Assembly (NCBI GenBank): GCA_016180645.1
Contig: JACPAV010000007.1
Coordinates: forward strand, 104,888-168,887
Length of the DNA: 64,000 nucleotides
Reading direction: 5' to 3'
From: Nitrospirota bacterium
GTDB lineage: Bacteria > JACPQY01
Shown here: piece after piece, positions 1 to 64,000 of the stretch
Layout: each line of letters opens with the position of its first letter
Position numbering within the stretch: position 1 is the stretch's first letter
Notes under the pieces: model-generated
What the model saw: the letters and a program-made list of their open reading frames with translations, nothing else
What the model was told of the DNA's origin: nothing
The model's database searches: none
Made by a program: the position numbers and the translations under genes

Positions 1-759
1 GAACTGGATGTCCTGCTCGACCGCCACGTTCCCTTTGAGGTCGAGCGACATGGCCGGCTGAAACGATAAACCGGCATGGAGCGGGCCACGGGCGTACCGC
101 ACACCGGCGATGAGGGAAGGACTGTTGATGGCGTCCGCCTTCATGCTGAAAAATCCATCGTTCTCGGGATGGTCCTTGGCGTCCAGTGCCAGCGTATAGG
201 CCTGTTCAAATTCGGTGTAGACATACGTGAGGAGCGCGTCCAGTCCGAAGCTGAGGCCTTTGATCGGCTCGTAGGCGGCCCCGAGACCGTAGAAGACCTC
301 GCCGATCTCTGAGTCGATCACCGCATATCTCTGCGGCCCGATTTTGTCGAACTTGTATCCTCCGGAGAGCGGCGTGATGAGACCGCCGGCAAGTTTGAAT
401 TGTTCGATGCCGAAATCATGGGCAATGACCGCCGAAGGGACGTAGAAAAAGAAGGGTGACTGGTTGTGTACGGGATCGAACGTGACCTTTCCGCCCTCCT
501 CCGGGGCCCTCTGAAAATCGGCCTTCGTGTTGAGCATCGAGAGGCCGAGGAACACCTCGTTGCCCAACGAGGTCAGCGCGGCGGGGTTGTAGTAGAAGGC
601 CGTGAGATCGGTGGGCTTGGCGACAAAGGCCCCCCCCCGGCCGAAGGCGCGGGTGCCAGTGTCGGGAACGGTGTAGCCTGCGGACTTCGCGTCTGAGGAG
701 GATAGAAGCGTCAAAACAAGGGCAAGAACGGCAGGACGGACTCTGAAGAACCCGCTCAT
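1..759 (-). CDS. FadL/TodX-type outer-membrane long-chain fatty acid transporter (3' end outside window)
   Basis: Not in the ORF track. Manual translation from ATG at 759: MSGFFRVRPAVLALVLTLLSSSDAKSAGYTVPDTGTRAFGRGGAFVAKPTDLTAFYYNPAAL..., i.e. signal peptide plus the FadL-type GRGGA and YYNPA motifs; frame open to the window edge. Confidence 0.8.
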   Translation of the reverse strand, partial: MSGFFRVRPAVLALVLTLLSSSDAKSAGYTVPDTGTRAFGRGGAFVAKPTDLTAFYYNPAALTSLGNEVFLGLSMLNTKADFQRAPEEGGKVTFDPVHNQSPFFFYVPSAVIAHDFGIEQFKLAGGLITPLSGGYKFDKIGPQRYAVIDSEIGEVFYGLGAAYEPIKGLSFGLDALLTYVYTEFEQAYTLALDAKDHPENDGFFSMKADAINSPSLIAGVRYARGPLHAGLSFQPAMSLDLKGNVAVEQDIQF

Positions 760-819
760 GGACGGCAGTTTAGCCCCCGCCCTTGCAAAAGCACAGCAAA
801 ATGTCTACATTTTTCGACC

Positions 820-1134
820 ATGGGGAGAGACAGCGAAGATTCGGGAGGGGATCGAAGAGGTCTCCTGAAGAAAGCCATCTCGGCGGGCTTGGGCACTCTG
901 TCTGTCACGGAGGGCGCCGTGCGAGGGATGTTGAAGGAGGGGAAGATGCCCAGGCAGATCATCGGCGCCGCCGTGGGAACCGTGGAGAGGGCGCAGAAAG
1001 AGTTTGTGACCCTCCTGGCGAAGGAAATCGGCGAGTACTTCAAACATCTCAACGTGGCGGAGGAAACGAAGAAGGTCTTGGATGGCATGGAGATCACCGT
1101 GACCCTCCGTTTCAACCGCAAGAAGGGAAAGTAA
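820..1134 (+). CDS. hypothetical protein (104 aa)
   Basis: Coding-like helical ORF divergent from the fadL-like gene and co-oriented with the downstream genes. Confidence 0.6.
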   Translation: MGRDSEDSGGDRRGLLKKAISAGLGTLSVTEGAVRGMLKEGKMPRQIIGAAVGTVERAQKEFVTLLAKEIGEYFKHLNVAEETKKVLDGMEITVTLRFNRKKGK

Positions 1135-1152
1135 ACCGGGCATCGAAATTTC

Positions 1153-1752
1153 ATGCTGAACAGCGCCGTTCTCGTCCTGAACCGGTCCTACATGGCCATC
1201 GACATCACGACGGCCAAGAAGGCCTTTGTCCTTCTCTACAAAGGCATCGCGGCGGCGGTGGACGACGACCTGCGGACGTTTGATTTCGATTCATGGCGAG
1301 ATGTGGCGGAGTCCGACTTGGCGAACGGTCTGGGTACCGTTTCCGGCGTGATCGCCATTCCGAAAGTGATCCTTCTCCAAACCTACAGCAAGATTCCCCG
1401 TCGCGAAGTTCGGTTCAACCGATTCAACCTCTACATGCGGGACGAAAACTCCTGCCAGTACTGCGGCGAGAAACTCCCTAAGAGCGAGCTTACGCTGGAC
1501 CACATCGTGCCGCGTTCGAAGGGCGGGCGGACGACCTGGGAGAATGTGGTGTGCTGCTGCATTCCGTGCAATCTAAGGAAGGGCGGGCGGACCCCTCAGG
1601 GCGCGCACATGAGACTTATGCGAAAGCCGATCAAGCCCGCCTGGTGGCCGACCTCCAAGTTCAACGCCAATCATTTCCTCCGGAAGGAATGGCTGCCCTT
1701 CCTCAGCATGGTGGATGCGGCGTACTGGAATACGAAGCTGCAAGAGGACTAG
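1153..1752 (+). CDS. HNH endonuclease (McrA-like)
   Basis: CQYCG...LTLDHIVPRSKGG...WENVVCCCIPCNLRKG motif; N-terminal VLVLN-SY. Confidence 0.9.
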   Translation: MLNSAVLVLNRSYMAIDITTAKKAFVLLYKGIAAAVDDDLRTFDFDSWRDVAESDLANGLGTVSGVIAIPKVILLQTYSKIPRREVRFNRFNLYMRDENSCQYCGEKLPKSELTLDHIVPRSKGGRTTWENVVCCCIPCNLRKGGRTPQGAHMRLMRKPIKPAWWPTSKFNANHFLRKEWLPFLSMVDAAYWNTKLQED

Positions 1753-1841
1753 CGGTCAGCCCTCAGCTTTCAGCGGTCAGCTTCAAGGGAAACGGGAAAG
1801 ACATTTTCAGGCTGAAAGCCGAATGCTGAGCGCTGAGAGCT
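1751..1841. repeat. two inverted arrays of 7-bp repeats (nnTCAGC ... GCTGAnn)
   Basis: ggtcagc cctcagc tttcagc ggtcagc followed after ~30 bp by gctgaaa gccgaat gctgagc gctgaga. Confidence 0.7.
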
Positions 1842-1848
1842 TTCTGCA

Positions 1849-2757
1849 ATGAAGATCGGACTGGCTTTGGGCGGCGGAGCGGCGCGCGGCCTCGCCCACC
1901 TCGGCATCATCAAAGTCCTCAAAGAAGAAGACATCAAGATCGACGTCGTCGTGGGGACGAGCATGGGCGCGATCATCGGCGCGCTCTACGTCACCCAAAC
2001 CGACATGAGCGACATCATCGAGAAGGTCAAAACGTTCCTCACCGGTCCGCTCTTCCACAAGATCCGGCTGGACTTCTTCAAGCAGCAGATCAGCGATCAA
2101 AAGGGCGGTTTTCTCAAAGGCATTACAGCGGCCCTCAAAAAGGGGGTGGTCTACACCGCTTCCATGAGTCGGCAATCGTACGTGCGGAACGACTTGTATA
2201 TGGACGTCATGTCCAGTGTGTTGCCTGACGTCCTCATTCAAGACATGCGCACGCCGTTCGCAGCGGTGGCGACCGATTTGGTGTCGGGCGAGGAGGTGAT
2301 CCTCAAATCCGGCTCTCTCCGGCCCGCGATCGCCGCCAGCTCGGCCATTCCGGGTCTCATGCCTCCGATCACGATCGACGGAAAAATGCTGGTGGATGGC
2401 GGATGGATCGATCAAGTGCCCGTTCGCCCGACGTACAAAATGGGCGCTGATTTTGTCATGGCCGTAGACGTGGGGGAAGAGTTGGATCGCGTTCCGGAGC
2501 TGGATCGAAGCTTGGATATCGTTACGCGGGCGAACTTCGTGGCTCGGAAACGACTCATGCGGCTCCTTTCGGAGGAGGCGGATCTCCTACTACGCCCCGA
2601 AATGAAGGAAATTCACTGGGCTGATTTTTCCCAGTTGGAGAACGCGATCAAAATGGGCGAGCAGGCGGCCCGAGAGAAAATCGATGCCCTCAAGGAACTC
2701 ATCGGACGAACGAAAGTGAAGAAATTCTTCCAAACCTTCAATCCTTGGAAAGATTGA
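1849..2757 (+). CDS. patatin-like phospholipase (NTE/RssA family)
   Basis: LALGGGAARG, GTSMG nucleophile motif, DGG motif. Confidence 0.92.
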   Translation: MKIGLALGGGAARGLAHLGIIKVLKEEDIKIDVVVGTSMGAIIGALYVTQTDMSDIIEKVKTFLTGPLFHKIRLDFFKQQISDQKGGFLKGITAALKKGVVYTASMSRQSYVRNDLYMDVMSSVLPDVLIQDMRTPFAAVATDLVSGEEVILKSGSLRPAIAASSAIPGLMPPITIDGKMLVDGGWIDQVPVRPTYKMGADFVMAVDVGEELDRVPELDRSLDIVTRANFVARKRLMRLLSEEADLLLRPEMKEIHWADFSQLENAIKMGEQAAREKIDALKELIGRTKVKKFFQTFNPWKD

Positions 2758-3710
2758 CGGTTGCTCGCCGCGTTGAAGCTGCCCCGTCCCCCTCGATTCG
2801 AATTGATCAGTGGCTGCTCGTTGAGCTGAAGCTGGCCTCGCGGTCCGCCGCCCAGAAACTTCTTCGAGAGGGCGCCGTGCAGGTCAATGGACGGTCGGTG
2901 AAGGCGAGCCACCTCATGAGACTGGGAGACCAGGTGAAAGTGGTTCTTCCAGAAGCCGGGCACGTCGGCGTGGAGCCGGAATCGGTGCCGTTGGAGGTCA
3001 TCTACACAGATGACGATCTCGTCGTGGTGAACAAGCAGCCTGGCGTGGTGGTCCATCCGGGGGCCGGCTCGAATAAAGGAACATTGGTGGCGGGTCTCCT
3101 CCATCGGTTCGGCTCCCTGGCCTCCCCTGGTGGCCCGTTACGGCCCGGCATCGTTCACCGTTTGGATCGGGGGACCTCCGGAGTAATGGTGGTAGCCCGG
3201 AGCGAGCGCGCCTACTACGATCTCATCCGTCAATTCCGGGACAGAGAAATTCAGAAAGAATACTGGGCGCTGGTGTGGGGAACGATGAGGGGGCGCGGGG
3301 CGTTGGACGCTCCCATTGGACGCCACCCCACGCGACGGACCGTCATGAGCGTAAGCGCTGCCGGGCATGGAAGGCCGGCACAGACCGAATGGGGGGTAAT
3401 CGATTCCAGTGACTCATTTTCCCTCGTTCGCCTCAAGCCGAGAACGGGCCGGACCCATCAGATCCGGGTCCATCTCAGCTACTTGAAGCATCCCATCGTG
3501 GGTGATCCCGTGTATGGAACCCGGGTGGCAGGGGGACTTTCTCGGAAGTTGGAGGCCGGCCATCCGGTACTCAGAGTGGATCGTCCACTTCTCCACGCAC
3601 GTCGACTCTCGTTCCGGCATCCGGCGAGCGCTGAAGGGCTGACTTTCGAAGCCCCGGTGCCGGAGGATTTCAGTCGGGTGGTTGAAGCAGTCGGATTGAA
3701 GTCTTTGTAG
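2745..3710 (+). CDS. rluD: RluA/RluD-family pseudouridine synthase
   Basis: N-terminal S4 domain, HRLDRGTSG catalytic motif, TGRTHQIRVH. Confidence 0.88.
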   Translation: MERLTVARRVEAAPSPSIRIDQWLLVELKLASRSAAQKLLREGAVQVNGRSVKASHLMRLGDQVKVVLPEAGHVGVEPESVPLEVIYTDDDLVVVNKQPGVVVHPGAGSNKGTLVAGLLHRFGSLASPGGPLRPGIVHRLDRGTSGVMVVARSERAYYDLIRQFRDREIQKEYWALVWGTMRGRGALDAPIGRHPTRRTVMSVSAAGHGRPAQTEWGVIDSSDSFSLVRLKPRTGRTHQIRVHLSYLKHPIVGDPVYGTRVAGGLSRKLEAGHPVLRVDRPLLHARRLSFRHPASAEGLTFEAPVPEDFSRVVEAVGLKSL

Positions 3711-3716
3711 GCGCCG

Positions 3717-4643
3717 TCACGGAGAGACGAAACTGAGGCTGGGCCCGAGCTCGACATTCAATTTGGTCCCGGCCGTGAGCATCTCGCCGTCCAGAATAAG
3801 GGGCTGCTCCTGCGGAGTTTCGATCTCCACCTTCTGCGTGATGTGTTCCCAGAATCGATCATCGGGAATAGGCATTCCGCGGTGGAGACGATAGAGGAAG
3901 CGAAAGTAATACGGCAGGGGGAAGCTGGCCAGGCGTAGATGAAAATGATGCGGTTTCTCGAGGGCGCGGGGCACGAGGAGAAAGCCGAGCGGGTAACGCG
4001 TGATCGTGCCGGCCAGGAGGGCGGTGAAGTGTTTCTCCGCGACGGGTCGTCCATCGACCTGAACCGCGGCTTCGAACGGCTCCGCGATCCAGCGGGCAAA
4101 CTCCGATCCGGTGGCCACGGAGAGGGCCCCGCGGCCGATGATGCTCATGACCGTTCTGGCCGCCCCCCCACCTTTGTAGTACACGCTCATCAGCTTCGTT
4201 GCGAACCCGAGGCCGAACATGAAGGCAAAGTGCTCGTTCACTTTCAGCATCGGCCTTTCCACCGAATCGATCGGTTCATCGTGCCGGAGCTTGTGGACGA
4301 GGGCGCGAAGATAGGAACGTCCCATCCCGCGGAGTCCGAGGGCTGTAATGATCGTATTCATCGTGCCGCCCTTCACCAGGGCGAACAGGGGAAGAGGCCG
4401 CCCCTTCCATTCGTGAATGACGGTGGTGATCGTTTTCTGAATGGAGCCGTCTCCGCCGCAGATGCCGACGATCTCGCACTCGCGTCGCCGAAGGTCGGCG
4501 ATGACTTCTTCAAGATGGGTGAGGTTCTCGCTGACGATGAAATCGCCGACGGGTTTCACGATCGACCGGTACCGGTACATCCTCCATGGGAATTTCCGGT
4601 TGCGCTTGGCCTTCGGATTGTAGATGAGGGCGAACCGTCTCAC
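3717..4643 (-). CDS. diacylglycerol/lipid kinase family protein
   Basis: IYNP, GGDGS, GGTMN and LDGE motifs. Confidence 0.85.
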   Translation of the reverse strand: MRRFALIYNPKAKRNRKFPWRMYRYRSIVKPVGDFIVSENLTHLEEVIADLRRRECEIVGICGGDGSIQKTITTVIHEWKGRPLPLFALVKGGTMNTIITALGLRGMGRSYLRALVHKLRHDEPIDSVERPMLKVNEHFAFMFGLGFATKLMSVYYKGGGAARTVMSIIGRGALSVATGSEFARWIAEPFEAAVQVDGRPVAEKHFTALLAGTITRYPLGFLLVPRALEKPHHFHLRLASFPLPYYFRFLYRLHRGMPIPDDRFWEHITQKVEIETPQEQPLILDGEMLTAGTKLNVELGPSLSFVSP

Positions 4644-4664
4644 GGATCGTTCTTAGCAAGGGGT

Positions 4665-4919
4665 GTGCGGCTTGACAAGCGGTTAGTTGTAGAACGAGTG
4701 GCGGTAACCGGCTCGCTGCTCCATCCGATGCGGTTCGGCTCAGGTTCGGACCTCGATTTGATCGTGTGGGGGTTGCCCAAGGGGAAATACCTGGAGGCCC
4801 TCGACCTTGTCTGGATGGAGCTGACCCCGCTTCTTGGGAAGGTCGGTCCGCTCGCCAGGCAAGCGGAGGCCGAGGTGACCTCCTTCCGGACATTCGTCCG
4901 CGCGCTGGCTTCCGACTGA
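4665..4919 (+). pseudogene. probable remnant of a minimal nucleotidyltransferase (MNT), possibly fused to a HEPN C-terminal fragment
   Basis: VAVTGSLL...SDLDLIVWGL (GS...DxD), then an abrupt switch to a helical tail resembling HepT-type C-termini. Confidence 0.5.
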
Positions 4920-4951
4920 GCGCGCCCCCGGGGGGCAACCGTTTTCGTCGC

Positions 4952-5296
4952 CTAATGGCGCCTGCGCATGTTCAGAATGTTCCGCAGGATTTCCGAAATG
5001 GCAAGGGAATCGTCCGGAGAACAATGCTGGAGCATATCGTACACCTGCACGGAGGGATCCCGTTGAACTTTGGCTTCCACGGGCCAGGGGAAATTGAAGA
5101 GTTCTTTGGGAGAACTGCCCAGCGCGTTGGACAGAGCTTCCAGCGCTTCCAATGAAGCCGATTTCCGCCCGCCCTCGATCGCGTTCACGTGGCTCCAAGA
5201 AAGACCGGCCTTCTCGGCCAGGCCTTCCTGAGTCATCCCCTTCAGCTTCCGCAGGCGCTGTATTCTTTTGCCGAGCGCCCTCCTGATCTTTCCCAT
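4952..5296 (-). CDS. XRE-family HTH transcriptional regulator (114 aa)
   Basis: MGKIRRALGKRIQRLRKLKGMTQEGLAEKAGLSWSHVNAIEGG; ATG at 5296 preceded by GGAGG. Confidence 0.9.
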   Translation of the reverse strand: MGKIRRALGKRIQRLRKLKGMTQEGLAEKAGLSWSHVNAIEGGRKSASLEALEALSNALGSSPKELFNFPWPVEAKVQRDPSVQVYDMLQHCSPDDSLAISEILRNILNMRRRH

Positions 5297-5377
5297 CGGA
5301 CCTCCATGTACCCTCCTGTAGACTGAATAGCCGACGAACCGGCGCGAGAACATATCCCAATAGGATGTACAATACAC

Positions 5378-5406
5378 TTGACACATTCCCACGGGGTGTG
5401 TTACGA
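5378..5406 (+). promoter_or_regulatory. candidate promoter with overlapping imperfect inverted repeat (possible XRE operator)
   Basis: TTGACA at 5378 overlapping ACACATTCC-cac-GGGGTGTGT (5381-5401) in the divergent intergenic region; -10 box weak. Confidence 0.35.
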
Positions 5407-5504
5407 GGTCGTAAAACGCGAAGTAACCGCCTTGCAGGGAGGGAAACGTAGACCAAGGGAGAAATGGAATGCGGTTGGATTTACGCAAGCAAAGGAGGAC
5501 ACGA

Positions 5505-6572
5505 ATGAACAAATTCAGCGAAGGCGCGGGTCTCCGGTTCTGGATGCGGGCCGCAGGGGTGGCTGTTTTGTGGATGGGCTTTGCCGGTTGCGCGGCGACC
5601 CTGAAGGTGGCTCGCATGAAACCCGCGGAGATCAATCTCGCGGCATTCAAAAAAATCGCCGTGGCGGACATCACGGGTGAAGGCGGACAAGAAATTGCGG
5701 ATACGATGAACCAGGCGCTGTTCGATTCCCAAAGATTCGAGGTCTTGGACCGGCAAAATCTTACCAAGATCATGAAGGAGCAGAATCTGGTGATCGGCGA
5801 AGCCTTCGATCCTTCCCAGTCGGTCCAGATCGGAAAGCTTTTGGGCAGTGCCGCGATGATCTTCGGCGGCGTGACGACGCGGAAGTACGACGAGAAGAAG
5901 ACGTATGAGGACAAACAGTGCACCCAGGTGGTGGGCGGACAGACGGTTACGCGCCCGTGCCGCGTGTACACCGTCACGGGAACGTGGAACGTCAACATGG
6001 GGCTCAAAGTCGTCGATACGGCCACCGGCAAGATGGTGGCCACCAAGGCGTTCAAGGAACAAGACTCCAAGAAGGTGAGCGCCACGGACGCCGTCCCGGC
6101 GATTGACTGGGACAAGGACGCCGTTTTCAGCGACATCCAGGGGAAAATTGTGGTCCAGTTCATGAAAGTGATCGCCCCCTACACGGAGATGGTGGACGTG
6201 GAGCTCTTCAAGAGCGGCGATCTGCCTGAGATGGAGAAAGGGATCAACTTCGGCAAGCGGGGTGAATGGGCGGATGCCATCGAGCAGTTCAGGACGGCCG
6301 TGGGCAAGGCCGACAACGATCCGAAGATCAAGAACAGCCTTCGGGCCAAGGCTCACTACGATCTTGGAGTTGCCCTCGGATACAGCGGCCAGTATGACGA
6401 AGGGTTGAAGGAACTCAAGAAGGCCAATGATCTCGAAGCCAGCGGGACTTTCGACAAGGAAATCGGACGGATCAAACAGTATAAGAAGGATGCGGAGAAG
6501 CTCAAGCAGCAGGGGGTGGGCGCCGAGTCCAGTTCCGTGCCTCCGCGCCCGAGATTCGTGGTGGCGGGGTGA
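5505..6572 (+). CDS. CsgG/HfaB-like lipoprotein with C-terminal TPR repeats
   Basis: AGGAGG RBS, lipobox FAGC, RFEVLDRQNL..IMKEQ...IGKLLG (CsgG-like), AHYDLGVALG (TPR). Confidence 0.8.
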   Translation: MNKFSEGAGLRFWMRAAGVAVLWMGFAGCAATLKVARMKPAEINLAAFKKIAVADITGEGGQEIADTMNQALFDSQRFEVLDRQNLTKIMKEQNLVIGEAFDPSQSVQIGKLLGSAAMIFGGVTTRKYDEKKTYEDKQCTQVVGGQTVTRPCRVYTVTGTWNVNMGLKVVDTATGKMVATKAFKEQDSKKVSATDAVPAIDWDKDAVFSDIQGKIVVQFMKVIAPYTEMVDVELFKSGDLPEMEKGINFGKRGEWADAIEQFRTAVGKADNDPKIKNSLRAKAHYDLGVALGYSGQYDEGLKELKKANDLEASGTFDKEIGRIKQYKKDAEKLKQQGVGAESSSVPPRPRFVVAG

Positions 6573-6576
6573 TCCG

Positions 6577-6804
6577 GTGACAACGTTGGGAAAGATCGGA
6601 TTGACAGGCTGGATCTCGGTGATGGGATTGTTTCTTGCGGCGTGCTCCGAGGATCCGTGCGACAAGGGCGCCTACAAGTGCGACGGAACGGTTCTCATGT
6701 ACTGCGGCTCGGACGAGTCGTGGTCGATCTCCAAGGACTGCGGTTCCGTCGGAAAGGGCTGCGCCTCCAAGTGCGCCTCAGGAGCGGCTTGCTGCATAGA
6801 CTAG
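6577..6804 (+). CDS. small cysteine-rich lipoprotein (75 aa)
   Basis: GTG start 5 bp after upstream stop, lipobox LAAC, 8 further Cys. Confidence 0.65.
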   Translation: MTTLGKIGLTGWISVMGLFLAACSEDPCDKGAYKCDGTVLMYCGSDESWSISKDCGSVGKGCASKCASGAACCID

Positions 6805-6854
6805 CCCGGCGTACGCGGCCAAAATCACCTCCGCGGTATGGCGCCTGACACAGT

Positions 6855-8327
6855 GTGTCACGCAATACCCTCCTTCAATCCCTATTAGGGGCTGCGGTCG
6901 GGCTGGCAACAGCTTGTGCCGCAGCCCAACCTGTGTGGGTCTCCACCAATATCCACCCGGTATTTTCCACGCGGGAATACGTAATCGGGGTGGGCGCGGC
7001 TCCGCACACGCGAAGCGAGGAAAATGATCTGGCCCAGGCCGACTCCAACGCCCGCACGGAGATCGCCAAGCAAGTCCAAATCCGCGTTGAAGAGGTCATG
7101 TCCACGCGCCAACACGAGGCAGCCAGGGGAGAGGTGCGGACCGGCTCCTACGAAGTTTCCGTCCGGTCTCAGGAAAGCGTGGGTCTCACGTTGGAAGGCG
7201 TGAAAATCGTTGAGCGGTCCTTCGACAAGAAAGCCGGGCAGCACTACGCGCTGGCGGTCTTGCCGCGGGTCAGCACCTCTATCCGTCTGGCCGATCAGGC
7301 CGCTCAGGGTTTCCGTCAAGCCAAGGCAGCTTTGCGCGAGTCCGCGTTGCTCATCGACTCCGGCGACGTCGTGGGCGCCGCGCGAAGGCTGATCCTCGCG
7401 TCCGATGTTTACGAGAAGGCGGTTGGCCACGAATTGGTTTCTTCCGTCCTCGGACAAACAGGTTCGTCGCCCGATCGGGGCCCACCTCCCTTTCCCACTC
7501 TCATGGACTTGGTGGACAAGACGAAACTGGAGGTCGGGGCGGGTGACGGACAGGCGGGTGTGGCCGGAAGCCCGCTCCCTCGACCCATCCGTGTGCGCGC
7601 GGTCTACGCGGGAGCGGTTCCAGTGGCGCGGTTGCCCCTTGCCGTGGAGGCGCCCTCCGACGCGGCAAGCATAGAGCCGGGGATCCGAACCAACGCGAAC
7701 GGCGAGGCGGAAATTCGGGTCCTCAACGTCAGGAAAACGGGTAGAAGCGTAAACTCCGTCCCCGTTCGGGTGGCTTGGGACGATCTGGTGCAGGAGAGTC
7801 TGGGAGGCCGGCCGCCGTCCTGGATGGGGCGGCTCGGAGGCGGAACGGTCGCCTTCAGGTATCGGCTGCGAACCAAATCGGAAACGAGAGTCTTGGTTCA
7901 GACCTGCGTCTCGCGGGAGGATCGCGTCGTGTCGGATACCGTTCTGTTGCCGCGGCTGATGGGTGAATTCAAGAAGGCTGGGTTCCAGGTCCTGGAAGCA
8001 CCCGCTTCGTTGGGAGCATGGGGCGCATGCCCGAAACCGGATGATTTGAGTGCGCTCCGCGAGAGTTTCCGCGACAGGACCGATTTACTTGTTCTTGCCG
8101 TTGCCGCAACGTCCTTCGCGGGCGTGAGAGAGGCCGTGACCGTCCATCGCGCACACCTGTTCGCGGCGGCGTATGACCTGACCCGAGATGAAACCGTCGC
8201 CTCTCTCGAAGGAGAAGCCGCGGGAGGCGGGAACACACCCGAGCGGGCTGCCGACCGCAGCGTGAGGCAGGTGGCCGAAGACTTGGCGCCTGAACTGGTT
8301 CGGAAAGCCGTTGAAGGTCTGCGGTAG
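6855..8327 (+). CDS. LPP20-like lipoprotein
   Basis: Lipobox ATAC; YVIGVG...ADSNARTEIAKQ is LPP20-like; central Ig-like segment. Confidence 0.7.
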   Translation: MSRNTLLQSLLGAAVGLATACAAAQPVWVSTNIHPVFSTREYVIGVGAAPHTRSEENDLAQADSNARTEIAKQVQIRVEEVMSTRQHEAARGEVRTGSYEVSVRSQESVGLTLEGVKIVERSFDKKAGQHYALAVLPRVSTSIRLADQAAQGFRQAKAALRESALLIDSGDVVGAARRLILASDVYEKAVGHELVSSVLGQTGSSPDRGPPPFPTLMDLVDKTKLEVGAGDGQAGVAGSPLPRPIRVRAVYAGAVPVARLPLAVEAPSDAASIEPGIRTNANGEAEIRVLNVRKTGRSVNSVPVRVAWDDLVQESLGGRPPSWMGRLGGGTVAFRYRLRTKSETRVLVQTCVSREDRVVSDTVLLPRLMGEFKKAGFQVLEAPASLGAWGACPKPDDLSALRESFRDRTDLLVLAVAATSFAGVREAVTVHRAHLFAAAYDLTRDETVASLEGEAAGGGNTPERAADRSVRQVAEDLAPELVRKAVEGLR

Positions 8328-8406
8328 CAACCGGCATCGTCCTTCTTCCGCCGGGAGCTACTTTACCTCAAGGGCGTCGTTTGATATAAGGCGGATGGAG
8401 GTTACG

Positions 8407-8868
8407 GTGGGGAAAATAAACCGCTTGATCGTCCTCGCTCTCATCGCACTGTTCTGCGTTTCGTGGCCCGGCGCTGCCTTATCGGAGGAATCACCCAAGA
8501 AGTCGAAATCCGTTCTTGATGAAGCGCTTTCCAAGTGCCAGCTCATTCTCGACGGTCTGGAGAAGGGCGGAAAGGAAGAGCATCGTCGGACGTCGGTGAT
8601 CGGCGTGCGCGCTGGAAAGCCGGCGGGCGCACAGGAACTCTCGGACGATCCCGAGATCTCCGCGCTCCAAAAACAACTCAAGTCGGCAGGTGAGGCCGCC
8701 GCCCGGTTGCGGGGCGCCGTGGAAGCGAGTTCCGATCCGAAGTTCCGCGCCGATGCCTACAAGGCCCTCAGTGATCTCTATGGCTCGATGGCTGAGGCGG
8801 AGAAGCAGATCGCCGAGAAAACGGGCGCCAAGAAACAACCCGCCGATGGAGAAAGTGGAAAGCCGTAA
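8407..8868 (+). CDS. hypothetical exported protein
   Basis: GTG with GGAGG RBS, hydrophobic signal peptide, helical body; alternative ATG at 8395. Confidence 0.6.
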   Translation: MGKINRLIVLALIALFCVSWPGAALSEESPKKSKSVLDEALSKCQLILDGLEKGGKEEHRRTSVIGVRAGKPAGAQELSDDPEISALQKQLKSAGEAAARLRGAVEASSDPKFRADAYKALSDLYGSMAEAEKQIAEKTGAKKQPADGESGKP

Positions 8869-9775
8869 CCGTTTCCTGCGTTCCTTCCTTCTGCTGGGAT
8901 TCATTCTTCTTCCCGGGAGCGCTTTTTCGCTCTCCCCCAAGGAGATTTACAAGAAGTCGGCGCCGTCCGTGGTGGCGATCCTGTGCTATGACCTCAAGGG
9001 GAGCGGCACCGCCGGCTCGGGGTTTCTGATCGATGAGAAGAGCCGCGTCCTTACGAATGCGCATGTGGTGATCGGCGGAAAAGGCGCTCCCTACGAGAAG
9101 ATCTGGGTGTACTTCAAGCCGGAATCGATCACGGGCAATCCCGACAAGGACCTTCGCAATCCGGTGAAGGCGAAGGTTGAACGTTTCGACGACAAGTTGG
9201 ACCTGGCCCTGCTGTCGCTCGAAAGTCCCCCCGCGGGAAGTTCTCCCTTGGCCCTGGCCGATCCCTCCTCCGTGGAGATCGGCGACTACGTGGCCGCCAT
9301 CGGCCACCCGGAGCAGGGCGGACTATGGACGCTGACCACGGGGACGGTGAGCACGGTGGTGGCGGACATGGAAGGGGTTCCCGGCAAGGACGCATTTCAG
9401 ACGGAGGCCAGCATCAATCGCGGCAATTCGGGTGGGCCTCTCTTGGACGAGAACGGGAACGTCATCGGGATTAACTCGCTGATCGTAAGGCAGGCCGCCG
9501 ACGGGCTGGCCATCACGGATGTCAATTTCGCGATCAAGTCCGGCGTGGCCCAGAAATGGCTCAACCAGGGCGGCCTGAACGTGGCCCTCACCCCAAAATC
9601 GCCTACGTCGGGAGAAGACCCGGCCTTCGTGAGGGCGGCGGCGTCCAAGGAGAAGATCACCACATCGAAGCAGCCGTTCCGCATCGAAACGGTGGTCGAG
9701 GCGCAACGAAAGAAAATCGAGAAAGAGATGTCCGACATGATGGACGAAATGCATCGAAGGGTCATCGAAGAGTAA
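8846..9775 (+). CDS. exported trypsin-like serine protease (S1C-like, no PDZ)
   Basis: Signal peptide; TNAHV (His), DLALL (Asp), GNSGGPL (Ser). Confidence 0.9.
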   Translation: MEKVESRNRFLRSFLLLGFILLPGSAFSLSPKEIYKKSAPSVVAILCYDLKGSGTAGSGFLIDEKSRVLTNAHVVIGGKGAPYEKIWVYFKPESITGNPDKDLRNPVKAKVERFDDKLDLALLSLESPPAGSSPLALADPSSVEIGDYVAAIGHPEQGGLWTLTTGTVSTVVADMEGVPGKDAFQTEASINRGNSGGPLLDENGNVIGINSLIVRQAADGLAITDVNFAIKSGVAQKWLNQGGLNVALTPKSPTSGEDPAFVRAAASKEKITTSKQPFRIETVVEAQRKKIEKEMSDMMDEMHRRVIEE

Positions 9776-9788
9776 AGGAGGAATTCGA

Positions 9789-10907
9789 ATGAAGAGGAAA
9801 CTATGGACCGGTGTGCTGGCTTGCGGCCTGGCCGGTCTGATCTTGTCCGGCTGCGCCGAACCCAAGCCAAAGCCTGATACGCGCGAGAAGGCCAAACGCT
9901 CCCACGATGAACTCGAGCAGGAAGAAGAGCAGATGAAGGAACGGAAAAAAGAAGGCTCGCGCGATCATTCGAGGCTGGAGGAAGCGGCCCCCCCCCGTGG
10001 GGAGGTTGCTTCCCTGGTCCCGGCCCGCCCGCAGGATGCGGAAGCGGTGCCGGAAGCGGCCAGGAAGGCCGACCCGGCCGCTCCCGCGGCCCCGAAACCA
10101 ACGATGGCCGAGCCGTGCCGTTGGGTCGAGGCGGAGGGAGTCGTCGGGATGAGCGACCAGGACACACTCTACCAGGCGAAGGGCCGCGCGATTGCGGCGG
10201 CGCGGCAGGAGGCCATCAAGAACGTGCTCGGTTACGAAATCCGATCCCGCGATGCGGTTTTCCAACAAGAGTCGCTCCGGGGCGAGCAGACTTTGGTGGA
10301 AAGCCTCATCGTCAGCACGCAATACGGACTCATCCTCGATGAAGAGATTCTGGCGGCGGGACCCCTCCGGGATGGGGCGAAGTATCGCGCGAGAGTTCGA
10401 ACGTGCATCGCTCGACAACCGGAGAGAATGGACAAGGGATTTCGCGTGACGTTGGGCCTCAATCGGCAGACGTTCGTGGAAGGGGACGAGGCGGTGGTGG
10501 ATATGACGGTCACGCGGGATTCCTGTGTGTATCTGCTGAACGTGGACACGATGGGGAACATGAGCCTGGTGTTTCCCAACTCCGTGGCATCCGGGAACTG
10601 CGCGGTGGCCGGCAAGTTCATCCAATACCCCGATGCCTCGCTTCAACGGAAGGGTGTTCACCTGACAGCGGTCTTGCCTCAGGGGACGAGGACCTCAACC
10701 GAAACGTTGAAGATTATTGCCTTCAAGACGAAAATGGATCACTTGTTCTCCGATTCCCCCCCGGCCGTTGCATCGACAATCAACGTGAGTTTCGAGCGGC
10801 GAGAGCAACACAACACCGGGGCCTACGGCGACTTGGTTCGGAAGCTTGTCCTCGATGACGTCGAGTGGGTCGAAGATTCCGCCGCTTTTGTCATCCACGC
10901 GAAGTGA
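9789..10907 (+). CDS. lipoprotein with C-terminal DUF4384-like domain
   Basis: GGAGG RBS, lipobox LSGC, F.EGD...YLLNVD..G...VFPN...ETLKIIA pattern. Confidence 0.75.
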   Translation: MKRKLWTGVLACGLAGLILSGCAEPKPKPDTREKAKRSHDELEQEEEQMKERKKEGSRDHSRLEEAAPPRGEVASLVPARPQDAEAVPEAARKADPAAPAAPKPTMAEPCRWVEAEGVVGMSDQDTLYQAKGRAIAAARQEAIKNVLGYEIRSRDAVFQQESLRGEQTLVESLIVSTQYGLILDEEILAAGPLRDGAKYRARVRTCIARQPERMDKGFRVTLGLNRQTFVEGDEAVVDMTVTRDSCVYLLNVDTMGNMSLVFPNSVASGNCAVAGKFIQYPDASLQRKGVHLTAVLPQGTRTSTETLKIIAFKTKMDHLFSDSPPAVASTINVSFERREQHNTGAYGDLVRKLVLDDVEWVEDSAAFVIHAK

Positions 10908-11043
10908 CGTTGCGGGTGTGGGAGGCCGGTGCTAATCTTTGGGTGTGGGAAAGATCGTCAGGAACCTGACCCTTACAAGGGACAAGGGGAGCGCCAAATT
11001 TGAATGTCTGCTGGACTCAGGGGCCGGCGTCTAAGGTACTACC

Positions 11044-11544
11044 ATGAGGAAGCGGCGGGCGCCCTACAAAGCCGATCGGGTGAAAGCGCAGATCACCGAA
11101 ATCCGCGAGCGGGTTGCGTACCTGACCGACGGATGGGGGCGATTCGTGGAAGGATTGGTCCAGCCGTGCGTGCCGGAGTTGTTCAAGACATTGGGGATTG
11201 AGCTTTCCGAGACGGCCGAAAGCCGGAAGAAGCACAAAGACGACGACACCCTTGAGGTGGACGTATTGGCCGTGGGAGACGAGCACGTGGTGGCCGTGAG
11301 CGTTAAGACAACCCTATCGAGGAAAGATGATGTGGACGACCTTGAAAGGGACCTTGGACGTTTTTTTGACTTCTTTCCCGAGTACCGGGGCAGGAGACTA
11401 CTCGGCGCCATGGCGGGAATCACTGTAAGAGGCGGGGTGGACCGCTACGCCGAAAGCAAGGGATTTTATGTCCTCACTCCCGCTGGCCATGCGATGAAAC
11501 TCGCCAACTCCAAAGGCTTCAAGCCCAGGGTCTGGAATGCGTAG
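11044..11544 (+). CDS. DUF3782-like PD-(D/E)XK-fold protein
   Basis: WGRFVEGLV, EVDVLAV, FFDFFPEY, YAE.KGFYV; the expected ExK reads SVK. Confidence 0.7.
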   Translation: MRKRRAPYKADRVKAQITEIRERVAYLTDGWGRFVEGLVQPCVPELFKTLGIELSETAESRKKHKDDDTLEVDVLAVGDEHVVAVSVKTTLSRKDDVDDLERDLGRFFDFFPEYRGRRLLGAMAGITVRGGVDRYAESKGFYVLTPAGHAMKLANSKGFKPRVWNA

Positions 11545-11576
11545 TATGGCGATCTTCCTCGCGCGTTCCCCGGCCG

Positions 11577-11641
11577 GTAGCCGCACCCTTTATGGGTGCG
11601 TCTTCAGGCGCGCTGGGCGCAGGCATAAAGCCTGCGGCTAC
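11577..11641. repeat. GTAG-type REP doublet
   Basis: GTAGCCGCACCCTTTATGGGTGCG...CGCAGGCATAAAGCCTGCGGCTAC: two inverted hairpins with GTAG/CTAC ends. Confidence 0.75.
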
Positions 11642-11754
11642 CTCGCGCTCTTAATGTCGGCGGCCGTGGCCACAGGCTGTGCGCATCCCAAACCCATCCT
11701 GGACGACACCCGCCAGAGGACACGCGATGAACCCGGACGCTACCGACTACACTT

Positions 11755-11898
11755 CTCGGCGCCATGGCCGGGATTACAGTGAAGGGCGGTGTGGACCGGT
11801 ACGCAGAGAAGAAAGGGTTTTACGTGCTGACCCCCGCCGGAAATGCCATGAGAATCGCGAACTCCAAGGGCTTCAAGCCGAGAATATGGGCCGGGTAA
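11755..11898 (+). pseudogene. 3' fragment of a paralog of the 11044-11544 gene
   Basis: LGAMAGITVKGGVDRYAEKKGFYVLTPAGNAMRIANSKGFKPRIWAG* aligns without gaps to 11401-11544. Confidence 0.85.
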
Positions 11899-11941
11899 CT
11901 TCCGGACCGGTCGGCGTGGACCCCGAGGTGATTGAAATCGC

Positions 11942-13555
11942 GTGAGGGCCATGAAACTCTCAACTCCCATGGAGTCTGACCCGATGCCCACAATGTACAT
12001 GAGCAATGGAGGATTTCGAGTGGGTCGCTTGACGGCGAGGTTGCTGAAACGAGGGAAACTTCTTCAATTCCTCTTGGTGGTAACGATGTTCGGTAGGGTG
12101 GAGTACGTTCTCAGCGATGACAGCGGCAAGCCCTCGTGGGTGGAACGCGGCAGCGGGGCGTTCGTTGTTGCCGGTCAGAAGATATTCTACGGCGTAGGCG
12201 TAGTAGAGGGCATCAAGAACGCGAATATGGCACAAAAAACGGCTGAGAACAGGGCTCGTGCTGAACTCGCGAAAGTGAGCGAGAGCTATTCGGCATACCT
12301 CATGAGGAGGTGGGATCAAGTCTTGTCGGAGTACGGACAGTTCTCTCTCAGAAGAGGTCTTGAGGAAGCAATTCAGACCGCGTTCACTCAAGCGATTGCC
12401 GATGCGAAAATCGTGGATCGGTGGCAGGCAAATGAAGATGACGGTTCCGTGTGGGGTACGATAAAGAAGTCTCCCGTGTACGTGTTAACGGGTTTCAGTT
12501 TGGACGACGTACAGCGGTATGCGGCCAAGGAGTTCAATCGGTTGCTACTGTTTTCCAGCGAAAACCGAGAGGGTGCCAAGGGCCTTGGGAAGCAGTGGGA
12601 CAAAGCTTTCTCCGAGCTTCTCAAGGTGGATGCTGCACACAGGTTGACCGGGGAGTCTCATGTCGGTGAAGGCGAGTTCACCACTCCTGCGTCCCCGCAG
12701 TCATCCTCAGCACTGCGTGCACAAACGAGCGCGATCACCCCGGTCGGATCTGAAGTCGACTCCCCACCTGGAGTTCGCGTGAAGGCGGCTGGCTCGTTCT
12801 GGGCGCTTATTGTGGGGATCGAACACTATCCGAGTCTGCCTGCGGTCGATTTTGCACAACAGGATGTGACCGCCATCAAGCAGTACCTGACGACCACCAT
12901 GGGATTCCCGGAGGAAAACGTTGTTATGCTCACTGACTCCAATGCGACGAAATCCGGAATCCAGAAGTACTTGAACGAGTGGCTGCCGCGCAATACGAAC
13001 GCGAAGTCGCGCATCCTGATCTTCTTTGCCGGTCATGGCGCGCCGGAAACCGAAACAGGAGACGCGTATCTTGTCCCGTATGACGGCGATCCCAATTTCC
13101 TCAAGACCACGGGAATCCTTCTCAAGGACTTCTACACGGCCATCGAGGCTCTTCCGGCCAAAGATGTCATCGTATTGACTGATGCCTGCTTCTCAGGCGC
13201 GGGCGGCCGTTCGGTGCTGGCCAAGGGTGCGCGACCACTCGTGACGAAGGTTGACACCGCCCTGCCCCCGAGCTCCAAGATTCTCTCCATCGCCGCCGCT
13301 TCCGGCTCCGAGATCACCGCCTCTTACGAAGAAAAGGGGCACGGACTCTTCACGTATTTTCTTCTCAAGGGTTTGCGAGGCGATGCGGACAAAGATCAGG
13401 ACGGGTGGGTGACGGTGGCCGAGGCTTACGACTACCTCAAGCCGAACGTCCAGAAGATGGCCCGGCGGCAAAACCGCGAGCAGACGCCACAACTGCTCCC
13501 CGGCCTCGATGCGCTTGGGGTGAAAGCCAAACTGAAACTGGCCAAGGTGAAGTAG
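11942..13555 (+). CDS. caspase-like peptidase (C14) with N-terminal LPP20-like domain; start uncertain
   Basis: ALIVGIEHY, FFAGHG (His), DACFSG (Cys), HGLFTYFLLKGLRGDAD, QTPQL; N-terminal KPSWV...FYGVG...AENRARAELAK. Confidence 0.88.
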   Translation: MRAMKLSTPMESDPMPTMYMSNGGFRVGRLTARLLKRGKLLQFLLVVTMFGRVEYVLSDDSGKPSWVERGSGAFVVAGQKIFYGVGVVEGIKNANMAQKTAENRARAELAKVSESYSAYLMRRWDQVLSEYGQFSLRRGLEEAIQTAFTQAIADAKIVDRWQANEDDGSVWGTIKKSPVYVLTGFSLDDVQRYAAKEFNRLLLFSSENREGAKGLGKQWDKAFSELLKVDAAHRLTGESHVGEGEFTTPASPQSSSALRAQTSAITPVGSEVDSPPGVRVKAAGSFWALIVGIEHYPSLPAVDFAQQDVTAIKQYLTTTMGFPEENVVMLTDSNATKSGIQKYLNEWLPRNTNAKSRILIFFAGHGAPETETGDAYLVPYDGDPNFLKTTGILLKDFYTAIEALPAKDVIVLTDACFSGAGGRSVLAKGARPLVTKVDTALPPSSKILSIAAASGSEITASYEEKGHGLFTYFLLKGLRGDADKDQDGWVTVAEAYDYLKPNVQKMARRQNREQTPQLLPGLDALGVKAKLKLAKVK

Positions 13556-13577
13556 GGTCGTGACGTGATGGCCCGCC

Positions 13578-13849
13578 ATGCAACGAGTAGCCTACCAGGA
13601 GTTTGAGGCGAGCGAGATCTACTGCCCGAAGTGCGGGCGGGCGATGCCGGTCAGGAAGAGGCTACTGCTCGCGCTCCCGGAAGGGGACAAGTTCGACCCA
13701 TGGAGGGGTCTGTACTTGCGCGCGCGCGGGCCAGGACGGCACGCTTCGATCGATCGCGCAAGTGCGATTATGTCTGCTCGCAGTGCGGCTCGCCGGTGGG
13801 GTCCAAGTTGGACAAGTCCGCCGGGCCGGTGAGATTCACCCGGCGGTAG
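13578..13849 (+). pseudogene. small Zn-ribbon protein frameshifted by a 71-bp insertion
   Basis: CPKC in one frame and CSQC in another; removing 13697-13767 restores a 66-aa ORF. Confidence 0.8.
13697..13767. mobile_element. ~70-bp palindromic MITE-like insertion
   Basis: Preceded by CGA and ending in CGA; similar to the units at 24471-24613. Confidence 0.7.
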
Positions 13850-13853
13850 CCGG

Positions 13854-13959
13854 CCCCCCCCCCCCCCATCCCAACCTTCCCCCTCCAGGGGGGAAGGAGA
13901 AGGGGCGAACCTCCAAGTTCGCCCATCACAGGAGGGAGCATCTGAAGATGCTCCCCTAC
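13854..13959. repeat. cluster of palindromic elements including a GTAG-type REP doublet
   Basis: C14-ATCCCAACCTTCCCCCtccaGGGGGGAAGG; AGGGGCGAACctccaaGTTCGCCC; GGGAGCATCtgaaGATGCTCCCCTAC. Confidence 0.7.
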
Positions 13960-14019
13960 GTCAAGGAGGTCCCGGGATTGGTCCCAAGCGAAGTAAGAAG
14001 CCTCTTGGGGCGCTTGGCC

Positions 14020-14712
14020 CTACTGGGCGTAGATCGTGACCAGAGAGACCGACTGGTCGTATACCCCTACGGTGCTCGTGCCTAGTGCGCTCCCGTCCGA
14101 TCCGGTTGCCGTGATCGTCGCTTTCCCCACCGGCAGACCGAAGAAAATGAATCGACCCGAAGCGTCGGACGATTTGGCCTGCAAGTCGGGAACCAATCCC
14201 GCGAAGTAGATAGGGGAAAGGCCGGAGTCAACGGCGGCCTTGGCGCCGAAAATGCCTTTTTCCTCGCCATCGACGACCCGCACGACGGACCCGGCCAGCA
14301 CACCAACGCCTGCGGGTACTCCGGAGGCGCCCAGCAGGGTCAGCATGGTGGTGGCCAGTGAGGTGTTCACCAAGTAGAACGTTCTCCCGGTCAGGTCGCT
14401 TTGGATGGGGGAGCCGCCGACGTGGAAGGTGAAGGTCGGCTTCCCAAGATAGCTATCGGAGGCCAATACGGCCAGGGTCACATCCGTTCCTTGGGGAACG
14501 CCCTCAATCTTGATGGCTCCTCCGGCCCCCGATGTGGCTGTGATCCCCATCGGCTGGTCGAAATTGAGGAGATCCACCGTGGCGCCTTGCACCGCGGTTC
14601 CGATCGAGAACACCTCGACCTTTCCTTCGATCGATTGGGTGGCCGCTTTGTCATCGCCACATCCGGCCAAGAGACCTGCAAAGAGCGCCGCAATCCAAAC
14701 ATGTTTGTTCAT
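14020..14712 (-). CDS. lipoprotein with carboxypeptidase-regulatory-like beta-sandwich domains
   Basis: Lipobox LAGC; two repeats of GA.V...S...G.F.F.G.P.G. Confidence 0.7.
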   Translation of the reverse strand: MNKHVWIAALFAGLLAGCGDDKAATQSIEGKVEVFSIGTAVQGATVDLLNFDQPMGITATSGAGGAIKIEGVPQGTDVTLAVLASDSYLGKPTFTFHVGGSPIQSDLTGRTFYLVNTSLATTMLTLLGASGVPAGVGVLAGSVVRVVDGEEKGIFGAKAAVDSGLSPIYFAGLVPDLQAKSSDASGRFIFFGLPVGKATITATGSDGSALGTSTVGVYDQSVSLVTIYAQ

Positions 14713-14729
14713 AATCCACCTCCGCCTTT

Positions 14730-16121
14730 TTATTTTCCGTAATTCAGAAAATTGCTGGATGAAAAGAGCGACGGCTCGATGGCGATGCTGAACACCGTCG
14801 GGTTGATTTTCGCCTCGACCCGGCTCGACACCGATGCCCGGTTTCTTTTCTCATCCACCACAAATGAAATTTCAGCCGCCGCAGCGGAAATCTTTCCGTC
14901 CGGCGATTGGTAGTAACTCTGGTTCAGCACCTGGGTCCGCCAGAAATCCCCGCCCCGGTCCCATCCGAGCTTCATGTGAACTCGGTTCGTCTCCCGGTCG
15001 ATGACGAGCAGTTGACGGCCGATGCTGTAGTATGGATCCTTCGATGTCCCCTCGACGATGTAGACCGGCCGTTTCACGAATACCCAGTTGAGGGGCCACC
15101 ATGCGGCCAGACCGGATTTGGGATCGTCATAGCCCCAGCGAACGGCGTAGCGCGGTTGCTCGAAGGCGCGTGCTCCGTACTTCCCGGCTGCCTTTCCCTT
15201 CCGGGGAAAAGTGACTGTCTGTCCTTGTGCCTCGGCCGCTCCGGGCTCCTTCCCTCGCGCGGCACTTCCCCCGTCCTGGGGGTCGTCCGGCAGGTACGCC
15301 AGCAGCATGTCCTTCTGCTCGATGAGCTTCCACTTCATGAACTCGATCTTGCCCGAATATCCGTTGAGGTCGTCGAGAATAAAATCCGTCGGGCCGATGG
15401 GGTCGGATCGGTTGGCGGAACTCGTCCGGCGAACGCGGCGAATCGAGGGTGAGTAGGCCCACGTCGTGTCCCACTTCCCTGCCTCCTGCCACCGCCAGGT
15501 GAGCGTGACCGTCCCGAAGAGGTCGGCCGGTGCGAGATACAACGCGTTCTCCATATAGGAGAGGCCCTTCGCGGCGCCCTTCACCTCGTGCGAGGCAAAA
15601 TCCACGTTCATGCGCGCGACCTTTCCGATCACCTCCACCTCCACCGCGGTTCCCTTCAGGGTACGCAGAACAAACATGGCTTCTTGCGAATCGTTCTGGA
15701 ATTCCGTGGCATAGAAGTTCCAAAGGATCTTTGTTCCGGCGTCCGGATCGGAAGGGTCGAGGTCGGGGAAGGGGAGCCCGTAGGGTAGATTTTCACGCTT
15801 CCCCGAATCGGCGGAGATGAGCCCTCCCTCCTTGTCCAGCTTGAATTTTCCCTTGTTGGCCTGAGAAGCATCGTAGAATCCCTTGGCGTAAACGGTTCCC
15901 AGAGAGCCGGATTTCATTTCTCCGATCGTGAGGGCGTAGCTCCCCGCGGCCACCCGCTTGGCGACCGACTCGGGAACATGATCGGCGTAGGCCGATACAT
16001 TGGACTTGTCGATTTTCGAGCCGGGCGAAAGTTCAGCGGCGAATGCGGATCCGCCCATCGCATATCCTGAGAGCAGTGCCATCGCCATGGCCCAAGACAG
16101 GCCTCTTTCTTGAAATGTCAT
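14730..16121 (-). CDS. DUF1329 family periplasmic protein
   Basis: Signal peptide, GLPFP, WAYSPSIRRVRR, DDLNGYSG, D..G.FWR. Confidence 0.85.
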   Translation of the reverse strand: MTFQERGLSWAMAMALLSGYAMGGSAFAAELSPGSKIDKSNVSAYADHVPESVAKRVAAGSYALTIGEMKSGSLGTVYAKGFYDASQANKGKFKLDKEGGLISADSGKRENLPYGLPFPDLDPSDPDAGTKILWNFYATEFQNDSQEAMFVLRTLKGTAVEVEVIGKVARMNVDFASHEVKGAAKGLSYMENALYLAPADLFGTVTLTWRWQEAGKWDTTWAYSPSIRRVRRTSSANRSDPIGPTDFILDDLNGYSGKIEFMKWKLIEQKDMLLAYLPDDPQDGGSAARGKEPGAAEAQGQTVTFPRKGKAAGKYGARAFEQPRYAVRWGYDDPKSGLAAWWPLNWVFVKRPVYIVEGTSKDPYYSIGRQLLVIDRETNRVHMKLGWDRGGDFWRTQVLNQSYYQSPDGKISAAAAEISFVVDEKRNRASVSSRVEAKINPTVFSIAIEPSLFSSSNFLNYGK

Positions 16122-16122
16122 G

Positions 16123-19059
16123 CTACTTGCCTCCTGCGGGTTCAAGAACGAGAAGCTCGGCGGCGGCCGCGCGAACCTCCTCGCGGGTGAAGGGGAATTT
16201 CTTGTATTCGTTGGCCCACCAGAGCTCCCTGAGCTGATTGCTGTAGAATCGGCTTCGTGGGTGGGCGACGTTGCCCCCGGGAAGCGCGGTGTAGGCTTCG
16301 GGTCCATCCGGTTTCATTTCCACCACGATCCGATAGGACGGCCCGCTGCCGTAGGAGAACTTGGACTGCTGCTTCGAGGACATGAGGTCGAGACCGGGGT
16401 CGGAAGCATCCACCACAAACTGGCCACCAGGGCGGGGAAAACCTTTTAGGCCGAGCTTTGCGAAGATCGGATCCGTGGGAGACGGAATGCTGAACATCTC
16501 GGCGCTGTCGCCCTCCACGCTCTCACTGTCGGCGAGGTGACGCACGGTGAGGGTGTGAATTTTCCCCCAGAGCCACTGGCTGACCACCGAAGTTCCGAAT
16601 TTTGCGGTCAGACCCTCAATCGCCTCCTTATAGGCGCGTAGCGCGATGTCGCTACGGGTTTCGACGTCCGGTGTGCCCCAATCGTCCCAGAAGACGCTGG
16701 ATCCCGTGCTTCCATCCCCTGTGTTCTGGCATGCGGTTCCGGCGTCCGCGTCAACCGCATCACATTTCTTACGGAAGGTGATGTTGTAAAGCGCCCGCGC
16801 GTACTGTTGGCTGCCGAACGACTCGCCGCCGAGCTGGTCGTCAAACGTGAAATGCGCCAAGTTGGAAATCCACGCGTGGAAGATGGACGTGGCCACGGAG
16901 CTGGAAATGACCTGGGAATCCTGAGCCAGTTGGAGATCTCCCGTATCGGAGTCATACTTGTAGCCGGATGGGCTTGAGCATTTCCATCCGTCCACGTAGC
17001 TATATGCCGCCAGTCCCGTCTCGCCGAGCTGTGCCTTCTTCGGCCCAACGGAATCGGTCAGGACTTTGAGGAAATCGTCGCAGAGGAGCAGATACGTATC
17101 ACCCTGAATCTCCTTCATCTCCTTTATGGAAACCTTTCCGGTATTGCGGAGAACCTCGTCGATTCGCCCGGTGATTCGAGCTGCCCGGTAGCCCGCGTCA
17201 TAGAACGAGCCGTGGTAGTAGTCTTTGGTTGAAGTGGGCTGGTTGTTGGCCGTGGCGATGTAGCCCGTGTCGGGGTTTCTAAGCTTGGGGAGCCTGGCTT
17301 CATCGATGAATCCCTTCCAATCGCAGCTCCCGTCGCCGGGTAAGGGGAGGTAGAACGGAGAGGCGCACTTGGCGGAATCCCGATCGGGAACGAGGGCATT
17401 GGGGAACCAGCCGATGTTGTCATTTGAATCGATCACCACCTGGTTCTGCGCGCCCACTTTGAAGTTCTTCACGGCCGCCTCGAAATCGTCGATGCCCTTT
17501 GCCGTGAGGTATCCCTTGAAGGCGCGAAGTTCAAAAGTCGGGTCAAACCCGGTCCAGCGGACGGTCACGAGCGAGGTCGCCACTCCCTGTGCATCCCTCA
17601 CGACCCGAACGACGGGGCCATGTCCCTCCACCTCATACGTGAAGAAGTTGGACATGACGCATCGGCTCAGTGCTTCTTCATAGGTCGGGGGACTGTACGT
17701 GACCAGCATGTCGTCCAATCGGCTCTTGACCGACTTGGGGAGCGCGCATTTGCCTTCCGGACTTGATCCCGGCGCGAAAATGAGCGTGTCCTGATTCGCT
17801 TTCAACGGCCGATCGGCTCCCTGGAATTTCACGGTCCACTTGTCGGGTGAACCGTCCGCCTTGGTGAGCGTCTCGACATAGAAATCGGTCACATCGTAAC
17901 CCACCACCGTTTCCCCCCACGCGATTTTCTGGTTGAAACCGATGGCGATCCCGGGCGCGAGCGGGAACATGACGCCGGCCACGTTGAGGTCGCCGCCCTG
18001 CGTCTCCGTGTTGAGGTGGGCTTCGTGGAAGACGGAAGGTTGCTGAAGGGAGAGGTGGGGATCGTTAGCCAGCATCGGATACCCCGATTCGGTCTTGAGT
18101 CCGCGCACGACCCAATTGTTCGACGTCGGATTGAGCCCGGTGAGTTTCCGGAGGTTGTTGATGTACGAATCGAGGCCGTCAAACCCGGCGGTCGGCAGGG
18201 GGCCCGGCGCGGGACCATCCACGCCCTTCGCGTCGCGCCTTGCGGCCGACGATCGGGCAGGGGTCTTCTCAAACTTCCCGAACGACCCGGGCTTGGCCAC
18301 GATGGCATTTCTGAGCGGCGTGGTGACGAAGAGGTCCTGCATGTAGCCCAGCGCGGTCTTGCTCGCAGCGGTCGCGTCGGCCTCGACCTTACGATTGACC
18401 AGCTCCTTGACGAGGAAGGTATTGATGCTCTCATACCTGGTCCCTTCGCCCCCCTCGTTGTCGAAGCTCAAGAGGAAAGTCATCAGGCGCGCGAAAGCAA
18501 GGGAGTCGAGCGGCGACCAACCGGGATCCCCGTCTCGGGCGTTCAGAAGGCTGCCGTACAAGAGCTTCGGATCGCTGATGCCTTGGGCAAGAAATTCGAG
18601 AGGCATCTCTTCGGGGTTCATGGACTTGAGGTAGGCATTCACGCCGTCCGCGTACCGCTGCAAGAATCGGTTTTCCTCTGGGGTCATGTCACCGCTTCGA
18701 AAGAGCGCCTCGGCCACCTTGTAGTATCGGAACATCCGCGCCTGGATGTCGTCGGCGACCATGCTGCCCCCGAGGAGAATCGCCAGTTCCCCGGTGGCGG
18801 CCGCCCTCTGGATGATCATCTGGAACAGCCGATCCTTGGCATGGATGTAACCCTGCGCGAAGGCGACGTCGCCCTCGGATTTTCCGTAGATATGGGGAAC
18901 GCCGTAGACATCCCGAACGACTTCGACGCGTGCGTCCAGCCCCTTGGCGGAGACTCTTTCATTCACGGCCATGTCGAACAGGGCGCCTTCCCCGAGCGTC
19001 TTCTGGCTGCATGCGGAGAGGATCAGGCCGGCCGCCAAGACAGTAGCGCGACGTCTCAT
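16123..19059 (-). CDS. penicillin/acyl-homoserine-lactone acylase family Ntn hydrolase (lipoprotein)
   Basis: Lipobox LSAC, RDVYGVPHIY, AQGYIHAKDRLFQM, SNNWVV nucleophile, LANDPHL, TANN. Confidence 0.92.
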   Translation of the reverse strand: MRRRATVLAAGLILSACSQKTLGEGALFDMAVNERVSAKGLDARVEVVRDVYGVPHIYGKSEGDVAFAQGYIHAKDRLFQMIIQRAAATGELAILLGGSMVADDIQARMFRYYKVAEALFRSGDMTPEENRFLQRYADGVNAYLKSMNPEEMPLEFLAQGISDPKLLYGSLLNARDGDPGWSPLDSLAFARLMTFLLSFDNEGGEGTRYESINTFLVKELVNRKVEADATAASKTALGYMQDLFVTTPLRNAIVAKPGSFGKFEKTPARSSAARRDAKGVDGPAPGPLPTAGFDGLDSYINNLRKLTGLNPTSNNWVVRGLKTESGYPMLANDPHLSLQQPSVFHEAHLNTETQGGDLNVAGVMFPLAPGIAIGFNQKIAWGETVVGYDVTDFYVETLTKADGSPDKWTVKFQGADRPLKANQDTLIFAPGSSPEGKCALPKSVKSRLDDMLVTYSPPTYEEALSRCVMSNFFTYEVEGHGPVVRVVRDAQGVATSLVTVRWTGFDPTFELRAFKGYLTAKGIDDFEAAVKNFKVGAQNQVVIDSNDNIGWFPNALVPDRDSAKCASPFYLPLPGDGSCDWKGFIDEARLPKLRNPDTGYIATANNQPTSTKDYYHGSFYDAGYRAARITGRIDEVLRNTGKVSIKEMKEIQGDTYLLLCDDFLKVLTDSVGPKKAQLGETGLAAYSYVDGWKCSSPSGYKYDSDTGDLQLAQDSQVISSSVATSIFHAWISNLAHFTFDDQLGGESFGSQQYARALYNITFRKKCDAVDADAGTACQNTGDGSTGSSVFWDDWGTPDVETRSDIALRAYKEAIEGLTAKFGTSVVSQWLWGKIHTLTVRHLADSESVEGDSAEMFSIPSPTDPIFAKLGLKGFPRPGGQFVVDASDPGLDLMSSKQQSKFSYGSGPSYRIVVEMKPDGPEAYTALPGGNVAHPRSRFYSNQLRELWWANEYKKFPFTREEVRAAAAELLVLEPAGGK

Positions 19060-19117
19060 GACGGATCCCTCTTCTTGCTCCCCCTCCGCTTTGCTTCGGG
19101 GACGACGATAGGATTCC

Positions 19118-20923
19118 TCATGGGGTCTTCTCGCGTCGCCAATACTCTGCGATCTGATCGATGAACAAATCCATCCGGATCATGAAGTTGTCGCGGTCCC
19201 GCAGGAACCCGATGCCGGAGTAGGCTCCCGCGATCCGGTCATACTCAAACCGGAACTTGAAAGGCGCGATGAGGTATTCGACGGCCGGCTGGAGGAGATA
19301 CGAGAGCGAATCGAACTCCCCGTATTCGGCGATCGTGGCGAACGAGGGGGCCAGATAGCCTCGACCCAGCGTGTATCCGGTCTGGATCAGGAAGGTGGAT
19401 TTGTAGCCATTCACCTTCATTCGAACGAATCGCGGCTGCGAGAGGGTCTGGTCTCCCTTTCCCGGAACGGTCAGTCTGGCGACGAAGGCGTCCTCCTGCA
19501 CGCTGAACGAAGCGCCCTTCTGGAGATCGGCCCAATGTTCCCCAATGACCTGGGCGGAGATGAAAAATGTCTGGCGGGGATTGAGCGCCCGAATCCACTG
19601 GTTGTGATCCGCGCCCAGCGCCCACTTCACCACATCGGAGCGCGGGAGCGTCCCTTCGCGCCCGGATTCCAGGACGGCCTTCTGCCGGGCGAGGACATCG
19701 GTGAGGGCAACCGGATCGACTCGCCGGGTTTCGTCCAGCTCGAAGGTGGGCGCGAGAAGCGGGATGTTGGTTTCGGGGAGAAAGTAGGGGTGATCGTAGA
19801 GAAGCGCCGTCTCTCCGCGCAGGATCGTGTAGGGAGAGAAAGGGACCGGGCCCGAAACCGTGGCGCCGGTAATCATGATTTTCGGGTAGGCCAGTTCGAG
19901 AAACGGGGTGCCCTTGGGATATTCCTTGTCGATGATGGGGGCCGTGGACGAAATCGCCGTCTTGATCTGCTTCGTGAGCGACGTATCGAAGGCGAGTCGT
20001 GGTGTGGGCGATTCGGGATAGGTCCAGTAGTGGGCCGTGGTGTAGCTCATGTCGCCGGCGTTGAAGAGCAGACGGCCGCCTGTGCGCGCATCGTCCCATC
20101 GGTTCTTGGAGAGGAGCCGGAGCGAGAGGGGGGATGGGGGACCGGTAATGACCGACCACGGGCCTTCCTGTGGAACGGTGGGACCGGGCGTCAGGGCCGG
20201 GAGAGGCTCGTAGAACCCTTCCAGGGCGACGTTGTAAACCGGACCGGCCGAGCCGACATCGTACGATCCCTTGAGCATGACGGATGGCACGCGCCGCTCG
20301 TCCAGCGGGGTGAGGAATCCTCCGAAGGTCTGGTCGAGCGGATTGATAATGTCCAGAATGCGGAAGACGTCGGCCTCGCCCCAGGAGAGGTTTTGTTTTC
20401 CGATTCGGACGTTGAGATGGCGGAACGCGCGGAAGTCGCCGTAGACTTCATGGATTCGCGATTTCTGCCGGAGATTGTTGCGGACCGGCTCTGGGATGGT
20501 GTCCGTGAAGAGCTTCGGGCCGTAATCGTAAATGCCGTCGTACTCCACTCGCACGCCGAAGAAGAACTTGACCTGATCGATGGCGAGCCGCTCGTCCAGC
20601 ATCTGGAGCGAGGGCGTGACGCTTCCCCGCTTGGACATGTCGATGTTGAGCTGGGGTTCCAGATAGTAGCGGTTCTGGAGAAGCGAGTAGGCCTCCATAT
20701 CGAACGTCGGCACGAAGGTCTGTTGGGGCGATTGCGGATCGCGCAGATCCAGCAGGGTGTACCCTTTTCGGAATCCTTCCGGCTCCTGCGCGAGGAACCG
20801 CGCCTGTGTGTAGGTTTTGAGGGTGACCTGCACGGCCCGATCTTCATCGAGGAAAACGACGGCTCCTGCGGTAGTGGAGTGAGCCGCCAAGACCAACAGC
20901 GCCATAGCGAACGTTCTCTTCAT
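19118..20923 (-). CDS. DUF1302-like outer-membrane protein
   Basis: Signal peptide, RIGKQNLSWGEADVFRILDIINPLD, C-terminal RDRDN; context with DUF1329 and RND. Confidence 0.8.
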   Translation of the reverse strand: MKRTFAMALLVLAAHSTTAGAVVFLDEDRAVQVTLKTYTQARFLAQEPEGFRKGYTLLDLRDPQSPQQTFVPTFDMEAYSLLQNRYYLEPQLNIDMSKRGSVTPSLQMLDERLAIDQVKFFFGVRVEYDGIYDYGPKLFTDTIPEPVRNNLRQKSRIHEVYGDFRAFRHLNVRIGKQNLSWGEADVFRILDIINPLDQTFGGFLTPLDERRVPSVMLKGSYDVGSAGPVYNVALEGFYEPLPALTPGPTVPQEGPWSVITGPPSPLSLRLLSKNRWDDARTGGRLLFNAGDMSYTTAHYWTYPESPTPRLAFDTSLTKQIKTAISSTAPIIDKEYPKGTPFLELAYPKIMITGATVSGPVPFSPYTILRGETALLYDHPYFLPETNIPLLAPTFELDETRRVDPVALTDVLARQKAVLESGREGTLPRSDVVKWALGADHNQWIRALNPRQTFFISAQVIGEHWADLQKGASFSVQEDAFVARLTVPGKGDQTLSQPRFVRMKVNGYKSTFLIQTGYTLGRGYLAPSFATIAEYGEFDSLSYLLQPAVEYLIAPFKFRFEYDRIAGAYSGIGFLRDRDNFMIRMDLFIDQIAEYWRREKTP

Positions 20924-23217
20924 TTAGTCTGGGACCTCCCTGGAAGGATCATTTTGGCCAAGACCGGTACAAAGATCAATGCTCCAATGTAGTTCAAAAT
21001 CATGAGGAGGGCCAGCAAAAGCGCCATTTCGGATGTGAACTTGAGCGGGGTGAATACCCAAAAGATGACCCCGGCCACGAGCGTGGTGGCGGTGAAGAGG
21101 ACCGCCTTGCCCGTGGTCTGGATGGTGGTACGGTAGGCATCGAGGAAGTGGGCCCCCTTCCCCAACTCCTCTTGAAGGCGTTCGTAGACGTAGATGCCGT
21201 AGTCGATGCCCACCCCAATCCCCACGGCGGCCACGGGGAGCGAGTTGATGTTCATGTCGATCCCGCCGAGGTACATGAACGCCTCGGACAGAAATTGGGA
21301 TAGGAGAAGAGGGGGGACGAGGATGAAGGCGGCGCGCAATGACCGATAAAAGAACAGGACCAGGAGGAATGTCGTGCTGAGAACAACGCCGAGGATGAGC
21401 CAATACGACCGTTCGACCTCTTCATTGACCGCGGCCAGGACGCCGAGGAGGCCGCCGGCCAGTCTGAACTTGATCTCGGCGGTGCTCATCTCCTTTGCGA
21501 GGCGCTGTGCTTCGGCCACGATCTTCTCGATGATTCCCGCCGAAAAGTCGGTGTAGAAAAGCGTGACCGTGGCGTCCTTGAAATCGGTGCTGAACAGGCT
21601 TTGGAGTTCCCGGCCCTGCGAGAGGGGGAACGCGATGGCGCCGACGTCGCTCTCGCGGTACGGGAGGATCTCCCAGTTGGGATCGCCCTCCCGGAAGAAC
21701 ATGTAGACGCGACTGACCACTTGCGTCAGCGTGATCGAGCCGGAGGCGTTCGTCGCCTCCTTCAGGCGCTCGGCGAAGCGATCGATCGTCCGGAGATTCT
21801 CGATCTTTTTCACGGCTCCCGCCTGATCGCCCTCGACGATGACGACGAACCGGTTGGAGCCGGCGAAATTCTTGTTTACGTGCTCGGTGGCGACGTTGTA
21901 GGGGTGGTCAGCGGGCAGGATGGCCGCGCCCGGCATGAGGTTGCCCACGCGGAGCCGGGTGCCCACAATTCCCCCGCCCACGATGAGGACGATGAACAGA
22001 ACGAACATGGCCTTGATTCGCCGTTCCCCGGCCAGAATGCGGATCTCGATGCGGGCCAGGAGGTCGTAGAACTTGCGCGAGGAAAAATAGGGCTTTGATC
22101 CCGGAGGGGGGAAGAGAGAAAGCAGCACCGGCGACACCGTCAGCACCCCGATGAGAATGCTGCCGATCCAGAAGCTGGAATAGACGGCGAGTTTCCACAT
22201 CAGAGGAATGCCGGAGACGGCGATCGTCAGAATGCCGAGTCCATCGGTGATGATCGACAGGAGGGCCGGGCGCATGAGGGGTTTGAATGAACCTTGGACG
22301 GCCGCCACCTTGTTCGGATACTTCCCGAAGTCGGTGTAGTAACGCTCCATGATTTGCACCGAGTGGCTGAGGGCCCTCGCGGAGAGGAGGAGCGGGACGA
22401 CGAGGAGGAGCGGATCGATGGCGAGTCCGACCAGGCCCGCCATGCCGAGGCCCCACTCGGCGGACACCAGCGCGGCCACGAATGGAATGACCACCCCTTT
22501 CCCGTCGCCGAAGAAAAAGAACAGCATGAGGAGCAGTGCGGCGGCCGTAATCGCGAAGACCATGTGGATTCGCGGCATGTAGTGGTGAATCCACGAGTAC
22601 AGGGCGGGAAAGCCCGTGATGTGAATTTCGGTGGAAGGGGAGGTGAACTTGGACTGGAATTCCTGGAGTCGGTCCCCGAGGTAATGGAAGTCGAGTTCCT
22701 CTTCCCAGAGACCCACGACCAACAAGGTTGATCGCCCATCTTCCGAAACGATGAACCCCTTGACCCCTTGATTGCGTTCGATGTTGAGCCGGATTTCATT
22801 GGAATCTTTTTCGTCCTTGGGGAGCGATTCGACGATCGGGGCCGAAGCGACGGAGAACCCCCGCACTCGGAAACCGCGGACGGAGGGGTGTGTCAGCGAA
22901 ATCACCTGGAAGGGGTTGACCCCCTTCGTATCCATGAGGAACCGCGTGGCTTCATCGAGCTTCCGCATGAACGGCGGGTCGACCACGTGGCCTTCCTTGT
23001 TTTCCATCACGACGAGCAGGAGATTGGCCGTGCCGAAGAGCTTCCGGAACTCCCGGTAGACCTTGATGAAGGGATGGCGGGGCGGATACAGCTCGAAAAA
23101 ATTCGTGTGAATGCGAACGCGGCTCAGTTCGTAGCCGAAGAAGATCGTGCCGAGGATGGCGAAAGCGAGGGCGGCCACCCGGTGGCGGAGAACGAAAGCG
23201 AGGTAGCGCGCCGTCAT
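20920..23217 (-). CDS. RND/MMPL family transporter
   Basis: Two-repeat multi-TM architecture, ARALSHSVQ, GIGVGIDYGIY; start overlaps upstream stop. Confidence 0.9.
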   Translation of the reverse strand: MTARYLAFVLRHRVAALAFAILGTIFFGYELSRVRIHTNFFELYPPRHPFIKVYREFRKLFGTANLLLVVMENKEGHVVDPPFMRKLDEATRFLMDTKGVNPFQVISLTHPSVRGFRVRGFSVASAPIVESLPKDEKDSNEIRLNIERNQGVKGFIVSEDGRSTLLVVGLWEEELDFHYLGDRLQEFQSKFTSPSTEIHITGFPALYSWIHHYMPRIHMVFAITAAALLLMLFFFFGDGKGVVIPFVAALVSAEWGLGMAGLVGLAIDPLLLVVPLLLSARALSHSVQIMERYYTDFGKYPNKVAAVQGSFKPLMRPALLSIITDGLGILTIAVSGIPLMWKLAVYSSFWIGSILIGVLTVSPVLLSLFPPPGSKPYFSSRKFYDLLARIEIRILAGERRIKAMFVLFIVLIVGGGIVGTRLRVGNLMPGAAILPADHPYNVATEHVNKNFAGSNRFVVIVEGDQAGAVKKIENLRTIDRFAERLKEATNASGSITLTQVVSRVYMFFREGDPNWEILPYRESDVGAIAFPLSQGRELQSLFSTDFKDATVTLFYTDFSAGIIEKIVAEAQRLAKEMSTAEIKFRLAGGLLGVLAAVNEEVERSYWLILGVVLSTTFLLVLFFYRSLRAAFILVPPLLLSQFLSEAFMYLGGIDMNINSLPVAAVGIGVGIDYGIYVYERLQEELGKGAHFLDAYRTTIQTTGKAVLFTATTLVAGVIFWVFTPLKFTSEMALLLALLMILNYIGALIFVPVLAKMILPGRSQTK

Positions 23218-24299
23218 GGGGAGACCTTCACGACGGTTCCTTTTTGGCCGGCGAACAAGCACGAGCCATCCGGGAGGACCAGCGCCTTGCGGAACCACAG
23301 GGCATCGTAGTCCGGATTTCGAACGCGGTCCCACGCACGGCCCTCATCGAAGCTGAAAGCCATGAGACCATCGGAACCGGTGAGGCAGATCGTGCGCCCT
23401 TTCGCGTCGCCATCGAATATGGCGTTGTCACCGATGGGCAGTTCGATTTTCTCAACGCGGGGGAACGTTCGGGGCTTGCCGAAGTGAAGCTTGAAGAGGG
23501 TTCCGAGGGAGCCGCCGGTCCATAACACTTTTCCGTCTCCGGTGACGAAGAACAGCGTCGGACCTTCCTCGGCTTCGGCGTCCTCCGGTGACGCGGAAGA
23601 AGATTTCTGGAGGGCCATGTCGTGGAACGTCTTTCCGCCGTCCTTTGATTCGAAGAGTTTTCCTCTCTCCGCAGCCACGTACAGCGTTCCATCATCCAAC
23701 GCCAGGATGTCGTTCAGGATGACGTCGTTCCTTACGAAGAAATCGTGACCCGAGTCGGAGAGGGTGGCTGCCGCCTGGGGCGGTATCTCGCTGCCCTTGC
23801 CGTACGACTCCCCCGAACCGGGATCGGCAACATCGCGCGTGAGCACGGGAACGCCCATGAAATCGGGGCCGAATTTCACTTCGAGCGGCTGCTCGACCCA
23901 GGATTTCCCGGAATCCTCCGAACGGAGAAGGGTGCCCCAATCTCCGACGGCGATCAGGCGGGTATCAGAGACAACGCCGATGCTCAGCAGATGATAGGAA
24001 GATGGGGTCTGGTTGCGGGACCACGTTCGCCCGCGATCGCGACTCAGGAACATGGAGCCGCCTTCACCGGCAACGGCCATGAGATCACCGTGCCTATCGA
24101 TGGCCGTGATCAATCCGTCCCCGAAGTAGTTGCAGGACTCCTGCTTCGGTTCGAGTTGGATCCGGCAGACGGCGCCGCGCTTGCCCGTTGCCCAGAAGTC
24201 GTTCCCGCCGGCCGGGGAAAGCGAATGGATGTCCCTGGGGAATTGGAAGCTGGTTGTTGAGAACTGCAATAGGGCGAGGACTCCCAGCCAGACGTGCAT
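23214..24299 (-). CDS. YCF48-related BNR/beta-propeller protein
   Basis: Repeated S.D.G.TW Asp-box motifs; signal peptide. Confidence 0.85.
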   Translation of the reverse strand: MHVWLGVLALLQFSTTSFQFPRDIHSLSPAGGNDFWATGKRGAVCRIQLEPKQESCNYFGDGLITAIDRHGDLMAVAGEGGSMFLSRDRGRTWSRNQTPSSYHLLSIGVVSDTRLIAVGDWGTLLRSEDSGKSWVEQPLEVKFGPDFMGVPVLTRDVADPGSGESYGKGSEIPPQAAATLSDSGHDFFVRNDVILNDILALDDGTLYVAAERGKLFESKDGGKTFHDMALQKSSSASPEDAEAEEGPTLFFVTGDGKVLWTGGSLGTLFKLHFGKPRTFPRVEKIELPIGDNAIFDGDAKGRTICLTGSDGLMAFSFDEGRAWDRVRNPDYDALWFRKALVLPDGSCLFAGQKGTVVKVSP

Positions 24300-24359
24300 G
24301 AGTGATTCATAGGCCGGGTGGCCGCAAAGTTCAAGGGATTAATCCCATGGAAGTGCGTA

Positions 24360-24388
24360 TTGCACTTTGGCCTCCCCGCCTGTATAAA
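24360..24388 (+). promoter_or_regulatory. sigma70-type promoter of tRNA-Lys
   Basis: TTGCAC-17 bp-TATAAA, 13 bp upstream of the tRNA. Confidence 0.6.
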
Positions 24389-24401
24389 AAACGGGCTTTT
24401 G

Positions 24402-24470
<69 letters not shown>

Positions 24471-24474
<4 letters not shown>

Positions 24475-24613
24475 TGGAAGGGCACGTACTCACGCGCCCG
24501 CGAGCCAGGATGGTGAGCGCCGGGCCAATCGCGCAAGTGCGGCCCAGGACGGGCACGTACTTGCGCACACGCGAGCCACGATGGTGAGCCACAGGCCAAT
24601 CGCGTGTGTGCGG
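24471..24613. repeat. two tandem ~70-bp palindromic units at the tRNA 3' end
   Basis: Units 24471-24539 and 24543-24610, each preceded and followed by CGG. Confidence 0.8.
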
Positions 24614-24780
24614 TCCATGCCACAAGACGGTCTCCAACCGACCCGCGTTGCCAACTCCATGGATTTGAGCTACATACCGCAGGGTAAGCTGAAGCATGAA
24701 ACGACAACGGCCAAAGGGGGGAGCGGAATCCCGGTCAATCCAGCATGTCAGTCTCCTGGGTCGGGCGGCGGCAGCCATCC

Positions 24781-26790
24781 ATGAATAACTTTGGCGAGAA
24801 GGTCAATTTCATCTGGTCGGTGGCCGACCTGCTGCGCGGGCCGTACAGGCCGAACCAGTACAAGGACGTGATGCTGCCCCTGACCGTTCTCCGGCGGCTG
24901 GATTGCGTCCTGGAACCTACAAAGGCGAAAGTCCTAGAGAAGCTGAAGAGTCTCCAGGGCGGCAAAGTGAAAAACGTCGAGCCGATTCTGTGCCGCGTCG
25001 CCGGCGTGCCGTTCTACAACACCAGCCGGTTCTCGTTCGAGAAGCTGAAGGGCGATCCGAACAATGTCGCCGCCAATCTCACCCACTACATCAAGGGATT
25101 CTCCAGCCGCGCCCGGGAAATCATCGAGCATTTCGGGTTCGAGGAGCACATCGCCAAGCTCGACAAGGCGGATCGCCTTTTCCTCGTCGTCTCGAAGTTC
25201 TGCGAGATCGATCTCCACCCGGACAAGGTGCCGAACATCGAAATGGGCACGATCTTCGAGGAGCTGATCCGAAAGTTCAACGAGGCGTCGAACGAGGAAG
25301 CAGGCGACCACTTCACGCCCCGCGAGGTCATCCGACTCATGGTGAACCTGCTCTTCCTGCCGGACAACGACGTGTTGACCACCAAGGGCATCGTCAAAAC
25401 CCTTTATGATCCGGCGGCTGGAACGGGTGGAATGCTCTCCGTGGCCGAGGAGTATGTGCGTGAACTGAATCCGGACGCCCGACTGGAGGTCTTCGGTCAG
25501 GACTTCAACCCGCAAGCCTACGCTATTTGCGGGTCGGACATGATGATCAAGGGGCAGAGCCTCGACAACATCCGATTCGGCGACAGCTTTACCCAGGACC
25601 ATCATGCGGGCAGAAACTTCGACTACATGCTCGCGAATCCACCTTTTGGCGTGGAATGGAAACCGCAGGAGAAGGTCATCCGCAAGGAGCACGAGGAACA
25701 GGGATTCGGCGGACGCTTTGGAGCGGGACTGCCGCGCATCAACGATGGATCGTTCCTGTTCCTCCAGCACATGATCGGCAAGATGAAGGAGGCGAAGGAG
25801 GGCGGTACGCGGTTGGGGATCGTCTTCAACGGCTCGCCCCTTTTCACAGGGTCGGCGGGATCGGGCGAGAGCGAGATCAGAAAATGGATCATCGAGAACG
25901 ACTGGCTGGAAGGCATAGTCGCCCTCCCGGACCAGCTTTTCTACAACACCGGCATCTACACATACCTGTGGATTGTCACGAACCGGAAGGAGAAGAGTCG
26001 GCGCGGGAAGATCCAGCTTGTGAATGGGACGACATTTTTCTCGAAGATGCGCAAGAGCCTCGGACAGAAACGGCATGAGATCGGCGAGTCCCATCGCAAC
26101 GAGATCACGCGCCTCTATGGTGAATTCAAGGAGGGGGAATTCGTCCGCATTTTCGACAATCCGGATTTCGGATACCGCCGGATCACCGTGGATCGCCCGC
26201 TCCGGCTTAATTTCGCGGTTACTGAAGAACGAGTGGCCCGTCTGCGGGAAGCCTCGGCCTTCATGAGCCTTGCGGCGAGCCAGAAAAAGGACAAGAAGCT
26301 CAGGCTGGCGAAGGAGGGGGCGGGGCAGGAAGAGCAGAAGCTCATTCTGGCAATTCTCAAGAACAAGATGGACACCTCCACCTTCAAGAATCGCGAGGAA
26401 TTTCTCGGAAGACTCAAGCAGGCGTTCACAGACGGCCACTGGACGGTCGGCGGCCCGCTGATCAAAGCCGTCCTGGAATCCCTTTCCGAGCGGGACGAAA
26501 GCGCCGAAATTTGCCAGGACTTCAAGGGGAATCCCGAACCCGATCCGGAACTGCGCGACTACGAGAATGTTCCCCTCAAGGAAGACGTGACGGAGTACAT
26601 GAAGCGCGAAGTCCTCCCTCACGTTGCTGATTGCTGGGTTGACGAGTCGAAAACCAAGATCGGCTACGAGATCAACTTCAACCGGTATTTCTACAAGTAT
26701 GCACCTCCGCGTCCGCTCGCGGAAATCGAGGCGGACCTGAAGAAAATCGAGGGCGAGATTGCGGCAATGCTGGGGGAGACGTCCGAATGA
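24781..26790 (+). CDS. hsdM: type I restriction-modification methyltransferase subunit
   Basis: FIWSVADLLRG, GDHFTPREVI, YDPAAGTGGML, ANPPFG, IGYEINFNRYFY. Confidence 0.95.
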   Translation: MNNFGEKVNFIWSVADLLRGPYRPNQYKDVMLPLTVLRRLDCVLEPTKAKVLEKLKSLQGGKVKNVEPILCRVAGVPFYNTSRFSFEKLKGDPNNVAANLTHYIKGFSSRAREIIEHFGFEEHIAKLDKADRLFLVVSKFCEIDLHPDKVPNIEMGTIFEELIRKFNEASNEEAGDHFTPREVIRLMVNLLFLPDNDVLTTKGIVKTLYDPAAGTGGMLSVAEEYVRELNPDARLEVFGQDFNPQAYAICGSDMMIKGQSLDNIRFGDSFTQDHHAGRNFDYMLANPPFGVEWKPQEKVIRKEHEEQGFGGRFGAGLPRINDGSFLFLQHMIGKMKEAKEGGTRLGIVFNGSPLFTGSAGSGESEIRKWIIENDWLEGIVALPDQLFYNTGIYTYLWIVTNRKEKSRRGKIQLVNGTTFFSKMRKSLGQKRHEIGESHRNEITRLYGEFKEGEFVRIFDNPDFGYRRITVDRPLRLNFAVTEERVARLREASAFMSLAASQKKDKKLRLAKEGAGQEEQKLILAILKNKMDTSTFKNREEFLGRLKQAFTDGHWTVGGPLIKAVLESLSERDESAEICQDFKGNPEPDPELRDYENVPLKEDVTEYMKREVLPHVADCWVDESKTKIGYEINFNRYFYKYAPPRPLAEIEADLKKIEGEIAAMLGETSE

Positions 26791-27386
26791 AATACGGCCG
26801 CCGGTCCGTCCGCTTGCAGGGCTACGACTACGCCCAATCCGGCGCGTATTTCGTGACGATGTGCGCGCAGGGGAGGGAATGCCTTTTCGGTGACGTGGTA
26901 GACGGCGACATCGTGTTGAATGACGCGGGACGAATCACGGAACGATGTTGGTTGGCAATTCCGGCCCATTTCCCCCATGTTCAATTGGACGTATTCGTCG
27001 TTATGCCCAACCATCTTCATGGGGTCTTGTTGATCTACGACATCCCCGCCGCATCGGCCGTATCCGTAGGGGCGAAAAATATTTCGCCCCTACAATCCGA
27101 CAAATCCGCCGGCCAACGGCCACGTGGGACATCGAAAACCATCGGTTCGGTCATTCGTGGATTCAAAATCGGCGTGACCAAATGGTTCCGGCAAAACACC
27201 TCGATCCACATGGTGTGGCAACGCAATTACTACGAACACGTCGTTCGCAACGACGACGAATTGAACCGCATCCGGGAATACATCGTCAATAACCCGGCGC
27301 AATGGGAAATGGATCTGGAGAATCCAGCTGCGGGAGCGATCCGGCGGGTTGTCCCAACGGAAAGGCCGTGCGAAGACGCACAATGA
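26787..27386 (+). CDS. REP-associated tyrosine transposase (RAYT/IS200-like HUH)
   Basis: RRSVRLQGYDY, YFVTMC, MPNHLHG (HUH), WQRNYYEHVVR, YIVNNP. Confidence 0.9.
   Translation: MKYGRRSVRLQGYDYAQSGAYFVTMCAQGRECLFGDVVDGDIVLNDAGRITERCWLAIPAHFPHVQLDVFVVMPNHLHGVLLIYDIPAASAVSVGAKNISPLQSDKSAGQRPRGTSKTIGSVIRGFKIGVTKWFRQNTSIHMVWQRNYYEHVVRNDDELNRIREYIVNNPAQWEMDLENPAAGAIRRVVPTERPCEDAQ
27066..27093. repeat. intragenic GTAG REP palindrome
   Basis: GTAGGGGCGAAA-aata-TTTCGCCCCTAC, in frame within the RAYT gene. Confidence 0.85.
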
Positions 27387-27422
27387 CACATTGTGCGTAT
27401 GCGAAGTACACCCCGCCCATTC

Positions 27423-27438
27423 ACACCAATATTAGTGT
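27423..27438. promoter_or_regulatory. candidate antitoxin operator palindrome
   Basis: ACACCAATATTAGTGT (14/16 palindromic) just upstream of the toxin start. Confidence 0.45.
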
Positions 27439-27447
27439 TGACACATC

Positions 27448-27801
27448 GTGGAGTTCAGCGTAGAGTTCTACGAGTCGCCCGCGGGCCGATGTCCGGTTCG
27501 GGAGTTCCTTGAGGAATTGAGAACGGACGACCCGGATGACTTTGCAGCGGTAATGGCGGGACTCGTGAAGCTCCGGCAAAGGCGGAATCACCGGCCGCCG
27601 ATTTCGAAGCCGGTGGGCGGGGGATTATTCGAACTGCGGCATGTGGGCAAGTTGAATTCGAGAGTGATGTACTTCTTTGTGAGGGGACGGCGGATTGTGA
27701 CTGTACACGGGATACGCAACAAGGCGCGAGACATCTCCCCTCGTGATCGGGTGGCGGCATTGGAGCGGATGAGAGACTGGCGGGCGAGGAACGAAGCATG
27801 A
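27448..27801 (+). CDS. RelE/Gp49 (HigB-like) toxin
   Basis: VEFYE...CPVREFL, GLFELR, RVMYFF, HG..K; toxin-first order. Confidence 0.85.
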   Translation: MEFSVEFYESPAGRCPVREFLEELRTDDPDDFAAVMAGLVKLRQRRNHRPPISKPVGGGLFELRHVGKLNSRVMYFFVRGRRIVTVHGIRNKARDISPRDRVAALERMRDWRARNEA

Positions 27802-28139
27802 AAAAGACGAATTTCGACATCTATTTGGAAGAACAGATGAGAGACAAGGCTTTTGCGGCGCGGTTCCGTCGGGCGGGTGAGGCGTGGGACGTGGCCCTCC
27901 AGATTGCGGCGCTTCGGAAAGAGGCGGGTCTTTCGCAGAAGGAACTTGCCAAACGACTCCGCACGACCCAGCAACAGGTCAGTCGCTTGGAGTCGACGTC
28001 CTACGAGGGTCATTCGCTCAGCATGCTCCGCCGGGTTGCGGCGGCGCTGGACGCCCGCGTCCGGGTGGTCCTCGAGCCGGCCCGCTCCCGCGGGCACACC
28101 ATCCTTGCAGAGCGGCAGGCCAAATATGGAATCCGGTGA
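27798..28139 (+). CDS. HTH antitoxin (HigA-like)
   Basis: LRKEAGLSQKELAKRLRTTQQQVSRLE; ATGA overlap with toxin. Confidence 0.88.
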   Translation: MKKTNFDIYLEEQMRDKAFAARFRRAGEAWDVALQIAALRKEAGLSQKELAKRLRTTQQQVSRLESTSYEGHSLSMLRRVAAALDARVRVVLEPARSRGHTILAERQAKYGIR

Positions 28140-28187
28140 GACCGAGGGTTGAGGGGGCGGTGTGATGAGAAAGAGAAGGCAAGGCCT

Positions 28188-29693
28188 ATGACGGAACCGA
28201 CGGTCATATGTCCAAAGTGCAAGCACGAGTTCAAACTCACGGAATCGCTGGCCGCGCCGCTGCTCGCGTCCCTCCGGCAAGACTACGAGAAACGACTGGC
28301 ACAGAAAGATGAGGACTTTACCAAACGAGAGGGCGATCTGCGGCAGCGGGAAGAAGCGCTGGAGAAGGCCAAGCATGGGGTGGATGAACAGGTCTCCCAG
28401 AAACTGCGGCAGGAACGCGCCAAGATTGCCGCCGAGGAGGCCAAAAAGGCCAAGCTGGCGCTGGGTTCCGACTTGGAACAGAAGACGAAGGAGGTAGAGG
28501 ACCTTCAGGGAGTTCTCAGGAGCAAGGACGAGAAGCTGGCCGAGGCTCAGAAGGCACAGGCTGACTTGATTCGTCTGAAGCGCGAGGTAGATGAAGCCAG
28601 GCGGGAAGCAGAACTGAAGGTGCAGGAGGGGATTCAGGCGGGCCTTGCTGGCGAGCGCGAAAAGGCGCGGAAGGAGGCCGAGGGACGGTTGAATATCAAG
28701 ATGGCGGAGAAGGACGAAGCCGTCGCTTCTCTGCGGAAAGAAATCGAGGATGCCCAGTCAAAACTTTCCGAGGCGCAAATGGCCCAAGCTGAATTCGTCC
28801 GAAAACAGCGGGAGCTTGATGACGAGAAACGCAAGCTGGACCTGACGGTTGAGGAGCGATTGCGGGACGGCGCGGCGGGAATTCGCGAGCAGGGCCGCAA
28901 GGAAGCTGAAGACCAACTCAAGCTCAAGGTTGCCGAGAAAGAGCAGACCATTACCTCCATGCAGAAACAGATCGAGGACCTCAAGCGTCGGGCCGAACAG
29001 GGATCGCAGCAACTCCAGGGGGAAGTCCAAGAGATCGAACTTGAGCAACTTCTGCGTGCCAAATTCCCGCAGGACGATATCGAGCCTGTAGGCAAGGGCG
29101 AGCGGGGTGGCGACATCATGCAGAGGGTTGTCGGCCCACTCGGCCAGCCGTGCGGTTCGATCCTATGGGAGTCGAAACGGACCAAGAACTGGAGCGATGG
29201 CTGGCTCGCGAAGCTCCGGGAGGACCAGAGATCCGCCAAGGCGGAAATTGCGGTGATTGTCAGCCAAGTTCTTCCGAAAGGTATCGATTCCTTCGATTTG
29301 ATCGATGGCGTTTGGGTTGTCCATCCTCGCGCGGCGCTTCCGGTTGCCATGGCATTGCGCCAGACCTTGATCGAAGTCGGGCTGGCCCGCCAGGCTTCCG
29401 AGGGGCAGCAGACGAAAATGGGAATGGTCTACGAGTACCTGACCGGCCCGCGATTCCGCCAGCGCGTTCAAGCCATCGTCGAGGCGTTTTCCAACATGAA
29501 AGAAGATTTGGACAAGGAGAAAAAGGCCATCACGAAACAGTGGGCCAAACGCGAAGAGCAAATCGACCGCGTCATGCAGGGCACCGTCGGCCTGTACGGC
29601 GACCTCCAAGGCATTGCGGGGAAAACCTTGCAGGAAATTGAAGGGCTTGATCTCCCAGTCCTTAATGCACTGACTCCAGATCCGGGAGAATAA
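28188..29693 (+). CDS. DUF2130 coiled-coil protein
   Basis: CPKC, long coiled coil, GSQQLQGEVQE, FP.D.I.PV.KG..GGD, ILWESKRTKNWS. Confidence 0.88.
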   Translation: MTEPTVICPKCKHEFKLTESLAAPLLASLRQDYEKRLAQKDEDFTKREGDLRQREEALEKAKHGVDEQVSQKLRQERAKIAAEEAKKAKLALGSDLEQKTKEVEDLQGVLRSKDEKLAEAQKAQADLIRLKREVDEARREAELKVQEGIQAGLAGEREKARKEAEGRLNIKMAEKDEAVASLRKEIEDAQSKLSEAQMAQAEFVRKQRELDDEKRKLDLTVEERLRDGAAGIREQGRKEAEDQLKLKVAEKEQTITSMQKQIEDLKRRAEQGSQQLQGEVQEIELEQLLRAKFPQDDIEPVGKGERGGDIMQRVVGPLGQPCGSILWESKRTKNWSDGWLAKLREDQRSAKAEIAVIVSQVLPKGIDSFDLIDGVWVVHPRAALPVAMALRQTLIEVGLARQASEGQQTKMGMVYEYLTGPRFRQRVQAIVEAFSNMKEDLDKEKKAITKQWAKREEQIDRVMQGTVGLYGDLQGIAGKTLQEIEGLDLPVLNALTPDPGE

Positions 29694-29694
29694 T

Positions 29695-29883
29695 ATGATG
29701 GCCTTGCTTATTGACATTCTCGCCTGGGGCACGGCCATCCTCACCGATTGGCAGCGAGATGCAATGCGTCGCCTGTTCCAGAAACAAGATCTCGATGCGC
29801 AAGATTCCGATGACTTGTTTGCCATGCTGAAGTCTGCACGTGGGACACCCGATCCTCAGAACCGCCACTCCATGTTTCTTTAG
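29695..29883 (+). pseudogene. probable N-terminal fragment of a large ABC/AAA-type ATPase gene
   Basis: ILAW...WQRDAMRRLF...DDLFAMLK resembles N-termini I recall from large island ATPases; stops after 62 aa with no P-loop. Confidence 0.55.
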
Positions 29884-29919
29884 AGAGGTGGAAATCTGGT
29901 CACGATTCAAGACCGGAAA

Positions 29920-30936
29920 ATGTTGTTTCTCCGGAATTGTGATATACATTACACTGGTGGTGTCGTAGTGAACCACATTGCGGCTCGATCTTGCCAGCCA
30001 ACTCCGCGAATGCACGGAAATGGTGGGCACATCTTAGATCAGGGGTTGTTGGAAGCGGGGTCACTCTCTCCCCACATTGCGCCGTCGCGCCCGTTTCTTC
30101 GTTGGGCCGGATCGAAGCGGTGGCTCTTGAGGCAGATTGTTCATATCCTGCCACGCCAGTTCGGTAGATACCACGAGCCATTTCTCGGGTCCGGCGCGCT
30201 CTTCTTCTTTCTCGGACCCCAGCGAGCGTTGCTGACTGATAAGTGTAGCGAATTGATTGATGTCTACACGATGATCAGGCATGAGGTGTCCACCATCATT
30301 CGATACTTGAGACCGATGAAGCCGAACCGCGACCTGTTCTACGCCATTCGCAACCAGCCGAGCCGGGGCAGGCTGAAGCGAGCAGCCGAGTTCCTGTATC
30401 TCAACAAAACCTGCTGGAATGGGCTGTACCGCGTCAACTCGGAGGGACGGTTCAACGTTCCGTACGGGATGCCCAGAACGGACTTCATCGCGGACTTCGA
30501 AAATCTCCGTGCATGCTCCCAGGTCCTTGAGAGGCCCGGAGTGAAGCTCCGGTCCTGTGATTTCGAGGCCGCCTTGGTGAACGTGAAGGCCGGCGATCTG
30601 GTTTACCTTGATCCGCCATACGTTACGCGGCACAACAACAACGGCTTCGTCGATTACAACGAAACTCTCTTCTCCTGGGAGGATCAGAGACGCCTAGCCA
30701 CGCGCGCGCGGCAGATCGCAAATGCTGGGGCCTATGTAATCGTGACCAACGCCAACCATCGAGAGGTTGTGGAGCTTTACCAAGGCTTCAAGAGCCGTAC
30801 TCTGACACGGTCTTCGACTCTGGCCTCTGACTTCAAGTGCCGGGGTCGAGTGAAAGAAGCCCTCCTGTACTCTCCGAATTGCGGGGAGGGACGTAGATCA
30901 CCGTGCCGAAGGGTTCTTGGAGGCAGCGATGACTAG
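29920..30936 (+). CDS. Dam-type (D12 class) N6-adenine DNA methyltransferase; true start probably 30010-30050
   Basis: PFLRWAGSKRWL, EPFLGSGA, YLNKTCWNGLYRVNSEGRFNVPYG, YLDPPY. Confidence 0.93.
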   Translation: MLFLRNCDIHYTGGVVVNHIAARSCQPTPRMHGNGGHILDQGLLEAGSLSPHIAPSRPFLRWAGSKRWLLRQIVHILPRQFGRYHEPFLGSGALFFFLGPQRALLTDKCSELIDVYTMIRHEVSTIIRYLRPMKPNRDLFYAIRNQPSRGRLKRAAEFLYLNKTCWNGLYRVNSEGRFNVPYGMPRTDFIADFENLRACSQVLERPGVKLRSCDFEAALVNVKAGDLVYLDPPYVTRHNNNGFVDYNETLFSWEDQRRLATRARQIANAGAYVIVTNANHREVVELYQGFKSRTLTRSSTLASDFKCRGRVKEALLYSPNCGEGRRSPCRRVLGGSDD

Positions 30937-31900
30937 ACGGACCAAGGCCCTTGTTCCCGAGCCGGTCGGTGTCAAGACCCTCCGGACGAACCAGCTCCAG
31001 CCGAATCCGCACAATCCTAGGATGCTCTTCGACAAAGCGCCGATGAAGACGCTCCAAGATTCAATTGGTCAGGTCGGAATCCTGGTGCCGCTCACTGTCT
31101 ACCAGCGCAGGTCGGACCGGCAATTCATCATCTTGGACGGCCAGCGGCGGTGGATCTGCGCACAGAAGGTCGGGCTGCCGACGGTGCCTGTAAATCAGGT
31201 CGCCGAGCCAAACCTGGTTCAAAACATAGTGACGATGTTTCAGATCCACAAGCTGCGCAAAGATTGGGAGCTCATGCCGACGGCGCTCAAACTTGAAGTC
31301 CTCATAACGAAGCTGCAGGAGAAATCAGATCGCAAGCTGGCGGAACTGACGGGTCTGGATATCGCCGTCGTAACCCGTTGTAAGAAGCTGCTTTCGTACT
31401 CAAAGGAGTTCCAGGATCTGATGCTCGACCCAGACCCGGAAAAGCGCGTCAAGGCAGATTTCTTCATCGAGCTGTTTCCAGTCCTCCACGACAGGGTGGT
31501 CAAGAAGATGTCACAACGCTCCCAAGGCCCCCTCGTTCGCAAGATGCTCGCGAAGCATCAAAGCACCGAGGGGGGTATCAGGGCAGTCACAGATTTCCGC
31601 AAGGTCAAGCAGCATTTGGCAAACGCACGGAAGGCAGGCAAGGTCTCGGTAATCGCTCGCAGGTTTAAAGAGTTCGCCGAGAAGGTGGAGCTGAGTCCTG
31701 ACCACCTGGTGATTCCGGCGGCTAACGTGTCAGCCCAGGCAAGATCACTTCACGGCAAGGTCGAAAAACTCCAGGAAGCACTTGCAGGCCTTGACGTCGA
31801 GGCATACGTCGGCGAGGAAGCACTATGGGGCGCAATCGAGTCGCTACTTCGCACGGTTCGCAAATGCCTAGCGGTTGCAGGACGAAGGACCAATGAATGA
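30929..31900 (+). CDS. ParB/Srx N-terminal domain protein with HTH
   Basis: GGAGG RBS; PNPHNPR, LQDSIGQVGILVPLTV, ILDGQRRW, HTH SDRKLAELTGLDIAVVTR. Confidence 0.88.
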   Translation: MTRRTKALVPEPVGVKTLRTNQLQPNPHNPRMLFDKAPMKTLQDSIGQVGILVPLTVYQRRSDRQFIILDGQRRWICAQKVGLPTVPVNQVAEPNLVQNIVTMFQIHKLRKDWELMPTALKLEVLITKLQEKSDRKLAELTGLDIAVVTRCKKLLSYSKEFQDLMLDPDPEKRVKADFFIELFPVLHDRVVKKMSQRSQGPLVRKMLAKHQSTEGGIRAVTDFRKVKQHLANARKAGKVSVIARRFKEFAEKVELSPDHLVIPAANVSAQARSLHGKVEKLQEALAGLDVEAYVGEEALWGAIESLLRTVRKCLAVAGRRTNE

Positions 31901-32724
31901 GAACACCCAAAGATCGCGGGAAACCAGTCGACGCTGGCCGTATGAGATCTTGGCTGGACCGGTTCGACGGCTATCGAATTGCGGTGACAGATCAGCGAAT
32001 CAGCGCTTGGCTCCAGCGCTTTAGACGAGATGATACTGATCTCGGAGCAAGGCTCCTCGACGCGGTCATGTTCCTCAGGTCCGAGGACATGGAGGAGGCA
32101 CTGCGCAAGCTGGTGGACCATCTACCGGGTTGGGATAAAAGTCACGCGCGCCGGGAGGGGAAGTGGCGTTTCCTAGCCTTCTCAATCAGCGCTGGCGAGA
32201 GTGGAGATACGATGCTCCACAAGTCACGAACCGCCCTCGGACTGACTGGCGGTCGATACGATCAACTATTCATCCACAAGGCCGATCTGCTCAAAGAGGA
32301 GCTTGGCTGCGACGACAGCGTAGTTTTCTTTGATGACTTTGCCGGGACGGGTCGGCAAGCTTGTCGTGCGTGGCATGAAACCCTTGCGGAGTTACTTCCC
32401 GGAAGCCCAAGGGCGTATTTGGTCCTTGTTGCAGCTGGGGAGCGGGCCGTTGATCGCATTGCTCAGGAGACAGGATTGAAGGTCGTGACAAAACATGTAC
32501 TCGGCGTTGGTGATGACATTTTCTCAGGGGAATGCGAGCATTTCAGCCGAACGGAGAAAGAACGCCTGGTTGAGTATGGAAAGATAGCGGCTCGAAAGAT
32601 GCCACGAGGCTACGGGGACTGTGGCTTCGTGATCGTGTTGGCTCACAAGACTCCGAACAATTCGATCCCAATCCTTCATGCCAATCACGGTCACTGGAGA
32701 GGATTATTCCCGAGGCACGGATAA
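31897..32724 (+). CDS. phosphoribosyltransferase-like protein (PRTase-CE-like)
   Basis: VVFFDDFAGTGRQA PRPP-loop; C-terminal GYG...HKTPNNSIPILH...WRGLFPR; ATGA overlap with ParB. Confidence 0.8.
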   Translation: MRTPKDRGKPVDAGRMRSWLDRFDGYRIAVTDQRISAWLQRFRRDDTDLGARLLDAVMFLRSEDMEEALRKLVDHLPGWDKSHARREGKWRFLAFSISAGESGDTMLHKSRTALGLTGGRYDQLFIHKADLLKEELGCDDSVVFFDDFAGTGRQACRAWHETLAELLPGSPRAYLVLVAAGERAVDRIAQETGLKVVTKHVLGVGDDIFSGECEHFSRTEKERLVEYGKIAARKMPRGYGDCGFVIVLAHKTPNNSIPILHANHGHWRGLFPRHG

Positions 32725-32810
32725 CCGACAACTCGCCACCGGCAGCGCTTCAAGTGCTCAATCCTCATCCGCTGGGAGTCAGACATATTGCTTGCCGATC
32801 TGATGATGCC

Positions 32811-34100
32811 ATGAACTGGCGAGCGTATCCTGAAACCAAGCCGTCCGGCTTGGAGTGGCTGGGGGAGATTCCATCAGGCTGGCGGACCATGCGGCTCAAG
32901 TACTGCGCTTCCCTCGTCAACGAGAAAACAGATGGATTCGCCTCGGAATTGCCATACACCGGGCTTGAACACATCGAGTCCTGGACCGGAAAACGGGTTC
33001 AGACGGGTGAAAAACCGGAAGCTGAAGGGCAGGCAAGCAAGTTCTGCGGGGGAGACCTCCTCTTTGGGAAATTACGACCGTATCTGGCCAAGGTTTTCCG
33101 TTCCGACGAAAGCGGCATCTGCACCGGAGAGCTGTTGGTCTTGCGGACGAAGAACGTCAGCCGTGACTACCTTTTCTACTATGTACTGGCACGGGATTTC
33201 ATTTCAATCGTTGACTCCTCCACCTATGGGGCGAAGATGCCCAGGGCAAGCTGGGAATTCATCGGAAATCTTCCAGCACTTGTTCCTTCTGACAATGAGC
33301 AACGCGCGATCGCGGCGTTTTTGGATCGGGAGACGGGGCGGATTGATGGGCTGATTGAGAAGAAAGAGCGGCAGATCGAACTCCTACAGGAAAAACGCGC
33401 GGCTGTAATCACCCATGCCGTGACGAAGGGCCTCGATCCGAAGGCCCCCATGAAAGATTCCGGCATCGAGTGGCTGGGAGAGATTCCGGCGCATTGGACT
33501 ATTCGTCAACTTAAGTACGTGGCCACGTTTCAGAGAGGACATGATCTTCCAGATTCAGTGCGAGCGGAGGGGGCAGTCCCCGTCGTTACGTCTGGGGGCA
33601 TTTCCGGGAGTCATGATGAATACCGCGCAAAGGGACCCGGAATCGTAACGGGTCGGTACGGGACGATTGGCACGATTTACTATGTCGAGGATGACTTTTG
33701 GCCGCACAATACGACGCTATATTGTAGCAATTCGCGAGGCAACAATATGAGGTTTCTCTGGTACCTGCTTCAGAATATCTCCGGCTTTTTTCTTCTCAAC
33801 GCAGGAAAATCAGCGGTTCCGGGCGTAGACCGCAACGACCTGCATCCCATACCCGTAGCAATTCCTGTGGATGTTGACGAACAGAAGGAGATTGCAGGAT
33901 TTCTCGACAGGGAGACGGTCAAGGGTGACGCCCTTTGTAAACGGATCGATGAATCCATTGCTGTTCTCCGCGAATACCGGACGGCGCTCATCTCGGCCGC
34001 CGTGACCGGCAAGATCGATGTGCGGCCAGCGGACGGGGCACTCAGGAATCTGAACCAAGCCGATGAAGATGGACAAGACGTAACCGTGGTGGGAGAATAA
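32811..34100 (+). CDS. hsdS: type I restriction-modification specificity subunit
   Basis: Two EWLGEIP..W repeats, two EQ..IA.FLDRET spacers, EYRTALISAAVTGKIDVR. Confidence 0.95.
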   Translation: MNWRAYPETKPSGLEWLGEIPSGWRTMRLKYCASLVNEKTDGFASELPYTGLEHIESWTGKRVQTGEKPEAEGQASKFCGGDLLFGKLRPYLAKVFRSDESGICTGELLVLRTKNVSRDYLFYYVLARDFISIVDSSTYGAKMPRASWEFIGNLPALVPSDNEQRAIAAFLDRETGRIDGLIEKKERQIELLQEKRAAVITHAVTKGLDPKAPMKDSGIEWLGEIPAHWTIRQLKYVATFQRGHDLPDSVRAEGAVPVVTSGGISGSHDEYRAKGPGIVTGRYGTIGTIYYVEDDFWPHNTTLYCSNSRGNNMRFLWYLLQNISGFFLLNAGKSAVPGVDRNDLHPIPVAIPVDVDEQKEIAGFLDRETVKGDALCKRIDESIAVLREYRTALISAAVTGKIDVRPADGALRNLNQADEDGQDVTVVGE

Positions 34101-34105
34101 AGATC

Positions 34106-34513
34106 ATGGCGATCAGAGTGATAGACGTAGAGAGAGCCAAGGCTCAAAAGCTTCTTGCCAAGGCTCATCTCCTGCGCCAATGGCAAGAACGTAGGCCACG
34201 GGCGGGCATTCGGATGAGTTTGGATAAGACCTTCGTCCTCCCTAGAGGACATCAGAGAATTCAGTTCCGGCCTGACGTGGTGGTGCAGGACCAGAAGGGA
34301 GCCATACACGCCTTTTATGAGATTAAAACGGCGATACCCCATTCCACCGATCTCCGCCTGGCGGCCAGGCAGCTACAGTCTTATTCGCAAATGGCGCCGC
34401 ACGCCATATGTGGAGTAGTGTTGCCCTCAGAGGCTCTTCAGGATTCGTCCATTCAGCAAGTGATCGCCGAAATCAGGGAGCGTTCCCCAGGATTCGAGAT
34501 TTGGTCCATCTAG
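34106..34513 (+). CDS. hypothetical protein with PD-(D/E)XK nuclease-like motif
   Basis: RPDVVV...FYEIKT...RQLQSY. Confidence 0.6.
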   Translation: MAIRVIDVERAKAQKLLAKAHLLRQWQERRPRAGIRMSLDKTFVLPRGHQRIQFRPDVVVQDQKGAIHAFYEIKTAIPHSTDLRLAARQLQSYSQMAPHAICGVVLPSEALQDSSIQQVIAEIRERSPGFEIWSI

Positions 34514-34517
34514 CTGA

Positions 34518-35105
34518 TTGAATCCACTCCTTCAGGAATTCACGTCCAACCTGACGAAGCAAGTCAGTCTGTACCAAAATATCCTGAATATGACGGGAGA
34601 CAGGGCCAGTCCGGCCGTGAGGGCGTTCATTGCCGCGTCGCATTTGGTATTCATCTTTGGAATCTACGACGCATTCCTGCACCAATTGGTCTGGCGAAGG
34701 CGAGCGCGAAAGCCCATTGTGGCCGGAAAACTCAGCCAATCGCCGGAATTGTTTGCCAAGACTACGCTTTTCAATCCAAGGCGGATCCCCAAGGTGCTGA
34801 AGCCCTACTATCCTCCACCACCGCTCAAATGGAGCCACACCCTTGCCGACCTGATTTCACTTCGCGGTGTAGTGGCCCACGCCGGAGGAAACCCTGCACT
34901 CTTGTCGGATGATGGCAGGAAGCTGTACAAGGAGACATTCGGGGGAACCATCCATGCAGGAGACGTTCTATTGACTCGCATACCTCATTCCGTGCAGGGG
35001 ACAAGGAGAACTGTTGTTCCGCCACTCGGCACGACGCGTATTGACCTTGCCGAACGATGTCTCTTGGTTTTGGCGGAGTTTTACGACAATAAGCTCCTTC
35101 GCTGA
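34518..35105 (+). CDS. hypothetical protein, putative HEPN-like
   Basis: Helical, with Rx4H motif RGVVAH followed by AGG (34863-34880). Confidence 0.5.
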   Translation: MNPLLQEFTSNLTKQVSLYQNILNMTGDRASPAVRAFIAASHLVFIFGIYDAFLHQLVWRRRARKPIVAGKLSQSPELFAKTTLFNPRRIPKVLKPYYPPPPLKWSHTLADLISLRGVVAHAGGNPALLSDDGRKLYKETFGGTIHAGDVLLTRIPHSVQGTRRTVVPPLGTTRIDLAERCLLVLAEFYDNKLLR

Positions 35106-35143
35106 TTGCTCTTGGACCAGATCGACGTGCGCGGGGCAGTCGG

Positions 35144-35734
35144 GTGAAGCGGAGGAGAAGGCCCGTCGTCGTTGTCCTCGCCGGGCCAAACGGCGCGGGA
35201 AAATCGACCGTCGGGCCGAGGTTGTTGAAAGAAACGCTCCGGGTGGTGGAGTTCATTAACACCGATACCATCGCCTTGGGACTTTCCGCTTTCCGGCCCG
35301 AAGGGGCGGCCATCGAGGCAGGGAGGGTGATGTTACGCAGATTCGAGGAGCTTGCCCATAAACGGGAAAACTTTGCCGTCGAATCGACGCTCGCGGGGCG
35401 CACGCTCGCCCCTCGTCTGGCCGGGTTGAAGAAAAGGGGCTACAAGATTCACATCATTTTCATCCGGCTCGCGAGCGATGCACTCGCCATTGAAAGAGTC
35501 GCTGACCGTGTGAGGTCCGGGGGGCACAATATCCCCATAGACGTCATCCGACGACGGTACCGCCGAGGTCTCCGGAACTTCTTCCATTTCTACATGCCCC
35601 TTGCCGATGACTGGCGGCTATACGATAATTCTGGTCCAGTGGGTCCAAGGCTTGTGGCATTCGGAAGGAAGAAACTCAAGATCCACGTGATGGAGCCGGC
35701 TGTTTGGAGAATAGTGGAGGAAGGCGCGTCTTGA
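35144..35734 (+). CDS. zeta-toxin-like P-loop ATPase
   Basis: LAGPNGAGKST, INTD.IA, FAVESTLAG, RVRSGGHNIP, YDNS. Confidence 0.88.
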   Translation: MKRRRRPVVVVLAGPNGAGKSTVGPRLLKETLRVVEFINTDTIALGLSAFRPEGAAIEAGRVMLRRFEELAHKRENFAVESTLAGRTLAPRLAGLKKRGYKIHIIFIRLASDALAIERVADRVRSGGHNIPIDVIRRRYRRGLRNFFHFYMPLADDWRLYDNSGPVGPRLVAFGRKKLKIHVMEPAVWRIVEEGAS

Positions 35735-36003
35735 GCAGGAACAACGTTGATATTGACCGAATCTTTTCTGAGGGGAAGCTGATTGATAGGGCACTCCGGG
35801 ATGGCGTGCGGGCCGCCATGATCCGGCACAAGCAATTGGGGCTGCCTGTCGTGGACTTTCAGGACGGGAAGATTGTGCTGGTCCCCCCGCAGAAGATCGA
35901 CACCCTGCTTAGGGCGTCCAACGGCAGGAAGGTCAAACGCGCAACCCGCCACCGTCGCCGCAAGGCTCAGCCCGCGCCTCGCCGGTCGGCCAAACGGCGG
36001 TAA
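35731..36003 (+). CDS. small partner protein of the zeta-like ATPase
   Basis: TTG overlapping upstream stop; A...HK..GLPVV...DGKIV motif. Confidence 0.7.
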   Translation: MSRNNVDIDRIFSEGKLIDRALRDGVRAAMIRHKQLGLPVVDFQDGKIVLVPPQKIDTLLRASNGRKVKRATRHRRRKAQPAPRRSAKRR

Positions 36004-36021
36004 TCCGCGAGGGGAGGCCCC

Positions 36022-39000
36022 GTGCCGGGGCAACACACCGAGAAAGCGTTCGAAACCGCCATCGAAGACTTCCTCGTCTCCGGGGGCGGGTACAGTAAGG
36101 GCGACAAGTCGGCGTACGATCCTGCGCGGAGCTTGTTCCCCCAAGAGGTCTTGGGATTCATCCGCGAGACTCAGCCCAAGGAATGGGAGTACCTCAAGAA
36201 TCTCCAAAAAGAGAAAGCCGAAGAGATTCTTTTTGATGACCTCTGCCGCGCGCTCGACTCAAATCAGGAAGGCTGCCTCTCCGTGCTCCGGCACGGGTTC
36301 AAGTGCTTCGGAAAGCTGTTCCGCGTGGCGTATTTCTCTCCGGCCAGCGGTCTGAATCCGGAAATCCAGAAGCTCTACGATGCGAACCGGCTGACGATCA
36401 CCCGTCAGGTCGTCTATTCAAGCCGGCACGGGAATTCAATTGATGTCGCGTTGGCGCTGAATGGGATTCCCGTCGCCACCGCCGAACTTAAGAATCCCAT
36501 GACCGGCCAGAACTGGCGTCACGCCATCCACCAGTACAAGAGCGACCGAGATCCTGCCGATCTGATCCTTCAATTCAAGAAGCGGGCGCTGGTCCACTTT
36601 GCGGCGGACCCGGACGAGGTCTACATGACCACCCGCCTCGCGGGCGGCAATACCCACTTCCTGCCCCTCAACCGGGGCCATAACAACGGCGCGGGGAACC
36701 CGGAAAATCCCACGGGGTGGAAAACGGCCTACCTCTGGGAGGAAATCCTGGAGCGGCACAGCTTTCTGGATATTCTCGCGCGATTCGTCCATCTCCAGGT
36801 CGAAGAGAAGAAGCTGGGCGGGAAGACCGTCAAACGAGAGAGCATGATTTTCCCACGCTACCACCAGCTTGATTCGGTCCGGCGGCTGGTTGCGGACGTG
36901 CGCCGGGAGGGGGCGGGGACGAACTATCTTGTCCAGCATTCCGCGGGGAGCGGGAAGAGCAACTCCATTGCGTGGCTCGCCCATCGGCTGTCGAGCCTCT
37001 ACAACGAGAAGGACGAGAAGGTGTTTGACTCGGTGGTGGTGGTGACGGATCGGGTTGTTCTGGACCAGCAGCTTCAGAACACGATCTATCAATTCGAGCA
37101 CAAGCAGGGCGTCGTCCAGAAGATCGACGTCGATTCCGAACAGTTGGCGAAGGCGCTCTCCGCCGGAGTCCCCATCGTGATTACGACGCTTCAGAAGTTT
37201 CCTTTCGTGACCGAGAAGATCGGCGATCTCCCCAAACGGAAGTACGCCGTCATCATCGACGAAGCGCACAGCTCGCAGGGCGGGGAGACGGCGGCTGATC
37301 TGAAGGGTGTTCTCGGCGGCGCGGCCATCAGGGAGGAAGCGCAGAAGAAGAAGGAAGAAGAGGGGCTGACGGACTACGAGGAGGAGGTCTTGCGGACGAT
37401 GGCCAAACGTGGTCGCCAGCCGAACATCAGCTTCTTCGCCTTCACGGCCACGCCCAAATACAAGACGCTCGAAGTCTTCGGTCGTCCAGGAGCGTACGGA
37501 AAGCCTCAGCCATTCCATCTCTACAGCATGCGCCAGGCCATCGAGGAACGCTTCATCCTGGACGTTCTCAAGCACTACACGACTTACCAGACCTACTACC
37601 GCCTTGTGAAATCCATCGAGGACGATCCCAAGGTGGACAAGCGCAAGGCAGCCCGCGCGCTTGCACGGTTTATGAGCCTGCACCCGCACAACATCGCCCA
37701 GAAGACGGAGGTTATGGTCGAGCATTTCCGCCATTTCACGATGCACAAGATCGGAGGCCGCGCGAAGGCCATGGTGGTCACGTCCAGCCGCCTCCATGCC
37801 GTGCGGTACAAATTGGAATTCGACAAGTACATCAAGGAAAAGGGCTACAGGGGCATCAAGACGCTCGTCGCTTTCTCCGGAAGGGTGATCGATCCGGATG
37901 TACGGGGGATGGAGTTCACCGAGGAGGGCATGAACATCGATGCCAAGGGGAATCGAATCCGTGAGAAGGAACTCCCGGAGCGGTTCGGGACGGATGAATA
38001 TCAAGTGCTTCTCGTGGCGGAGAAGTTCCAGACCGGGTTCGACCAGCCGTTGCTGCACACCATGTACGTGGACAAGCGACTTGCGGGAATCCAGGCCGTT
38101 CAGACCCTATCGAGGCTGAATCGGACATGCCCCGGCAAGGAGGACACCTTCGTGCTGGACTTTGTGAACGACCCGAAGGAGATCCAGGATGCGTTTCAAC
38201 CGTATTACGAGCAGACGCTTGTGGGGGAGCGCGCCGAGGCGAAGCAACTCTACGAACTTCAGGCCAAGCTGAACGCGCATCAAATCTATCACGCGGAGGA
38301 AGTCGAGGAGTTTTGCAAGGCGTTCTATCGTCCCGCGCGGGAGCAAACCCCCGCCGATCATGCCCGCATGAACGCGTGTCTCGATCCCGCCGTGGGACGA
38401 TTCAAGGAACTCGAGGAGGACAAGCGGGAGGAGTTCCGGAAAACCTTGATCGCGTATCGGAACCTGTACGCGTTTCTGTCGCAGGTGATCCCGTTCCAGG
38501 ATTCGGACTTGGAGAAGCTCTACACGTACATCCGATTCCTTCTGGCGAAGCTTCCGAGGGAGGATCGGGGTCCCGTCTACGACTTCGAGGATGAGGTGGC
38601 GCTCAAGTACTACCGGGTCCAGAAGATCGGCGAGGGTTCGATCAAGCTGGATGCGGGGAAGCAAGCGCCCATCTCCGGGCCGACGGAAGTCGGAACGGGA
38701 GTGGTCCGGGGAGTCCAGATCGAGCTGTCGAAATTGATCGACATCTTGAACGAGCGATTCGGGACGGAGTTTAAGCCGGGCGATCAACTATTCCTGGACT
38801 CGATCAAGGAGGACGCAGTGGGCAACTCCAATTTGAGGCAGGCGGCATTGGCTAACACGATGGAGAACTTCGGATACGTCTTCCTGAAGGCGCTCGAAGG
38901 ATTGTTCATCGACCGGATGGAACAAAATGAGGAGATGACGGCGCGGTTCATGAACGACGGGGAGTTCAAGGAGGTGATCGGGAAACACCTCTTGAAGGAA

Positions 39001-39537
39001 GTCTACCAGCACATCCGGTCACAGGGATCGAAAGGGCAAGCGGAGGTCCTGCCATTCCGGCGCGTGACGCCCTCGGAGAAGGACAAGTACCGGACTTGCC
39101 TGCCGTTGGTGCCGCTTCAGGCCGCCGCGGGCGCATTCAGTGGATCGCAGGCGGTTTCGCCGCAGGATGGCGAGTGGGTGGAAATTGATTCGGGGCACAA
39201 GTTGAGGCTGGGCATGTTCGTGGCGCAGGTGAAAGGTCGTTCCATGGAGCCGCGCATCCCGGATGGCGCATACTGCCTGTTTCGCGCTCCTGTGGAGGGC
39301 TCCCGGCAGGGTCGGACTGTGCTGGCGCAGCATCGCGACATCCACGACCCCGATTCCGGCGGGCAGTACACCGTCAAACGGTATACCAGTCGCAAGGTGG
39401 CGGATGGCGCGGGTGGCTGGCGGCACGTCGAGATCGCCCTCCAGCCTGAGAACAAAGATTACGCCCCCATCATGCTGAAAGCCGACGACGAAGGTTCCAT
39501 CTCCGTCATCGCCGAACTTTTGGAAGTGCTCAAGTAG
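36022..39537 (+). CDS. hsdR: type I restriction endonuclease subunit R with C-terminal S24/LexA-like peptidase domain
   Basis: D...NGIPVATAELKN nuclease motif, HSAGSGKS, IIDEAHSS, FTATPK, QTLSRLNR; tail AAAG...GRSMEP...TVKRY. Confidence 0.95.
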   Translation: MPGQHTEKAFETAIEDFLVSGGGYSKGDKSAYDPARSLFPQEVLGFIRETQPKEWEYLKNLQKEKAEEILFDDLCRALDSNQEGCLSVLRHGFKCFGKLFRVAYFSPASGLNPEIQKLYDANRLTITRQVVYSSRHGNSIDVALALNGIPVATAELKNPMTGQNWRHAIHQYKSDRDPADLILQFKKRALVHFAADPDEVYMTTRLAGGNTHFLPLNRGHNNGAGNPENPTGWKTAYLWEEILERHSFLDILARFVHLQVEEKKLGGKTVKRESMIFPRYHQLDSVRRLVADVRREGAGTNYLVQHSAGSGKSNSIAWLAHRLSSLYNEKDEKVFDSVVVVTDRVVLDQQLQNTIYQFEHKQGVVQKIDVDSEQLAKALSAGVPIVITTLQKFPFVTEKIGDLPKRKYAVIIDEAHSSQGGETAADLKGVLGGAAIREEAQKKKEEEGLTDYEEEVLRTMAKRGRQPNISFFAFTATPKYKTLEVFGRPGAYGKPQPFHLYSMRQAIEERFILDVLKHYTTYQTYYRLVKSIEDDPKVDKRKAARALARFMSLHPHNIAQKTEVMVEHFRHFTMHKIGGRAKAMVVTSSRLHAVRYKLEFDKYIKEKGYRGIKTLVAFSGRVIDPDVRGMEFTEEGMNIDAKGNRIREKELPERFGTDEYQVLLVAEKFQTGFDQPLLHTMYVDKRLAGIQAVQTLSRLNRTCPGKEDTFVLDFVNDPKEIQDAFQPYYEQTLVGERAEAKQLYELQAKLNAHQIYHAEEVEEFCKAFYRPAREQTPADHARMNACLDPAVGRFKELEEDKREEFRKTLIAYRNLYAFLSQVIPFQDSDLEKLYTYIRFLLAKLPREDRGPVYDFEDEVALKYYRVQKIGEGSIKLDAGKQAPISGPTEVGTGVVRGVQIELSKLIDILNERFGTEFKPGDQLFLDSIKEDAVGNSNLRQAALANTMENFGYVFLKALEGLFIDRMEQNEEMTARFMNDGEFKEVIGKHLLKEVYQHIRSQGSKGQAEVLPFRRVTPSEKDKYRTCLPLVPLQAAAGAFSGSQAVSPQDGEWVEIDSGHKLRLGMFVAQVKGRSMEPRIPDGAYCLFRAPVEGSRQGRTVLAQHRDIHDPDSGGQYTVKRYTSRKVADGAGGWRHVEIALQPENKDYAPIMLKADDEGSISVIAELLEVLK

Positions 39538-39632
39538 GTTGGGCCGCTTTGAATTCGTCCAGTGGCGGCTCGTATTACGGAGAACCCGCGAGGCTCAGTT
39601 GTCCATGGATGGGGACCTGCGGGCCTTCCCCG

Positions 39633-41405
39633 TCAGACAAGGAGGTTCAAGCGGCCGTTCGAATCGAAGTCGGAGCGGAGTTTTTCAAAATCTTCCCGTG
39701 CGAGGGGATGGTACGTTGCGTCGTTGCGGCGGCGGAAATAGATGACCTCGGCGCGTTCAGGATGAAAATAGCCCGCCTTCAGCTCGCGCACGATGATCTT
39801 GTGGGTTTCGGTCAGAGGGAAAGTGTTCACAATTCGAATGAAGTCGGGGAACCATTTCCGATCCCGACCGTTGCGGCTGACTTCGCGTTCGCAATAGTCG
39901 AAAAAGGCCTGGGGATCGAAGGCCCGGCCGTCCTTGAGCTGAATCGCGGCCATGACCCATTCATCACTCACCGGATTGGGGACACCATAGGCGGCGGCTA
40001 GATACACGTCCGGGAAACCGCTCACGAGATCCACGACACAATCGGCGCTGAAGTTCTCGCCGTCTTTTCGAATCCAATCATCGGTCCGCCCGACAAAGTA
40101 GAGATAGCGATGGCCGTTGATCAGCCGGATCATTCCCAAGTCGCCGGATCGGTAGAGGCCATCGGAGAATTTCTTCTGCGTGGCGGCCTCATCCCCGTGA
40201 TAGCCTTGGAAGAGTCCGGTAGGTGTACCCCCTCGCACGATCTCTCCCACCGCTTCCGCGTAGTTGAGTATATTTGCGCTCCCATCGAATTCAGCGGGGG
40301 GGCACGTTGCACCGCTCCCGTTTCGGATGAAGACGTTTTCGTCGGTAACCTCACCTACGCTGTCGATGGGGTCTCCTGGTCGGCAACACGTGGCGATTTC
40401 CGCCTCGGTGCTTCCGTACATCTCGTAGAAGTGTTCGAGTCCGAGCCATCGGATGAACTTGATGCGCTGCTTGCCGCTGGCGCCGGTTCCGAGGGCGAGG
40501 CGGAGCTTCCGGCGGGGATGGTCCCGCACCTCGCGGAGGATGCGGGATTCGTCGTCTCCGTATTTCTTTGCGATGGCTTCCAGGATGTATTGGACCGGCT
40601 GGCCGACGTAGTTCCAGTAGGTGGCGCCATGGTTGAATATGTCGTCCAGGTAGGCTGAAGCGGAGAACTTTTCCCGGAGAATGATCTTCGCCCCGACCGC
40701 ATAGGCGGGCATCCAGTTCAGGTAATGCGCGTTGGAGTGGAAGAGCGGCATGCAGATGTAGCCGACGTCGTCAGGTTTGAGTCCGATCAGGTTGGCCGTG
40801 TAGGCCCCGATGGCGCGTAGCTTTCCGTGGCTGTTGAGGATCCCTTTGGGGAGGCCGGTTGTGCCGGAAGTATAGATCACCATCCAGGGAGTAGAAGCGT
40901 CGACTGGAACATCCGGCGGTTCTTCCGCCGCCGATCGGAGGCTGGATCGAAGGGAGGAAAACCTTGACTCAATCGTTCCGCCGGGGCCCGCGAGCAGGAG
41001 AGACTTGGCGGCGAGATCTGGGCTATTTGCTCTTGCCTTCTCAAGGACCGGCCGGTGAGTGTCGTCGGCCACGAGGATATCGGCGCCGCTTTTCTCGATG
41101 ACGCGTGCGAGTGTATCGCCTCCGAGACCGGTGTTGATGGCGAAGAGTGTGCCACCCGAGAAAGCGGCTCCGCCGAAGAGATACAGGTAGTCGAGGCTAT
41201 TGCGCATCAGCGCAGCCACCTGCGGTGGCTTCGAGGAGTCCCGCCGTGCGGCGAGGAGCATGTGGGCCCACAGGCAGGAGGTCCGGAGGTAGTCCGCGTA
41301 GGTTACGGTCTGATCTCCAATTTGCACCATGACGCGCCCCGCGGATTCGGGATCGGTCCCGCGCTGAATGACCAACTCATTAAAGGTGAAAGGAGAGACC
41401 TGCAT
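39633..41405 (-). CDS. AMP-binding acyl-CoA synthetase
   Basis: YTSGTTGLPKG, YGSTE, YRSGDLG, GRTDDWIRKDGEN. Confidence 0.9.
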   Translation of the reverse strand: MQVSPFTFNELVIQRGTDPESAGRVMVQIGDQTVTYADYLRTSCLWAHMLLAARRDSSKPPQVAALMRNSLDYLYLFGGAAFSGGTLFAINTGLGGDTLARVIEKSGADILVADDTHRPVLEKARANSPDLAAKSLLLAGPGGTIESRFSSLRSSLRSAAEEPPDVPVDASTPWMVIYTSGTTGLPKGILNSHGKLRAIGAYTANLIGLKPDDVGYICMPLFHSNAHYLNWMPAYAVGAKIILREKFSASAYLDDIFNHGATYWNYVGQPVQYILEAIAKKYGDDESRILREVRDHPRRKLRLALGTGASGKQRIKFIRWLGLEHFYEMYGSTEAEIATCCRPGDPIDSVGEVTDENVFIRNGSGATCPPAEFDGSANILNYAEAVGEIVRGGTPTGLFQGYHGDEAATQKKFSDGLYRSGDLGMIRLINGHRYLYFVGRTDDWIRKDGENFSADCVVDLVSGFPDVYLAAAYGVPNPVSDEWVMAAIQLKDGRAFDPQAFFDYCEREVSRNGRDRKWFPDFIRIVNTFPLTETHKIIVRELKAGYFHPERAEVIYFRRRNDATYHPLAREDFEKLRSDFDSNGRLNLLV

Positions 41406-41506
41406 GATCCACGATCGTACCATCCCTGTGGGGGAGAACCCAATCAAACCTTGCCAAAAGGCTTGTCACGAGGATGCCTTGGAGTACACTCCGTGCGAGG
41501 CAAGAA

Positions 41507-43045
41507 ATGGCGCGAGCATTCGACGCGATCGTGATCGGGACCGGCATTGGCGGCCTCACGGCGGGTCTGTCCCTCCAACGCGCCGGACGAAGCGTCCTAC
41601 TTCTCGAAGCCGGAAAGCAGTTCGGTGGGATGCTCAATCCGTTCGCGCGGAAGCACTATCATTTCGACGTGGGCATCCACTATGTGGGCGAGGCGGGTCC
41701 CGGCCAGACGATGCGCGGGGTACTCGATTCGCTCGGCCTTGAGGAGATTCGATTTCGTGAGATCAATCCCGACTGCATAGACCGGTATGTGTTCGATGGC
41801 TACGAGGCAAAGCTTGTGAAAGGCATCGACCGCTGGGGCGACCTCCTTGTGAAGGATTTCCCAAAGGAAGAAGTCGCGATCCGCCGGTTTCTGGATCTCA
41901 TGAGGGGCTGCGAGACACTCTCGAAGGCCGCCATGAAACGGCCCACGCTGGCGGAGGCGGTCCGCGTGCTCAAGATGTCCGGAGACTTGATTCCCTTGTT
42001 CACTCGTCCGTACTCGGATCTTCTCGCCCGCTATTTCAAGGATCCGGTTCTGCGAAACGTGTTCGCGGGCCCGGGCGGCGACATCGGCGTGCCGCCCAGC
42101 CGCGCGAGCGCCATCACCTCCATTGTTCTCCTGACGCACTATCTGGGCGGCGCGTACTATCCCGTCGGCGGGAGCGGCGCCATGCGCGACGCCTATGTGA
42201 CCGCACTGGAGAAACACGGAGCGGAGTTGAAGCGAAACGCGTTGGTTCGTCGGATCGAGGTCCTCGGCAAACACAAGTTCGCGGTCGAAACGGAGAAGGG
42301 AGAACGCTTCGAAGCGCGTTCGGTGATTTCGAACGTGGACGTGAAAAACACCGTCGAAATGATCCATGGGAAGAAACCGAGCTACCGAACGCGACGGAAA
42401 GCCAAGAGCATCCGCCCCAGCCTGGGATCGTTCTGCGTGTATGTGGCGACCGATCTCGATGTTTCGAAGTCCGGCGTCACCGACGCCAACATTTGGCACT
42501 ACGGAACGAATGACATCGAGGCGCTCTATCAAACGGTCTATGACAATCGGATTCCGGAAAAGCCATTTTTTTTCCTCACCTCGCCCACGTTGAAGGACCC
42601 GGAGTCCGAGCGCGCGCCCGCGGGTCACCAGATCGTGGAGTTCATCACCTTTGCGCCCACGGAACCGTTCAAGCCGTGGTTCGAGAAGCCGGCCATGAAG
42701 CGGGGTCCGGCGTATGGCGCGATCAAGGAGGAGATCGCTGAGAAGGTCCTGGAGAGTGCCGAGCGGTATGTGCCGGGACTGCGTGATCACATCGTATTGA
42801 AGGAGAGCGCGACCCCGGCCACGGTCTGGCATTTTGTGCGCGGACGCGAAGGGGGCATCTACGGTCCCGAGCACAGTCCCGATCAGACGACGTTCCGCAG
42901 ATTCACTACTCAAATAGGGATACCGGGGCTTTACCTCGCCGGCGCCAGCGTGCTCGGGGCGGGGATCATGCCGTGCCTGATCAGCGGGATGATGGCCTCG
43001 AAGGCTTGCATGAAGCATCTGGGGCGCCAAAAGGCCGGTGCATAA
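41507..43045 (+). CDS. phytoene desaturase/retinol saturase-like FAD oxidoreductase
   Basis: VIGTGIGGL, FDVGIHYVG, YYPVGGS, ATP.T, GLYLAG. Confidence 0.88.
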   Translation: MARAFDAIVIGTGIGGLTAGLSLQRAGRSVLLLEAGKQFGGMLNPFARKHYHFDVGIHYVGEAGPGQTMRGVLDSLGLEEIRFREINPDCIDRYVFDGYEAKLVKGIDRWGDLLVKDFPKEEVAIRRFLDLMRGCETLSKAAMKRPTLAEAVRVLKMSGDLIPLFTRPYSDLLARYFKDPVLRNVFAGPGGDIGVPPSRASAITSIVLLTHYLGGAYYPVGGSGAMRDAYVTALEKHGAELKRNALVRRIEVLGKHKFAVETEKGERFEARSVISNVDVKNTVEMIHGKKPSYRTRRKAKSIRPSLGSFCVYVATDLDVSKSGVTDANIWHYGTNDIEALYQTVYDNRIPEKPFFFLTSPTLKDPESERAPAGHQIVEFITFAPTEPFKPWFEKPAMKRGPAYGAIKEEIAEKVLESAERYVPGLRDHIVLKESATPATVWHFVRGREGGIYGPEHSPDQTTFRRFTTQIGIPGLYLAGASVLGAGIMPCLISGMMASKACMKHLGRQKAGA

Positions 43046-44309
43046 CGTGAAAGACCGAAAGACGTCGCCGGAGGACTCGCGATCCACGATTGTCTCGCGC
43101 ATCGCTCACGAGGCCTACCAGCATGCGCCACGGATTCTGCCCAAGGGCCCGTGGTGGAGATACCTCGAAAGCAACTTCAGCGAACGGCCGGAAGGGTTTG
43201 AGCTGAAATTCCGCGACCTGTGGCGTGTGGAAGCCACGGCCGCATCCGACGTCTTCATCCGTACTGCCGGCGCCTCGCTGATTGGAGCACTGGCCCTTCC
43301 CATCGGCTACCACCCCTTCAAGATCCGAGAGATGTTTCGAGATCGGGACTTTTATGAGTTGATGGCGGATAGCGGCGACCCGCAACAATTCTTTCACGAG
43401 CCTCCAAAGGACCACCCGATTCGGAGGGAAACGCCGCGGTGGCCGTACTTCCGTCCGGAAGGGGGGGTGTGCGAGGACCTCAGCTTTGAGAGTCCTTTCG
43501 AACCGGTGAATCCGCACCTTCGGAAGAGCTACCTCAGCATTGGGGAGAACCGGATCGCCCGCGCGAGGTATTGGAGACACAACGAAGGGCCGAGGCCGAC
43601 GATCATCGCGGTGCACGGGTTTTTTGCCGACCCCTACTGGTTGAACGAGTGGTTCTTCGCCTTGCCGTGGTTCTATCGCAAAGGGTGCGACGTGCTGCTG
43701 TACACGCTGCCCTTCCACGGTCGAAGACAGTCAAAGTTTTCTCCTTTCAGCGGGCACGGTTTTTTTGCCTACGGGCTTTCCCATATGAACGAGGCTTTCG
43801 CGCATGCCGTGTACGATTTCCGGATCCTGATGAATTTTCTTGAGCGCGAGATGGGTGCGAAGAAGATCGGCGTGACAGGGGTGAGCCTGGGGGGATACAC
43901 GTCGGCCATCCTGGCCTGTGCCGAACCGCGCCTCCAGTTCTCCGTTCCCAACGTGCCGGTGGTGAGCATTGCGGACCTCGTGTTGGAATGGGAACCGGTG
44001 GGGAAGGCCGTGCGGCTGATGCTCTTCGCGCTTCGGAGGTCGGTGAAGGACATCCGCCACATGCTGGCCGTGCACTGCCCTCTGACCTACCGCCCGGTGC
44101 TCCCCAAGAACCGGTTGATGATCATCGGCGGCGTGGGCGACCGGTTGGCCCCTCCCAAGCATTCGCGTCTCCTTTGGGACCATTGGGGCCGCTGCCGCAT
44201 CCACTGGTACCCCGGCAGCCATCTGCTTCATCTCGACAAAGGCGACTACCTCCGCCAGATGGCGAAGTTCCTCACCGAGATCCGATTCTTGGAGCCTAGC
44301 CACCGTTGA
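43038..44309 (+). CDS. alpha/beta hydrolase
   Basis: HGF, LPFHGRR, GVSLGG nucleophile elbow, DRL, GSH. Confidence 0.85.
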   Translation: MHNVKDRKTSPEDSRSTIVSRIAHEAYQHAPRILPKGPWWRYLESNFSERPEGFELKFRDLWRVEATAASDVFIRTAGASLIGALALPIGYHPFKIREMFRDRDFYELMADSGDPQQFFHEPPKDHPIRRETPRWPYFRPEGGVCEDLSFESPFEPVNPHLRKSYLSIGENRIARARYWRHNEGPRPTIIAVHGFFADPYWLNEWFFALPWFYRKGCDVLLYTLPFHGRRQSKFSPFSGHGFFAYGLSHMNEAFAHAVYDFRILMNFLEREMGAKKIGVTGVSLGGYTSAILACAEPRLQFSVPNVPVVSIADLVLEWEPVGKAVRLMLFALRRSVKDIRHMLAVHCPLTYRPVLPKNRLMIIGGVGDRLAPPKHSRLLWDHWGRCRIHWYPGSHLLHLDKGDYLRQMAKFLTEIRFLEPSHR

Positions 44310-44373
44310 TGTGTGGGGAGCTCCTGAGCCGGAAGCCGGAGTTCCTTGACTGAAAGCCGTGGGGTAAGAACCT

Positions 44374-44685
44374 ATCAGGGTTATTGAAGACTACCGCGGG
44401 GCGAGTGTCCGACTTACCGATGAACGCCTCAAACACATCCTCGGTCATCCCGAAATGGCCGGCATGGAGGGCGAAATTGGAGAAGTTCTCAAGGCACCGG
44501 AAAAGGTCCTTCAGTCAGCGACGGATGAGCACGCCCACTTGTTCTACCGGCATCTTGAACGGACGAACCTGGGCGGAAAGTGGCTATGCGTTGTGGTAAA
44601 GTATTCCGGTGATGACGCCTTCGTCTTGACGAGTTACTTGACCGACAAGCCGAAGAAAGGAGAGCAACTATGGCCCAAAAAGTGA
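44374..44685 (+). CDS. putative RNase toxin (BECR-like); 5' end has no canonical start
   Basis: Frame open from ATC at 44374: IRVIEDYRGASVRLTDERLKHILGHPEM...LCVVVKY...AFVLTSY; paired with a DUF2283-like gene. Confidence 0.6.
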   Translation: MRVIEDYRGASVRLTDERLKHILGHPEMAGMEGEIGEVLKAPEKVLQSATDEHAHLFYRHLERTNLGGKWLCVVVKYSGDDAFVLTSYLTDKPKKGEQLWPKK

Positions 44686-44906
44686 AAATCTGGTTCGATC
44701 CGGAGGGGGATTACCTTGAGGTGCTTTTTTCGGACCGGCCGGGATTCATGCGTGCGACGCAGAACGACGCGGTCATGGAGAGGGTGGACAAGCAGGGCAA
44801 CATTCTCGGTTTCTCGATCATGAAAGTCAGCCGCTTGAAAGGCGAAGCTCCCCTCGTTGCGAATCTCTCCGGCGGTCCGATGCACGATTCAAGACCTGTC
44901 CCTTAA
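44670..44906 (+). CDS. DUF2283-like antitoxin
   Basis: KIWFDPEGDYLEV...RVDKQGNILGFSI. Confidence 0.8.
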   Translation: MAQKVKIWFDPEGDYLEVLFSDRPGFMRATQNDAVMERVDKQGNILGFSIMKVSRLKGEAPLVANLSGGPMHDSRPVP

Positions 44907-44936
44907 GTTGTAACCATGCAAGGCTGGAGTTGAGAC

Positions 44937-45017
44937 CTACTCGCCGATGATTTTGACGAGGACGCGTTTCTTGCGGCGGCCGTCGAACTCGGCATAGAAA
45001 ATCTGCTCCCACGGGCC
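44937..45017 (-). pseudogene. 3' fragment of a YjbQ-family gene
   Basis: [26 protein letters not shown] matches the YjbQ C-terminus; upstream part absent. Confidence 0.75.
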
Positions 45018-45068
45018 GCGGAGGCTGCTTCTGTAGAGCGAGGGATGCGGCTGTGGTAGGGTCGAGAC

Positions 45069-46226
45069 GTGGATTTCGGCGTCCCGGATCAGCTGAAGGA
45101 CATTCGCGCAGCCGTGCGGGATCTGTGCAAACAGTTCCCGGGGGAGTACTGGCGCGGTCTGGAACCGGACCGATACCCTGAAGCATTCGTTTCCGCTCTC
45201 ACGAAACATGGCTGGCTCGCGGCCCTAATCCCACAGCCGTACGGCGGCGCCGGTCTGGGACTAACCGCCGCGAGTGTGATTCTCGAAGAGGTGAATGCAT
45301 CCGGCTGCAACGCGGCGGCATGTCACGCCCAGATGTACATCATGGGCACACTGCTTCGTCACGGGAGCGAAGAACAGAAAAAGAAGTTCCTTCCGAAAAT
45401 CGCCTCCGGTGAACTGAGACTCCAGGCGTTCGGTGTCACTGAACCCACCGTGGGTTCAGATACCACCAAAATCCAGACGACCGCGGAACGGACGGGCGCC
45501 GGCTATGTCATCCGGGGACAGAAGATCTGGACCTCCCGCGCGGAATATTCCGATCTCATGCTGCTCCTGGCACGAACGACGCCGCTCGACAAGGTGAAGA
45601 AGAAGACGGAAGGGCTTTCCACGTTTCTCATCGACATGAAAGCCGCGGGGAAGAAGATGACCATCAAGCCGATCAAGACGCTGATGAATCATTCCACTAC
45701 GGAAATCTTTTTCGACGGAGTGGAAATCCCGGCGGACGCGTTGGTCGGCGAAGAAGGGAAAGGGTTCAAGTACATCCTGGACGGGATGAACGCCGAGCGG
45801 GTGCTCATTGCAGCTGAGTGCATCGGCGATGGACGGTGGTTCATCGAGAAGGCGGTCAAATATGCCTCGGAGCGGGTTGTCTTTGGCAAACCGATCGGAG
45901 CCAATCAAGGCGTGCAGTTCCCGATAGCGCGCGCGCATGCGGCCATCGAGTCGGCAGACCTCATGCGATACAAGGCGGCGTGGCTGTTCGAGAAGGGGCA
46001 ACCGTGTGGGGCGGAGGCCAATACGGCGAAGCTTCTGGCATCTGAAGCCTCCTGGCAGGCCGCGAATGTCTGTCTCGATGCGCATGGGGGTTTCGGTTTT
46101 GCGCAGGAGTACGACGTGGAGCGGAAGTTCCGCGAGACACGGCTGTATTCGGTCGCGCCTATCTCGAACAATTTGATTCTGGCGTACTTGGGGGAGCATG
46201 TGCTCGGGCTTCCGCGTTCGTATTGA
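45069..46226 (+). CDS. acyl-CoA dehydrogenase
   Basis: FGVTEP..GSD, GQKIWTS, NAER, HGGFGF..EY.VERKFRE. Confidence 0.93.
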
Positions 46227-46250
46227 GGGATCGGGAGGCCAGGGGTCCAT

Positions 46251-46278
46251 GAGATTGCTTCGCTGCACTCGCAATGAC
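46251..46278. repeat. GAGATTGC...CGCAATGAC intergenic repeat
   Basis: Shares ends with copies at 50145-50191, 51761-51805 and inverted 51817-51864. Confidence 0.7.
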
Positions 46279-46316
46279 ATTGGGGACGCCGGTCACAATC
46301 TTACTCGGCAGTCTTT

Positions 46317-47513
46317 ATGAGCCGGCCGCTAGACGGGATTCGCGTCCTGGATCTGACAACCTCCATAGCGGGACCGTATTGCACTTTGATTCTGGGAGCG
46401 CTCGGCGCCGACGTGATCAAGATCGAGCACCCTGAGCGAGGCGACGACACGAGAAGTTGGGGACCCCCGTTCTGGAACGGCATCAGCGCGGCGTATCTCT
46501 CGATGAATGCGAACAAGAAATCACTGGCGGTGGATCTCAAGAAGCCATCGGGCCGGGACATCGTGCTGCGCCTTGCGGAGAAGGCCGACATCTTCGTACA
46601 GAACCTACGTCCCGGTGAAGTGGAGAGGCTTGGACTTGGATTTGATGTGGTGAAGAGTCGAAATAGCCGGGTGATCTACTGCTCGATCGGGGCCTACGGC
46701 GATCGCGGCCCGCTGAAAGACCAACCGGGGTACGATCCGCTGATGCAGGCTGCGGCGGGAATCATGAGCGTCACGGGTGAACCGGAGCGCCCACCGTCGC
46801 GAGCAGGGGTATCTGTGGTGGATCAAGGGACGGGGATGTGGGCCGTGATCGCCATCCTCTCGGCCCTCCGGGTACGGGACACCGCCGGAGCGCAGCACGT
46901 CAAGACTTCGCTTTACGAAGTGGCGGTCAATTGGCTCGCGTTTCAGATTGCGGGCTATTTGGGTACGGGAAACACGCCCAGACCCATGGGCTCGGCGCTG
47001 GGCTTGATCGCGCCCTACGAGGCGTTCCAAGCAGGTGATGGATGGCTCATGCTGGCTGCGGGGAACGATCGACAGTTCGCAGCCCTGTGCAGGTTGCTCG
47101 GAATGGAATCTTGGGTTTCCGACCCGCGGTTCAAATCGAACCCTGATCGGGTGGCCCATCGGGCCGTTTTGTCGGCATCCATAGCGGACAAGATTCGGGG
47201 TGAGGCCGTTCAGGTGTGGCTGGAACGTCTGCGTGGCGCCGGCGTTCCTGCCGCCCCGGTTCAGGACATCGCGCAGGTCGTGTCCCATCCCCAAACCGAA
47301 GCGACGGAAATCCTCAAGGCGCTGCCGCATCCCAAGATTCCAGAACAACGACTGGTCCGATTTCCTCTGGATCTGGGCGGGGTCTCCGTCGATCATGTAT
47401 CTCCGGCGCCCTCGCTGGGAGAGGATTCGGCAGCCATTCTTGCGGCGGCCGGATATTCACCGGCTGAAACCCAACTTTTCATTTTGGAAGGGGTCGTTCG
47501 TGGAGATTCTTGA
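46317..47513 (+). CDS. CaiB/BaiF family III CoA transferase
   Basis: PLDGIRVLDL, AGP, LGADVIKIE, N.NKKS, GYD. Confidence 0.93.
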   Translation: MSRPLDGIRVLDLTTSIAGPYCTLILGALGADVIKIEHPERGDDTRSWGPPFWNGISAAYLSMNANKKSLAVDLKKPSGRDIVLRLAEKADIFVQNLRPGEVERLGLGFDVVKSRNSRVIYCSIGAYGDRGPLKDQPGYDPLMQAAAGIMSVTGEPERPPSRAGVSVVDQGTGMWAVIAILSALRVRDTAGAQHVKTSLYEVAVNWLAFQIAGYLGTGNTPRPMGSALGLIAPYEAFQAGDGWLMLAAGNDRQFAALCRLLGMESWVSDPRFKSNPDRVAHRAVLSASIADKIRGEAVQVWLERLRGAGVPAAPVQDIAQVVSHPQTEATEILKALPHPKIPEQRLVRFPLDLGGVSVDHVSPAPSLGEDSAAILAAAGYSPAETQLFILEGVVRGDS

Positions 47514-48663
47514 GCTTGACGGCCGCAGTTGGTTGCGCGAGTTCTTTCAGATCCAGTTGGAGGTCTACCGGAACGATGCGAATTTCGTGGCCCCGCTTAG
47601 AGTCGAACGAAAACACTTCTTCAACCCTGAGAAGAATCCCTTTTTCAAGCATGCCGAGTGCAGCTACATCGTGGCTCGGGAAGGAAATCGGCCCTTGGGG
47701 TGCCTGATCGCCTTCATCGACCGGGCCTTCGCAAACTTTCACAAGGAGGACACGGCCCACTTTGGGTTTTTCGAAACCACGAACGATCCCAAAGTCTCCG
47801 GCGCCCTCATAGGGGCAGCTCTCGATTTCGCAAAGAGGAAGGGAATGAAAACACTGAGGGGCCCGTTCAATTTCTCGACCAATCATGAGTGTGGACTCCT
47901 CGTTGACGGATTCGGTTCAACGCCCATGATTCTTATGACCTACAATCCCGCCTACTACGTAAAGCTGTTGGAGGCTGAAGGCTTGACCAAGGCGATGGAT
48001 CTTCTGGCCTACCGGCTGGATGCGAAACCGCTGCCCCCTGCGCTTCGCTCCGGGGACGGCGAGGTGAATCGCCATGGGACCCTCGCGCCGCCCGAACCCT
48101 TGAAAGCGGTCGCGCAGAGTGTCGGGCAGAAGCAGGGCGTCCGTGTTCGCAATATGCGAAAACGGGAGTTCGACACCATCGTCGATTTCTTCGGCGAGGT
48201 GTACAACGACGCGTGGAGCAAGAACTGGGGATTTGTGCCGATGGACCGTGAAGAGTTCCGATTCGTCGCGTGGGGCCTGAAGTACTTTCTGGATGAGGAC
48301 CTGTGCTACTGGCTTGAACTGGACGGCAAGCCGATCGGCCTTTCGATTACCATTCCCGATTACAATGTGCCCCTGCGCCCAATGCAGGGGAAGATCCTGC
48401 CCTTTGGGCTGCTGAAGTTCCTTGCGGCCCGAAAGCGGATAAATTCAGCCCGTGTGTTCGCCCTTGGTGTGAGGAAGGAGTTCCACGATCAAGCCTTTGC
48501 CTCATTGCTGTACCTCAAGACGTGGGAAGAAGTGTTGAAGCGCGGCTACGAATGGGTCGAGATGTCGTGGATTTTGGAATCCAACCCCCGCATGCGCCGC
48601 GCCATCGAGATGGCCGGCGGGAAGGTTTACAAGACCTATCGGGTATTCGAGCGAAAGGTCTGA
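47500..48663 (+). CDS. GNAT-like protein (YghO-like)
   Basis: NPFFKH, HFGFFE, GPFNFSTNHECGLLVDGF, EMSWILESN, YKTYRVFE. Confidence 0.85.
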   Translation: MEILELDGRSWLREFFQIQLEVYRNDANFVAPLRVERKHFFNPEKNPFFKHAECSYIVAREGNRPLGCLIAFIDRAFANFHKEDTAHFGFFETTNDPKVSGALIGAALDFAKRKGMKTLRGPFNFSTNHECGLLVDGFGSTPMILMTYNPAYYVKLLEAEGLTKAMDLLAYRLDAKPLPPALRSGDGEVNRHGTLAPPEPLKAVAQSVGQKQGVRVRNMRKREFDTIVDFFGEVYNDAWSKNWGFVPMDREEFRFVAWGLKYFLDEDLCYWLELDGKPIGLSITIPDYNVPLRPMQGKILPFGLLKFLAARKRINSARVFALGVRKEFHDQAFASLLYLKTWEEVLKRGYEWVEMSWILESNPRMRRAIEMAGGKVYKTYRVFERKV

Positions 48664-48751
48664 TTGCGCTTGGGAGGTCGCCCGGGGATCCCGTTTGTCG
48701 GGGTTGACGAATACACATTGAACTGGCATTCTATACACACGGGAAGGAGAG

Positions 48752-48961
48752 ATGGCGATGCGGACGAATATCGTGATCGATGACAACTTGATGGCGCGAG
48801 CTCAGCGCGCGGCGGGACTCCCCACGAAGAGGGCTACCGTCGAAGCGGGTTTGCAGCTCCTTCTTCAGATCAAGGCACAAGAAGGCCTACGTCGGTTGAG
48901 AGGGAACATCCGCTGGATCGGCGACTTGAATCGGATGCGCAGGTCTCGTTCGGAGCGCTGA
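48752..48961 (+). CDS. vapB: VapB-family antitoxin
   Basis: MRTNIVIDDNLM..A......TKR..VE.GL. Confidence 0.88.
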   Translation: MAMRTNIVIDDNLMARAQRAAGLPTKRATVEAGLQLLLQIKAQEGLRRLRGNIRWIGDLNRMRRSRSER

Positions 48962-48966
48962 TCCCG

Positions 48967-49365
48967 CTGGTTATCGTTGATACGACGGTCTGGATCGACT
49001 ACTTCCGGGGAACGCCAACTCCTCACACACGGTGGCTTGACCTTGAACTTGGACGTCAGCGACTTGGGATTACCGACCTCATTTTATGTGAGGTGCTCCA
49101 AGGCATTCCGGACGATCGGACCTTCGATCGGGTGCGGGGGGAGTTGACTTCGCTCGAAGGGTTCGCGACGGGTGGGATGGATTTCGCGATGGAGGCCGTC
49201 AGAAACTACCGTCGGCTCCGTGCCCACGGGAAGACCGTGCGCAAGACGATGGACGTGTGGATTGCCACTTTCTGCATTCGTGAGGGACATTCACTCCTTC
49301 ACAACGACCGTGATTTCGACGCGTTCGAGCGTTTTCTGGGCCTCTCCGTCATCCATCCCGACTAA
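48967..49365 (+). CDS. vapC: VapC PIN-domain toxin (apparent CTG start)
   Basis: (CTG)VIVDTTVWIDYFRG...EVLQG...DVWIA...LLHNDRDFD; PIN acidic residues present. Confidence 0.85.
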   Translation: MVIVDTTVWIDYFRGTPTPHTRWLDLELGRQRLGITDLILCEVLQGIPDDRTFDRVRGELTSLEGFATGGMDFAMEAVRNYRRLRAHGKTVRKTMDVWIATFCIREGHSLLHNDRDFDAFERFLGLSVIHPD

Positions 49366-49416
49366 CGCCTACTGCGCGGCGGAGACCCCGATGGGGGCCG
49401 CTCCGGACTCCTGTCC

Positions 49417-50070
49417 TCACGCGGCACTACCCCATCCTTGGGGGGCGCATGTTACGCCGGTGCCGCCGAGGCCGCAGTAGCCCATGGGGTTCTTGGCGAG
49501 GTACTGCTGGTGGTAGTCCTCGGCGTAGTAGAACTGCGGTGCGGACAGAATCTCAGTGGTGATCGCCCCGTATCCGGCGGTCTTGAGCGCGCGCTGGAAA
49601 TCGTCGCGTGAAGCTTCGGCGGGGCGCTTCTGCTCCGGCGAGTAGGCGTAGATTCCGGATCGGTACTGGGTACCGACATCATTGCCCTGACGCATGCCCT
49701 GGGTGGGATCGTGACTTTCCCAGAAGATTTTGAGGAGGTCGGTGTACCGAACCGCGGCGGGATCGAAAACGACTCGCACCACTTCCGCGTGGCCGGTCCG
49801 TCCGGAGCAGATTTCCTCGTAGGTGGGATTCGGGGTGTGACCTGCGGCGTATCCGACGGCAGTGGAATAGACGCCAGGAGCCGACCAATACTTTTTCTCG
49901 GCGCCCCAGAAACATCCCATGCCGAACATGGCCAACTCCTTGCCGGGAAACGGCGGCGAGAGGGGATTCCCGTTGACATAGTGACGGGAAGGCACGCGCA
50001 TGGGTTCTGTCCTCCCCGGCAGGGCTTCATCCTTCGACGGCACTCGCAATTTGTTTGACTTGCCAAACAT
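49417..50070 (-). CDS. msrA: peptide-methionine (S)-S-oxide reductase
   Basis: [33 protein letters not shown]. Confidence 0.97.
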
Positions 50071-50144
50071 GGTGTTGCCTCCCTCGATGAATGGGTGAAG
50101 GTGCAGGGCCGAATGTTACTGGAGAAGTCCACAATGACGGGCGG

Positions 50145-50191
50145 GAGATTGCCACGTCATCCGCCTTCCGGCGGATTTGACTCGCGATGAC
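50145..50191. repeat. GAGATTGC...CGCGATGAC repeat with nested hairpin
   Basis: Same ends as the 46251 copy; internal ATCCGCC-ttcc-GGCGGAT. Confidence 0.65.
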
Positions 50192-50208
50192 CTCCGCCTC
50201 GGTCGTGG

Positions 50209-50922
50209 CTACAATCTTCGCGCGATGTCGCGGAAGTTGGGGAGAGAGTACTGGCCGGGAGCGGTGGGGGAGTCGAGGTAGGCGTAGGCCCAGCGGGAGC
50301 CGAAGAGGGGCGCGAGAAGACGCAGAGGCCGGGCGAGGTCGCCCATCGGAATGGCGACGAGGGGTGTCTTTCGGTTTTTCAAGGCGAAATTGAGGAGGCG
50401 GAGCGCGTCCTCCAACGAAGCCGCGTGACATGCGATTTTCACAACGTCGGCTTTGGCGGACTTGGCCTTCTTGAGCCACGAGATGAGCACCGAATCCGGG
50501 GGCGTCCTCTTGAAATCGTGAACCGAAACCACCAGCGTCTTCTTCCGCTGTGCGCAGAGGGCAGCGACTTTTCCGGCGATCAGAGAAGCCAGTTCAACGT
50601 CGATCCCTTCGACTTCCTCCGCCAGGCAGTCGAAGAGAAAATACCGCTGCTTGTCGTCCAGCGATTTCGATAGTGGTCCGCCCCCTTCCTTGTTGGAGCG
50701 AACCGTCAGCAGGAAGGGGCACGGAAGAACGGCCTTGAGTGATTGAACCATGCGAAGGTATTCCGGGAGCGGTTTCGGATCGAAATGGTCGAGCCGAACT
50801 TCCACGAGGTCCGGCCCCCATGAACGCCACGTGGGAAACATCTTCTCAGTGCCCTTCCCCGTGTACACCCCGGCCACAGGAAACTGGACATTGAACGTGA
50901 AGCGCCCTATCGTGGTGGCCAT
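50209..50922 (-). CDS. aroD: type I 3-dehydroquinate dehydratase
   Basis: DLVEVRLD, LTVRS..EGG, DVE, SVHDF, VKIA, PTAPGQ. Confidence 0.9.
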   Translation of the reverse strand: MATTIGRFTFNVQFPVAGVYTGKGTEKMFPTWRSWGPDLVEVRLDHFDPKPLPEYLRMVQSLKAVLPCPFLLTVRSNKEGGGPLSKSLDDKQRYFLFDCLAEEVEGIDVELASLIAGKVAALCAQRKKTLVVSVHDFKRTPPDSVLISWLKKAKSAKADVVKIACHAASLEDALRLLNFALKNRKTPLVAIPMGDLARPLRLLAPLFGSRWAYAYLDSPTAPGQYSLPNFRDIARRL

Positions 50923-50977
50923 GCGGGAAAGGTTAGCACTACTCCGCCGCTTTTCGTAGGTCCGGTCTCAGGCGAAC

Positions 50978-51736
50978 ATGCAGAGCAAAATCAGTTTCAA
51001 GAACTCGAAGAACCAGTTGCTTTCGGGCGTGGTTCACGTGGGGAGCGAGGGGAAGAACCGGCCGTGGGTGATCTTGTGTCACGGCATGTTTTCCAGCAAG
51101 GAGGGGCGGAAAGCGAGGGCGCTGGCGGAGCGGTGCGAGGGGGCCGGATTGAACGCACTTCGGTTTGACTTCACTTCCTGCGGGGAGTCGGAGGGTGAAC
51201 CGGGGCTGATCCTTTACGGCCAACAGGTGCGTGATGTTTCCTCCGCGGTCGATTTTCTCGAGGACGGGTATACCCCTTCGAGGTTGAGTTTGGTCGGTTC
51301 CAGCATGGGTGCCGCCACGGCGATCCTCCATGCGGCTCGGAGACCCTACAAGCTCGCCTGTGTCGTCCTCATCGCCTCGCCATCCAGCACGTTGCAGTAT
51401 GTAAACGACTTCATGTCCGAGGATCAGGTTCGGGAATGGAAGAAGACCGGGATGTGGGAGTCCGGCGCGAACCGTGTGCGTTACGAATTCGCGGATGATG
51501 CGCGGCCATTCAATATTCTGGAGTCGGCCCGCCTTCTCCATCTCCCCACGCTGGTCCTCCACGGGAGCGGCGACGAGCTTGTTCCGCTGAAGTGCGCCCA
51601 GGAGATCTATGCCGCGCTGCCGAAGACGCGCAGTCTGACCATTCTGAACAAGGCGGACCACCAGTTCACGAAGGAGGAAGATCGTGAAAGGGTGGTGAAG
51701 CTGACCGTGGAATGGTGCCGGACGTTCGGGGCGTAG
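50978..51736 (+). CDS. alpha/beta hydrolase
   Basis: CHG, RFDF..CGESEG, GSSMG, HG..DE.VP, ADH. Confidence 0.88.
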   Translation: MQSKISFKNSKNQLLSGVVHVGSEGKNRPWVILCHGMFSSKEGRKARALAERCEGAGLNALRFDFTSCGESEGEPGLILYGQQVRDVSSAVDFLEDGYTPSRLSLVGSSMGAATAILHAARRPYKLACVVLIASPSSTLQYVNDFMSEDQVREWKKTGMWESGANRVRYEFADDARPFNILESARLLHLPTLVLHGSGDELVPLKCAQEIYAALPKTRSLTILNKADHQFTKEEDRERVVKLTVEWCRTFGA

Positions 51737-51760
51737 TCGGTTGTTCTGCAAATGATTGTA

Positions 51761-51864
51761 GAGATTGCTTCAGTCCGGGCCAGGATGCCCGTCCTTCGCA
51801 ATGACGCTTGCTGGGAGTCGTTGCGAGCGAAGCCCCGCTTAGCGGGGCGAAGCGAAGCAACCTC
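51761..51864. repeat. inverted pair of GAGATTGC/GCAATGAC-type repeats
   Basis: 51761-51805 and 51817-51864 between convergent genes, each with a different internal hairpin. Confidence 0.7.
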
Positions 51865-51903
51865 GATCCCTGATACTCCGCCGACTCTTTTTCTTCGGAG
51901 CGT

Positions 51904-52374
51904 TTACTCGATGACGAATTCGGTGAAGTAGACTTTCTTGAGACCGCGGGGCGGGAGCGTGTTCCGGATCGCCTCGAAGATGGCGTAGCGCAAGTCATCG
52001 CGGGCGAAGGAGTTGAGGAGGTCGTTGGAAGATCGGTCGGCCAGGATCAGAATGATGTAGTCCTGGTATTCGTGCATGCGCCCCTCGGCTTCCCTCCGGG
52101 TTTCCGGGGAATCCAGATCGAGTACAACCACCAGTCTCAGCTTCTGACGGTCCGTCAGCGTGCCGGTGGTCGGAGGCAGGGTGAGGATCGTGGGGGCGTT
52201 CGTGGCGGCCGCTTCCGGGGCCTCGATTCCGCTCGGAACGAGGGCGGCCGCCGCTCCAAGCGGCACCTCTGCGGACTTCGTCGAGGCCGCCGATTTTTCA
52301 GGCGGTGTTCCCGGTTTCTTGCAGGAAGGTGCAAGGAGGAGCGCGGCAAGCGCGGCCACCGACCAGATTTTCAT
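51904..52374 (-). CDS. FliL-like lipoprotein
   Basis: Lipobox-like APSC; C-terminal D.IILIL...LR..I...KKVYFTEFVIE. Confidence 0.7.
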   Translation of the reverse strand: MKIWSVAALAALLLAPSCKKPGTPPEKSAASTKSAEVPLGAAAALVPSGIEAPEAAATNAPTILTLPPTTGTLTDRQKLRLVVVLDLDSPETRREAEGRMHEYQDYIILILADRSSNDLLNSFARDDLRYAIFEAIRNTLPPRGLKKVYFTEFVIE

Positions 52375-53840
52375 GAGCGGGCAATCTCCATCAATGAGGA
52401 GGGTATGGGGCAACGCTCGCATCCGTCAAGCCCTTTCGAGCAGAAATCTTCGTAGATGCGGTGGAGCCCCTGCTGGAAGCGGGCCGAACGGAGCAAGGGA
52501 TTTCCTTTGGCTGCCGGAGTCCGGAGGGAACGCCCCCCTCGGGTGAGCGAACTTCCGAACATCCGCCTTACTGCGGCCCTCTCGATGCGGTTCTCCGGAA
52601 GGCGCGGTGTGACTTCAAAAAGGGCATGCGCGGCCTTCTCGCGCTCGATCGAATTCTCATGGCGCGCCCAAGCCGAGGCGAACGGGAGCAGAAAATTCAG
52701 AAGGAGAATGTCCCGCGTATCGGCTCCGATTCGAGGAGCCGAAATCCCATGGCGACTCACACTCTGAAGGAGGGCGCACTTGGCCGGGCGAGGGATAAGC
52801 ATCCCGAGTCCTTCCCGAAGGCGCTGAAGGCCCTTCCGAGGCGATTCGGCGGGATCGAGGGCTCGGATCATCTGTTCGAGAACCAGCCAACCCCGATCCA
52901 GAAACAGCGTAAGGAGCGTGTGCGTGATGAAGGCCACGCGGCGAGGATGGGAAAGGCTGGGTCGGGCGCTTCGGCGGGGGGATCCATCCAATCCGGAACG
53001 AAGGGCTCCCATCAGAAGTCTCTCCGTGCGCTCCTCCGCCGGGAGGGGACCGCCCTCCATAAGGGCGCGGAGACCGACATTTCGACATGCGAGGGCGGCG
53101 TGCAGGTAGGTTTCGCGAAAACCGCCGAAGCCCCAGTTCTCCACCCATGAGCAGACGAAGGCTTCGGAGAGGGAAGCCGACTCGCCAATCCAGCGTTGCG
53201 CGCGGCGGATTTTCGTCTCGAACCGCGCATCGGCGGCCTTCGAGATCCAATCCATCATCTTTTTCCGGGCAGGGCCCGCGTCGGCGATGTGCGGGTGGCA
53301 GAAACCCAAAGCCGAAGGGGAACGCCCCGGATAGTGCTCGGGATCGATTTCTCCCACAAGATCTTCAAGAGGTCGTACCAGACATTCCTCCAGTATGGCT
53401 TGCGGGATCGCCTTGTCCGAAAAATTGCGCGGCGGGGAAGAGCCGGATCCCCTCCATAGGGCCGCGTGCAGCACAACGCCGTTGTAGGCCTTGTCGGCCC
53501 CGTGACCGTGGGTCTTCCAGTCGCCTGCCCGGAGGTGCAACTCCACATCGCCCGTAACCTGTCGCTCACCGATCCTCAGCCGCGCCTGGGTGAAGTCCGG
53601 TCCCGGACCGACGTTCCAGAATCCGGGAAACTCGACCACGATGCGATCACCGCCCTCGGAGGCGAGGAGCCGTGGGATGAAGAGCTGGTCGTACCAGAGG
53701 CACCGAAGAAAACTTTCAGAGACGGGGGGCCGCGCTTCTCCGGTCCGTGACGTCTCGCGGAGCTCGGATGGCTGGGGCGCGTAGCGGTGGACCCACTCTT
53801 CGTACTCTGCGGCGTAGTTGACCTGGGAGTGGGGGGCCAT
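52371..53840 (-). CDS. DUF2851 family protein
   Basis: E.FL..LW, PG.WN...GPDF..A, GDVELH....DW..HGH..D..Y..VVLH, QQGL. Confidence 0.85.
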   Translation of the reverse strand: MAPHSQVNYAAEYEEWVHRYAPQPSELRETSRTGEARPPVSESFLRCLWYDQLFIPRLLASEGGDRIVVEFPGFWNVGPGPDFTQARLRIGERQVTGDVELHLRAGDWKTHGHGADKAYNGVVLHAALWRGSGSSPPRNFSDKAIPQAILEECLVRPLEDLVGEIDPEHYPGRSPSALGFCHPHIADAGPARKKMMDWISKAADARFETKIRRAQRWIGESASLSEAFVCSWVENWGFGGFRETYLHAALACRNVGLRALMEGGPLPAEERTERLLMGALRSGLDGSPRRSARPSLSHPRRVAFITHTLLTLFLDRGWLVLEQMIRALDPAESPRKGLQRLREGLGMLIPRPAKCALLQSVSRHGISAPRIGADTRDILLLNFLLPFASAWARHENSIEREKAAHALFEVTPRLPENRIERAAVRRMFGSSLTRGGRSLRTPAAKGNPLLRSARFQQGLHRIYEDFCSKGLDGCERCPIPSSLMEIARS

Positions 53841-54163
53841 CAGCGGTCCGTTTTCGACTTACCCCTTCTCTTGCCTTTCCGGGCTTCCAGCTCCTTCAAG
53901 ATGTCCTCGATGCCGACGTTTTCCGCGGCCATGAGCACAAGGATGTGGAACCAGAGGTCGGCCAATTCGGAAATCAGCCTCCTCCTACGCCGCGTGAGCG
54001 AGGCCAGGGCGGTTTCAAAAGCCTCCTCGCCGATTTTCTTGAGAATTTCCACGCGGCCTTTCCTGATGAGCGATGCCACGTAGGACCCTTCAGGCAGGGT
54101 GCGCTTACGGGCCTCGATGACGTTCGTCAATTCAATAAGAGTGTCGAACCTACCTCGCTTCAT
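53840..54163 (-). CDS. hisE: phosphoribosyl-ATP diphosphatase
   Basis: SYVASL, ILKKIGEEA.E, E.ADL.FH..V. Confidence 0.93.
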   Translation of the reverse strand: MKRGRFDTLIELTNVIEARKRTLPEGSYVASLIRKGRVEILKKIGEEAFETALASLTRRRRRLISELADLWFHILVLMAAENVGIEDILKELEARKGKRRGKSKTDR

Positions 54164-57100
54164 CGAGCCTCCTCATCACGTATCGGGCCGTCATATTTCT
54201 GGCGTTCAGCTCCAGTGCGCTCCGTGCCAGTTGCACGGCCTGAGTGGTCTTCCCCGCCTCCAGAAGAGACAGAGACGCCATGGCCAGAAGCTCATCGTTG
54301 GATCTCTTCATCCCACCGGCTTCCTGTACGGCGCGGAGAAAATACGTGGCCGCCGCATCGTGCTCGCCGTACCGCCATGCGATTTCCGCCAACCGTCTCC
54401 AGTTCGGCAAGCGATCGGTGGCCAGCCGTGGTATGGCGGCTGCCACTTGGTTGAGCGCTTCTACCATCGATCCTCGCTGGGTCCATGATACGGCGTTTTC
54501 GGCTTCTTTGAACAGCATCTCAATGAACGTCTGGACCAGCCAGCGGTCTTTCCAGTCTTCGGGGGACGCCTTCAGGTGCTTGCGGAGGATCTCCATTGCC
54601 TTCTCCGGACGGTTGATGGCGTTGTAGAAGCCGATGCGGTACCGATCCTGCGCGTAGTTGGGGTGGGGGGAAAGCTCCTCCATGGTCCGCATGAGCACGG
54701 AGGCGATCTGCCCGGTTTCCGCGCCTCGTGATAGGTAGTACTGGAGGATCGAGGTCAGGTCGCTTTCCCTCAGTGGATGTTGTTGAGTGTAACGGGCGAG
54801 GAAGAGGCCGCTCCGATCGAGTGATCGCATCCGGGCATCATGATTCCGAAGGGCCGTCGAGGTGGCCCCGGAGTAGAAGTTGCGCGCCGCAGCGTAGTCG
54901 AGAAGCGGGGCGTCGTCCGTGTGCACCGGCCGGTCGCCCGAAACGAGGAATCGAAACGCTTCTTCCGGAAGGGCTTGGAGGGCGAGGAGCGTTGCCGGTT
55001 CGGTCACCTGAATGCGACCGAGGTCTTCGCGAATGGCGGCGTTGTCGAATTGGGCGCGAAGGTGGTCGAAGTCCATCCCGATCGAGCGATTTGATCCGAT
55101 AAGCAGAAGGTCGGTGGCCAGGGTGTTCCATACCGTTACATGGGGGAACACCGATCCGAAGGTGTTCAGGATGATGGAGAGAGTCGGGTCGTCCATTTCG
55201 TACAGGTGGAACCATTGCACCATCAATCCGCCCGACCGCAGATGATCTCGGGCGGACTCGAAGAATTCCTTTGAGAAGAGGCCGGCCACACCCGCCATCC
55301 ACGGATTGGACGGCTCGCTGATGATGAGGTCGAACCGACCGGGAGAAAGCTTCAGGTATGTCTTGGCGTCCTCGACGTGGACGTGAAACCGGGGATTCGA
55401 GTGCACGAATCGGTTGTGCTGTTCGAAGCCGCGGGAAGCCTCCACCACGGCGGGAGAGATCTCAACCTGATGCACCGAGGTTCCCGGATACAGGAGGACC
55501 GAGGAGGCGGTGATCCCGCTTCCCATTCCCACGACCAGGACGTCCTCGGTGCGGGGCTTGATGAGCATCGGGATGTGCGCGCTAAGGAGTTCAGTCGGTA
55601 GATCGGCATAGGAGGAGGCGTCGGTCTTGGCGCCCACCTTCAGACTGATCTCTCCATTCAAATCCCGGACGAGGGAGACGGAGCCGTTCGAGTCGTCCTT
55701 CAAGTACAGGACTTGACCGGCCCGGACGCTTTCTTCCCGCCATTTGTTCACGGGCAGAGGCGGCGGTGCGCCGCGGAACCGGTATGGCCCGGACTGCAAG
55801 GCCATGGGACTCCAGTGGACAGCCCTCATTCCCAGAGGGACCACCACGAGAACGACGGCGCCCCCGGCCGCGAACGGGAGCGTAAAACGCGAAATCGCGC
55901 TCGCCCAAAGGAGCAGGCCGGCGCCCAAATTGAGGGCAATCACCACTTCAACGGCCGGTTCGATGCCGAGCCACGGGATGAAGAGAAGAGCAGCGACCAA
56001 TGCCCCGGAGAGATTGCCCGCCGTATTCCAAAACAGGACATTGCCGACCCGCCTGCCGAGCGATTCGGGCGCGCGGGCGGTTGCCGAGGCGGCCAGGGGG
56101 AACGTCATCCCAATCAGTACGGTGGGCACGAACATCACAGCGACCAGTCCGATGAAGGTCAAACCGTTGTACAACCAGAAACTGGGGGCGCCCGGCTGAA
56201 GCAGCATACGGAGCTTGGCAAAATAGAACGGGAGATCTTGAAACAAAGGGTAGAGGAGGAGCAGGCTGGCGCCGATTCCGAATTCAGCGATCATGAAAAC
56301 ACGCAGAGGATCCATCTTTCGCAGTGCCGGAGCCCCGACCGCCAGGCTGCCCAGCGCGATGCCGAGGATGAACGTGGCCAGCATGATCGAAAACGCGTAG
56401 ACGGAAGACCCGAGCGAAAGCCCGATGATTCTGGCCCAGAGCACTTCGAGCGCGAAGGACGCGAAGCCCGAGATGAAGATGCCCGCCAGTGCGACGGCCT
56501 GCCGGCCCGTGCCGTAGTCGGGTTCGCTGGACGGTTCCGGGGGGGGGGGAGGTGTTCTGCGGACCGCTCCCACAATCGTCCTCCTGAAGCCCATGACGAG
56601 GAGGCCGACCGCGATATTGGCAAAGGAGCCGACATGCATCGAAAGGCTCAAGCCGATCGTTTCAATGAGTACGAATCCGGCCAGGAGGGTTCCGGCCACG
56701 GCTCCAATCGTATTGGCCGCGTTCAACCAACCGGCGGTCTTTCCCACCGCTGTGCCGGCCGGCCGGCACAGGCGGACAAGCACCGGGATCGTTCCGCCCA
56801 TGAGGAACGTCGGGATCAGCATGGTGAGGATTGAGAACGCCGCCTTGAGAAGCGTCACGGCGCCCGGCCATTCTTCGTACCATCGTTCTCCGATGATCGT
56901 GTAGGCGGTGCCTAGTCGTGTGAATATTTCAGGATAGAGACCGCAGTAGAAGCCGATGAGGATCTCGATCCACGCGTAGACCGTCAGGAGGTCGTACGTA
57001 TTGGCCGGTGCGGCCTTGGACCCCAGCCGATCCGCCCATCGCCCGAGCGTGGCACTGCCCAGCGCGATGCCGCCCATGAACACGGAGAGCACGATGGCCT

Positions 57101-57224
57101 GTGCATGACTGGTGTGGCCGAGATACAGATACAGAAATCGCGCCCACAGAGTTTCGTAGAGCAAGCCGGCGAATCCCGAGAGCAAAAGGCAGAAGCAGAG
57201 GAGGGGAAAAACGAAGTAAGGCAT
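54150..57224 (-). CDS. fused MFS-like membrane domain / spermidine synthase-like methyltransferase
   Basis: Multi-TM N-terminus, VLVVGMGSGIT, VEISP, DLIISEPSNPW, C-terminal TPR-like helices. Confidence 0.9.
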   Translation of the reverse strand: MPYFVFPLLCFCLLLSGFAGLLYETLWARFLYLYLGHTSHAQAIVLSVFMGGIALGSATLGRWADRLGSKAAPANTYDLLTVYAWIEILIGFYCGLYPEIFTRLGTAYTIIGERWYEEWPGAVTLLKAAFSILTMLIPTFLMGGTIPVLVRLCRPAGTAVGKTAGWLNAANTIGAVAGTLLAGFVLIETIGLSLSMHVGSFANIAVGLLVMGFRRTIVGAVRRTPPPPPEPSSEPDYGTGRQAVALAGIFISGFASFALEVLWARIIGLSLGSSVYAFSIMLATFILGIALGSLAVGAPALRKMDPLRVFMIAEFGIGASLLLLYPLFQDLPFYFAKLRMLLQPGAPSFWLYNGLTFIGLVAVMFVPTVLIGMTFPLAASATARAPESLGRRVGNVLFWNTAGNLSGALVAALLFIPWLGIEPAVEVVIALNLGAGLLLWASAISRFTLPFAAGGAVVLVVVPLGMRAVHWSPMALQSGPYRFRGAPPPLPVNKWREESVRAGQVLYLKDDSNGSVSLVRDLNGEISLKVGAKTDASSYADLPTELLSAHIPMLIKPRTEDVLVVGMGSGITASSVLLYPGTSVHQVEISPAVVEASRGFEQHNRFVHSNPRFHVHVEDAKTYLKLSPGRFDLIISEPSNPWMAGVAGLFSKEFFESARDHLRSGGLMVQWFHLYEMDDPTLSIILNTFGSVFPHVTVWNTLATDLLLIGSNRSIGMDFDHLRAQFDNAAIREDLGRIQVTEPATLLALQALPEEAFRFLVSGDRPVHTDDAPLLDYAAARNFYSGATSTALRNHDARMRSLDRSGLFLARYTQQHPLRESDLTSILQYYLSRGAETGQIASVLMRTMEELSPHPNYAQDRYRIGFYNAINRPEKAMEILRKHLKASPEDWKDRWLVQTFIEMLFKEAENAVSWTQRGSMVEALNQVAAAIPRLATDRLPNWRRLAEIAWRYGEHDAAATYFLRAVQEAGGMKRSNDELLAMASLSLLEAGKTTQAVQLARSALELNARNMTARYVMRRLDEAR

Positions 57225-57342
57225 GGGGCGATTGTAGGCACGGCAGGCATGCAGTGCAACCGGATGGAATGGATGAGAGATGTGGACTGCGCGAGTCCTT
57301 CAATTTTACTTTACTGGAGGGGGGCGCTATCGTGAATTCGGT

Positions 57343-59432
<2,090 letters not shown>

Positions 59433-59436
<4 letters not shown>

Positions 59437-61145
59437 GTCAACTCAGGGCTTGGCACCGTGCGCCGGGTGCAGAGCCGCGCACCGCTCCATTTTTCAAGAA
59501 ACTCAACGCCTTCATCCTTCGCGACGGAGAATTCAGCCTCTCCACCTTCGTGGATCTCGTGGCGGACGTGTATGGGGAGCGGACGGTCCTATTTCTGGAA
59601 GGACCATCGGCCTGTTTTTCGGCCAAGACGCTGTCCTACAACGAGGCGCGGAGATTCGTGGAGCGCGCAGCGGGGGCCTTGGCCGGGCGCGGCGTGAAGA
59701 AAGGCGACCGTGTGGTCCTCTTCATGGGCAACTCCGTCGAACTGGGGCTCCTGGCCTTCGCCGTCATGCGCCTGGGCGCTGTGGTCATCCCCGTCAACGC
59801 TCAGTATCGAAGCGCTGAAGTGGATTACATCATCACACACAGTCGGGCCGGCACCGTGATTACGGATGCGACCACCCGCTCAAGCGTCTCGCCCGGTGCG
59901 CCCGGTTTGACCGCCGTCCGGAATTGGCTGGACCTTGATCCGAAGGCGCCTTCGCCGTTCGAATCTCTCTCCTCACTCCTGGCCGCGGCCGCTCCGGCGC
60001 CCCCCGCACCCCTCGCGGACGATGATCCCGTGGGCATTTTCTACACATCCGGCACGACGGGGCATCCCAAAGGGGCGGTGCTGACCAACAAGGGCTTCAT
60101 GTTCCACATCCGCCGGAGCCTCCGGATGGGTACGCTGATTCCGAAGCGCAACATCCATGCGATCCTCCATGCCCTTCCGCTCACCCACATCATGGGATTC
60201 TTGGTCTTCATGGCCTTTTTCTGCTCGGGCAGTCCGATAGTGTTCCTGGGTGGATTTGAAGCCGGAAAGGCGATCGAGGCGATCGAGCGATACGGGATCA
60301 CCCTGTTCGTCGGCGTCCCCGCGATGTACGGGATGATCCTTCAGGAAAAAATCCCCAACGGCGCTCTCCAAACCATGCGGGTCATGGTCTCGGCGGCGGA
60401 TGTTCTCCCACCGGAGTGGGCCGAGCGGATTCGCCAACTGGCCTCCCGACCTTTCCTCGGACTGTTCCGCAAGAGGCCGATCTTCGCCGAGTTCTACGGT
60501 CAGGTGGAGACGACCGGTGTCACGTGCGCCAAGTTGAGCCTTCCGTTCGTAAAGTACGATGCGGGATGCGTCGGCCGGCGGATGCCGGGGGTCGAGGTCA
60601 AGATCATCGGGGCGGACGGGAAGGAAGTGAGGAAAGGCGAAGTGGGAGAGGTCGTCGTGAAGGGCGACAATGTGCTCCAAGGCTATTGGGGCTCGGCGGA
60701 GCAAAAAGATGTGTTCACGGCGGACGGATGGTTCCGAACGGGCGATCTGGCGAAGAAGGGAAGTCTTGGGTTTTTCTATTTTGTGGATCGGGAAAAAGAC
60801 ATGATCAAGAGCGGAGGCTATTCGATCTTCACGCGCGAGGTGGAGGAGTTGCTCATGAGTCACCCTCAGATCCTGGAGGCGAGCGTTTTCGGGATTCCCC
60901 ATGCGGTTAAGAAAGAAATCCCGGTGGCTGCCGTGAGGCTCAAGCCCGGCGAATCCGTCGCGGGAGAAGAGATTGTCGAATGGGCGAAGCAGCATATCGC
61001 GCCGTACAAGTCTCCGCGGAAGGTGGTTGTCGTCGATGATTTTCCCAGGGGATCGACGCAGAAAATTCTGAAGAAGGAACTGAAACGTCTGTATGCGCAC
61101 CTGGGTGAGGCGCTGCGGGAAGAGGCGGCGGCAAAGGCGTCGTGA
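59433..61145 (+). CDS. long-chain acyl-CoA synthetase-like enzyme
   Basis: [33 protein letters not shown]. Confidence 0.9.
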
Positions 61146-62443
61146 CGGACAGCTATCTCGCCACCCATCCGCGCCTTCGCCTCCTGACCGTGGCCGGCGT
61201 CCTCGTCCGGATGTATGCCCGGACGTGGGGAATCCGGCCGCTCAAGCCCGCTCTCGGGCGCGACCGCTATTGGGAGGTCAAGAAAGGCGTGGCGCGGCGC
61301 AACGGACGGATGCTGTACAAAAACATCCTTCGACTCAAGGGACTGTTCATCAAGGTGGGACAGTTTTTATCGGTGAGAGTCGATCTGCTGCCCAAGGCCT
61401 ATACACGCGAACTGACCAAGTTGCAGGATCAAGTGCCGGCGGCGGACTACGCGCAGATCCGCCGACGCGTTGAGGCCGAATTGAAGCAGCCCATCGAGAA
61501 GGCCTTCAGGGAGTTCCGGCCCGTTCCCATCGCCGCCGCCTCGCTGGGGCAGGTGCATGAAGCCTGGCTGCACGATGGGACGCGCGTGGCCGTCAAGGTG
61601 CAGTACCCGGGCATCGAGGATGTGGTGAACTGCGACCTCGAAATCCTCCGACTGATCATGAAATGGTACGCCATGTTCCGGAGGGAATTTCAGAGTACAT
61701 TCCTCCTCGAGGAATTTCGTCAGCATGTTTCGCGGGAACTGGACTATGTACAGGAGGGGAAGAGCGCGGAGCGCGTGGCGCGGAATTTCGGAGACGACTC
61801 GCGCGTGGTGGTGCCCAAGGTCATCTGGTCCCACACGACCCTGAAGGTTCTCACGCTGGAGTTCATCGAGGGGATCAAGATTACGGACAGGGATCGGATC
61901 CTGGCGGCCGGATACGAAATGGCCGATATTTCAAAGCTCCTGATGGACTGCTACTTCCGCCAGATCTTCCGCGATGGATTCTTTCACGCCGACGCCCATC
62001 CCGGCAACCTTTTCATCGTGCCGGGGCCGAAACTCGCACTTCTGGATTTCGGCCTCTCGAAAGAAATGGACCCCAAGTTCCTGCCGAATTTCATCGGGTT
62101 GGCCGCCGCCATCTACGGGAAGGATCCGAAACAGGCGTCGGAATGCTTCCGTGAACTGGGGCTGCGGGTCCTGAATCAGAAAGAAGATACCTTTCTGGAA
62201 TTCTCGGAGTTCATCATCAAGAACATGGATGACGTGATTTACAAGAACCCCAAAAAAATCGACTACCAGAGCATCATGGATCAGGTGCTGGAGATGGTTC
62301 GGACGCATCCCGTAGTGAACATCCCGAGTGATTTCGTACTTCTCGGACGACTCCTGGGCCAGCTCTCCGGCATCGGGCGCCAGCTTGGGGTGAGCGTGAA
62401 CATGCAGGAAGTCCTCCTCCCTCATCTGGCCGGCGCGCGGTAA
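61142..62443 (+). CDS. ABC1/UbiB family kinase
   Basis: IKVGQ, AAASLGQVH, VAVKVQYP, HADAHPGN, LDFG. Confidence 0.93.
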   Translation: MTDSYLATHPRLRLLTVAGVLVRMYARTWGIRPLKPALGRDRYWEVKKGVARRNGRMLYKNILRLKGLFIKVGQFLSVRVDLLPKAYTRELTKLQDQVPAADYAQIRRRVEAELKQPIEKAFREFRPVPIAAASLGQVHEAWLHDGTRVAVKVQYPGIEDVVNCDLEILRLIMKWYAMFRREFQSTFLLEEFRQHVSRELDYVQEGKSAERVARNFGDDSRVVVPKVIWSHTTLKVLTLEFIEGIKITDRDRILAAGYEMADISKLLMDCYFRQIFRDGFFHADAHPGNLFIVPGPKLALLDFGLSKEMDPKFLPNFIGLAAAIYGKDPKQASECFRELGLRVLNQKEDTFLEFSEFIIKNMDDVIYKNPKKIDYQSIMDQVLEMVRTHPVVNIPSDFVLLGRLLGQLSGIGRQLGVSVNMQEVLLPHLAGAR

Positions 62444-62580
62444 CCGCAGTACCATGTTGCTGAAGTCTTTGAGCAGATATGGAATCCGTTTCCAGTGTTG
62501 GCAACATGGTACATACGCCCCGCCGCCATGCAGAGTGTCGAAATGAGAGCGGGGCTACCGTACCGCGCGCCAGCGTGTAA

Positions 62581-63150
62581 TTGCTCAATCAACTCCTCAA
62601 CGCGGTACTAGACTTGGCAACCCTGATCGGCGTCGGCTCCAACGTAATCTTCACCGGTTTCATGGGGGCCGGGAAGACCACTGTGGGAGGCATCGTGGCC
62701 GCGCGGTTGGGGCGGGCTTTCCACGACGTTGACGTCCTCATCGAAAAGGATTCCGGGATGAGTATCAACGACATTTTCGACCGACGGGGCGAGGCTTTTT
62801 TCCGGGACGAGGAAACCCGCATGCTCACCCGGTTGGAATCAGCGGAGCAGGCCGTGATGGCCACGGGAGGCGGGATCGTCCTGCGCGAGGAAAACTGGGC
62901 GATCATGAGGCGGATGGGAAAAGTGGTGTCCTTGCTCGCGTCGGCCGACGTGCTCTATGAGCGCGTGAAAGACCTTGCCCATCGGCCCCTCTTGAAAGTG
63001 GTCCACCCCAAGGATGAATTGGTCCGGTTGCTCGGCCTCCGGGCGCCGCTCTATCGGAAGGCGGATCTGTTGATCGATACGGATCGGCGCACCCCCGAGG
63101 ATGTGGCCGCCACCGTGCTGCGCGAACTGGGTCTTCTGCCGAAATCCTGA
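62581..63150 (+). CDS. aroK: shikimate kinase (start uncertain)
   Basis: GFMGAGKTT, GEAFFR..E, ATGGG, RPLL. Confidence 0.93.
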   Translation: MLNQLLNAVLDLATLIGVGSNVIFTGFMGAGKTTVGGIVAARLGRAFHDVDVLIEKDSGMSINDIFDRRGEAFFRDEETRMLTRLESAEQAVMATGGGIVLREENWAIMRRMGKVVSLLASADVLYERVKDLAHRPLLKVVHPKDELVRLLGLRAPLYRKADLLIDTDRRTPEDVAATVLRELGLLPKS

Positions 63151-63190
63151 AAACGAAATCTTTATTTAGGCGTGCGGGAGATCGAACCCC

Positions 63191-64000
63191 TCATGACGAT
63201 GGGACGTCTTCTTCAATCGCTCGGAACTGCCCCAATGCGGATTCGAGGTCATCGGCGATCTCGGCAGCGATGACGCCCGGGGAGGGAAGATTCGCCCACT
63301 CTTCGAGAGATTCGTCCTTCAGCCAGAAGATGTCGAGGTTGGCCTTGTCCCGCTTGATGAGTTCGTCGTAGGAGAAGGACTTGAACCGTTCGCTCTCCTT
63401 GCGTTGGTGACGGTTCTTCGGGTTGAAGCAGCGAACGAAATCGTTCAAGTCCTCGCGTTTGAGCGGGTTCTCCTTGAGCGTGAAGTGCATGTTCGTCCGG
63501 AGATCGTGGATCCAGAGCTTTTGCGTCCAGGGCTTTTCGCCGGCAGGTTTTCGGTCGAAGAACAGGACGTTCGCCTTCACGCCTTGCGCGTAGAAAACCC
63601 CGGTGGGCAGACGCAGCAGGGTGTGAACGTCCGCCTGATGAAGGAGCTTCCGGCGAATCGTTTCCCCGGCGCCGCCTTCGAAGAGGACGTTGTCGGGGAC
63701 AACAATCGCCGCCCTGCCGTGCTGTTGGAGCAAGGTGAACACGTGCTGGAGGAAATTGAGCTGTTTGTTGCTCGTTGTCGCCCAGAAATCGTCCCGATGG
63801 ATGGTCAGGCTTTCGCGCTCGGCGCGCCCCTCGTCGTTCACAATGGTTACGCTGCTCTTTTTCCCGAAGGGCGGATTCGTTAGGACCATTTCGTAGTGGC
63901 GTCCGCCCTGGTCCGCCAGGGCATCCCGGACATCGATGGGAACCTTGTCCGCGCCATTCCCGCCGATGCCGTGAAGGAGCAGGTTCATGCAACAGAGCCG
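63191..64000 (-). CDS. hsdM: second type I methyltransferase subunit (5' end outside window)
   Basis: MNLLLHG, TNPPFG, NKQLNFLQH, VPDNVLFEGG, LRLPTG.FY. Confidence 0.92.
   Translation of the reverse strand, partial: RLCCMNLLLHGIGGNGADKVPIDVRDALADQGGRHYEMVLTNPPFGKKSSVTIVNDEGRAERESLTIHRDDFWATTSNKQLNFLQHVFTLLQQHGRAAIVVPDNVLFEGGAGETIRRKLLHQADVHTLLRLPTGVFYAQGVKANVLFFDRKPAGEKPWTQKLWIHDLRTNMHFTLKENPLKREDLNDFVRCFNPKNRHQRKESERFKSFSYDELIKRDKANLDIFWLKDESLEEWANLPSPGVIAAEIADDLESALGQFRAIEEDVPSS

Follow-up and report, generated by a model that had tools for sequence, protein, structure and literature searches.

What would bring an adenine methylase of the Dam type, a ParB-type protein and a phosphoribosyltransferase (PRTase)-like protein together in three overlapping genes? 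The question is raised by a locus in a 64,000-nucleotide stretch of a Nitrospirota genome (assembly GCA_016180645.1, contig JACPAV010000007.1, positions 104,888 to 168,887 of the forward strand), referred to here as the window. A preliminary description had seen in these genes a candidate defence or DNA-modification system of no recognised name, in which the ParB-type protein would sense unmethylated DNA and the PRTase deplete or modify nucleotides, with base hypermodification as the alternative.

A three-gene cassette in a restriction-modification island

Positions 30010-32724 of the forward strand encode, in three co-oriented open reading frames (ORFs), a DpnM/Dam-type m6A methylase, a ParB/Noc-type protein and a PRTase-CE protein, a cassette of about 2.7 kb (Table 1). 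The overlapping arrangement described earlier was recovered in full (ORFs 29920-30936, 30917-31900 and 31897-32724, all on the forward strand): the methylase stop codon (30936) overlaps the ParB start, whether this is TTG 30917 or ATG 30929, and the ParB stop overlaps the PRTase start by 4 nt (31897-31900). The methylase had been assigned a start at ATG 29920; ATG 30010 is the most likely start, because relatives resemble its product from residue 3 onward and DNA similarity to the closest genome locus, L001, begins at 30070.

Table 1. Features of the triad and its immediate surroundings (window coordinates).
Feature	Position	Strand	Description
hsdM	24745-26790		Flank of triad
Stub of PDC-S06-type defence-candidate gene	29695-29883	+	62 aa; outside the system
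Methylase ORF	29920-30936 (open from ATG 29920; likely gene 30010-30936)	+	D12 class, DpnM/Dam-like
ParB/Noc-type protein	30917-31900	+	N-domain, HTH, family-specific helical C-terminal half; alternative start ATG 30929
PRTase-CE protein	31897-32724	+	Type I phosphoribosyltransferase fold, 275 aa, stand-alone
Probable mobile cassette extent	30070-32722		DNA similarity to closest genome locus, L001
hsdS	32754-34100		Flank of triad

The triad had been placed between hsdM and hsdS; both genes do flank it, but five other ORFs separate it from hsdM, namely a REP-tyrosine-transposase-like gene, a Gp49/HTH toxin-antitoxin pair, a DUF2130 gene and a 62-aa stub. The last is the gene that had been noticed as cut short immediately upstream. 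It proved to be a truncated N-terminus matching positions 1-56 of the 858 in the PADLOC profile PDC-S06 (E 3.2e-5), and the only longer relative, P0121 (216 aa), which shares 69% identity with it, matches positions 1-166 (3.7e-38). The upstream edge of the insertion is given by this stub, which is no part of the triad. The cassette as a whole lies inside an island of type I restriction-modification (R-M) and toxin-antitoxin genes that adjoins a tRNA-Lys gene. Pfam and PADLOC scans of the window proteins found no ParA near the triad and no nuclease besides HsdR, in agreement with the earlier observation that neither a ParA nor a cognate endonuclease is adjacent. A promoter and terminator scan of 29500-33000 gave counts no higher than those of shuffled sequence. 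Four sequencing runs were found to contain the stretch, all of them DNA runs from a single study and three of them possibly its source; no RNA run was listed.

Families and folds of the three proteins

Profile and structure searches upheld the family assignments and folds proposed for all three proteins, and the motifs listed for them (DPPY, DGQRR, DDFAGTG and PNNS...WRGLFPR) were all found in the translations. The methylase, which carries DPPY, is of the D12 class (PF02086, 8e-45) and matches both TIGR00571 dam (9e-65; 219 bits, the cut-off being 114.85) and the PADLOC type II methylase model PDLC03266 (8e-83). Its closest solved relatives are DpnII methylase 1 (2dpm, 1.9e-51) and then E. coli Dam (about 1e-27). 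Methylases of class MT1 resemble, in their nearest solved relatives, enzymes specific for GATC, which suggests GATC as a possible target.

The ParB-type protein matches ParB_N (PF02195, 4.7e-13) and TIGR00180 (7.6e-16), and its profile aligns residues 16-167 with Caulobacter ParB (6t1f, 2e-16). Foldseek matched its AF2 model (pLDDT 87.7) to CTP-bound ParB, Noc and KorB, which puts true partition and occlusion proteins, together with the repressor KorB, closest to it. The catalytic residues of the ParB CTPase are the Gln of NPxQPR, the Glu of GERR and the Glu-Asn of ENxxR. Upon alignment to Caulobacter ParB, the window protein has N33, Q76 and H111-K112 at these positions, and 28 sequences show no variation at N33 and H111 and hardly any at Q76. 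The residues needed for CTP hydrolysis are thus replaced in this protein, with the nucleotide-binding arginines R77, R78 and R114, the conserved DGQRR loop and an intact HTH all retained. The HTH region hardly varies among loci with methylases of different classes, which would suit a reader of methylation only on condition that these methylases have a common or overlapping target site. Counts of 7-, 8- and 10-mers on both strands, in the 280 nt surrounding cassette starts at 50 loci, revealed no shared parS- or operator-like word, nothing rising above the GC-rich background of controls.

The PRTase matches PRTase-CE (PF24390, 1.5e-37) and the PADLOC model of the retron effector PRTase_III-A (2.8e-25). 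Its AF2 model (pLDDT 91.5, pTM 0.87) is best matched by the UPRTase 1vst (Z 11.0, rmsd 3.2 over 135 residues), with OPRT and XGPRT next, and Foldseek likewise places it among PRTase folds. The assignment comes from fold searches only, the PRTase profile having found no match up to E = 1 among the sequences of solved structures; the window protein also has no match in NCBIfam, and a Protein Atlas search returned PRTase-CE clusters only. Two motifs, DD...TG and PNNS-P-ILH...W...FPR, are invariant across the family. PRTase-CE also forms the C-terminal domain of STAND NTPases of 830-1180 aa (eight of the eight long proteins scanned, from the distant loci L056-L075), in which the invariant residues of the cassette PRTases are again present. 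Family matches of this kind indicate that PRTase-CE is a module employed as effector both by type III-A retrons and by STAND NTPases. The PRTase-like effector of Retron-Eco11 is described, in the available part of the source, as causing abortive infection associated with PRPP depletion (PMC12746101).

Recurrence, mobility and neighbours

Searches seeded with the PRTase yielded 55 close loci (L001-L055) in species-representative genomes which, going by their record titles, come from at least 11 phyla. The gene immediately upstream encodes ParB in 51 of these, two of the four exceptions being without upstream sequence, and a DNA methylase adjoins in 53, the other two being short contigs; the methylase is Dam-like in 39, of a divergent 400-500-aa D12 type in 13 and a C5 enzyme in one. 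Metagenome loci seeded with ParB gave the same picture: the PRTase is the next gene in 75 of 80, the remaining five contigs ending within about 100 nt, and a Dam-type methylase lies upstream in 74. All-against-all clustering of 703 ORFs from the 55-locus set produced no fourth recurrent gene, the next cluster comprising four loci. By blastn the window aligns with positions 5176-7847 of L001 at 72% identity over 2681 columns, and with L002 at 69%; the similarity to L001 stops at the PRTase stop codon. These results indicate a self-contained and horizontally mobile cassette; its distribution across the phyla is patchy, and its tree conflicts with taxonomy.

The cassette is present in a single copy in this genome. 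Forty other genomes, only one of which belongs to the family of the window's genome, contained no match to it, and a DNA search of them gave only short hsdS-like matches and no empty site. Two divergent triads were found on viral contigs; among 72,556 plasmids there were only three distant matches (22-23% identity), and 50,697 phage records gave none. At most of the 55 genome loci the neighbours are housekeeping genes (carB, rpoD, dnaG, purH and RNR, for example), defence or mobile-element neighbours being confined to a minority, and for this reason guilt by association is a weak argument. The survey therefore bore out recurrence of the triad in unrelated genomes, but outside the window its link to defence islands is weak. 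Among individual loci, one cassette lies between a holin-endolysin pair and an integrase in a prophage (L169), one adjoins an Eco57I-type methylase and an XhoI-family endonuclease (L020), some lie near conjugation genes (TraG_N in L003, VirB11/TrbC in L034), and some copies are interrupted by IS elements (L043, L051). At L130, a ParB-PRTase pair has no recognisable methylase directly beside it and a second triad lies 2.5 kb away.

Apparent frameshifts were seen in the ParB gene of L001, the methylase gene of L048, all three genes of L049 and the PRTase gene of L050. An interpretation of these as decay was not adopted: L048 at least is marked as a nanopore assembly by its record name and others are suspected to be of this kind, and indel errors are common in such assemblies.

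A constant pair and an exchangeable methylase

Of 43 loci, 31 have an overlap of 4 nt between ParB stop and PRTase start and a further six one of 1 nt, and the two genes form a constant and translationally coupled pair. Prediction of the ParB-PRTase complex gave an ipSAE of 0.57 (runs of 0.51, 0.64 and 0.57) against 0.00 for the best control, the runs agreeing in at least 84% of contacts with a partner pLDDT of at least 86. When the tool was calibrated, 116 of 157 solved pairs and two of 215 mismatches reached the mark, and passes up to 0.60 count as weak; on this scale the two proteins are weakly predicted to bind.

The methylase, by comparison with this fixed pair, varies. Two D12 types, a C5 enzyme and possibly a CcrM-like enzyme (the PF01555 methylase beside L124 resembles CcrM) occur in cassettes, upstream of the pair, downstream of it or on the opposite strand. 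A tree of ParB and PRTase sequences (44 rows) requires 11 changes of methylase class against a minimum of four, and its well-supported branches force at least five changes of the MT2 class. The window, with its Dam-like methylase, is sister to L003, which has MT2 (support 95), and L034, also MT2, groups with L036 and L038, whose Dam-like methylases lie on the opposite strand (support 100). The methylase thus behaves as an exchangeable, presumably self-marking, partner of the constant pair. Repeated exchange of this kind reads as the logic of restriction-modification without a nuclease, and as the signature of a toxic partner against which protection is needed.

Co-evolution of one ParB domain with methylase class was considered and rejected: separate trees of ParB-N, ParB-C and PRTase, from which the long branch L054 was omitted, need 11, 10 and 10 changes.

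A proposed mechanism and its rivals

We propose, and give about an even chance, that the triad is a conflict cassette in which methylation is the mark of self, ParB the sensor of unmodified DNA and the PRTase an effector that perturbs PRPP or nucleotide pools. The methylase would mark the host's own DNA; ParB would load on unmarked DNA, either that of an incoming phage or plasmid or that of the host after loss of the cassette; and, as DNA sensor and regulator of the effector, it would activate its translationally coupled PRTase-CE partner. The effector would then consume PRPP or otherwise perturb nucleotide pools, and growth would stop, as abortive infection or post-segregational killing. We infer the reading of methylation by ParB, the control of the PRTase by ParB, the action on PRPP and the defence outcome; the sensing of unmethylated DNA and the action on nucleotides, as put forward in the preliminary description, accord with the effector role of PRTase-CE in other systems. 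A more specific version is possible but doubtful: nuclease-free R-M immunity, in which a nucleotide-gated ParB clamp altered in its CTPase residues would read missing methylation and trigger either a PRPP drain that stops growth or, more radically, phosphoribosylation of the unmarked DNA.

Methylase exchange suits any toxic partner of the R-M kind, and the toxic component might instead be the ParB/Srx-fold protein, which would itself restrict unmethylated DNA as an NTP-regulated nickase or DNase, with the PRTase as accessory regulator or second-line effector. Nicking or DNase activity of ParB/Srx proteins is reported, in the parts of the sources available, for Osa, GmrSD and a ParB-methylase fusion (PMC5512222; PMC12839542), and the DGQRR loop and the three arginines named above are conserved. 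We nevertheless consider this unlikely: the cassette ParB is nearest to the CTP-clamp proteins ParB, Noc and KorB, with an intact HTH, and not to DNase-type ParB families; no metal-binding nuclease motif was identified. The PRTase, moreover, is as conserved as ParB and keeps all invariant residues of effector-type PRTase-CE, which would be unexpected of an accessory.

There is a slim chance that the PRTase acts on DNA itself, being recruited by ParB to unmethylated sites for phosphoribose transfer or base exchange, with adduct restriction or Dpd-like hypermodification as the outcome. The ParB-like NTPase DpdB is described, in the accessible part of its account, as assisting a base-exchanging enzyme on DNA (PMC12839542), and the translational coupling and weakly predicted binding of ParB and PRTase, as well as the invariance of the PRPP-type DD...TG motif, would suit such a scheme. 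PRTase-CE, however, is also employed, with no ParB as partner, by STAND NTPases and retrons, and PRPP depletion is what the characterised retron relative has been linked to (PMC12746101). A biosynthetic modification pathway would not tolerate a swap from an m6A to a C5 methylase, and the hypermodification alternative offered earlier is disfavoured by the switching of the methylase between N6-adenine and C5-cytosine classes with the other two genes unchanged. The matching solved structures, finally, are ordinary nucleotide-salvage PRTases, enzymes that act on free bases.

Little probability is likewise given to a module for the establishment or counter-defence of mobile elements, in which the methylase would shield element DNA from restriction and ParB and PRTase would act on the host early. 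The polyvalent proteins of phages and conjugative elements contain N6A methylase, ParB and PRTase domains (PMC5512222), and an early-entry role of this kind has been proposed for those domains; the cassettes near conjugation genes or in a prophage are in keeping with it. The chromosomal housekeeping flanks of most of the 55 loci, the scarcity among plasmids and absence from the phage records searched, and the exchange of methylases around a fixed and presumably toxic pair speak against it, as do the polyvalent-protein ParBs themselves, which are DdrB-like and, in the part of the description available (PMC5512222), without an HTH, unlike the cassette ParB.

A role outside conflict, as an epigenetic or chromosome-organisation module (orphan Dam-type methylase, Noc/KorB-like DNA-binding regulator and nucleotide-salvage enzyme) or an uncoupled operon, would suit the closest relatives of ParB and the mostly housekeeping flanks but is very improbable given the patchy, taxonomy-defying distribution, the single copy here without a match in the 40 other genomes searched, the interruption of some copies by IS elements, the lack of ParA, and a PRTase of the effector family PRTase-CE with no NCBIfam or solved-PRTase sequence match; a partition system was rejected on ParA, distribution and PRTase family alike.

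Comparison with known systems

No single named or candidate system in PADLOC-DB v2.0.0 matches all its components: the methylase hits generic MTase_II and orphan models only, the PRTase hits retron III-A effector models only, and no model matches the ParB of the window, L018 or L040. A full-text literature search found no description of a methylase-ParB-PRTase triad, and the earlier judgement that the system is unnamed stands.

Like type II R-M systems such as DpnII, the cassette is small, mobile and patchy, and pairs a conserved partner with a methylase of type II class that varies in its class, its side and its strand; in contrast to them, that partner is a ParB-type plus a PRTase-like protein with no restriction endonuclease domain, neither ParB nor PRTase having matched a nuclease or restriction endonuclease model in Pfam or PADLOC. 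With type III-A retrons such as Retron-Eco11 (reverse transcriptase, ncRNA and PRTase-like effector) it has the effector family group in common, and by analogy its outcome would be PRPP depletion and abortive infection, as described for the retron (PMC12746101). Its partners, however, are ParB and a methylase and not a reverse transcriptase: no such domain was found among the 15 window proteins scanned, nor a recurrent extra gene in the 55 loci, and Rfam, which may lack many retron RNAs, gave only tRNA-Lys at the gathering threshold across 24000-40000. The NLR/AVAST-like STAND NTPase-PRTase-CE fusions share the invariant residues and the coupling of effector to NTP-binding sensor, but their sensor is a fused STAND ATPase, whereas that of the cassette would be a separate ParB with an HTH and a proposed methylation self-mark.

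Among ParB-containing systems, the predicted effector-ParAB systems have an active-site-altered ParB, with substitutions analogous to those of the cassette ParB, that is proposed to clamp on invader DNA and cooperate with an effector (bioRxiv 10.64898/2026.10.19.760177); as far as the available part of that preprint goes, they keep ParA, with effectors fused to it and variable ParB domains, and neither methylase nor PRTase is described for them, whereas the cassette lacks ParA. In Dpd, the 7-deazaguanine modification of DNA, according to the accessible portion of its description (PMC12839542), a ParB-like NTPase (DpdB) is paired with a glycosidic-bond enzyme, the transglycosylase DpdA, for self/non-self marking of DNA; the cassette differs in having neither the TGT-family DpdA nor DpdC, no TGT-family domain being found in it or in recurrent neighbours, and instead a PRTase fold and marks set by a conventional methylase. 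ParABS shares the N-terminal nucleotide-binding domain and HTH of ParB; the cassette has no ParA in the window neighbourhood or among recurrent genes, and its CTPase catalytic residues are replaced. ShosTA, PsyrTA and Ophion have toxic or defensive PRTase-fold components acting on nucleotide metabolism (PMC11961720; bioRxiv 10.1101/2025.09.30.679545), but the partners given in the available parts of these sources are an antitoxin, or a radical SAM enzyme and PHP, with no ParB or methylase.

The cassette is widespread in soil and groundwater phyla, but its rarity among plasmid and phage database entries may be the reason that it went unnoticed. Should the conflict reading fail, there is still a strongly conserved, well-defined triad that current defence annotators miss, and one effector pair with four methylase classes constitutes a natural series for studying changes of specificity. 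Should it hold, this would be the first ParB clamp to act, in concert with epigenetic marking, as a sensor of self and non-self DNA, giving ParB/CTP-switch biology a role in immunity; methylation-based self discrimination would be wired through that clamp to a metabolic effector of the abortive-infection type, and restriction and nucleotide-pool depletion, usually treated apart, would become joined.

Composition and recurrence of the cassette

The methylase, ParB-type and phosphoribosyltransferase (PRTase) genes of the window, read in the preliminary description as overlapping and co-oriented, were recovered as such in the ORF listing, all on the plus strand, with the methylase stop overlapping the ParB start and the ParB stop and PRTase start sharing an ATGA; every motif that had been named is present in the translations. 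The methylase frame proposed to run from 29920 is indeed open, but 29920 is probably not its start: the protein similarity of relatives begins at residue 3 of the product starting at ATG 30010 and the DNA similarity begins at 30070, so that the gene probably starts at ATG 30010. The methylase is a D12-class N6-adenine enzyme (PF02086, 8e-45; TIGR00571 dam, 9e-65); among solved structures the DpnII methylase DpnM is nearest to it (1.9e-51), with E. coli Dam behind. The second product belongs to the ParB family (PF02195, 4.7e-13); a profile built from 28 relatives hits Caulobacter ParB, Noc and Spo0J across the nucleotide-binding domain and HTH (residues 16-167, 2e-16), and its AlphaFold model (pLDDT 87.7) resembles ParB, Noc and KorB structures with bound CTP or CDP. 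The PRTase is assigned to Pfam PRTase-CE (1.5e-37) and also hits the PADLOC retron type III-A effector models (2.8e-25). A sequence search of the PRTase against solved structures gave zero matches; its model (pLDDT 91.5, pTM 0.87) has a type I phosphoribosyltransferase fold, for which the best fold match was UPRTase 1vst (Z 11.0, rmsd 3.2, 135 residues), with OPRT and XGPRT next; Foldseek likewise placed it in this fold.

Coordinates of features in the window and in other cassette loci
Feature	Positions	Strand	Remark
Window: tRNA-Lys	24402-24474		adjoins the island holding the triad
Window: type I R-M operon beside tRNA-Lys	24402-39537		about 6 kb inserted between hsdM and hsdS, about 2 kb between hsdS and hsdR
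Window: methylase ORF	29920-30936	+	
Window: ParB ORF	30917-31900	+	
Window: PRTase ORF	31897-32724	+	
Window: shared ATGA	31897-31900		
Window: DNA similarity to L001	30070-32722		72% identity, blastn
Window: ORF, 135 aa	34106-34513	+	between hsdS and the zeta-like kinase
Window: ORF, 195 aa	34518-35105	+	between hsdS and the zeta-like kinase
Window: HsdR, 1171 aa	36022-39537	+	LexA/S24-peptidase-like domain, residues 1034-1162
L034 (Sphingomonas)	9126-11642	-	gene of the protein with a DndB-like domain
L041 (Sphingomonas)	9096-11423	-	gene of the protein with a DndB-like domain
L043	5730-6931		IS3-type transposase pair
L051	5663-6946		IS66 transposase
L124	1576-5754		pair beside CcrM-like methylase
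L130	3971-8918		two cassettes in tandem
L169 (IMG/VR contig)	1458-8300		divergent triad

The triad, present as a single copy in the window genome, recurs in unrelated genomes as a self-contained unit. A 5.8-billion-protein collection holds 310 relatives of the PRTase, the best 120 of which are about 275 aa long, carry PF24390 and have no functional name. A pattern scan in which each species was represented by a single genome yielded 80 PRTase loci, 55 of them (L001-L055) close, at 27-64% identity, and spread, judging by record titles, over at least 11 phyla (NC10, Chloroflexota, Armatimonadota, Pseudomonadota, Sumerlaeota, Acidobacteriota, Ignavibacteriota, Planctomycetota, Bacteroidota, Eisenbacteria and Binatota). 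Cultured carriers include Jiella pelagia HL-NP1 (L040) and Mesorhizobium sp. ES1-1 (L036). ParB immediately precedes the PRTase in 51 of the 55, the exceptions being L006 and L031, whose upstream sequence is absent, and L046 and L053, which are without ParB. A methylase adjoins 53 of them (Dam-like in 39, a divergent 400-500-aa D12 type in 13, a C5-cytosine enzyme in one, L009); the two loci without one, L031 and L046, are both short contigs. When the 703 ORFs of these loci were clustered, only the PRTase (53 loci), ParB (50) and two methylase families (38 and 13) were recurrent, the next-largest cluster covering 4 loci. An independent, ParB-seeded scan of metagenome contigs found 397 relatives; among the best 80, the PRTase follows in 75, the remaining five contigs ending within about 100 nt, and a Dam-type methylase precedes ParB in 74. 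An exhaustive profile search, clustered at 50% identity, gave 181 ParB representatives at E <= 1e-30, and two divergent triads were found on IMG/VR contigs (ParB 36-38% identical; PRTase 21-26%, PF24390 1e-29 to 4e-31).

A constant pair and an exchangeable methylase

ParB and PRTase are tightly coupled. Among the 43 loci in which both genes are complete, the overlap between ParB stop and PRTase start measures 4 nt in 31 and 1 nt in 6; in the others the two lie within 12 nt or overlap further. Complex prediction with both alignments gave an ipSAE of 0.57 (runs 0.51, 0.64 and 0.57) vs 0.00 for the best control, with at least 84% of contacts agreeing between runs and partner pLDDT of at least 86. 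In calibration, 116 of 157 solved pairs and 2 of 215 mismatches attained the tool's mark, passes at or below 0.60 counting as weak; the prediction thus lends weak support to a ParB-PRTase complex.

The methylase, matched by PADLOC type II models PDLC03266/03294 for the Dam-like class (MT1), PDLC03257/03287 for the divergent D12 class (MT2) and PDLC03326 for the C5 enzyme, lies upstream on the same strand in most loci, downstream on the same strand in L025 and most MT2 loci, and downstream on the opposite strand in L006, L036, L038, L042 and L048. On a tree of concatenated ParB and PRTase (44 rows, IQ-TREE quick mode), there are 11 changes of methylase class (minimum 4; shuffled mean 16.7), and for MT2 at least five changes are forced by well-supported branches. 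The window (MT1a) and L003 (MT2) are sisters (support 95), L034 (MT2) groups with the opposite-strand MT1a loci L036 and L038 (support 100), and L005 (MT2), L007 (MT1b) and L009 (C5) form one unresolved trio (support 86). Phyla are also mixed, with Binatota and Phycisphaerae rows, for example, falling within Terriglobia. Such a pattern, in which the coupled pair stays constant while its neighbouring methylase is swapped repeatedly for one of another chemical class, would be expected were the pair to harm unmarked DNA or cells and were any suitable methylation to give protection.

Several loci depart from the common arrangement. In L124 the pair has upstream of it, on the opposite strand, a CcrM-like PF01555 methylase (6pbd, 7e-61) and downstream a gene that hits a PADLOC model for type II restriction enzymes (3.7e-14); the pair may be embedded in a classical restriction-modification (R-M) system whose methylase it borrows. 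L130 holds two cassettes in tandem. The first is a ParB-PRTase pair with no methylase recognised next to it, since the 251-aa gene upstream matches nothing in Pfam or PADLOC; beyond the pair come a P63C-domain gene and a second, divergent methylase-ParB unit running off the contig. The MT2 methylase of L034 and L041 is closely followed, on the other strand, by a gene for a 775-838-aa protein with a DndB-like domain (ParB superfamily).

The ParB protein and the candidate effector PRTase-CE

The family ParB is best conserved over residues 27-185 (66% mean pairwise identity, compared with 44% in the C-terminal half). Gln and Glu of the canonical ParB motifs drive CTP hydrolysis. In an alignment to Caulobacter ParB, the Gln of NPxQPR corresponds to N33 (invariant in 28 sequences), the Glu of GERR to Q76 (nearly invariant) and the Glu-Asn of ENxxR to H111-K112 (H111 invariant), while R77, R78 and R114 are kept; PDB titles of the Myxococcus ParB mutants Q52A and E93A, among the matches, are consistent with that catalytic role. 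These substitutions suggest that the protein still binds nucleotide and likely hydrolyses it slowly or not at all, so working as a switch and not as a clamp that cycles. A comparable inactive ParB is predicted to clamp invader DNA in the 'effector-ParAB' systems (bioRxiv 10.64898/2026.10.19.760177); these systems feature a ParA, and the description consulted mentions neither a methylase nor a PRTase.

PRTase-CE is a modular effector domain that also occurs elsewhere. In distant loci it forms the C-terminus of 830-1180-aa STAND NTPases (AAA_16/nSTAND1) in all eight long proteins scanned, and in L064 the two parts are neighbouring genes. These proteins (L056-L075) come from Alphaproteobacteria and Binatia, some with defence-type neighbours (T5orf172, SIR2_2, AAA_21/DUF4435). 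S102, G103, D146, D147, G152, G238, G243, N254, N255, P258, I259, L260, W267, F271 and R273 are invariant in both triad and STAND forms. PRTase-CE families mark type III-A retrons (PMC13712802), and abortive infection by the PRTase-like effector of Retron-Eco11 is associated with PRPP depletion (PMC12746101); ShosT, PsyrT and Ophion OpnC are named as further defence PRTases (bioRxiv 10.1101/2025.09.30.679545; PMC11961720). Domain scans and ORF clustering detected neither a reverse transcriptase nor a STAND protein in the cassette, and Rfam, which may lack models for many retron RNAs, gave no such RNA there.

Genomic setting

In the window the island runs hsdM, a REP-tyrosine-transposase-like gene (NF047646, 2e-14, below cut-off), a Gp49/HTH toxin-antitoxin pair, DUF2130, a 62-aa stub, the triad, hsdS, two ORFs without family, a zeta-toxin-like kinase and hsdR. 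The triad is thus flanked by hsdM and hsdS as had been reported, hsdS beginning 30 nt past the PRTase stop, but other genes separate it from hsdM. The gene noted earlier as cut short ahead of the triad is the stub, the N-terminus of a PADLOC PDC-S06-type defence candidate; the triad therefore appears to be an insertion into a defence island that was already there. With L001, the nearest genome locus, similarity at the DNA level ends at the PRTase stop, delimiting the cassette to about 2.7 kb. The genes inserted in the R-M operon include the transposase-like gene, the Gp49/HTH pair, DUF2130, the stub and the kinase. HsdR ends in a LexA/S24-peptidase-like domain (PF00717, 4.5e-8), a fusion of which we know no earlier case, and the two ORFs between hsdS and the kinase have zero Pfam, NCBIfam or PADLOC matches.

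Housekeeping genes make up most of the flanks of the 55 genome loci, and defence or mobile neighbours are a minority: an MZB-helicase and PLD protein (L002), HsdR (L015), PDDEXK_5 (L018), an Eco57I-type methylase and XhoI-family enzyme (L020), conjugation genes (L003, L034) and transposases (L024, L028). A transposase pair separates ParB from PRTase in L043 and a transposase lies within the PRTase gene of L051, the methylase being in place in both. Different genera share insertion neighbourhoods, with carB upstream (L036, L038) or next to rpoD (L022, L048, L055); L048 carries an additional, partial rpoD (201 aa) beyond the far end of its cassette, which hints at site-specific insertion duplicating the target's end. 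The L169 triad has a holin-endolysin pair on one side and an integrase on the other, a typical cargo position of temperate phages and prophages. PRTase matches numbered three, all distant, among 72,556 plasmids, and zero in 50,697 phage records.

Interpretation

The best-supported reading of these sequence comparisons is an R-M-like conflict cassette, in which the methylase would mark self DNA, ParB would sense unmarked DNA and the PRTase-CE effector would arrest growth via nucleotide metabolism. It is weakened by the weak island association outside the window, and by the invariance of the ParB HTH across differing methylase classes, which would require that these classes have a target in common: the MT1 relatives are presumably GATC enzymes, and the methylase neighbouring the L124 pair resembles CcrM. 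It is further weakened in that ParB and PRTase domain trees revealed no domain-specific co-evolution with methylase class, that no conserved DNA site was found around the cassette starts, and that no methylase could be recognised right next to the L130 pair. Rival explanations would make ParB itself a nuclease, have the PRTase act on DNA, take the triad for a counter-defence module of mobile elements or give it a non-conflict role.

The preliminary description did not recognise the triad as a named system, and neither did our searches: PADLOC-DB v2.0.0 has no model for the cassette ParB and would not call the triad, and no description of a ParB, PRTase and methylase defence cassette was found in openly searchable full text, so that an earlier description elsewhere is possible. 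PMC5512222 deals with DdrB-like ParB and PRTase domains in the polyvalent proteins of phages and plasmids, and not with the cassette. The PRTase-CE effector family and methylation-gated defence as a strategy are both known; what would be new, if the conflict-cassette reading is true, is the unprecedented ParB partner linking methylation-gated defence to a known effector family.
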